A DNA stretch of 26,034 bases from a candidate division WWE3 bacterium CSP1-7. GTDB lineage: Bacteria > Patescibacteriota > WWE3 > 9FT-COMBO-53-11. Made by a program: the position numbers and the translations under genes. Positions 1 to 26,034 of the stretch are shown here, in pieces. The stretch covers positions 223,278-249,311 of the forward strand of contig LDXK01000001.1 in the NCBI GenBank assembly GCA_001443395.1, written 5' to 3'. Numbering within the stretch: position 1 is the stretch's first letter; every line of letters begins with the position of its first letter. The notes under the pieces are model-generated. The model was not told where the DNA came from. It ran no database searches and saw only the letters and a list, made by a program, of their open reading frames with translations.

Positions 1-470
1 AGAAAGGCGGTGCGCATCGCTCCGGCGGTTCCGGTCAATCCGGCTAAGAACCCCACTGCCCCACCCATTGAAAGAATCGAAAGATTGGTCTTTGGCAAAA
101 CCAGTTTCTTGCCTAGCAGCGAGGCGAGGGCATAGACCGCTAGGAACACTCCCAAAATCAACAGTACCGTTTGGGAGGGAAGGATCGTAATCAACGCCGC
201 CCCCAGAAAAGAGAAGACCACTCCCAGACCGGCGAACAGGGCCGTGATCCGCCAGTTGATGTATCGTCCCCAGAGGAAGAGGTCTACCACCTGCCCAAAG
301 AAATGGAAAAGACCAACCACGGCAATGGTGGTTTTGACATCCACAAAAAGGGCGGTGAGCGGCACCAGGATCATCGAAGAGCCAAATCCCGCCAACGTTC
401 CCACCACCTCGGCCAAGAAGGCAAAAACCAGGAACAGAAATATTTCAGGGCTGGTAAATCCGTTCAGCAT
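1..470 (-). CDS. Sulfite exporter TauE/SafE (TSUP) family membrane protein, 3'-truncated by the window edge
   Basis: Absent from the ORF track. Manual translation from ATG at 470 gives MLNGFTSPEIFLFLVFAFLAEVVGTLAGFGSSMILVP...GAVGFLAGLTGTAGAMRTAF: multiple TM helices and two glycine-rich repeats typical of TauE. Starts 5 bp after the valS stop. Confidence 0.8.
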   Translation of the reverse strand, partial: MLNGFTSPEIFLFLVFAFLAEVVGTLAGFGSSMILVPLTALFVDVKTTIAVVGLFHFFGQVVDLFLWGRYINWRITALFAGLGVVFSFLGAALITILPSQTVLLILGVFLAVYALASLLGKKLVLPKTNLSILSMGGAVGFLAGLTGTAGAMRTAF

Positions 471-475
471 TGAAA

Positions 476-2551
476 TTAAACCTTAGGCCAGGAGGAGGTA
501 ATCAACATTTCTTTTTCCCCCAACTCCCCCCAAATTGCTTCCGTCACAAATGGCATAAAAGGGTGAAGCATTTTTAACGAATCCTTGAGAATCAGCTCCA
601 GCGTTGGTTGGGCGGCGGGCCGGCGGGATTTTGTTTTCTCGAGGTAAACATCGGCGAACCGGTGCCAAACGAACTCGTACAACTCTTCAACGGCCTCATT
701 GAGACGGTAGGCATCCAGAGACTTCGTCACCTTTTTGGTAGTCGTTGCCAATTCCTTGATAATTTTGCGATCATCTTCATTCGGCTGGACTTTTTTGCTC
801 GTCCGATCCATCAGCACGAAGCGGGCAACGTTCCAAATTTTGTTGGCGAAATTGCGTTGGCCGCGGATGTTGTCCTCGGAAAGGGAGATGTCGTTCTCGA
901 CCAGAGCCCCCCAGACGATTCCCATCCGAAGAGCATCCGCCCCGTAGCGCTCCACCATCACGAGAGGATCGATCACATTCCCTTTGGACTTGCTGATTTT
1001 CTTTCCTTCCTTGTCCCGCACCAATCCGTGGATCAGAACCTCCCGGAACGGAACCTCTCCGGTTTCGTAGAGTCCGAGCATAATCATCCGAATCACCCAG
1101 AAAGGAATAATGTCGTGGGCAGTTTCCATCACCGCGGTCGGGTAGAAATATTCAAAGTCGCCTTTTTTGGTGGTCTGGAGAGTGGCAAATGGCCATTGGC
1201 CGGACGAGAACCAAGTATCAAAGGTGTCCGAATCTTGAGTAAGCTCGGTACCCGAACAATGATGGCATTTTGCGGGTGCCGCGCCGTCAGTAATCGTCCA
1301 CTCGGCGCACTTTTCGCAGCGCCAGGCGGGAATCCGCATTCCCCAGACGATCTGCCGGCTGATATTCCAGTCGTAGAGATTGGCGTACCAATGGCGGGCG
1401 ATCTTGTCAAAACGCTTAGCGGCGAACTTCACCTCGCCTTTGTCCATTGCGGCCAAGGCCTCTTTCACCAACGGCGCCACCTTCACAAACCACTGCTCCA
1501 TCGGCAGAGGTTCAATCACCGACTTGCAGCGGTAGCAGACGGCGACCGCGTGTCGGTAATTCTCATCCACCTTCTCCAGTAATCCCGCCTTCTGGAGATC
1601 CTCGACCACCATCCGCCGGGCCTCCTTAACGGTCAGCCCCTGGTACCGGCCGGCTTTCTCGTTCAGGCGGCCATCCAAACCGATCACCTGCTTGACCTCC
1701 AGATTGTGGCGGCGGCCCATCTCCCAGTCCACCGGGTCGTGGGCCGGCGTGACCTTGACCACCCCCGTCCCAAACTCCGGATTCACCGCTTCATCGGCAA
1801 TCACCTTGACCTTAAACTTGCCCAACAGGCCCCCCACCTCAATCTCCTTACCCACCCATTCGGCGTAGCGTTTGTCTTTGGGGTGGACCGCCACCGCGGT
1901 GTCTCCGAATTTTGTTTCCGGCCGCACCGTCGCCAGAGTGAAGGGGCCGTACTTCATGAAATAGAGCGGATCCGTCCGTTCCACGTGATCCACTTCCAGA
2001 TTGGAATAGGCCGTTCCGCAGTGGGTGCAGTAGTTGACCAACCGGTTCCCTCGGTAGACCAGCCCTTCCTCGAAAAGCTTTTTAAAAGTTCGATAGACGA
2101 TCTTGATAATGGCTGGGTCAAGCGTGAATTTGTTGCGGGTCCAATCGCAGGAGGCGCCAAGTTTTTTTAGCTGGGCTTCCATAGTTTTTTTATTGGATTC
2201 CACGTCTTCCCAAATCATTTTGTAGAGAGTCTCGCGGTCGTAGTCGAATCGGCTTTTCCCTTTTTCCTTGAGTTTTCGTTCAAATACAAACTGGGTTTCG
2301 ATCCCGGCGTGATCCGCTCCGGGAAGCCAAAGGGTTGGCTCGCCTTTCATCCGGTGGTAACGGGTGAGAACGTCCTCGATCGCGACAAACCTCGCATGGC
2401 CAATGTGCAACGGGTCGCTGGCATTGGGCGGAGGCATAATGATGGTGAAGGGTTTCTTTTTGGGGTCTATCTTGGGAGTGAAAGCGCCGGATCGTTCCCA
2501 TCTTTCGTAGATTTTGCTTTCGACCGCGGCAGAATTAAATGTCTTTTCCAT
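476..2551 (-). CDS. valS: Valine--tRNA ligase (short form lacking the C-terminal coiled-coil arm)
   Basis: PPPN...LHIGHA (HIGH), PGADHAGIETQ, GTGVVKVTPAHD, DWNISRQ, DTFDTWFSS, KISKS (KMSKS variant), LHPFMPFVTE. Confidence 0.97.
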   Translation of the reverse strand: MEKTFNSAAVESKIYERWERSGAFTPKIDPKKKPFTIIMPPPNASDPLHIGHARFVAIEDVLTRYHRMKGEPTLWLPGADHAGIETQFVFERKLKEKGKSRFDYDRETLYKMIWEDVESNKKTMEAQLKKLGASCDWTRNKFTLDPAIIKIVYRTFKKLFEEGLVYRGNRLVNYCTHCGTAYSNLEVDHVERTDPLYFMKYGPFTLATVRPETKFGDTAVAVHPKDKRYAEWVGKEIEVGGLLGKFKVKVIADEAVNPEFGTGVVKVTPAHDPVDWEMGRRHNLEVKQVIGLDGRLNEKAGRYQGLTVKEARRMVVEDLQKAGLLEKVDENYRHAVAVCYRCKSVIEPLPMEQWFVKVAPLVKEALAAMDKGEVKFAAKRFDKIARHWYANLYDWNISRQIVWGMRIPAWRCEKCAEWTITDGAAPAKCHHCSGTELTQDSDTFDTWFSSGQWPFATLQTTKKGDFEYFYPTAVMETAHDIIPFWVIRMIMLGLYETGEVPFREVLIHGLVRDKEGKKISKSKGNVIDPLVMVERYGADALRMGIVWGALVENDISLSEDNIRGQRNFANKIWNVARFVLMDRTSKKVQPNEDDRKIIKELATTTKKVTKSLDAYRLNEAVEELYEFVWHRFADVYLEKTKSRRPAAQPTLELILKDSLKMLHPFMPFVTEAIWGELGEKEMLITSSWPKV

Positions 2552-2582
2552 CCTGGAAAAAGAGTAACACCTTTCTTATTTT

Positions 2583-2685
2583 ATTCGTTGGTAGACGGCT
2601 CGCTTCGCGAACCTAGCACCCTCTCGTTTCATTCGTCGGTGGACGCCCTGATGGATCCAGAGCTAGCACTTCCTAGCTTCACTCG
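2583..2685. repeat. Degenerate tandem duplication, about 48-50 bp period
   Basis: ATTCGTTGGTAGACG (2583) vs ATTCGTCGGTGGACG (2631); CTAGCAC at 2613 and 2663; TTCATTCG (2628) vs TTCACTCG (2678). Confidence 0.55.
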
Positions 2686-3311
2686 GAAGTGTAGATCCTC
2701 CCGAAGTATTCGCCTTTAATTGTCGGTCGAGTTTTGACCGTCGGTCGGAGCAGATAGAGGTCCGAAGCATCCCCGATTGTCTTAGCGTTGAGATATTCAT
2801 TAAACTTCGGCCGCAGCTCCTCCATTACGACGCCGTGGGCCAGAATCTTTTCTTGGACCGCCAGCGCCCGCACCGGATCGAGAGAACCGTAGGAGAGAAA
2901 AACCCGGCCGCGGACTCCCTTGACCAGGGCTTCTAGCGCCCGGGAAAGAAATAGCGATACGCCTTCCGGCGTATAAGGAGGATCGGTAAAAACGGTATCG
3001 AAGGAAGCCAAGAGCCGTTTCGGCAGAGGAAAAGTCAGATTGTGGTGGGCGGTGAAAATGGCATTGCCACTCTCCCGCTTGAGCACCTCCAGAACATCCT
3101 GGTCAATGTCCAACGCCCAGATCTCGGTGTTCTTCCCTCGCGGCTGGGCCGCCAGGGAAGTGAGATCATAGTCGCCGAGGAAAAGAACCTTGGAATCGGT
3201 CAGAAAACCCCTCTCCCCTAAAAGATTGACGCGGGCCGATAGCGTTTCTTCGGTTACGCCGAATTGGTCAAACTGGCGCTTGGGTGCTGGTCGAATTGAT
3301 GCCAATTCCAT
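2679..3311 (-). CDS. Bis-aminopropyl-spermidine synthase (BpsA/DUF43)-like SAM-dependent Rossmann-fold protein
   Basis: RP.PK..FDQ, LGDYDLTSLA (cf. GDDDL), LDID, FDTVFTDPPYTPEG..LFLSR resemble the BpsA/DUF43 catalytic domain; only 210 aa. Confidence 0.75.
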   Translation of the reverse strand: MELASIRPAPKRQFDQFGVTEETLSARVNLLGERGFLTDSKVLFLGDYDLTSLAAQPRGKNTEIWALDIDQDVLEVLKRESGNAIFTAHHNLTFPLPKRLLASFDTVFTDPPYTPEGVSLFLSRALEALVKGVRGRVFLSYGSLDPVRALAVQEKILAHGVVMEELRPKFNEYLNAKTIGDASDLYLLRPTVKTRPTIKGEYFGRIYTSE

Positions 3312-3398
3312 AAGTTCAGTCTACCTGAAGGCTACAAATGACGCAGCGCCAGCGAGTAATTTGTGCAACTTGAGCGCTAGCGATAGGCAGCACTGCCT

Positions 3399-5093
3399 CT
3401 ATTCCTCGGTCGGGGTCTTGCCTTCGAGTTGGTCAATCGTGGCCTGAGCGGTTTTCAAGGCGTCGGCGGATTTAACCGTTCCCAAAACATCCGAGACCGC
3501 TTTGTGCAGCGCATCTGCATAGGTTTGATTGCCGGAGAGATCGACCGTCTTTGAGGAAACGGCTTCCGGGGCGGTTTCAAGAAGTGGGCCAAGAATTTCG
3601 TGCTCGGCCAGGCTGGCAGCGAGCGACCGCACCGCGTAGGGCTCGCCGAAAGGCCGATTCTGGGCCTCGGCGGCGTAGAGAGCGCGCTGCTGGTCCTCGC
3701 GGGTGAGATACTCCAAAAATGCCCAGGCGATCTCACTGCGCTCGGTGTCGGCGCTGACGCTCTCCGTCCAGAAAGTCCCCCAGTGTACTCCCCCCTCCGT
3801 TGCGGCCGGAAGCTGGGGAACAGCAGAGGCGGCGAATCCGAGATCGGGATTCAGCGCGGCGATATCGAGCGCCCGCCAGGACGGGGCGACGATCATTGCC
3901 ACCTGGCCGTTGGCGAAAGCGTTGATCGAAAACGGCAGAGTTTCGTTCCAAACCCGGTCCACCTTCGAAAAGTTCGTGTAGAAGGTGAGGGCATCGGCCG
4001 CCGCCTGGGTGTTGAGCTCCGTCAGCGGATCCACGCCGCTCTGGGCCAACAGCAGAGAGAGAATATCAGCGGAATGGGAAATGTTGTTGGCCGTCCCAAA
4101 AGCGGCGCCGGATTTGAGAATTGCTCCTTCGTTGGCGTCGTTGTTTTTCCAGGTGGTGAGCTTGACCGCTTCGCGGCGAAAGTCCTCCCAGGTCTTGATT
4201 TTTTCCGGCACATCAACTCCCTTGAGGAGAGCCTTGTTGTAGAAAAGAACCAGGCCATCATATTCCAACGGAACGGAGTAGATCTCCGTCCCGACCTTAG
4301 CGGAAGCAAGCGCCGCCGGATAAAAACGGAGAGCGTAGTCCTGTTCCGAGAGGACCTCCGCCGGCAGAGGAGCGATCTCGGTGGAGAAATCCCCCACCCA
4401 AGAGTTGTGGAGACGGAAAATGTCCGGTCCGGTTCCTTGCTGGAGGCGCGTCAACAGGGTTTCCCGGTACTGTTCGAGCGTGCCGAAGGAACGCTTTTCG
4501 TAATTAATCGTGAGATTTACCCGCGGATTTTCTTTCTTGTACTCCTCAATAAAAGAAGTGATCAGCGGATTAACCACTTCGGGACTCTCCCAAAGTCCCC
4601 AGTAGGCCAAGGTTACTTCTCCCCCTTGGAACAATCCGCCAATCAACGGAAGGCGGGAGAGATCCAAACTGGCAAAACTGACGACGGCGATCCCCAGGAT
4701 AATCACGACCCCCAGGATCACTAGCGGCCGGATCAGCCCGCGCAGCCGTTCAATCAGATTTCCGGCCGGAGCTTCCGGCGGCAGAGGCGCCGGGGGCGCA
4801 GTGGGGGGCGGTGGGGGTGGGGGTGGCCCGAATGGTTTTGGTCCCCCGGCTAATGGAAAAGGTGAGGCGGAGGGTGGGGGGATACTCGGCTTAGGAGGCG
4901 GCGGCAGCGGCGGCGGGAGAGGAGCCGCCAACGGAGAAGGGAGCGGAGATGGTACCGGCCGCGGTAATTCCGGAACGGGCGGAGTCGGTGGAGGCGGTGG
5001 AGGTACCACGGGAGGAATCACCGGAGCAGGACCGGGAGGAGGAACAGGAATCGGCGGCGAACTGACGGGTGGCAAAGCAGGAAAGTCTTCCAT
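3399..5093 (-). CDS. Extracellular solute-binding protein (sugar-type, family 1) with Pro-rich N-terminus and a TM anchor
   Basis: About 110 aa of polyproline, TM segment LVILGVVIILGIAVVSF, then LAYWGLWE, GPDIF, IYSVP...LFYNK, F.NGQVAM, AWAFLEYL. Confidence 0.85.
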   Translation of the reverse strand: MEDFPALPPVSSPPIPVPPPGPAPVIPPVVPPPPPPTPPVPELPRPVPSPLPSPLAAPLPPPLPPPPKPSIPPPSASPFPLAGGPKPFGPPPPPPPPTAPPAPLPPEAPAGNLIERLRGLIRPLVILGVVIILGIAVVSFASLDLSRLPLIGGLFQGGEVTLAYWGLWESPEVVNPLITSFIEEYKKENPRVNLTINYEKRSFGTLEQYRETLLTRLQQGTGPDIFRLHNSWVGDFSTEIAPLPAEVLSEQDYALRFYPAALASAKVGTEIYSVPLEYDGLVLFYNKALLKGVDVPEKIKTWEDFRREAVKLTTWKNNDANEGAILKSGAAFGTANNISHSADILSLLLAQSGVDPLTELNTQAAADALTFYTNFSKVDRVWNETLPFSINAFANGQVAMIVAPSWRALDIAALNPDLGFAASAVPQLPAATEGGVHWGTFWTESVSADTERSEIAWAFLEYLTREDQQRALYAAEAQNRPFGEPYAVRSLAASLAEHEILGPLLETAPEAVSSKTVDLSGNQTYADALHKAVSDVLGTVKSADALKTAQATIDQLEGKTPTEE

Positions 5094-6403
5094 TAGTTAT
5101 CAGAATAACTAAAGGAAAGTCCCATAATCAAGGAAAAAAGAAAGAGGCCTTGAGGCGAGGTATAGAGATAATGATCGAAGAACCCCAGAAAAACCAGCTG
5201 AAGCAGGGCGATCGTTATCAACCGGTTCTTCTGCCGAAGGGTCTGGCGGAAGGCGGCGGCCAACAGGAAAAGAAAGGCCAGCAGGGCCGGAATCCCGCTC
5301 TCCGCCGCAATCAGGGCAAAAATATTGTGCGCCGGCTGAATGAATAGAGAGAGGCCGGAGGGGAGGCCAAACTCGGGTAGGACACTGGTAAATTGACCCA
5401 ACCCCACTCCGGCCAGCGGGGAAGAAGAGATCATTCGACCGGCACTCTCCAAGAGTTCCCACCGCCGGCTAAAGGAGAGATCACCCCAGAGAAGGAAGGA
5501 ATGGAATCCGGACAGCAGGGAGGTTAGACCCCCAGCCAGGGATACCCAGGCCGTTCGAGACAGAGAAGCGACCACGGCCGCGAAGCCGACCCCGAAACCA
5601 AACCAGCGCTTGCGCGCCGCCAGCCAAACCAAAACCACGCTCAGAATTCCACCCAGAACATTGGGATGCGGAAAAGTTCCGTAGGCCCGAAGAACCTCTC
5701 TTCCTCCCCAGGAACCCAGCGCCACTCCCCCTAGAGAGGGGCTCAAATTCGGCTCACCCATAAACCAGTAACCCAGGAGGGAGTGTTGGGTAAGAAACTG
5801 GCCGAGAGCCAGCAGGGAAACCCAACCGACGGCGATTCCCAGCAGAAGAACAAGGGTCTTCTTTCCTTTTTTCGAAATGAAAGTTGCCACCCAAAATCCA
5901 AAACCCAACCAGAGTGCCAGCTCCAACCAGCGCCAGAGAGAGATTAAAGAAAAACCTCCACTGGTGGTGAGTGCAGTCGCACCTTGCCAAACCGAAGGCA
6001 AAAGCGCCATCAAAAAAATTCCCGCCAGAATCAGGAAGGTTTTTCGAGGCTGCTTAAGCTTTTGTTTGAGAAGGCGCCGCAGACTAAAGAGCAGCAGCAA
6101 CGCCACTAGAATTTCAGTGAGATAGATGGCCGGAGAAAGATAATCAATTAGCAAACCTAGAACATAGCTCTGCGGTAGGACAAAGTGTTTGGCAAGGTTG
6201 TTCGGAAATACGAGAATAATAAAAGAGAATAATAGTACCAGTATGGCAGGCAGTTTACCTGTGGAAAAGTCTATTTCTCTCCAGATATTCTGAAAATTTC
6301 TCTTGTGGAAAAACTGGTGATAAATAGAGGTTGGTTTGGGGAAAAAGGGAGAGCGACGGAACTTCTTTGCTTTTTCAACGATTCTTCCCCAAAATTTCCC
6401 CAC
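5093..6403 (-). CDS. O-antigen ligase (Wzy_C)-like polytopic membrane protein; start uncertain
   Basis: RAYGTFPHPNVLGG, SLSRTAW, PLAGVGLGQF, PAHNIFALIAAESGI. The GTG start overlaps the dnaA 3' end. Confidence 0.85.
   Translation of the reverse strand: MGKFWGRIVEKAKKFRRSPFFPKPTSIYHQFFHKRNFQNIWREIDFSTGKLPAILVLLFSFIILVFPNNLAKHFVLPQSYVLGLLIDYLSPAIYLTEILVALLLLFSLRRLLKQKLKQPRKTFLILAGIFLMALLPSVWQGATALTTSGGFSLISLWRWLELALWLGFGFWVATFISKKGKKTLVLLLGIAVGWVSLLALGQFLTQHSLLGYWFMGEPNLSPSLGGVALGSWGGREVLRAYGTFPHPNVLGGILSVVLVWLAARKRWFGFGVGFAAVVASLSRTAWVSLAGGLTSLLSGFHSFLLWGDLSFSRRWELLESAGRMISSSPLAGVGLGQFTSVLPEFGLPSGLSLFIQPAHNIFALIAAESGIPALLAFLFLLAAAFRQTLRQKNRLITIALLQLVFLGFFDHYLYTSPQGLFLFSLIMGLSFSYSDN
6212..6345. 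other. oriC: Candidate replication origin (DnaA-box cluster plus AT-rich repeats)
   Basis: TGTGGAAAA (reverse complement TTTTCCACA, fits TTWTNCACA) at 6260 and 6304; near-boxes TGGTGATAA at 6315 and TGGGGAAAA at 6337; GAGAATAATA repeats at 6212 and 6225; immediately downstream of dnaA. Confidence 0.65.
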
Positions 6404-7694
6404 GGATCGATTCTACCTGATTCTTGAGGATTTCATCCGTCGCCAGTTGTTTTTCAATCTTCCCCAAGCCGTGCAGAATGGTGGAGTGGTCCTTTCCTCC
6501 CAGAAGCTCCCCGATCTGGTTTGAGGAGGCCTTGCTGATTTGGTGGAGAAGATGCGCCGCCACTTGGCGAGGAAGAACCACTTCTCGGGAGCGTTTGGGA
6601 GAACAGAGCTGCTCGGCCGTGATGCGGTAGGCCCGACAAACACTTCCGATAATATCCGAAGGAGTTATGAAGGGGTTGACCGGCATGGTGGTTTTGACCA
6701 CCGCATTCAGCAGCTCCTCCGTCGGTGCCGCCTGCTGGGCGCGGGCCACCGCCACCAGTTGGTGGAGAGCCCCTTCGAGCTGGCGAATGCTGCCCTCGAT
6801 CTTCTGCGCCAAGGAGAGAAGGACCTCCTCCGAAACCTGGGCCTGCTGGTCGGCGGCCTTTCTTCTGAGAATCTGCAGGCGCATTTCCAAGTCCGGTTCT
6901 TGAATGTCGGTGATCATTCCGCCCGCAAACCGGGAAACCAGCCGCTGCTGGACGTCGCGGATCTCGGCGGGATGCCGGTCGGAGGCGATCACAATCTGCT
7001 TTCCGGCGAGATAGAGTTCATTGAAGGTGTTGAAGAATTCTTCCTGGGAAGCGGTGCGGGAGGCCAGAAACTGGACGTCGTCGATCAGGAGGGCGTCGAC
7101 GCTGCGGAATTTTCTCCGAAAACTCGCCGCCGTTTGCTGGCTTTGAATGGAACGAATGAACTCGGTCGTGAACCGCTCGGCCGAAGCATAGATGATCCGC
7201 GCGTCCGGAATCCTTTCCTTGATCGAGTTTCCCACGGCATGAAGGAGGTGCGTTTTCCCGAGACCCACTCCCGAATAAACAAAGAACGGGTTGTGAAGCG
7301 CTCCCGGTTGTTCCGCGACGGCTCGAGCGACGCCCACCGCCAGCTGGTTGGAGATCCCAACCACAAAATTCTCAAAGCTGTAGGAATCCGCCAATCCGTT
7401 GGGAGGGGCGTGATGAAACAGTGTTCCGGGGTCCTGGGGAAGGGTGTTCACCAGCGGTTTGATCTCAAAAGAAAATTGATGGTCTTCACCGCAAACCGTC
7501 CGGAAGGCCTCCGCCAGTTGGGATTGATGGGCGCGCAGTTGCTCCAGCGCCATTCGATTTGGGCAGAGGATTCGCGCCCGCCCTTCCCCAATTTCGGCCA
7601 ATTCCGCGGTCCCAAAAAAAGTAGCAATTACCCCTTTGGAGAGATCGCGTTCCAAGAATGTAAGTACACTTTGCCAGGTTTCTTTATAATTCAT
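6375..7694 (-). CDS. dnaA: Chromosomal replication initiator DnaA
   Basis: YSFENFVVG, NPFFVYSGVGLGKTHLL (Walker A), LLIDDVQF (Walker B), QEEFFNTFN, GGKDHSTILHG in domain IV. Confidence 0.98.
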   Translation of the reverse strand: MNYKETWQSVLTFLERDLSKGVIATFFGTAELAEIGEGRARILCPNRMALEQLRAHQSQLAEAFRTVCGEDHQFSFEIKPLVNTLPQDPGTLFHHAPPNGLADSYSFENFVVGISNQLAVGVARAVAEQPGALHNPFFVYSGVGLGKTHLLHAVGNSIKERIPDARIIYASAERFTTEFIRSIQSQQTAASFRRKFRSVDALLIDDVQFLASRTASQEEFFNTFNELYLAGKQIVIASDRHPAEIRDVQQRLVSRFAGGMITDIQEPDLEMRLQILRRKAADQQAQVSEEVLLSLAQKIEGSIRQLEGALHQLVAVARAQQAAPTEELLNAVVKTTMPVNPFITPSDIIGSVCRAYRITAEQLCSPKRSREVVLPRQVAAHLLHQISKASSNQIGELLGGKDHSTILHGLGKIEKQLATDEILKNQVESIRGEILGKNR

Positions 7695-7817
7695 TTTGTT
7701 TCTTCAATTAGATAAACAGGTGGGCGGGGAGCGAGAGAAGACAGGGAAGATGCGTAAGTTAATAACTAGGTTAAGTCACCGGGGTGTGTCAAGGGGGTGA
7801 AGAAAAGATTTGGGGTG

Positions 7818-7895
7818 TGCTATAGTGGGGCCGAGATTCCTGCGGTGGCCCCAGAGAGAACCAAAAGGCGGATCTACGGCTTATAATATAAGGAG
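7818..7895 (+). promoter_or_regulatory. Putative rpmH operon promoter elements
   Basis: Extended -10 TGcTATAGT (7818-7826), a GGGGCC...GGCCCC hairpin (7827-7852), TATAAT (7882-7887) and AAGGAG (7890-7895). Confidence 0.4.
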
Positions 7896-7909
7896 TAGTA
7901 AAATTACTC

Positions 7910-8050
7910 ATGCCAAAAAGAACATTTCAGCCCAACAAAAACAAAAGAATTACGACTCACGGCTGGCGGCGGCGGGTGAAAACTTCCGGCGGCCGAGCGG
8001 TTTTGAAGCGCCGCCGTCTCAAAGGGCGCCGCGCCATCGTTCCTTCCTAA
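7910..8050 (+). CDS. rpmH: 50S ribosomal protein L34
   Basis: Too short for the ORF track. Manual translation: [46 protein letters not shown]. Divergent from dnaA. Confidence 0.96.
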
Positions 8051-8391
8051 TGCTCCCTCGGGAGAATCGCCTTTCGGCCGAGTTTGATTTTCGCCGGTTG
8101 AAGAGGGATGGCCAGCGCTACGGAACTCCTTTCTTCAATCTCTTTCTTCTCTCCAATCAGAAAGATCCGGTGCGGTTCGGTTTCGTCGTTTCCACCCATG
8201 TCAGCAAGCTGGCGACCCGTCGGAATCGGCTGAAGCGAATTCTGCGGGCGCAGATAGAAGAATTTCTGCCGGCAATCAGGGGCGGCACCTGGGGAGCCTT
8301 TTGGGTGCGAGAGCCCGCCTTGGGGGCCAACTCTCAAGTCCTGCGCCAAGCGGTCGAACAGACCTTAAAAAGAGCGGGGGTATTATGGTGA
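8050..8391 (+). CDS. rnpA: Ribonuclease P protein component
   Basis: MLPRENRL...[21 protein letters not shown] (RNR motif); TAATG stop/start overlap with rpmH. Confidence 0.95.
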
Positions 8392-8660
8392 AAGCACTTT
8401 TGCTCAAACTGATCCGGTTCTACCAGCGCACCATTTCTCCGGACCACGGGGCCTGGGGGCAGTTGGCTTTCGGGGGCGCTTGCCGCTTTCAACCCACCTG
8501 TTCCGAATACACCCGTCAGGCGATTGAAAGGTACGGGTCGGGGCGGGGCCTATTCTTCGGATTTAAGCGGATCCTGCGCTGTCACCCTTTCGCAAAAGGC
8601 GGTTTTGATCCCGTTCCTGATCTTGGAAAGGCGCGAGATGCTAAGATTGTCAAATCATGA
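8385..8660 (+). CDS. yidD: Membrane protein insertion efficiency factor YidD
   Basis: [36 protein letters not shown]; ATG at 8385. Confidence 0.95.
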
Positions 8661-9340
8661 ATATTTGGGATGTCCTTCTCATCACACCGCTGACCACGGC
8701 CCTCCACTTCTTCTATAACATTCTCGGGGCGAACCTAGGATTGGCGATCATCGCGCTCACGGTGGCCCTGCGGCTTATTCTCTTTCCCCTCACCCTTCCT
8801 TCCTTGAAATCAATGCGGATCCAGCGGGACATCAAGCCCGAGCTGGATCGTTTAAAAGAGAAATACAAAGGCGATCGCCAGAAATTGGCAACGGCCCAGA
8901 TGGAACTTTTCAAGCAGAAGGGAGTGAATCCCCTGTCCGGGTGCCTCCCCCAGCTGCTGCAGCTCGTTATCCTGATCGCGCTTTATCAGGTCTTCATCTC
9001 CAATCTAAAAGATGGAGGGCTCAACCACCAATTTCTCTTCTGGGACCTCTCCGTCAAGGATCCGTTCTTTATCCTTCCGGTTTTGGCAGCGGTTTCCCAG
9101 TTTGTCCTCTCCAAGATGATGCTGCCGGCGGTTTCGCAGGAGCACAAGGTTGCTCATGAGGCCAAGGACAAAAAGGAAGATTTCGCCTCTGCCCTGCAGC
9201 GGCAGAATCTTTTCCTCTTTCCGATCTTGACCCTGTTCTTGGGGCTGCAGTTCCCGGCCGGTTTGATGCTCTACTGGTTTGTCTCCACCCTTCTGCAGAT
9301 CCCCCAGCAGTGGTTGGCCATGCGTTCCAAAAGTTCGTGA
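8657..9340 (+). CDS. yidC: YidC/Oxa1 membrane protein insertase (short form)
   Basis: [37 protein letters not shown]; position after rnpA-yidD. Confidence 0.95.
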
Positions 9341-9370
9341 GGGTGTGTTAGATTGGAAGCGACCCCGATG

Positions 9371-9437
9371 AACGGCCGGAGAAACGACCTAGAAATTTCT
9401 GCTCTTCGGAAATTTAACGGCCGGAGAAACGACCTAG
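9371..9437. repeat. Perfect 22-bp direct repeat flanking a small hairpin
   Basis: AACGGCCGGAGAAACGACCTAG at 9371-9392 and 9416-9437; the spacer AAATTTC-N9-GAAATTT is an inverted repeat. Confidence 0.85.
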
Positions 9438-9456
9438 CATTTCCAAAGAGACGAAA

Positions 9457-9939
9457 ATGAAAGCGCAAAAATTTCTTACCGAAACAAGTGAAGAGCTTTT
9501 AACAAAGATGGGAATCCCCTCCCAGATTCAGGTTAAGGAAGAGGAAGGGCGGCTTTTGATTGACCTCAAGCCGGAAGACCCCGAAGACAGCTCCTTTCTG
9601 ATCGGCTTCCACGGCCAAACTTTGAATGCTCTCCAAGCGGTCTTGGGCGTGATGCTGATGCGCAAAGTCGGGGAGTTCCAGCCATTTTCTCTGGAGGCCG
9701 GTGGCTATCGCCAGCAGCGGGAAGAGGAGTTGCGCCGCCGCGCGCTCGAAGCCGCGGACAAAGCCCGTTTTCTGCTTAAGGAAGTGGCCTTTCCGGCGAT
9801 GCCGGCGGTGGAACGAAGGGTTATTCATGTCACTCTCCAAGACGAGAAAGGAGTCTTTACCGAGAGTCGAGGTGAGGACCGGGAACGGCACGTGGTTGTG
9901 GTGCCGGGAGAAAAGCCCGTGGTTGATAGTAAAAAGTAA
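9457..9939 (+). CDS. jag: Jag/KhpB (EloR)-like RNA-binding protein with KH and R3H domains, no Jag_N domain
   Basis: LIGFHGQTLNALQ (KH), ERRVIH (R3H), TESRGEDRERHVVV; follows yidC. Confidence 0.9.
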   Translation: MKAQKFLTETSEELLTKMGIPSQIQVKEEEGRLLIDLKPEDPEDSSFLIGFHGQTLNALQAVLGVMLMRKVGEFQPFSLEAGGYRQQREEELRRRALEAADKARFLLKEVAFPAMPAVERRVIHVTLQDEKGVFTESRGEDRERHVVVVPGEKPVVDSKK

Positions 9940-9948
9940 AAAGAAATT

Positions 9949-11040
9949 ATGGATGTTACCGTTCTCCAGGAAAATTTGCTTCCCCGCCTGACCGCAGTGG
10001 CGCGAGTGGCTTCGGCGAAATCGGCTCTGCCGATCTTAGAGAATGTTCTCCTGACGGCGGAAAAGGCGGTTCTCCACCTAGCCGCCACCGATCTGGAGAC
10101 CGGGATCAAGACGAAGGTGGGCGCCAAGGTTTCCACCGAAGGCGCAATTACAGTCCCCGCCCGATTGCTGGTATCTCTGATCACCAATCTTCCTCCGGGA
10201 AAGGTAACGCTTAAAGCCGAAAAAGATATTCTGACCATTTCGGCGGAGAGTTTTTCTTCCAAAATCAATGGGATGCCCGCCGCCGAATTTCCGAATCTGG
10301 CTTCTCCCGGTAAAGCTCTTTTCAAGATTCCGGCAAAAGATTTTAAGGAAGCGGTCACCCAGGTTTCTTTTGCGGCGGCGCAGGATGAGTCCCGGCCGAT
10401 CCTGACCGGAATTCTGCTGAAGCTGGGAGGAGGAACGTTGGTGTTGGCCGGAGTGGACGGTTTCCGTTTGGGAGAAAAGAAAATTTCCATTGCCGGGGAA
10501 GGGCTGACGGCGGTCGTGCCGGCCCGGTCACTGGGGGAAGTTTCTCGCTTGGTTGAGGGAGAGGTTGAAATTGGCCTGGCCGAGGAAGGCCAGCTCTTCT
10601 TTAACGCTCCCGATTTCTTGGTTCTTTCCCAGGTGCTGGAAGGGGAATTTCCCGAATACGAGCAGATTATTCCAGGCAATTTTGAGACCAAAATTTCCTT
10701 CTCCAAAGAGGAGATGGTTAAGGCCGTTCAGCTGACCTCGGTTTTCTCAGACTCCGGCACCACGATTATTGTTTTCAATTTTGATCCGCAGAAGAAAATT
10801 TTGGAGGTCTCTTCCCAGGAAGCCCAGCAGGGAGAGGCCCGCTTGGAGATTCCGATCAGCGGTGAAGGGAAGAAGGGGATGATTGCCTTCAATTCCCACT
10901 ATGTGAGCGATGCTCTAAGTGCGTTGCTGGATGAGGATGTGACGCTCGCGATGAACTCCAGCCTGGATCCGGTTCTGCTGACTTCTCCCAAAGACAAAAA
11001 CTACCGGCACGTGATTATGCCGGTCCGGCTACAAGATTAA
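9949..11040 (+). CDS. dnaN: DNA polymerase III beta sliding clamp
   Basis: LPILENVLL, ATDLE, ESRPILTG, DGFRL, G.FPEYEQIIP, IAFN, VIMPVR. Confidence 0.97.
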   Translation: MDVTVLQENLLPRLTAVARVASAKSALPILENVLLTAEKAVLHLAATDLETGIKTKVGAKVSTEGAITVPARLLVSLITNLPPGKVTLKAEKDILTISAESFSSKINGMPAAEFPNLASPGKALFKIPAKDFKEAVTQVSFAAAQDESRPILTGILLKLGGGTLVLAGVDGFRLGEKKISIAGEGLTAVVPARSLGEVSRLVEGEVEIGLAEEGQLFFNAPDFLVLSQVLEGEFPEYEQIIPGNFETKISFSKEEMVKAVQLTSVFSDSGTTIIVFNFDPQKKILEVSSQEAQQGEARLEIPISGEGKKGMIAFNSHYVSDALSALLDEDVTLAMNSSLDPVLLTSPKDKNYRHVIMPVRLQD

Positions 11041-11335
11041 TTCTTCGCTCGCTTTCCCAATCTCTTATCCTGTACCTTATTTCTTCCACAACTTTTCCTC
11101 CCAGCCCTTCGTTGATTTTTATCTTTAGCTCTCGGGACTGCAGAAAGATCTCTTGAGAATGGGCCGGCGAGGGTGTGCCAATGAGCAGGCGCCCCTCGCG
11201 AAAAGAAATCATTCTCGCCCATGGCGGTAGGTGTTTTTTGGTTTCCTGTTCCACTTTCAGAGCGGTCACGGCGGAACGAATGGGACTGCGACGGGTGAGA
11301 TGATCCAGGGATTGGCCGAGCTGTTCAAAAGCCAT
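11015..11335 (-). CDS. dciA: DciA/DUF721-like replicative helicase operator
   Basis: 106 aa; A.MISFREGRL.I.TPSPA.SQEI.L....L..KIN..LG..VV..I.Y.I follows the DUF721 pattern; adjacent to dnaN. Confidence 0.7.
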   Translation of the reverse strand: MAFEQLGQSLDHLTRRSPIRSAVTALKVEQETKKHLPPWARMISFREGRLLIGTPSPAHSQEIFLQSRELKIKINEGLGGKVVEEIRYRIRDWESERRINLVAGPA

Positions 11336-11338
11336 TGG

Positions 11339-13225
11339 TTAGACGGTGGGAACGAGAGGAGCGGGCGGAACGGCCGGGGCGGCGGGAGGGACCTCGGTTG
11401 GTAGCCCTTTCTCTCTTGCCTCCTGTTCCAGCTTTTCTTTAATCGCCAGAATTTCCTTCGGCGAGGAAGTTGCCAGCGGGTGTTCATCGGGCGAGGCAAC
11501 CACCTGCATTGCAACATGGTTCGGGCCGGCAAAGAAGAGCCCCTCTCCGACGTTCGCCGCCAAGAGAATCCGCTTCTCTCCCTCCGACAGATAGAAGACT
11601 TTGGTGATTTCGTCGATCGCGGCCGGGTGCTGTTTGAGGAGGATCTGGAGCGAGGAGTTGGTCACGATCGCCTTGCCGTAATCGGAGCGGAGGAAATCCG
11701 CCACATCCTGGGTGATGGTGGTTAGGCCCAGGTAGTATTTGCGGGCCCGCTTGGCGATGGAGTACATGAAGACCGCCGAGTCGGGGTGCTGCATCAGGTA
11801 CCAGGCCTCGTCGACGACCAGAACCCGCTTCTTGATCTCGCGGCGGATCCGGCTCCAGATGAAGTCGAGAATGATGTACATCGCCACCGGCCGGACCTTC
11901 TCTTCCAGGTCCCGGGTGGAGAAGACGGTGAAGGTGTTGCGGATGTCCACGGTGGAGGGCTGGTCAAAAATCCCCTTCAGTGAACCGGTAACGTACTGCT
12001 CGAGCCGGTCGGCCAACGGCTGGCCGCCGGGACTTCTTTTCAACACCTCGTAGATATCCGTCATCACCGGGGCGGGATTCTGGTGGGTCGTTGGGTCTTG
12101 GGTTATTCCTTTGCCGGCGTAGGTTTCCAGGAGGGCTCGATCGATCAGGGCATCCTCGGAGGGAGCGAGTTGGCCCATGATGACTTTGAAGAGAGTGTGC
12201 AGAGAGAGAACCTTCAGCGCCAGCTCATTCTCCCCTTCTTCATAGGTTCCCGACATATCAAAAGGATTGATTTTGGACGGCGAGGACGGCGAGAAGGTGA
12301 TAAAGTCGCCGCCGATGCTCCGGCAGAGCTGTTCATACTCTTTTTCCGGGTCGATCACCATCACTTCGGTGCCGAACATCAGCGAACGGATCGCCTCCAG
12401 TTTGACCATGTAGGATTTGCCGGCGCCGGACTTAGCGAAGACAACGGTGTTGGCATTCTCCAGCGAGAAGCGGTCGAAGATGATCAGCGAACCGTTGTGC
12501 TCATTGATGCCGTAGAGAATTCCTTCGTTGGCGGTCAGTTCCGAAGAGGTGAGCGGGAAGGTGGTCGCGATCGAAGTGGTGTCCATATTCCGCATAATTT
12601 TCAGCTTGTCCAAGCAGGTGGGAATGGTGGATTGGAAGGCCTCTTCCATCCGGAGGGTGGCGTGCTTGGAGAGGAGCAGAAGGGAGCCGAGAGTTGATTC
12701 CACTTTCTTGGTGACCGCGTCCAGCTCCTCGATCGATTCAGCGCTGATAGTGATGTAGAAGGAGAATTGGAAGAAGCGTTCGGTTCCTTTCACCAGTTGT
12801 TCCTGGAGGGAGCGGGCGTCCTCGAGGGCGGCCTCCACCGTGGGATCAGCGACCCGTCCTCCCTTCTCGTTCTCCTTGACGGTGGCTTCCATTTCGGCGA
12901 TCTTTCGACGAAGGTCGTCGAGAACTCCCCGCGATTCGACCGGGTAGTAGAACATCGACAGGGTGAGGGTGTGGTTGAAGTTGATCAACGGCGAGAGCCA
13001 GTTGGCGCCGACGAAGCGGGGGTATCCGGAGACAAAGATCGTCCGGACAAAGGTCTCTCCGATCTTGAGGTGGTTGAAGTCAACATCGATCGAAGGCGGG
13101 GCGATGATGTCCTGGACCGAGACCGCTCCGGCCGCGATGGTCTGAGCGAGCTGCGGCAGGGTCGCGGGTGCCCCGGCGGGAACGGGAACGGGAGGCGGGG
13201 CGTAGACTCCGGGCTGTTCTGTCAT
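11339..13225 (-). CDS. virB4: VirB4-like type IV secretion ATPase
   Basis: FDRFSLENAN, AKSGAGKS (Walker A), VIDPEKEY, INPFD, VVDEAW (Walker B), KRARKY, TQDVADF. Confidence 0.9.
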   Translation of the reverse strand: MTEQPGVYAPPPVPVPAGAPATLPQLAQTIAAGAVSVQDIIAPPSIDVDFNHLKIGETFVRTIFVSGYPRFVGANWLSPLINFNHTLTLSMFYYPVESRGVLDDLRRKIAEMEATVKENEKGGRVADPTVEAALEDARSLQEQLVKGTERFFQFSFYITISAESIEELDAVTKKVESTLGSLLLLSKHATLRMEEAFQSTIPTCLDKLKIMRNMDTTSIATTFPLTSSELTANEGILYGINEHNGSLIIFDRFSLENANTVVFAKSGAGKSYMVKLEAIRSLMFGTEVMVIDPEKEYEQLCRSIGGDFITFSPSSPSKINPFDMSGTYEEGENELALKVLSLHTLFKVIMGQLAPSEDALIDRALLETYAGKGITQDPTTHQNPAPVMTDIYEVLKRSPGGQPLADRLEQYVTGSLKGIFDQPSTVDIRNTFTVFSTRDLEEKVRPVAMYIILDFIWSRIRREIKKRVLVVDEAWYLMQHPDSAVFMYSIAKRARKYYLGLTTITQDVADFLRSDYGKAIVTNSSLQILLKQHPAAIDEITKVFYLSEGEKRILLAANVGEGLFFAGPNHVAMQVVASPDEHPLATSSPKEILAIKEKLEQEAREKGLPTEVPPAAPAVPPAPLVPTV

Positions 13226-13935
13226 TATTGTTCTCCTCCCACCGCCGGTTCAACCATCACCGAGGTGTAGTTGCCCGCGCCGCCGGCGATGTGCTGGTAG
13301 CGAGCCTGCTCCGGGTTGTAGATTTCGTAGAACATGCCGATCAGTTCAGGAGTGGTGAGCTGGCGGGATTTGATCCCCAACCTCTCCATCTGTTTGAGGA
13401 GGTGGTCGCGCTTCGGCTCCAGATCAACCTTCGCTCTTTCCAGGATCGCGGCCTTGTTGATCCGCGGACCTTGGGGCTTTTTGCCGAACAGAAAATCCAG
13501 GAAAGAAGGGCGTGAAACCGAGATCGCTTCAAAGTGCGGGATCACGATGTAGAAACGTTTGTCCAGGACCTCCCCTTTCTGGACGAGGGAGGCAATAAAT
13601 TCCTTATAGGAGGTAATCTTCTCCCGGAGATAGGGATTGGCTTGGGTGGTGATGGCGGCCTGCTCGTCAATCCATTTCAGGTAGCTGGAGAGGTCGAGCT
13701 TCCGAGAGCGGACCAGAATTTGGACGGGAAAAGAGAGGGAGTTGAGCATCGAGGCGTAGGCCCCGATCATTGAATCCTGCTCCCGTTCGGAGAGCAGGTC
13801 AAAGTTGACGGAAGTGGTCTCCAAAACAAGAGAGGCGTTGCCGTTTTTCAGCAGGATCAGATCCTCTTGGATATCGAGAATGTCGAGGTGTTCCTGGGTG
13901 GTGGCTTGAGTTTTGGGTGGTTTGGTTTTTACCAT
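13225..13935 (-). CDS. VirB4-associated protein resembling a separately encoded VirB4/TraC N-terminal domain
   Basis: VLETTSVNFDLLSEREQD..I..Y...LNSL.FPVQIL; lies between PrgI and VirB4 and overlaps the VirB4 start by 1 bp. Confidence 0.7.
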   Translation of the reverse strand: MVKTKPPKTQATTQEHLDILDIQEDLILLKNGNASLVLETTSVNFDLLSEREQDSMIGAYASMLNSLSFPVQILVRSRKLDLSSYLKWIDEQAAITTQANPYLREKITSYKEFIASLVQKGEVLDKRFYIVIPHFEAISVSRPSFLDFLFGKKPQGPRINKAAILERAKVDLEPKRDHLLKQMERLGIKSRQLTTPELIGMFYEIYNPEQARYQHIAGGAGNYTSVMVEPAVGGEQ

Positions 13936-13937
13936 GG

Positions 13938-15362
13938 CTATTTTGACCTTATCTCCAACTCTTCCATTTCCTTTCCTGTTAACTCAACCTTCATTGTAGC
14001 AAAGGAAAACGGCGTTTTCGGGACTCGGACCGCGTATTTCCCATTGGGGAGCGGGCTGGTGACGAACTTACCTAGTTCACTGGTCTTGATGGCGCGGACG
14101 ACGTTGCCCTTTTCGTCCTCGACCACCACCAGAGTTTGGTCGAGGATTCCGCCCTGGGGATCGAAAACTACACCGGCGATGATGTTCTCCCCGGCTTTGG
14201 GTGGAGCGATCGGCGGCGCCGCCGAGGGTTTGGGCAGAGGGGGAGCTGTAGGAAAAGGAATAGGAGTAGGAATAGGTGTGGGTTTTTCTTCGGGCGGCGA
14301 CGGAACTACCACCGGTGGTGGAGTCGGTTCCGGTATCGGTTCGGGCTCAGGCAGCGGCGCGGGAGGAGGCGGGGGCGGAGCTACTGGAGCGGGTGGAATT
14401 TCCTCCACTTCGGGAACGGGCGGAAGCGGCAACGGAGGGGGCGGGGCGATCGGTTCCACCGTCACAGTTGCCAGGGCCGGTGCCGTCGGAAGTTCCGGGG
14501 CGATGATCTGTTCTCGGGCGGGAGCGTAAACCATCTCGCCGGCGATAGCCAGCGGCGTTAAGCGGCGGCCGACCCGGGTGTTGCGGCGGGCGGCGAAATA
14601 ACTGGCGACCCGCCCCCGCTGGACTTTGTAGACCGGTTCGGCGAAATTGACCTGAGAAGCCAGAGAAGCCCGTTCGATGATTTTGGTCGCCTCCACAAAT
14701 CTCAGCCGCGGGGCTGGTGGAGGAGGAGGCGGTCCCTCGACTTCGCTCGGGGCGACTGGCGAAACAGTCGGAGCGGCCATCACCTCTTCCAGGGTTAGCG
14801 CCGCGGTCGGCGGAGCGACCGGAACGGGAGCCGGGACAAACGCCGGGGCGGCCGGGGTCACCATGGTTTGGGCGAGGCTGCGGATGGATCCCAGGTACTG
14901 TTCTTCCGCCAGATCCAAAGGATTGAGCTCTTTTTGTTCGCGGATTCCACCGAGGTAAGTTTCCAGCCGGCGGCGGGATTCTTCTGGACTGATTTCCGGC
15001 CCGCTCACTCTAGTGAATTTGGGCATCTCCAAAATCAAAAATTCGGCCGGCGCGGTGCTCTTAACCCACATCCGGCGGGTGGGAGAGTAAACTGCCCGGA
15101 AGAAAGCAGTGATCCATTGATCCAGCGATTGGTCTTGAAAGGGTATCAGAGCGAAGGCAACACCGAAGAGAACAAGAGATATGGAGATAAGGAGACGGAA
15201 CGGGAGGAAAAGACCGGAGGAGAAAATGGCAAAGGCGAAGAACCCGCAGATCGCCAGGATGGCGAACTGGCGGATAGTGAGATCACCGATCAGCTTGAAC
15301 TGGACCCCAAAAACCTGCTGGGGAACGGCGTGCTGTTTGGTTGTGAGCGGTTCTTCAGGCAT
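13938..15362 (-). CDS. prgI: PrgI-family (VirB3-like) membrane protein with Pro-rich linker and C-terminal carboxypeptidase-regulatory-like beta domain
   Basis: QHAVPQ...QFKLIGDLTIRQF plus two TM helices; C-terminal IAGVVFD.QG......V.V.D.KG...KTSELGKF...LPNGKY.V. Confidence 0.8.
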   Translation of the reverse strand: MPEEPLTTKQHAVPQQVFGVQFKLIGDLTIRQFAILAICGFFAFAIFSSGLFLPFRLLISISLVLFGVAFALIPFQDQSLDQWITAFFRAVYSPTRRMWVKSTAPAEFLILEMPKFTRVSGPEISPEESRRRLETYLGGIREQKELNPLDLAEEQYLGSIRSLAQTMVTPAAPAFVPAPVPVAPPTAALTLEEVMAAPTVSPVAPSEVEGPPPPPPAPRLRFVEATKIIERASLASQVNFAEPVYKVQRGRVASYFAARRNTRVGRRLTPLAIAGEMVYAPAREQIIAPELPTAPALATVTVEPIAPPPPLPLPPVPEVEEIPPAPVAPPPPPPAPLPEPEPIPEPTPPPVVVPSPPEEKPTPIPTPIPFPTAPPLPKPSAAPPIAPPKAGENIIAGVVFDPQGGILDQTLVVVEDEKGNVVRAIKTSELGKFVTSPLPNGKYAVRVPKTPFSFATMKVELTGKEMEELEIRSK

Positions 15363-15459
15363 GGGCTAGGGACTAGGGATTAGGGTTCAGGGTTTAGTAT
15401 AGACAGATCCAAGCTTAAACCTATACCCTACACCCTACACCCTACACCCTATACCCTAG
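15363..15459. repeat. Opposed heptamer arrays: five GGG tracts then five CCC tracts
   Basis: GGG at 15363, 15369, 15376, 15383, 15390; CCC at 15426, 15433, 15440, 15447, 15454 (TACACCC/TATACCC units). Confidence 0.9.
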
Positions 15460-15499
15460 ATTAGATTATCAAATTTCGGGATTAATCAGGAAATTAGAG

Positions 15500-15569
15500 T
15501 TGATTTTCTCTTAGTTCTATGTTATCCTATAGCTATTAACAACTAAATCTCCCCTAAGAGGGAAGGAGG
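15500..15569 (+). promoter_or_regulatory. Sigma70-type promoter plus RBS (module copy A)
   Basis: TTGATT-17 bp-(TGt)TATCCT, leader ATAGCTATTAACAACTAAAT, then AGGGAAGGAGG. Confidence 0.7.
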
Positions 15570-15570
15570 C

Positions 15571-16089
15571 ATGATGTCGGATCAGTTGTTCTTCAGCGCC
15601 ATCTTGGCAATCGTTGCTCTGATGGTCGTAGTTCTGGCCGTACTTTTGGGGTTCCTGATTGGTTCCCGGAACACGGTCCGTTCTGAGCGCTCGAGCAAAG
15701 TTCGACATGCCAAGAAGTCCCCTCCCCGCAAGCGCAAGTCCGCGCTCAAGCGTTTCTTCCTCTTCCTCAAGAAGCATTGGCCGAAGCGGAAGAAGAAACA
15801 AGAGGCTCCAGCTCCTGCACCTACTCCTCAGGCGGTCACCGCCGAAAAGAACCAGGACGGGAAGGAGAAGAAAAAGAAGAGTTCTCTGGGGGTAGCCGCG
15901 GCGATCATCGGGGTGATGTTCTCCTTGAATGCGTTTTTCGTTTTCTCGGGAGCTACCATCCTGGTTGTGATCGTTTCGATTGTTTCACAATCTCCCGACG
16001 TTCTTAAAACGGCGACGGGATACGGTTTGGTAGCGGTCTCCTGCGGAGTTTCGTTGGTGTTATTTGCGGTGTATCTGATCAAGAAGTGA
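15571..16089 (+). CDS. Hypothetical membrane protein with Lys/Arg-rich loop (start may be ATG 15574)
   Basis: N-terminal TM helix, highly basic segment, C-terminal hydrophobic helices; has its own promoter, SD and terminator. Confidence 0.75.
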   Translation: MMSDQLFFSAILAIVALMVVVLAVLLGFLIGSRNTVRSERSSKVRHAKKSPPRKRKSALKRFFLFLKKHWPKRKKKQEAPAPAPTPQAVTAEKNQDGKEKKKKSSLGVAAAIIGVMFSLNAFFVFSGATILVVIVSIVSQSPDVLKTATGYGLVAVSCGVSLVLFAVYLIKK

Positions 16090-16097
16090 CGAGTTCA

Positions 16098-16130
16098 GCC
16101 CCGGGTATAATCTACTCGGGGTTTTTTATT
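16098..16130 (+). terminator. Rho-independent terminator
   Basis: GCCCCGGGTA-TAATC-TACTCGGGGT followed by TTTTTATT. Confidence 0.75.
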
Positions 16131-17355
16131 TTTTCCCTCTCGGTTTGTTTAAACCCAGACCTTCCTCGAGGAGACCGGGGGCTTTATAGGCCGCAACGAG
16201 CATCGATAGTGTCAGGATCGGTCCCAAAAGCGAGGTACTGAAAAGTATTGTTTCTCCGACCACTTCCTTAAAGTTTCCTCCACTTAGGAAGGTAGTGGCG
16301 GGAAAAACGGTTTGAGCAGCGAAGAACAGAGCCAAGATGAAGAAAAATAGAATCAGCGGAAATACCAGCGTTTTGGCGATAAGCTTTTTTCCTAGATCAG
16401 TGATGGTACCCTCCTGCCCGGGAAGGGATCCGAACAGAATAACGAGCGGCGAAAAGATTGTGTTCAAGAGAATAAAAACGTAAGCGGAGAGCAGCCTAAT
16501 TGTTGTTAGGACGAAAAGAACTATTCCTCCCAGTATTAAGATGGTCATTAGGATCAATTGAACTAGGCCCGACGCACCCAAATTCACAACCCTCCCGATA
16601 ATTTGCCCAGCAAGTAGGGTCGGTAACCCGCCGACAAGTTCTGCGGCCCCTCCCGAAACCTCGATGGCCGAGGTAATATTTTGGATAACCGTTTGCACCG
16701 CAATGCTGGATACGAGATAGCTGGCAAAAACGGCGAAGATATCGAAAATTAGTGCGATAATCGGGAGAGAAAACGTGATTAGAACCAGCCCCGCGAGAAT
16801 GCGCGGTAGAGCGTAGGTAAACGTCACCACGGTTCTGGTTGGTAGCTGTCTCTGGAGAATAATCATGAATCCGATTGCGATCATCACAATTACGAAAAGA
16901 CCGTAGGCCACGTTCCTTGTACTTTTCCAGAATGTTTCGATTGGGCTCAGTATTTCCGTTCCGATCCCTCCCTCCTGCGCATTAGCTCTCGAATTAAGAA
17001 TGTTGTTGGAGAGCGTGTTTTTGATTATGTTTGCAAAATGATTACCGGTCGGCGGTATTTTGTAGGCGAGAGAGCCGATCTCTCCCACGGCTGAAACCAT
17101 CCCCTTATCCCATTCTCCCCGAGCCATCTGGCTTACATCGTTCGCGGTTAGTTTGTCGGCGTCTTTACCTACGGCGGATCGGAATAGAAAATTAATCCCC
17201 GCAGCGCCAGCCGCCTCAACTGTGCAGTTGATATCCGCTACACACTTGAGGTCGCCCCAAACATCGATGAGGGAGGCCGCTTGCACTGGGGTGGGTTTAA
17301 CAGCGAGCAAAACAAATACCAACAGTGGTAGAACTAATAACTTTAATTTACCCAT
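16126..17355 (-). CDS. VirB6/TrbL-like polytopic membrane protein
   Basis: Signal peptide, then W...RNVAY.LFVIV....GFMI, LPRIL..LVLITFS..I, I....IFSPL......LPG; several TM helices; T4SS context. Confidence 0.6.
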   Translation of the reverse strand: MGKLKLLVLPLLVFVLLAVKPTPVQAASLIDVWGDLKCVADINCTVEAAGAAGINFLFRSAVGKDADKLTANDVSQMARGEWDKGMVSAVGEIGSLAYKIPPTGNHFANIIKNTLSNNILNSRANAQEGGIGTEILSPIETFWKSTRNVAYGLFVIVMIAIGFMIILQRQLPTRTVVTFTYALPRILAGLVLITFSLPIIALIFDIFAVFASYLVSSIAVQTVIQNITSAIEVSGGAAELVGGLPTLLAGQIIGRVVNLGASGLVQLILMTILILGGIVLFVLTTIRLLSAYVFILLNTIFSPLVILFGSLPGQEGTITDLGKKLIAKTLVFPLILFFFILALFFAAQTVFPATTFLSGGNFKEVVGETILFSTSLLGPILTLSMLVAAYKAPGLLEEGLGLNKPRGKK

Positions 17356-17363
17356 TCGCTCTC

Positions 17364-17408
17364 ATTTTAGGGAAACAGAGACTGATAGTCAATTTAAGAT
17401 GCTAAGAT
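17364..17408. promoter_or_regulatory. Back-to-back promoters for divergent, near-leaderless genes
   Basis: Minus strand: TTGACT (17392-17387)-17 bp-TAAAAT (17369-17364), 8 nt before ATG. Plus strand: TGcTAAGAT (17400-17408), 7 nt before ATG. Confidence 0.6.
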
Positions 17409-17415
17409 TTAACCA

Positions 17416-19635
17416 ATGGCTGTTTCTGGAAACATCTTTAGTTTTTTCCTCCCGAGCCAGCGCCGCCGCCGCGCTCTACCCACTCTTCCCGCGCCCCCCC
17501 AGGAGGCCGCTCTTGTTAAGGGTTTGGAGGAGGCTTACGCCGCCGTTGACGCGCTCAATCTTCCGAACGAGGTTGGGGAAAATTTTAAGAAGGACCTCAT
17601 ATCCTCCCTAGACATTGCGACACCGCCTACTTCTTACCAAGGGCTATACCCGGGAAATATTGCCCGGCTTTCGTTCAATCTCTCCAAGATTTTTCAGGAT
17701 CCGGTCGCTGGCACCGTTGGAGCTTTGAGTAAATACGTTGGAGAATACGGAAGCGACATCACGAGGTACATCGACCCAAGGTACTACAACGATAGAGTTC
17801 TTGGTCCGGTTCTAAAGCAGTTTAAAGATCGGGATACCGGTAATAATTTACTTCCCTCCTCGACCAGTTACCGTTTAGAGAACTGGGCTTCGGCCGCGGG
17901 AGCGACCCGTACTGCTCGGTTGGGAGCACAGGAGGGTATCTTGGACGACCCGGGGTTGATTGAGATTTGGGCGGGTGAACTCGCAAGCGCTAACCCAGGT
18001 TTGGTCATCAACGGAGTTACGATTGCCGATGTAATTACCGAGTCAGGCACTTCCCGCAGAATTCTTGATTCATTGCGTTCGCAGAGTTTTCAGGCGGCGC
18101 GGATTGGGGATTGGAATCTTGCTGATCAACTTGGCAACCGGATCAAGAATGAGTTGGGTGGTTTTAAAGAACGGCTTGAGCTTCGCGGGGTTTCGCCTTC
18201 TGACGTAACCAGGGAATTCGAGTTACTTGTCAAATCTAACCCCGGCATCTCCACCGATGCCACGCGACTCTACCGAACGCTTAAGGGTCAGCAGGTTTAC
18301 TACGGAGTATTTGATTTTCTCAAGGCGTGGAAGAAGGGGGGAATCTCGGAAGTTGCTCGGGAATATGTTTGGAAAGCAGCAACAAAAGCCATCTTTAAGG
18401 AAGGCACCGCGGGTTATTATTTGTACCCGCCTAACTTAATCAAAGAGGGGGTTAAGAGAGTTTTTGGCGGACAAACTGGGCGGCTAGCAAAGCTTGTTAG
18501 ATCCCAGGTGGCAAATGTCAGGAAGTTCCTCATCCAGAAGATTGGTCCCGTTCTCGGCGGTCTGCTTAAGAAGGTTTTCGCTGTTATGGGTGGTCTTTCA
18601 ATCTCGGTCACTGGGCCAGTTGGGCCGATTGTCGCGGCGATTGTGAACTTCATCATCGGCGACATTATTTTAAAAGCGCTAGGAGGGACTCTTAAGATAC
18701 TGGCCTACACCATTGGTGGTCTTGTCGCTTTCTCCATTGCTCTTGGGATAGGGTTGGTAGTTTTGCTCTCGATCATTCTCGCCAACATCCCCTACCCCTG
18801 GGAGCAGGGGGGCAGCGCGTCTCTGCAGCGGTTTGTGCAGATCGAGGTGAAGGCGTGCGACACCGCTGCCGGCTGTTCCTATCAAAATCCCCTGCGGGTC
18901 TCTAACGGCCAGCATTCTATCGGCTGGCGAGTCGTGATCAAAAATATCTCCCCCGTGACTCTCACCGGCTCCGAATTCACTTTCTCCCAAACGCAGTGCA
19001 CGGGGTCGGGAGCTTTCGATTTTGCCCTTGCTCCTGGGGCGGAACGAGTGGCGGTTTGTTCCAGCTCGTTTACCGAAACGGACGAGGTGGTGAGCAACGT
19101 GGTTTCTTTTGCCTCCTCCGGACCCGCCACGAACGAAGAATCCGTCGGGATTGTTATTTTTGGCAATCCTCCGGTCGTACTTCCCACCGGCTGGCCGGTC
19201 GGAAAGGGTTGCATCACCCAAGGACCGGATGGTTCCTACTCCCACGGCGGTACCGAGGCGATCGATATCGGTTCCGTCAGCACCGGAACGGCAGTGCGGG
19301 CGACTTTCAATGGGGTGGTGCAAACGGCGTGTTGGGCATCCGGGGACGGATGTGATCCCGACGGTTACGGCAACTACGTGCGCTTGTCATCTCTGAATGG
19401 CAACTTCAGTGCCGTCTTTGGCCACTTGGCCACCACCAGTGTGAAGAGCGGTGACCAGGTCACCGTCGGCCAGCAAGTAGGGACCGTGGATAACACCGGC
19501 AACTCTTCCGGCACCCACCTGCACTACGAGTTCCGCAGTTTGCCCATGGCTGAGCCTTATATCCCGCGTGATACTGGCAGCCACGGGAGTATTCGCGACT
19601 GTTCGGATGCCAGTGAGTGCGGTTTGTGTTTTTAA
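17416..19635 (+). CDS. Large membrane-anchored M23 metallopeptidase (copy a)
   Basis: Long N-terminal region, hydrophobic segment, Ig-like beta domain, then GWP, SHGGTEAIDI, YGNYV, FGHL, VDNTGNSSGTHLHYE. Confidence 0.88.
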   Translation: MAVSGNIFSFFLPSQRRRRALPTLPAPPQEAALVKGLEEAYAAVDALNLPNEVGENFKKDLISSLDIATPPTSYQGLYPGNIARLSFNLSKIFQDPVAGTVGALSKYVGEYGSDITRYIDPRYYNDRVLGPVLKQFKDRDTGNNLLPSSTSYRLENWASAAGATRTARLGAQEGILDDPGLIEIWAGELASANPGLVINGVTIADVITESGTSRRILDSLRSQSFQAARIGDWNLADQLGNRIKNELGGFKERLELRGVSPSDVTREFELLVKSNPGISTDATRLYRTLKGQQVYYGVFDFLKAWKKGGISEVAREYVWKAATKAIFKEGTAGYYLYPPNLIKEGVKRVFGGQTGRLAKLVRSQVANVRKFLIQKIGPVLGGLLKKVFAVMGGLSISVTGPVGPIVAAIVNFIIGDIILKALGGTLKILAYTIGGLVAFSIALGIGLVVLLSIILANIPYPWEQGGSASLQRFVQIEVKACDTAAGCSYQNPLRVSNGQHSIGWRVVIKNISPVTLTGSEFTFSQTQCTGSGAFDFALAPGAERVAVCSSSFTETDEVVSNVVSFASSGPATNEESVGIVIFGNPPVVLPTGWPVGKGCITQGPDGSYSHGGTEAIDIGSVSTGTAVRATFNGVVQTACWASGDGCDPDGYGNYVRLSSLNGNFSAVFGHLATTSVKSGDQVTVGQQVGTVDNTGNSSGTHLHYEFRSLPMAEPYIPRDTGSHGSIRDCSDASECGLCF

Positions 19636-19637
19636 AG

Positions 19638-20666
19638 ATGAGCTTGTCGGACGTCCAAGAATTTATTGTGCGTAATCGCCGTAAACTTTTGATAGCCCTG
19701 TTATTGGTGGTTATCATTTCTTTGGCGGCGGGATTTATCTGGCGAGAAGTGATAACCGAGGTTCCCGAAGAGGAAAAAATTCCGTCCTTCACTCTCTCTC
19801 AGGTGCCGGGGAGAGTATTGGGTGTGATTGATTTTTCCAAACTCTCCGCGCCGGATTTTCCACCGTCCTCTACGGTATATCGGATTGAGAAAATGAGCCT
19901 AACTTTTACTCAAGCGGATGCTGCGGGGTGGGCGAAGAGTTTTGGATCTCTCTCTCCGTCGGGAGAGGTCGCAACGCCTCTGGGCGTGATCTACGTTTTT
20001 GCCAAAAAAGGGGAGGAGCTGACCGTTACCAGCAACCCCCGCGCGCTGCACTACACCCGCGAGGGCGGGGGTGGTACGGAGACGCTGCCGGGCAGCGCCA
20101 CTGTTATCGGGATGGCCAAGGAGTTTTTGGCGGCAAAAAAACTTCCTGATACCGGCTCGTTCTCCCCAACCGTTAGGTATCTGAGTGCGATCGGTGAGCG
20201 CACCGCCGAAACAACGGCCGCGGAAGCGAGATACGCAGAGGTTAATTTTTCCTGGTCGGTAAACGGACTCAACATTCTGGGAGAGAGCTCTACCGATTCC
20301 GCCATTCGCGTGATTTTTGATAGGGCGGGACGGGTGGTTTACCTGAGTTATCAGTTCCTTGATTACTCCTTCGCCGCCGATAAGAATTTTCCTCTCCTGA
20401 GCCTCGAGCAGGCCAAAGATGCCCTAGCGGCGGAACCGCAGATAGTTTCGATCCGCCCGATGGGAGATGTCGAAGAATGGACGCTCTCCGAATCCACCAA
20501 CCTCAGCGAGTTCACCCCCGAAAGCGTGCGGCTGGTGTACGTGAGGTTGGCAGACAGCGCTCTTCTCCATCCGGTTTACTTGTTTGAGGGCAGCGGTAGT
20601 ACCGGCGGAATTGGTGTCCGAGCGGCCGCCTATGTTTTGGCTGTATCCGATCAGTACACAAAGTAA
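19638..20666 (+). CDS. Single-TM extracytoplasmic protein, M23 partner a
   Basis: Start reassigned to ATG 19638 (MSLSDVQEFIVRNRRKLL), 2 bp after the M23 stop, by alignment with its paralog; C-terminal V.LVY...LHPVYLFEG. Confidence 0.8.
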   Translation: MSLSDVQEFIVRNRRKLLIALLLVVIISLAAGFIWREVITEVPEEEKIPSFTLSQVPGRVLGVIDFSKLSAPDFPPSSTVYRIEKMSLTFTQADAAGWAKSFGSLSPSGEVATPLGVIYVFAKKGEELTVTSNPRALHYTREGGGGTETLPGSATVIGMAKEFLAAKKLPDTGSFSPTVRYLSAIGERTAETTAAEARYAEVNFSWSVNGLNILGESSTDSAIRVIFDRAGRVVYLSYQFLDYSFAADKNFPLLSLEQAKDALAAEPQIVSIRPMGDVEEWTLSESTNLSEFTPESVRLVYVRLADSALLHPVYLFEGSGSTGGIGVRAAAYVLAVSDQYTK

Positions 20667-20672
20667 AGTTGG

Positions 20673-21725
20673 TTAAGGTTTAATGGCGGAAAGTGCGACG
20701 TTTGCGTAAACTTCGATATCGGAAATCGCTCCCTTTCCTTCAAAGAGATAAATCGGGATCAGGAATTCCGTTCCCGGAACCTGATAGTAGACGAGACTAA
20801 TCGTTTGAGGAGTGAACGAAGTCAGATCATCCGTTTCGATGAAACGCTCTTTCGCCGCCTCGGTCGGCAGCATTGAGATTACCAATCCTTTTCCTTCCAG
20901 ATCTGCCGTGGCTTCCGCGAAATTTAGCAGGGGAACAATTTTAAACTGGGTGAAAGTTTGGTCGGTCTCTTTGTAACTCAAAGAGACGACCGTTCCGGCT
21001 CGATTAAAGACCACTCTTACTAAGGGCTCGGAGATAGTTTTACCCAAAATACTCTGACCGGCGACCGCCTGAACAAACGATAGCTCCAGCGCGTTTGCCC
21101 TCTTAGGGTTCTGGGTCTGGACGATCGCCTCCACATCGTAAATCAGGTAGCGAACACCAAAGAAGACGATGTCAGTGGTGGGGAGGCCTTTTCCTTCCAG
21201 ATACTCTTTGGATTTCTGGATCGCGGTGGCCTGGTCGTAGATTTTTCCGGAAACGTTTTTGGTCTTGGCAACTATATTTTTGAATGAGTAGCGAATCTCT
21301 CGGGGGTAGCTGAACACCGCCATATTTACCTCGTCCTGTGCGAAAACGAACATCCTTTCTTCTCCAGGGAGGGAAACGCGGTTGGTGATTTCCCGGTCGA
21401 AAGCGAACCGCTCGGCGATGTCTTGGGCCTGTGATTCCGTGGTGCTCTCTTTTTGTTCACTAACCTTGTAAACCACCGTTTCTTGGGGAAGGCTGGTCTC
21501 CGCTAGCTTGCCAAGATTTATCTGTCCAGAGATTTTCCAGGTGTCTCCCGCAAAAGAGAAGGTGGGAACCTCTCCTTCCTCTCCGTTGGTCGGATCAGGT
21601 TCCCCATTCTTTTGGGAGGACTGCCAGAACAGAAGTGCTCCGCCCCCAACCAAGAGAATAAGAATGGCGAGGAGAATCTTTTTTCTGTTCCTTTGCAAAA
21701 AACCGCTCAAGTCGTTGAGAGTCAT
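20673..21725 (-). CDS. Single-TM extracytoplasmic protein, M23 partner b
   Basis: Start reassigned to ATG 21725 (MTLNDLSGFLQRNRKKIL), 4 bp after the M23 stop; C-terminal ISLVY...LIPIYLFEG. Confidence 0.8.
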   Translation of the reverse strand: MTLNDLSGFLQRNRKKILLAILILLVGGGALLFWQSSQKNGEPDPTNGEEGEVPTFSFAGDTWKISGQINLGKLAETSLPQETVVYKVSEQKESTTESQAQDIAERFAFDREITNRVSLPGEERMFVFAQDEVNMAVFSYPREIRYSFKNIVAKTKNVSGKIYDQATAIQKSKEYLEGKGLPTTDIVFFGVRYLIYDVEAIVQTQNPKRANALELSFVQAVAGQSILGKTISEPLVRVVFNRAGTVVSLSYKETDQTFTQFKIVPLLNFAEATADLEGKGLVISMLPTEAAKERFIETDDLTSFTPQTISLVYYQVPGTEFLIPIYLFEGKGAISDIEVYANVALSAIKP

Positions 21726-21729
21726 TGGT

Positions 21730-23460
21730 TTACCAGCGAATATTGGGGCAGCTGGGGAAGAGACACCCGCGAATACCGCCGCCCCCGTCATCGGGAATGT
21801 ACGGAACTCTCATCTCCAAGGCTCTTAGGCGGAATTCGTAGTGAAGATGAGTTCCTCCCATTCCGGTATCACCGACCGCTCCGATCACGCTCCCCGGAGA
21901 AACCGGTTGGCCCTTTCCCACGAAAACTGCCGAAAGGTGGCCGTAGCGAATTATGGTGGGGACATCGGGGTCGCCGGATTGGAGATCGATATAGTTTCCG
22001 TATATCGGGTCGGTTCCGGTCGCCAGGATGTTTCCCTCGACGGTTGCCAGAACCGCATCTCCCATGCTCACGCCGGGTCCGGGACCGATGTCGATCGCCT
22101 CTACCACTCTGTGAGTGCAGTTGGCGCAGGAGGCTTTTGGACCCTGGAAGATGAAACCGTGGTAGGTGGGCCAACCTAGGAATTTTCCGCTCATCAGTAC
22201 GTCCGCGCAGTTGGCAGGGTGGGCGGTGAGTCCATAGATTATGCAATCTACAGCTTCTCCAACGTTTCCGAGGGAAGCAATTTTTAGAGTGGAGGTAGCG
22301 CCGACGGCGCTTTTGAACGCCTCCCAAAGACCACTCAATCCTCCCGTCTGGGAAAACGACACCCGCGATTCTTCGCTGTCCTCGGACTTGAAAATTGTCT
22401 CCGGGGGTAAGAGAGCAGCAAAAGCACCACTGGGGCCAGCCATATTTGCCCAAGCCCCCCCGGCTAAGGATACCTTCGACTGAACATCCAAATCTCCCGT
22501 AGCGGTAAGAGTTTCAATGCTAGGTATAAACATTTTTGCGATGCAGCCGATGTCGGTCAGGTCGCATTCTCTTATCTCGGAAATGGGTTCGATCACTTCC
22601 AATGCGCGCCAGATAGCTTTGCGGAACCAGGAAACTCCCTCTTTAGGAACGATGGGGCGGGGGCTGAAATTTTCCGCGGGACAGTTCACATCGGGAAGTT
22701 CCAACGGTTCGTCGGTGGGAAAAGAGAAGGCCTGTGCCAGGAGACCGTACCGGTCGTAGAGCGGAGCAACCTCGCCGAACTTCCCTTCTAGCTGGTAGTT
22801 CTCCTCTCCAACTTGAATTTTTTCTTCTTGGCCTTCGGTACGAACATCCCAGTAAGGTTTGGTTTGGGTGGGGGCGTGGGTTCCATCGATCTCCAATTCT
22901 CCGCGGTCGGGATGGACACTCACTTGAATATTGGTTTGGTTCTCGACCACCCATCCTTGAGCCAACTGTCCTTCGGCTTTTGTCAAGGCGAGGTTGGGGT
23001 CCACTTCCTTCCCGTTCTCGTTTTCTTGCTTGTAGCCGGGCATAAGGAGTTTTGGGATTGAGCCGGTTAACTCTCCCGGTTCAGTGGATTCGGGATCGCC
23101 CGATAGCGTCATTGTTCGGGCCCGGATAAGCTCGACGGGCATGTTAGTTGGGTTACTTAGAGTAAGTTGCCCCTCGTCATTTGTATATGGGATTTTGAAA
23201 GAGACACCGAAGCATTGGGCCCGAGCTTTCCCACCTTTTGGGAGCATTGGGATGCATCCGCTAATACTCAACCCGTAGTTTTCACCGACCGCGTTAGCGT
23301 TAGCTGCCTCGGAGGAAAGAGCGGGAGAACCCTTCCTAATAAACGGGCAGGTTGGGATTTCTGCTGCCGTCACCGGCCCCACGCTGAGGATTAATCCACT
23401 GATCAGGAAAAGCAACGCTAAGATGGCAGGGGTCGTAGGAAAACGCATTCTATCCGGCAT
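21730..23460 (-). CDS. Secreted M23 metallopeptidase (copy b)
   Basis: Signal peptide (..VTAA), unknown Cys-containing N-terminal region, then GWP, THRVVEAIDI, YGNYI, YGHL, VGDTGMGGTHLHYE. Confidence 0.88.
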   Translation of the reverse strand: MPDRMRFPTTPAILALLFLISGLILSVGPVTAAEIPTCPFIRKGSPALSSEAANANAVGENYGLSISGCIPMLPKGGKARAQCFGVSFKIPYTNDEGQLTLSNPTNMPVELIRARTMTLSGDPESTEPGELTGSIPKLLMPGYKQENENGKEVDPNLALTKAEGQLAQGWVVENQTNIQVSVHPDRGELEIDGTHAPTQTKPYWDVRTEGQEEKIQVGEENYQLEGKFGEVAPLYDRYGLLAQAFSFPTDEPLELPDVNCPAENFSPRPIVPKEGVSWFRKAIWRALEVIEPISEIRECDLTDIGCIAKMFIPSIETLTATGDLDVQSKVSLAGGAWANMAGPSGAFAALLPPETIFKSEDSEESRVSFSQTGGLSGLWEAFKSAVGATSTLKIASLGNVGEAVDCIIYGLTAHPANCADVLMSGKFLGWPTYHGFIFQGPKASCANCTHRVVEAIDIGPGPGVSMGDAVLATVEGNILATGTDPIYGNYIDLQSGDPDVPTIIRYGHLSAVFVGKGQPVSPGSVIGAVGDTGMGGTHLHYEFRLRALEMRVPYIPDDGGGGIRGCLFPSCPNIRW

Positions 23461-23500
23461 TGTTCAGATAAATCTTAACAGAATTGAACGGCTTAAATTG

Positions 23501-23565
23501 TTGACCCCGTTTCTATCCCATGGTAAACTATGGGTTAGTAAAAACTCAATCGGGAGAGGGAGGGA
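23501..23565 (+). promoter_or_regulatory. Sigma70-type promoter plus RBS (module copy B)
   Basis: TTGACC-17 bp-(TGg)TAAACT, leader ATGGGTTAGTAAAAACTCAAT, then GAGGGAGGG. Confidence 0.7.
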
Positions 23566-23571
23566 CATTCC

Positions 23572-24300
23572 GTGTCCAAAGGTTTGATCACCATTGACGG
23601 CAAAGAGGTTGGGAAACCAGCCTTAATCAAGAAGGAAAATTCCATTACAATCGATGGCAAAGAGATGGGGTCGGGAGGATTGGTCGATTTGGTTTTCATC
23701 ATCGACACGACCATATCGATGAGTGGCAAGATCCACGGGCTCTTGAAGACCTGTTCCGAATTCGTCGATGATTTTGCTCGTCTCGGTCTTGATCAACAGA
23801 TTGCCGTTGTCTCCTATGGTTACCTTGCTGTACCGGGTGACAGGATTGATGCGTCTCCTTTCACCAGTAAGATCGAAGTGGTAAAGAGGTATCTCTCTGA
23901 CATTCACCGAAACTATGGGGGAGGGAGATTTGGTGAGTCGTCACCGGAAGCAATCGAGAAGGCGATAACGTTGGGATTCCGACCCGGGTCGGTCCAGGTC
24001 TTTATTCTCATCACCGACGAGCACGCCCGTAACGATTGGTCGCGCATCGAGGCCCTTGGTGCCCGACTCATCAGGAGTGAAATCCTGGTCTTCGTAATCT
24101 CAGATCCGCAGGATTGTTACAAGCGAATGGCCAAGCAATCCGGGGGAAGCTGGTACCAGATTGCGGCGGATACCAACTTCAGCTCGATTCTGGATCTCTT
24201 CCGTGCCGTCTCCAAGAAGGTTTCGCAGGTTGTCCTGGATGTCCATCAGCTCGGCCACGGAAGCGTCTCTCGTTACCGTCAGTTGAGTTCCGGAAAGTAG
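23572..24300 (+). CDS. von Willebrand factor type A domain protein
   Basis: VDLVFIIDTTISM (MIDAS-like), IAVVSY, GGG..GES, VFILITD, Y..MA..SGG. Confidence 0.85.
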   Translation: MSKGLITIDGKEVGKPALIKKENSITIDGKEMGSGGLVDLVFIIDTTISMSGKIHGLLKTCSEFVDDFARLGLDQQIAVVSYGYLAVPGDRIDASPFTSKIEVVKRYLSDIHRNYGGGRFGESSPEAIEKAITLGFRPGSVQVFILITDEHARNDWSRIEALGARLIRSEILVFVISDPQDCYKRMAKQSGGSWYQIAADTNFSSILDLFRAVSKKVSQVVLDVHQLGHGSVSRYRQLSSGK

Positions 24301-24306
24301 TCCAAC

Positions 24307-24339
24307 GCCCGCATCTGTTTTGCTGCGGGCTTTTTATTT
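24307..24339 (+). terminator. Rho-independent terminator
   Basis: GCCCGCA-N10-TGCGGGC followed by TTTTTATTT. Confidence 0.75.
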
Positions 24340-24401
24340 GCGTCAATTCGGTGTTCGTGCTATCCTATAGTTTAGTTAAAACCTAATAGAAGGGAAGGAG
24401 G
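24338..24401 (+). promoter_or_regulatory. Sigma70-type promoter plus RBS (module copy C)
   Basis: TTGCGT-17 bp-(TGc)TATCCT, leader ATAGTTTAGTTAAAACCTAAT, then AGGGAAGGAGG. Confidence 0.7.
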
Positions 24402-24406
24402 GCGAA

Positions 24407-25705
24407 ATGAAGGATTACTACCGCGTTTTGGGCGTTCATCCTAAAGCAGAGCCGGAAGTGATCAAGGCCGCCTACAATGGTTTGGCCAAGAAGTACCATC
24501 CGGATCTTAATCCGTCGCCCTCGGCGACGGAGAGGATGAAGGAGATCAATGAGGCTCACGAGGTTCTAAGCGACCCTGTTCGCAGAGCTGGCTATGAGCG
24601 CGAGTACGTGTCGCATTTTGGGAACGAGTTCTCTACCGATCCTCCGGTTCTGAAGGTTCGGCCAAAGACTTTGAACTTTGGTGAACTCGCAGCCGGGTCG
24701 AAGGTTGAGAAGCGTTTTGTGGTTGAGAACCACGGAGGCCCCCTTAAGGGACGACTGAACATCGATGGATCGCAGTGCCGTGGTTGGGCAACAGTAAGTG
24801 CCCGACCCAACTCCGGCGATTCCGACTTTCCCCTGGAGGTTACGGTTGAGGTTGATACCGCTAACCTTCCGCCGGGCTGGGTACTTGGGAAGATCCACCA
24901 GGCACGAATCCTTCTCCAATACCTGGACGAGGAGATCGCAGTCGTGCTTCGTCTGACGGTTTTACCTTCTACGTCTAGGCGTAGCTCTACGGCCCAGCCA
25001 TCATCTGGTCGGGGCCGGAGCCCAACTCCCTCCCTCTCTCCAAATTCTGGGATAGACCGGGATGGAGTAAAGGTTGTTGTCTTCCTTGGCTTAGTCTCAG
25101 TTTTGTCTGTTGTCGCGCTGCTTCTAAGCTTATCTTGGCTGTCGCGGCCCGGAGTGCTTCCTTTAGGGGCTGGTCAGGAAACTGCGGGACAACCAGAAAT
25201 CGATCGGGTCGCTGTTGAATTTGCGCAGGTTTTGGAGAAGCTTGACTTGCGCATGCGTCTTGTTTCCTACGATGAGGAGCGCGATTTCCTCGTCTACGAC
25301 GTCTACATCAGGAACAATGACGACAATGAGCACCCTGTCGCTCTTTATTTCGAGGAGTGCCCGGAGGATCAAGCACCCATTGGGGCACTTGATATGGAGT
25401 GGTGTGGTGGAAAACCAGATTCGGCCACAATGCTTATCGAAGCTCACTCCACCACGAATTTTCCCGCTGGATGTTCACTCCAGGGCACGATCCTCCCAGG
25501 AGTTTCGATAACTGATCTATGCGGGCTTCGAGTAAGGATTGACGAAATAGACGGCGTCATTAATCCCAGTCCGTTTTGGAATTGGCAGATCGGAATCTTC
25601 GATGAGGACGGACAAATCTACCCTTGGTTCGTGAACGAGAACTGGGAAAAGATAGGTCCGGCCGATCGTGATTTCGATGATCCCTCGAAAGAGATTGAAG
25701 GATAG
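24407..25705 (+). CDS. J-domain protein with Ig/BACON-like domain, TM helix and C-terminal domain
   Basis: KDYYRVLGV..IKAAY..LAKKYHPD..INEA.EVLSDP.RR; L.V.P..LNFG.L......F.V.N.GG..L; Ser/Pro linker; TM VVVFLGLVSVLSVVALLLSL. Confidence 0.85.
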   Translation: MKDYYRVLGVHPKAEPEVIKAAYNGLAKKYHPDLNPSPSATERMKEINEAHEVLSDPVRRAGYEREYVSHFGNEFSTDPPVLKVRPKTLNFGELAAGSKVEKRFVVENHGGPLKGRLNIDGSQCRGWATVSARPNSGDSDFPLEVTVEVDTANLPPGWVLGKIHQARILLQYLDEEIAVVLRLTVLPSTSRRSSTAQPSSGRGRSPTPSLSPNSGIDRDGVKVVVFLGLVSVLSVVALLLSLSWLSRPGVLPLGAGQETAGQPEIDRVAVEFAQVLEKLDLRMRLVSYDEERDFLVYDVYIRNNDDNEHPVALYFEECPEDQAPIGALDMEWCGGKPDSATMLIEAHSTTNFPAGCSLQGTILPGVSITDLCGLRVRIDEIDGVINPSPFWNWQIGIFDEDGQIYPWFVNENWEKIGPADRDFDDPSKEIEG

Positions 25706-25713
25706 GTGACTTT

Positions 25714-25751
25714 ACCCAGCTTGCGGTTTCCGTGAGCTGGGTTTTCTTTTT
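25714..25751 (+). terminator. Rho-independent terminator
   Basis: ACCCAGCTTGCGG-TTT-CCGTGAGCTGGGT followed by TTTCTTTTT. Confidence 0.75.
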
Positions 25752-25753
25752 AG

Positions 25754-26034
25754 CTAGGGTTTAAAACCAATTGTGGACAGGACGGTGCTTACGATTACCG
25801 AAGAGAGTAGAACGATAAAGAGACCAAGTACAGCGTAAGTGAGAGTGGATTTGGCAGTGGTTAGTGCTTTTTCATCTCCGCCGGATATCATATATTGCAG
25901 ACCCCCGACAACAAACATAACCAGGGAGACCGCTCCTACGATTATCAAAAGATAATTGATTAACTTCCCGACGATGCAGAATATTCCAGTGATTTCTTCG
26001 GTGGAACAGGTTTCACCGAATGTCACTCCAAGAT
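25754..26034 (-). CDS. TrbC/VirB2-like T4SS pilin, 5'-truncated by the window edge
   Basis: INYLL.IVG.VS..M.VVGG.QYM.SGGD......AK.TLTYAV.GL two-helix pilin pattern; the frame stays open to the window end. Confidence 0.8.
   Translation of the reverse strand, partial: LGVTFGETCSTEEITGIFCIVGKLINYLLIIVGAVSLVMFVVGGLQYMISGGDEKALTTAKSTLTYAVLGLFIVLLSSVIVSTVLSTIGFKP

Follow-up and report, generated by a model that had tools for sequence, protein, structure and literature searches.

The window, by which we mean the whole 26,034-nt stretch of DNA that was analysed, carries dnaA on its minus strand followed by an overlapping membrane-protein ORF, and it belongs to an assembly of 572 kb in 7 contigs that is 80% complete. 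The genes and the gap that frame the locus are as follows.

5093..6403, minus strand: ORF for a Wzy_C-family (O-antigen-ligase-like), putatively polytopic membrane protein (Pfam PF04932)
6375..7694, minus strand: dnaA, 439 aa (Pfam Bac_DnaA, 206.5 bits; Bac_DnaA_C, 76.1 bits)
7695..7909, no strand: divergent dnaA-rpmH gap, 0 DnaA boxes with at most one mismatch
9949-11040, opposite strand to dnaA: dnaN, away from the candidate origin module

The ORF behind dnaA scored 38.1 bits against Pfam Wzy_C (PF04932; cut-off 31.7) over residues 253-378, and it is 436 aa long when counted from a GTG at 6403, a codon 29 nt within the 3' end of dnaA. The order dnaA, then Wzy_C, is kept in 9 of 9 family relatives. 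Hydropathy, computed for the first ~135 residues of the ORF, has maxima at residues 46-69 and 81-109. In scans of positions 5900-8000, no minus-strand promoter-like site was found for the ligase gene, and terminator-like matches occurred at chance level. A search for RNA sequencing runs that cover 5000-8100 found none.

The dnaA-rpmH gap had been described as free of consensus DnaA boxes, and none with at most one mismatch was indeed found at 7695-7909. GC skew cannot separate this gap from the site downstream of dnaA, and the gap was rejected as an origin because it has no box. We read its two AT-rich stretches, both at gene starts, as promoter or ribosome-binding regions. A run of NTN triplets in the gap, at 7884-7901, is the rpmH ribosome-binding region and has no adjacent box.

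DnaA-box-like sites behind dnaA

Directly past the dnaA stop, four co-oriented DnaA-box-like sites lie on the minus strand with start-to-start spacings of 44, 11 and 22 bp, as part of a module at 6207-6345. Two weak sites of opposite orientation precede them.

6382..6402, plus strand: two weak, oppositely oriented box-like sites, TTCTTCCCCAAA and TTTCCCCA, in the dnaA 3' end
6337..6345, minus strand: distal box-like site TTTTCCCCA, two mismatches to TTATCCACA, direct repeat with the site at 6303-6313
6315..6323, minus strand: degenerate box TTATCACCA, two mismatches to TTATCCACA
6304..6312, minus strand: distal DnaA box TTTTCCACA, +63 from the dnaA stop, one mismatch to TTATCCACA
6260..6268, minus strand: proximal DnaA box TTTTCCACA, +107 from the dnaA stop, one mismatch to TTATCCACA

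The original prediction had named two consensus boxes at 6260 and 6304 and two near-boxes at 6315 and 6337. All four were located as claimed, with the same co-orientation and spacings, but the word consensus had to be given up for the first two, which differ from TTATCCACA at one position and fit only the relaxed TTWTNCACA. These two are the sole exact TTWTNCACA matches in the window, against 1.06 expected, and 28 of 100 shuffles also reached two matches, a count that is not above chance and is uninformative per se. Across the 572-kb assembly, which holds 84 boxes with at most one mismatch, about 0.5-1.2 equally close pairs are expected by chance; the pair at this locus is the only one within 100 bp, and among 200-bp windows the one around it has the highest box score. 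In the 200 bp after dnaA, a region fixed beforehand, two such boxes would occur with p ~ 4e-4. The signal from the single genome is modest, and the main weight comes from conservation in relatives.

Box-like sites follow dnaA in 9 of 9 family relatives, with at most one mismatch in 7 of 9 and mostly at +63 and +107. The proximal box, which is the most conserved island of our alignment (A2), recurs at +107 in L001, L002, L004, L006 and L007 and at +104 in L005, and the box at 6304-6312, a conserved island in the same alignment, has a counterpart with at most one mismatch at +63 in L001, L004, L006 and L007. At the position of the degenerate site 6315-6323, relative L002 has a perfect TTATCCACA, +52 from the dnaA stop. 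The weak sites TTCTTCCCCAAA and TTTCCCCA form inverted repeats (I3, I5) with 6335-6346; class relatives have good reverse boxes at the dnaA 3' end, whereas those of the source genome are weak. Within 450 bp upstream of dnaA, no box with at most one mismatch was found in the family except in L010 (TTATCAACA at -133).

Spacer, triplets and AT-rich DNA next to the proximal box

The remaining parts of the module adjoin the proximal box on its downstream side.

6245..6259, minus strand: 15-nt spacer GGTAAACTGCCTGCC with a GC cluster at its end, read as Gly-Lys-Leu-Pro-Ala
6227..6244, minus strand: six NTN triplets, ATA CTG GTA CTA TTA TTC, read as Ile54-Phe59 in the N-terminal half of helix 1
6207..6237, no strand: AT-rich candidate unwinding tract, 81% AT, coding for the rest of helix 1

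On the window plus strand, the complement of the six triplets reads 3'-NAN-5' and is thus DnaA-trio-like; one of the triplets is CTA (complement GAT), and four are rare NTA codons. Among all 30-mers of the 26-kb window, only one is less stable than the tract at 6207-6237 (99.98th percentile). The succession of CTGCCTGCC and TACTATTATT after the boxes on the minus strand, which had been pointed out earlier, was found again, and so was an AT-rich repeat with a period of 13 bp (GAGAATAATA at 6212-6221 and 6225-6234).

As set out in the accessible part of PMC8287927, a basal unwinding system (BUS) comprises a box with at most two mismatches, a spacer of 0-16 bp, most often 10-13 bp, with a GC cluster, at least three consecutive 3'-NAN-5' triplets with the consensus 3'-GAT-5', and an AT-rich tract behind these. 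The source genome has a box with one mismatch, a spacer of 15 bp ending in CTGCCTGCC, six triplets and an AT-rich tract beyond them. Unlike the usual BUS, which is intergenic, its core lies inside an ORF, although location is no part of the published search rule. In four relatives (L007, L009, L012 and L038) the spacer is 12 bp, and the triplet array in relatives takes the form CTACTAATACTACTA.

Genome-wide, four sites combine a box with at most one mismatch and at least five NTN triplets, and the one at 6227-6268 has the longest run. Eight windows in the genome have at least four NTA among six NTN triplets. NTN runs occur in any helix-coding DNA.

A strict BUS pattern, that is, box, spacer, CTA triplet and AT-rich DNA in this order, was present in the 480 nt after dnaA at 13 of 30 loci. 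Control sequence from the same loci, 113 kb, gave three hits in total, two among the 30 upstream regions and one among the 30 far flanks, with none inside the 30 dnaA genes. Relatives from the class have textbook arrays, such as TTATCCACA, 4 nt, CTACTATTACTACTACTA and then AT-rich DNA. In the other families of the class (L011-L027, L030) the module is intergenic, after dnaA, indicating a DNA element in its own right rather than a by-product of coding. The Bacillus subtilis-type unwinding layout proposed at the outset is supported by the BUS criteria and by the intergenic module of these families. Both the anatomy of the module and its conservation are direct results of the computation.

The cumulative GC skew of the contig (C1) has a broad valley that extends from about -3300 to about +4700 in window coordinates and is deepest at 1861. 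The site adjoins dnaA and lies outside this valley, some 1.5 kb past its edge and 4.4 kb away from the minimum, at a resolution of a few kb, which is compatible with the position predicted for the origin, and the genes on the 223 kb left of the site are mostly on the minus strand. No stronger box cluster was found in the assembled 572 kb, an assembly whose 80% completeness in 7 contigs makes another origin possible elsewhere.

B. subtilis and Escherichia coli have DnaA-box clusters away from oriC. The sites behind dnaA could accordingly be a cluster for regulation or titration, where DnaA would serve as a transcription factor or form a roadblock to a dnaA-ligase transcript, with opening elsewhere, possibly in unassembled DNA. 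The imperfect boxes, the distance to the skew minimum and the missing fifth of the genome fit such a role. A purely regulatory cluster, however, does not call for CTA-type triplets and AT-rich DNA placed 12-15 bp behind a proximal box, a layout that is conserved across the families of the class. Moreover, the 572 kb contain no other cluster, and in the 450 bp upstream of dnaA the box of L010 is the only one in the family with at most one mismatch. We consider a purely regulatory role quite unlikely.

Overlap with the Wzy_C reading frame

The module had been predicted to lie within the ligase ORF, with no other in-frame ATG, GTG or TTG before helix 1, and the GTG at 6403 proved to be the sole canonical start. 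The triplets and the tract (6207-6244) read as helix 1, the hydropathy peak at residues 46-69, in agreement with the claim that the AT-rich repeat region encodes it, and the proximal box reads as Phe46-Ser47-Thr48. Translation cannot start past about 6210, since 6208 is the first position of FPxNLAKHF, a conserved motif of helix 1.

At 16 of 16 family loci, a canonical start lies in frame ahead of the proximal box and the frame stays open as far as helix 1, as compared to 0 of 16 for each of the two other frames; these counts overstate independent support because the relatives are kin. None of the 16 loci has a stop in the ligase frame within 120 nt of FPxN, against about 1.1 and 2.3 per locus in the other frames. 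L009, L010 and L042, whose N-termini are unalignable, were included in the counts of stops and of starts, and L038 in the latter only; L009, L010 and L042 were excluded from the statistics on synonymous identity, codon positions and NTA codons given below, and L043 was dropped from the codon alignment because its contig ends early.

Among orthologues, synonymous-codon identity was 0.75-0.87 over the boxes, spacer and triplets, as compared to 0.505 for the whole gene, and synonymous identity just past the triplets fell to 0.40-0.48 despite an amino-acid identity of 0.96. In the genus set, second codon positions of the spacer and triplets were 0.00 divergent and first and third positions 0.19-0.33, a coding signature. 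Over the first half of helix 1, 50 of the 69 codons for Leu, Ile and Val were NTA, as compared to 237 of 1458 in the remainder of the same genes. For the source gene alone, the figures were 4 of the 6 triplets and 12 of 118 outside them (Fisher p = 0.0025); genome-wide, NTA codons make up 5-9% of their codon families. The biased codon choice, the constraint on synonymous sites and the retention of the reading frame are likewise computed results.

These data also bear on whether the pattern arose by coincidence, the boxes being kept for Phe-Ser-Thr and Phe-His-Lys and the trios for a membrane helix, with no origin function. Such an account could draw on NTN runs being intrinsic to helix-coding DNA, on the eight comparable windows in the genome and on the chance-level box count of the window. 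It is nevertheless highly improbable, given that other families, as well as L009 and L010, have the same elements between genes behind dnaA, that the two best boxes do not share a reading frame, that synonymous sites are conserved, and that the rare NTA codons are enriched only in helix 1 of a protein with putatively many helices.

Where translation starts is a separate matter. In ORF codons 12-28, divergence is equal at the three positions (0.46/0.43/0.47), and it is nearly so in the inter-box codons; the first ~30 codons past the dnaA stop thus look neutral, and the GTG at 6403 is a candidate start. A Shine-Dalgarno-like AGGT lies 11 nt upstream of this GTG, which is far, and many genes of the window have no Shine-Dalgarno motif, so that motif analysis does not settle the ligase start. 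In L006, L007 and L038, a GTG directly follows an in-frame stop and comes 5-9 nt after an extended -10-like motif (TGnCAnAAT), an arrangement compatible with a leaderless mRNA beginning at this point. In L009 and L010, a purine-rich motif and an ATG follow the triplets, suggesting that the module is probably untranslated in these two.

The origin could accordingly be real and its overlap far smaller than the length of the ORF implies, if a non-canonical start near or after the proximal box left the upstream boxes intergenic and only the core or the AT-rich tract coding. A candidate start for this arrangement is the ATA at 6272-6274, in place of which four genus relatives have TTG and two have TTA; in most genus members a purine-rich GGAG-like motif precedes this codon by a few nt. 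At the place of the L010 ATG, L042 has ATA. Furthermore, codons 12-45 have no coding periodicity, and distant homologues away from dnaA mostly align from query residue 56-67 on, without the tail. Against it stand the upstream canonical start with its open frame, kept at all 16 loci in this frame and at none in either other, and the leaderless-type GTG of L006, L007 and L038; in addition, translation table 11 does not list TTA among its start codons. We regard the smaller overlap as unlikely, and even so the proximal box, spacer, triplets and AT-rich tract would remain inside coding sequence.

A proposed opening mechanism and its known counterparts

Together, the evidence makes it probable that 6207-6345 on the minus strand is the DnaA-dependent opening module of the chromosome, a Bacillus-type BUS directly downstream of dnaA whose core overlaps the Wzy_C coding sequence. 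The dual use of this DNA as origin and coding sequence, as first proposed, is supported by the checks of skew, competing clusters, synonymous sites and start position.

We infer DnaA binding and unwinding from the sequence as follows. DnaA would bind the helically phased distal sites (6304, 6315 and 6337) and the proximal box at 6260-6268, whose orientation would be critical. From the proximal box, an ATP-DnaA filament would grow across the 15-bp spacer and engage the triplets at 6227-6244 on the window plus strand (3'-NAN-5'), melting the AT-rich tract at 6207-6237. In the source family, the DNA that usually sets such a module apart from the next gene is missing, and proximal box, spacer, triplets and tract double as 5' coding sequence of the Wzy_C-type protein. 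Such an overlap would be cheap, since the NTN codons of hydrophobic residues are complementary to the NAN of the DnaA-trio, and the choice of NTA, TTA or ATT codons could satisfy the trio rule and AT-richness together. A further proposal, that the origin core itself is translated as a cytoplasmic tail and the first TM helix, with the codon choice of the helix set by the DnaA-trio rule, we consider improbable. If it were so, transcription, translation and helix insertion (transertion) would take place on DNA that must melt for initiation, which could anchor the origin at the membrane or link initiation with the expression of the envelope gene, in either direction.

In our literature search, to which subscription journals and the DoriC database were outside reach, no chromosomal oriC inside a coding sequence was found, nor any oriC mapping for Patescibacteria, CPR or Saccharibacteria, for which the searchable papers infer only a location near dnaA. 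At nucleotide level, the module predicts where the origin lies in a class of Patescibacteria. If the reading is true, the opening module of a bacterial origin can share DNA with a reading frame under a compatibility rule by which the NTN codons of hydrophobic residues are the complement of NAN trios, which bears on the limits of genome compaction. Origin finders restricted to intergenic DNA would be affected by such an overlap.

Among relatives, the other families (L011-L027, L030) have the same order of dnaA, box cluster, triplets and AT-rich DNA, with boxes that are more often a perfect TTATCCACA. In L018, L025 and L026 a Wzy_C homologue also follows, and by our reading of the sequences the downstream ATG of L018 and L026 lies ~50-100 nt past the triplets, without overlap.

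In B. subtilis oriC (incC) and clostridial oriC2, a BUS lies downstream of dnaA (PMC8287927, PMC6669920, PMC7561715). As far as the accessible parts of these papers describe it, the BUS resembles the module studied here in having one or more proximal boxes, a GC cluster within a short spacer, repeated triplets that read 3'-NAN-5' (CTA-type on the strand of the boxes) and an AT-rich stretch. The division into proximal and distal box subregions with helical phasing matches B. subtilis incC in the portion available of PMC6669920, and the arrays of class relatives resemble the C. difficile trio as given in the excerpted text of PMC7561715. In contrast, the B. subtilis and clostridial modules are, by the same partial sources, intergenic between dnaA and dnaN, whereas the candidate here lies under the Wzy_C ORF with dnaN elsewhere. 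Its boxes are TTTTCCACA and not perfect, and it has no box cluster upstream of dnaA, so that the origin looks monopartite.

Origins within genes are known from phages and plasmids. The ori of phage lambda is inside gene O. P1 oriL lies inside repL (PMC9948254). As far as the accessible part of that source goes, these origins have in common with our candidate that the same DNA serves as origin and coding sequence and that its AT-rich part is constrained at synonymous sites. They differ in that each lies in its own initiator gene on a mobile element, whereas the candidate described here is chromosomal, would depend on DnaA and is located in an unrelated membrane-protein gene.

Layout of the candidate origin module and its gene neighbourhood

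Downstream of dnaA, the candidate module combines DnaA boxes and box-like sites with a spacer, NTN triplets (read on the box strand, the complement being the 3'-NAN-5' DnaA-trio; those ending in A are termed NTA) and AT-rich DNA. The module and the surrounding genes are arranged as follows.

6337-6345, minus strand, DnaA-box-like site TTTTCCCCA, downstream of the dnaA stop
6315-6323, minus strand, DnaA-box-like site TTATCACCA
6304-6312, minus strand, DnaA box TTTTCCACA
6260-6268, minus strand, proximal DnaA box TTTTCCACA
Directly after the 6260-6268 box, minus strand, spacer GGTAAACTGCCTGCC
After the spacer, minus strand, six NTN triplets ATA CTG GTA CTA TTA TTC
After the triplets, minus strand, AT-rich tract with two GAGAATAATA copies 13 bp apart
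5093-6403, minus strand, Wzy_C ORF (O-antigen-ligase-like membrane protein, "ligase")
6375-7694, minus strand, dnaA, with its stop at 6375-6377
7910-8050, plus strand, rpmH, divergent from dnaA
Between rpmH and dnaN, plus strand, rnpA, yidD, yidC and a KH/R3H (Jag-like) gene, in this order
9949-11040, plus strand, dnaN
Left of the Wzy_C ORF, minus strand, genes for a class-I aminoacyl-tRNA synthetase, a BpsA_C-domain protein and a solute-binding protein, in this order

The box spacings of 44, 11 and 22 bp noted originally were borne out at 6260-6345, and both good boxes (TTTTCCACA) are one mismatch from TTATCCACA. The segment 6207-6237 ranks second least stable among the 30-mers of the 26-kb window, the remaining least stable ones lying between ORFs or at their ends. 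The gene order indicates that dnaN is not the downstream neighbour of dnaA in the window; this place is taken by the membrane-protein gene.

The BpsA_C match (branched-chain polyamine synthase A C-terminal domain, 127 bits) falls in a 210-aa ORF at 2679-3311(-), which is unexpected in a tiny-genome bacterium, as this enzyme is known mainly from thermophiles. The longest ORF across rnpA (7810-8391(+)) has a far-upstream TTG start at 7810 and overlaps rpmH in a different frame; since the Ribonuclease_P match starts only at residue 82, the true rnpA start is probably near 8050. Type IV secretion genes (TraG/VirB4-like ATPase, PrgI-family protein) lie at 11339-15362(-), 5-9 kb from the candidate origin. 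Closeness of such genes to the origin is reported for Patescibacteria generally in PMC12102498, where dnaA serves only as an origin proxy.

Signal within the genome and among relatives

In the assembly (572 kb, seven contigs, ~53% GC, an estimated 80% complete; the window is 223278-249311 of contig C1), the signal from this genome alone is modest. The box count of the window is at chance level, and by our own arithmetic the assembly's 84 boxes of at most one mismatch should yield ~0.5-1.2 pairs as close as that at 6260/6304. That pair is the only close one in the assembly. No stronger box cluster, which the original prediction had named as evidence against itself, was found in the assembled 572 kb, where the site is the best 200-bp box window. 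Boxes of at most one mismatch with at least five NTN triplets occur at four sites genome-wide, the candidate module having the longest triplet run, and eight genome windows contain at least four NTA in six NTN triplets. The GC-skew valley is broad; the site falls ~1.5 kb beyond its edge and 4.4 kb from its lowest point, and the genes of the 223-kb arm left of the site are mostly on the minus strand. The site lies where an origin was expected beforehand, namely beside dnaA, near the skew valley and right of the minus-strand arm. Three one-mismatch TTWTNCACA matches (TTTTCCAAA, TTTTCCACC and TTTTACTCA) also fall within 80 bp at 19833-19912(+), in or near ORF 19617-20666; this cluster is probably due to chance, because the window holds 24 such matches against 28.7 expected.

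Forty relatives were searched with DnaA. All nine further species of the family keep the order dnaA to Wzy_C, as do three loci from other families. By reading, box-like sites follow dnaA in 9/9 family relatives, and boxes of at most one mismatch in seven of them, the usual positions being +63 and +107 from the dnaA stop. On the upstream side, the 450 bp before dnaA hold no box of at most one mismatch in L001-L009 and one, at -133, in L010. Elsewhere in the class, other families carry unmistakable arrays of the basal unwinding system (BUS) after dnaA: L022, for example, has TTATCCACA, 4 nt, CTACTATTACTACTACTA and then AT-rich DNA, and L014 has TTTTCCACA, 4 nt and CTACTACTAGTACTACTA. A strict BUS pattern (box of at most two mismatches, spacer of at most 16 bp, five NTN triplets with at least three NTA) was scanned over 30 loci, which are kin, so that the counts are not independent trials: it was found in the 480 nt after dnaA in 13 loci (14.5 kb scanned), upstream of dnaA in two (14.2 kb), inside dnaA in none (38.6 kb) and in the far flanks in one (60.3 kb). 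Interrupted triplet runs are visible in several loci missed by this pattern. In L012-L014, L020, L024 and L026, a DnaA box in reverse orientation, such as TGTGGATAA (TAA being the stop), is made up of the last dnaA codons and the stop; boxes at the origin thus overlap coding sequence across the class and not in the ligase gene alone.

The module features in the relatives fit the BUS definition given in PMC8287927. This match, together with the conservation in relatives, indicates that the element is an independent DNA module. Judged from sequence comparison, it most likely serves this class as the opening site of oriC, and a BUS-type oriC downstream of dnaA is quite probable.

Reading frame and codon use across the module

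In other families of the class the module is intergenic; by our own reading, the Wzy_C homologue in L018 and L026 has its ATG ~50-100 nt past the triplets. Within the family, a metagenome scan with the ligase alignment added L032, L034, L035, L037, L038, L042 and L043 (L031, L033, L036, L039 and L040 being duplicates of known species), giving 16 usable loci. In all 16, which are kin and not independent, a canonical start precedes the proximal box in the ligase frame, which then stays open into FPxNLAK; neither of the two other frames shows this in any locus. Within 120 nt of FPxN, the ligase frame has no stop in 16/16 loci, against ~1.1 and 2.3 stops per locus in the other frames. Of the distant Wzy_C homologues not adjacent to dnaA, most align from residue 56-67 onward only, so the ~50-residue tail is peculiar to dnaA-adjacent genes.

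In the window's genus, L005 and L043, the ligase ORF starts at a GTG within the 3' end of dnaA. In four loci the start directly follows an in-frame stop and lies 25-46 nt beyond that of dnaA (GTG in L006, L007 and L038; ATG in L008). All four carry a conserved TGnCAnAAT, which precedes by 5-9 nt the first in-frame GTG beyond the dnaA stop; in L008 this GTG reaches a stop after five codons, followed by the ATG. The motif fits an extended -10 promoter from which the membrane-protein gene would be transcribed with no leader or almost none. Elsewhere in the window, TG(C/T)TAAGAT stands 7-11 nt before three ATGs lacking a Shine-Dalgarno sequence, at 8657(+), 17416(+) and 23460(-) (regions 8640-8656, 17398-17415 and 23461-23480), a placement that suggests extended -10 promoters with very short leaders. 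In L009 and L010, a purine-rich motif and an ATG follow the triplets, so the module is probably untranslated there. L042, a close relative of L010, has GGAAGG and then ATA at this place before helix 1, and a GTG ahead of the proximal box is its sole canonical start; either the start site has switched or a non-canonical start is used.

Twelve ligases were aligned by codon; the figures below are from a seven-sequence genus subset.

Synonymous-codon identity and divergence at codon positions 1/2/3 in the genus set
Identity, whole gene: 0.505
Identity, dnaA overlap: above the 0.75-0.87 range, trivially, because it codes for dnaA
Identity, second box to first half of helix 1: 0.75-0.87
Identity, FPNNLAKH onward: 0.40-0.48 (amino-acid identity 0.96)
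Divergence, codons 12-28: 0.46 / 0.43 / 0.47
Divergence, inter-box codons: 0.22 / 0.29 / 0.32
Divergence, spacer: 0.27 / 0.00 / 0.33
Divergence, triplets: 0.19 / 0.00 / 0.21
Divergence, FPNNLAKH onward (columns 67-110): 0.21 / 0.04 / 0.56

Conservation at synonymous sites, the proposed check in orthologues, was thus confirmed from the second box to mid-helix 1 (0.75-0.87 against 0.505 gene-wide). The pattern in the spacer, the triplets and the codons after them resembles that of coding sequence, and spacer variants seen by eye are AAA/AAG for Lys, CCT/CCA/CCG for Pro and, in a second subgroup, CGG/AGG for Arg. Among Leu/Ile/Val codons, NTA accounts for 50/69 in the N-terminal half of helix 1 but for 237/1458 elsewhere in these multi-helix genes; in the window's own ligase the counts are 4/6 and 12/118 (Fisher p = 0.0025). 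CTA, TTA, ATA and GTA account for 5-9% of their codon families genome-wide. NTA on the coding strand places 3'-NAT-5' opposite, agreeing with the trio consensus at two of three positions.

The inter-box codons are constrained without codon periodicity, and codons 12-28, diverging nearly equally at all three positions, look like neutral DNA. The upstream boxes may or may not be translated: over them the reading frame is maintained, but the putative peptide is unconstrained. Ligase translation may instead start downstream of these boxes, at the ATA at 6272-6274; the codon at this position is TTG in L002, L032, L034 and L035, and TTA in L003 and L004. The dual use as origin and coding sequence originally proposed for 6212-6403 is supported from the proximal box to the AT-rich tract, by frame, codon signature and synonymous constraint, and is less sure over the upstream boxes. 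Given that the module is an origin, translation of its core is highly probable; that 6207-6268 (proximal box, spacer, triplets and AT-rich tract) is jointly a BUS-type oriC core and translated sequence is likely. The protein read from it would run from Phe46 to Phe66, the end of the tail and helix 1.

Comparison with known origins

Searches of open-access papers and bioRxiv turned up neither a chromosomal DnaA-dependent origin core within coding sequence nor a mapped oriC in Patescibacteria. In phage lambda, the origin lies inside a gene. In B. subtilis, the box is oriented relative to the CTA strand as it is here. Phage P1 is reported to have oriL inside the repL gene (PMC9948254). The module triplets agree with the C. 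difficile oriC2 trio 5'-CACCTACTACTATTACTACTATGA-3' (PMC7561715), and B. subtilis incC likewise has a proximal box whose orientation is critical and, separate from it, distal boxes in helical phase (PMC6669920).

Follow-up and report, generated by a model that had tools for sequence, protein, structure and literature searches.

Three genes of a candidate division WWE3 bacterium (CSP1-7), which lie antisense within a type IV secretion gene cluster and share a promoter and leader layout, appear on balance to be ordinary single-gene transcription units, each under a lineage-specific promoter class of the sigma-70-type extended -10 kind. The three modules are not a local peculiarity of the analysed stretch of 26,034 nucleotides (the window), as the class also serves about ten membrane-protein and lipoprotein genes genome-wide. 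The units are no new kind of mobile element; they are ordinary genes with promoters and terminators. Their features, in window coordinates, are as follows.

15366-15458, no strand: inverted heptamer array between the start of the PrgI-like gene and module 1, CTAGGGA-type about 3-4 times and CCCTAYA-type 5.6 times, z -3.2; a 7-nt copy-number variant of the array occurs in contigs of two runs
15472-15495, no strand: inverted repeat AATTTC-N12-GAAATT just 5' of the module 1 -35, also at the orthologous place in G001 (same genus)
15500-15570, plus strand: module 1, with -35 TTGATT (15500-15505), 17-nt spacer, extended -10 TGTTATCCT (15520-15528), ATAG (15529-15532), A-rich leader and Shine-Dalgarno (SD) site AGGGAAGGAGG (15559-15569) before ATG 15571
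15571-16089, plus strand: 172-aa membrane protein with N-terminal membrane segment, Lys/Arg-rich linker and C-terminal membrane segments; its start is probably the second ATG, 15574; contigs of three runs have an extra T behind 15571
16097-16133, no strand: terminator 1, an 11-pair stem (16097-16123) and T-tract, fold z -4.3, common to the convergent 409-aa membrane-protein gene
23501-23571, plus strand: module 2, with -35 TTGACC (23501-23506), 17-nt spacer, TGGTAAACT (23521-23529), ATGG (23530-23533), A-rich leader and GGGAGAGGGAGGGA SD region before GTG 23572
23572-24300, plus strand: 242-aa von Willebrand A (vWA) domain protein (Pfam VWA, E 1.4e-8), without membrane segment
24307-24339, plus strand: terminator of the vWA gene, a hairpin (24307-24330) and a T-tract reaching into the module 3 -35, -14.8 kcal/mol, z -2.1
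24338-24406, plus strand: module 3, with -35 TTGCGT (24338-24343), 17-nt spacer, TGCTATCCT (24358-24366), ATAG (24367-24370), A-rich leader and SD AGGGAAGGAGG (24391-24401) before ATG 24407
24407-25705, plus strand: 432-aa protein with J domain (Pfam DnaJ, E 2e-21), membrane segment and a C-terminal domain beyond the membrane segment
25714-25752, no strand: terminator after the J-domain gene, a 13-pair stem (25714-25742) and T-tract, z -4.8, common to the convergent pilin gene

By inspection of the sequence, a TTGnnn -35 element stands at 17-nt spacing in all three modules, and TG lies one base 5' of the TAnnnT hexamer in each. The first-pass annotation had described a shared TTG-17 nt-TGnTAnnCT, a strong SD and a 3' GC hairpin with T-tract, all of which can be read directly in the three genes; the purine-rich SD that it gave as identical in two copies is the 11-base AGGGAAGGAGG of modules 1 and 3. 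The 13-base core TGNTANNCTATRG has three matches in the window, all in modules 1 to 3, versus none in 100 dinucleotide shuffles. The kinship proposed for the leaders holds only in part, as ATRG and A-richness are common to them, but HMMs built from leaders alone retrieve nothing other than their own seeds. When the canonical promoter positions are excluded, pairwise ungapped identity of the three modules is 34, 32 and 50%, compared with a mean of 23% and a maximum of 34% among five unrelated extended -10 promoters of the genome; the window promoters are mutually 42-57% identical. The leaders are unstructured (fold z -0.17 for module 1, and -1.4 and +0.17 for the others). The reported inverted repeats around the -10, CTAT-N8-ATAG and CCCAT-N8-ATGGG, are both present, but are kept at only some orthologous sites.

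Each unit is self-contained, as had been proposed, with its own promoter, leader, SD site and terminator, and in all three a GC stem-loop followed directly by a T-tract, the mark of an intrinsic terminator, lies 3' of the stop codon; by their folds the terminators are strong. The hairpin at 24307-24330 was missed by the terminator scan because its loop is larger than the limit of the scan. The terminator at 25714 is kept in four loci, and in G009, a genome of another genus, it has changes on both arms that were judged compensatory by eye in the alignment. The opposite orientation that had been described holds with respect to the VirB4-like, PrgI-like, 409-aa membrane-protein, 372-aa, M23b and pilin genes. 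Two further plus-strand genes, an M23 peptidase (17416-19635) and a 349-aa ORF, have no module. The window order is dnaA, rnpA, yidC, dnaN, then VirB4-like ATPase, PrgI-like protein, M23 hydrolases and type IV secretion pilins, which resembles the placing of type IV secretion loci next to dnaA/dnaN that the consulted part of PMC12102498 reports for Paceibacteria and Microgenomatia. The main text of that article does not contain the words 'promoter', 'vWA', 'von Willebrand' or 'DnaJ', and the antisense accessory units and the promoter class are not described there.

The 572-kb genome contains eight matches to the core, each 5' of the start codon of a gene, and a reversed-pattern control has none. 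TANNCTATRG occurs at 20 genome sites, and the eight with TG are exactly the eight that stand before genes. Extended -10 promoter-like sites 5' of genes number 22, and the element is found in eight of them (seven exact, and one ATAA variant at contig C1 131012). ATAG follows TGNTANNCT six times, as against 0.27 expected, and C occupies hexamer position 5 in 8 of 9 sites of TGNTANNNT plus ATRG. One looser site (C1 20767) is without TG and has no ORF behind it, and another (C2 12108) has CG in place of TG. An HMM from ten sites, scanned against the 572 kb, gives those ten and one more, the next best being no better than E 2.5. With an HMM from six non-window, non-paralogous sites, modules 1 (E 0.015) and 3 (E 0.69) rank right behind the seeds, and module 2 is found by the cross-validation HMM only with its paralogue among the seeds. 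Because HMM specificity, the 8/22 subset and the ATAG coupling mark a distinct class, the regulon-like half of the earlier proposal stands: this is a small promoter class and not the generic promoter of the genome, and it reaches lipoprotein and membrane-protein genes elsewhere. The lipoprotein units elsewhere in the genome also end in terminators.

A hydrophobic segment is present in 8 of 9 downstream proteins of the genome itself, versus 197 of 710 crude genes (28% background), and in 21 of 25 downstream proteins of relatives; these counts are not independent, since the nine own genes include four lipoprotein paralogues and the modules of relatives are often orthologues. The envelope bias is not universal, because the vWA protein is without a membrane segment.

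Among ten genomes of the family the core has 35 matches, compared with 5 for the reversed control. The 31 genomes of other families in the class have 43 versus 68 in the control (summed), that is, no enrichment. Counted from the TG of the core, 25 of 26 sites of relatives lie 38-120 nt 5' of an SD and ORF. At 34 core-only sites the unselected positions 17 nt upstream are T, T and G in 25, 29 and 26 cases. Conservation of the core itself is circular, because the sites were collected with the core pattern; the independent evidence is the TTG, the placement relative to genes and the gene bias only. The module 1 region (15462-15543) is 81% identical in G001, where the gene behind it is undetectable at the DNA level, and module 2 is kept up to 23540 in a paralogous locus on contig C3 and in G001.

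The class has TTG, a spacer of 17 nt and TGnTAnnCT, with ATRG as an invariant discriminator, and continues into a leader of about 30-45 nt that is rich in A, poor in G and unstructured and has a near-consensus SD site. Each unit is closed by an intrinsic terminator, two of the three being shared with convergent neighbours; because the units are antisense inside the type IV secretion gene cluster, transcription must halt before these neighbours. The class marks membrane-protein and lipoprotein genes in the genome and family, most likely for common, and probably high, expression, and the units are probably a co-expressed envelope gene set. Judged from sequence, transcription would start about 7 nt after the -10, and strength and co-regulation are likewise predictions, as is the assignment to a sigma factor. 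The genome encodes one sigma factor of RpoD size (385-aa frame) and an ECF-like one (195 aa) limited to regions 2 and 4. A sigma factor that has region 3 would fit the invariant TG. ECF-sigma promoters have a -35 with AAC, a -10 with CGT-type motifs and no TG extension. An ECF-sigma regulon was rejected, as the promoters show TTG and TGnTAnnCT, although the genome encodes the ECF-like factor.

Extended -10 (TGn) promoters of sigma-70/sigma-A have been described in E. coli and Gram-positive bacteria. The class resembles them in its TTG -35, 17-nt spacer, TGn-TAnnnT and distance of 30-100 nt to the SD and start codon. It differs in the invariant C at hexamer position 5 coupled to the discriminator ATRG, and in being envelope-biased and confined to about ten genes per genome in one family of small genomes. 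TAnnTTTG in Bacteroidetes is a similar lineage-specific -10 extension, whereas the class here marks a subset of promoters and not all. A 5' stem-loop with a strong SD is known to stabilise abundant envelope-protein mRNAs (ompA, Bacillus 5' stabilisers). Twelve leaders of the class, picked by eye, have a 4-6 bp G:C hairpin abutting the SD, in which one pair is changed from C:G to G:C in 5 of 12 and none is broken; stabilisation is a candidate function. Unlike those systems, the window units show such a hairpin in module 1 only, where folding is no stronger than in shuffled sequence.

The first-pass annotation had offered insertable cassettes as the other possibility. Most integron cassettes have no promoter; they are transcribed from a shared Pc and end in attC beside an intI integrase with attI. 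The window units resemble them in being short, in holding one gene each, with unrelated functions and a common orientation, and in having a 3' inverted repeat. They differ in each carrying a promoter of its own and in having simple GC hairpins with T-tracts as 3' repeats; no attC was found at the 3' ends and no intI nearby. No recombinase, attC-like site or flanking repeats were found near the units, and a recombinase Pfam search of the 80%-complete genome gave one tyrosine recombinase, a PF00589 match on contig C3 at 55.5 kb, and no serine recombinase (PF00239), in agreement with the original remark that neither integrase nor attC-like site was seen. The slot between the PrgI-like and 409-aa genes, which was to be looked for empty in relatives, is filled in both G001 and G009: it carries homologous membrane proteins that evolve fast and stand under the same promoter. 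The 172-aa protein is weakly homologous to the first G001 slot protein (E 2e-4), and G001 unit 1 matches G009 unit 2 at E 1e-19. The vWA gene and the J-domain gene form a conserved pair: in G009 they are syntenic, with the same terminator and promoter between them (vWA orthologue 71% identical). The cassette reading largely fails, because leader similarity is not significant and the genes are syntenic in relatives, the outcome set beforehand as refuting it. With the slots occupied by homologues, the lone tyrosine recombinase on another contig and the 3' repeats being terminators, mobile cassettes were rejected.

Promoter reuse or cassette-like turnover, in which promoter and terminator frames persist and payload genes are replaced or moved by recombination, with the result that unrelated genes share modules, is improbable. 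Window 19036-23540 is 85.6% identical to contig C3 1-4517. The homology breaks off some ten bases inside the module 2 leader and is found again from the terminator onwards (25713-25934, 71.6%). In the intervening part, the window has the vWA gene, its terminator, module 3 and the J-domain gene (about 2.2 kb), whereas C3 and G001 have one zinc-ribbon membrane-protein gene. The PrgI-like/409-aa slot holds one unit in the window and two in G001 and in G009. The vWA/J-domain pair has a patchy distribution, being carried by 4 of the 134 genomes in the class, and its block in G009 lies at a different place in the pilin array. However, payloads are homologous across slots, which agrees better with old paralogy and rapid divergence than with insertion: besides the two matches above, the J-domain protein and the zinc-ribbon membrane proteins that fill the same slot elsewhere have homologous C-terminal domains (hhalign probability 97.7%, E 1.7e-12). 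G009 has the J-domain fusion as well (49% identity), so the fusion is old. In G024, of another family, the pair stands without the module under a different promoter, and in G125, also of another family, the core match TGATAACCTATAG 5' of the vWA gene is downstream of a canonical TTGACT-17-TAGAAT and ambiguous. The concept of promoter reuse has been published: the consulted part of PMC3575422 describes putative mobile promoters, with similar promoters before non-homologous genes in one genome. Module 1 and the lipoprotein promoter of contig C5, which precede non-homologous genes, may be such a case (69% over 52 nt). Compared with the reuse outlined in that part of the article, the low mutual identity of the window modules is concentrated in the 13-base core, and neither recent copying nor a mobile-element context is apparent.

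Control by a dedicated DNA-binding regulator, a repressor or activator switching envelope genes, for example on host contact, is unlikely but deserves more weight. Its operators would be CTAT-N8-ATAG/CCAT-N8-ATGG over the -10, and AATTTC-N12-GAAATT at module 1, a candidate regulator site. ATRG and the hexamer C are invariant beyond sigma-70 needs, the spacer is partly conserved between the non-orthologous module 1 and C5 lipoprotein promoters, and the upstream repeat is retained in G001, but it is not seen at modules 2 and 3, and the sites have no linked regulator gene. The left arm tends to vary with the right, with position -2 being C in 6 of 7 ATGG sites and, among 27 ATAG sites, C in 9 and T in 14; this is based on related sequences, however, and the right arm is invariant while the left is present in only about half of the 34 sites. 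On present evidence, an operator is indistinguishable from a contact of sigma or core polymerase. Generic strong promoters, duplicated from a few ancestral ones without common function, are the least probable explanation. The promoters do fall into two sequence subgroups of low mutual identity, one joining module 1 and the lipoprotein promoters and the other module 2, C3 and C1 131012; many members are paralogues, and similarity of the leaders alone is not significant. Yet core enrichment is limited to one family, and the core is kept across genera in which the flanking intergenic sequence, and even the genes, can no longer be matched at the DNA level. It also precedes non-homologous genes (vWA, J-domain, zinc-ribbon, lipoprotein and small membrane proteins).

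The sigma-70-type class remains our preferred reading. The conserved ATRG and partly conserved spacer exceed the needs of a sigma-70 promoter, which points to an added factor. It is conceivable, if doubtful, that a private grammar (TGnTAnnCT plus ATRG, read by RNA polymerase and an additional factor) switches on the surface-protein set as insulated expression slots, whose frames are selected while the payloads are exchanged or diverge extremely fast. If true, such slots would let a bacterium living on a host cell vary its surface and the accessories of its secretion system.

Patescibacteria are ultra-small, largely uncultured and in many cases host-dependent, and their gene control is little known. 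No described promoter motif for the group was found in the literature searched. The promoter class makes a candidate set of co-regulated surface proteins open to testing, provides a marker of fast-evolving surface genes in metagenome bins, and may offer a ready-made, predicted strong expression signal for genetic tools in this lineage.

The three promoter/leader modules of the window precede plus-strand genes at 15571 (module 1; a 172-aa membrane protein), 23572 (module 2; vWA) and 24407 (module 3; J-domain). Their core, a 13-base extended -10 element running into ATRG (TGNTANNCTATRG), has exactly 3 matches in the window (15520, 23521, 24358), against 0 in 100 shuffles. Modules 1 and 3 have the same Shine-Dalgarno string, AGGGAAGGAGG, and the three terminators, each a hairpin with a T-tract, were verified; promoter, leader, Shine-Dalgarno and terminators were all found where the first-pass annotation had placed them. 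That annotation also described the leaders as related. They do have A-richness in common, being A-rich, G-poor and unstructured, whereas their similarity proved to be the weak part: outside the canonical promoter positions, ungapped identity among the three modules is 32-50%, compared with 23% (maximum 34%) for five unrelated extended -10 promoters, and leader-only HMMs retrieved nothing beyond their own seeds. Since the leaders also fold no better than shuffles, a role for them as an RNA or sequence element was rejected. A known RNA family was likewise rejected, as scanning 15000-26034 against Rfam (E<=1) yielded only two chance matches below threshold, let-7 on the hairpin of a heptamer array beside module 1 and anti-hemB on the first terminator.

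Across the genome (572 kb in 7 contigs, 53% GC, estimated completeness 80%) the core has 8 matches, all upstream of a Shine-Dalgarno and start codon on the strand of the gene, and the reversed-pattern control has 0. Looser searches add a CG variant (contig C2, 12108) and a TGGTAAACT-ATAA variant (C1, 131012). A ten-site nhmmer profile recovers only sites of this class, including both variants, with everything else no better than E 2.5. When the profile was restricted to six sites, leaving out the window sites and their paralogues, modules 1 (E 0.015) and 3 (E 0.69) ranked directly behind the seeds; module 2 was found (E 0.0038) only when its C3 paralogue served as a seed. Upstream of crude gene calls there are 22 promoter-like sites with an extended -10; 8 of them carry the element, one being the ATAA variant, and the remaining sites are different and lack it. 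After TGNTANNCT, ATAG was observed 6 times against 0.27 expected, and position 5 of the hexamer is C in 8 of 9 TGNTANNNT+ATRG sites. Avoidance of a restriction site or palindrome was rejected, the 62 occurrences of CTATAG on both strands (74 expected) being unremarkable. Site C1 20767, with neither TG nor an ORF behind it, was dropped from the class.

The core is enriched within the family, with 35 matches against 5 for the control summed over ten genomes; for 31 class members from other families the sums are 43 and 68. Of 27 matches in nine relatives, 26 were fetched (the other lies at a contig edge), and in 25 of these the TG of the core lies 38-120 nt ahead of a Shine-Dalgarno and ORF. Among 34 core-aligned sites, T, T and G occur in 25, 29 and 26, respectively, exactly 17 nt upstream of the hexamer. 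These positions lay outside the search pattern and thus provide the best independent evidence for promoters of sigma-70 type. Downstream of ATRG follow G (20/34), T (20/34) and about 12 A-rich, G-poor positions.

The genes behind these promoters comprise the three of the window, four paralogous lipoproteins, a 72-aa membrane protein, a zinc-ribbon membrane protein and a 213-aa ORF. Members outside the window sit in ordinary chromosomal contexts, such as glycogen genes or near pilM, and are also closed by terminators. Of the proteins encoded downstream, 8 of 9 in this genome and 21 of 25 in relatives have a hydrophobic segment, compared with 197 of 710 background genes, a contrast inflated by kin and paralogues; the gene calls were made by simple rules for ORFs and Shine-Dalgarno sites (761 genes; coding fraction 85%), so that background figures built on them are approximate.

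Two clusters of paralogous Pro/Thr-rich lipoproteins (contig C2, 4550-8626; contig C5, 5653-10110) were observed, in which each gene has its own class promoter and terminator, and large PA14-domain proteins follow the clusters. These are likely to be abundant surface proteins. Many class leaders, mainly those of lipoprotein genes, carry a G:C hairpin of 4-6 bp immediately before the Shine-Dalgarno (alignment A3), with a flip from C:G to G:C in 5 of 12 sequences picked by eye. Such a hairpin may stabilise the mRNA or keep the ribosome-binding site exposed. Examples among others in alignment A3 are:
contig C2 (locus L001), 4514-4552
contig C5 (locus L002), 5153-7193
locus L015, 16807-16846

The window forms the final 26 kb of contig C1 and contains dnaA, rnpA, yidC, a KH/R3H protein gene and dnaN, followed by a minus-strand type IV secretion (T4SS) cluster:
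11339-13225, minus strand, VirB4/TraG-like ATPase
next in order, minus strand, 236-aa ORF
13938-15362, minus strand, PrgI-like gene
16126-17355, minus strand, 409-aa membrane protein with only a weak CreD match in Pfam
next in order, minus strand, 372-aa ORF
21730-23460, minus strand, M23 peptidase
from 25754, minus strand, T4SS pilin
The 409-aa protein had been called VirB6-like; it is a membrane protein, and the VirB6 label was not confirmed by Pfam, which gave the CreD match alone. A T4SS adjoining dnaA/dnaN is a placement described for Patescibacteria in PMC12102498, and the window matches it; from its size and this context, the genome probably belongs to that group.

Between the start of the PrgI-like gene and module 1 lies an inverted array of 7-nt repeats (15366-15458), CTAGGGA-type on the left and CCCTAYA-type, 5.6 times, on the right; as DNA it can form one long, interrupted hairpin (-18 kcal/mol, z -3.2). 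One unit is absent in contigs of two runs; smaller arrays of the heptamer occur at seven other places on contig C1, and the same-genus genome G001 has a run of N there. The array may serve as an iteron-like site for a regulator, or it may be a variable repeat. In three public runs, contigs have an extra T after 15571, which abolishes the first ATG, so the 172-aa gene probably starts at the second (15574). Both M23 peptidase genes lack a Shine-Dalgarno and have TGnTAAGAT just 9-14 nt before ATG (17395-17418, plus strand; 23460-23485, minus strand), the minus-strand site being kept in contig C3 and G001 (alignment A1). This looks like a second conserved promoter type giving leaderless or near-leaderless transcripts.

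A second, paralogous T4SS sub-locus (contig C3, 1-5768) matches window 19036-26034 and holds a hydrolase, two ORFs, M23, the slot gene and three pilin-domain genes. It starts exactly at the start of C3, and C1 ends within the pilin gene; the two contigs may be joined as a tandem duplication that broke the assembly.

The first-pass annotation had proposed either a regulon or insertable cassettes. In slot 1, between the PrgI-like and 409-aa genes, G001 and G009 (another genus) each have two self-contained units and the window has one. The G001 and G009 promoters are near-identical, including parts of the spacer, and the proteins are related and fast-evolving: G001 unit 1 matches G009 unit 2 at E 1e-19, G001 unit 2 at 5e-9 and the window 172-aa protein at 2e-4. 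Promoter DNA (15462-15543) is 81% identical to G001, equal to the flanking genes, with the payload undetectable. In slot 2, between hydrolase and pilin, window 19036-23540 and C3 1-4517 are 85.6% identical; the homology breaks off some ten bases inside the module 2 leader and picks up again at the terminator. Between these points C3 and G001 have a single zinc-ribbon membrane-protein gene; in the window, the same interval contains vWA, a terminator, module 3 and the J-domain gene. Beyond its membrane segment, the J-domain protein is homologous to the corresponding part of the zinc-ribbon proteins (hhalign 97.7%, E 1.7e-12), and G009 repeats this vWA/J-domain pair, down to the internal terminator-promoter junction. 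Slot 2 thus reflects old paralogy combined with an exchange of the N-terminal domain, and no recent insertion.

The J-domain and double-zinc-ribbon proteins have a common membrane segment and C-terminal domain and differ in their cytoplasmic N-terminal domains, a domain swap within a T4SS-linked membrane-protein family. A wider search for relatives of the J-domain protein's C-terminal part returned the protein itself only. Their genes lie at:
window, 24407-25705
contig C3 (L003), 4555-5541
locus L015, 8668-9609

Four of the 134 class genomes contain the vWA/J-domain pair, and in two other families it is located outside any T4SS locus. This order of genes, vWA then J-domain, constitutes a conserved module of two genes whose surroundings are unrelated, one example being a place between an MFS transporter and trigger factor:
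L041 (G125, contig C1), 1453-3094
L042 (G024, contig C3), 599-2322
Its promoter is different in G024, and G125 has an ambiguous core match, positioned downstream of a canonical promoter. In G009 the pair occupies a different position in the pilin array, so the block has moved at least once.

Cassette insertion is not supported. The only tyrosine recombinase of the genome (80% complete) lies about 50 kb off on another contig, the same assembly has no serine recombinase, no flanking direct repeats were seen at the units, and their 3' repeats are plain terminators. Empty sites were sought in contigs of four DNA runs; joints such as 23485 to 25845 and 15809 to 23521 were not used because the contigs are short and each joint comes from single contigs of one run, where the shorter side spans 22-30 bases at 85% likeness. 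The regulon-like half of the proposal is supported and extended.

The housekeeping sigma factor would read these promoters, which fits the presence of an RpoD-size frame and a sole other sigma that is ECF-like and lacks region 3; an ECF sigma as driver was rejected, as the motif does not fit. The string CTATAGG had suggested a phage-type (T7-like) promoter, but the TTG and TG positions fit sigma-70 instead. PF00940 had no match in the genome and is uninformative, since the control matched in no genome either. The organism therefore uses ordinary promoters too: the 409-aa gene is preceded by a canonical TTGACT-17-TAAAAT site. ATRG does not vary, nor does the hexamer C, and CTAT and ATAG are partly symmetric; each of these patterns could reflect a lineage-specific polymerase contact or a regulator. 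Terminators would be needed by geometry, the units being antisense to the T4SS genes and converging on the 409-aa and pilin genes, with convergent stops 36-48 nt apart. We conclude that the window units would act as insulated monocistronic units. They represent a lineage-specific form of a familiar type of signal, moderately interesting chiefly because they offer a first entry point to gene control in a poorly known group.
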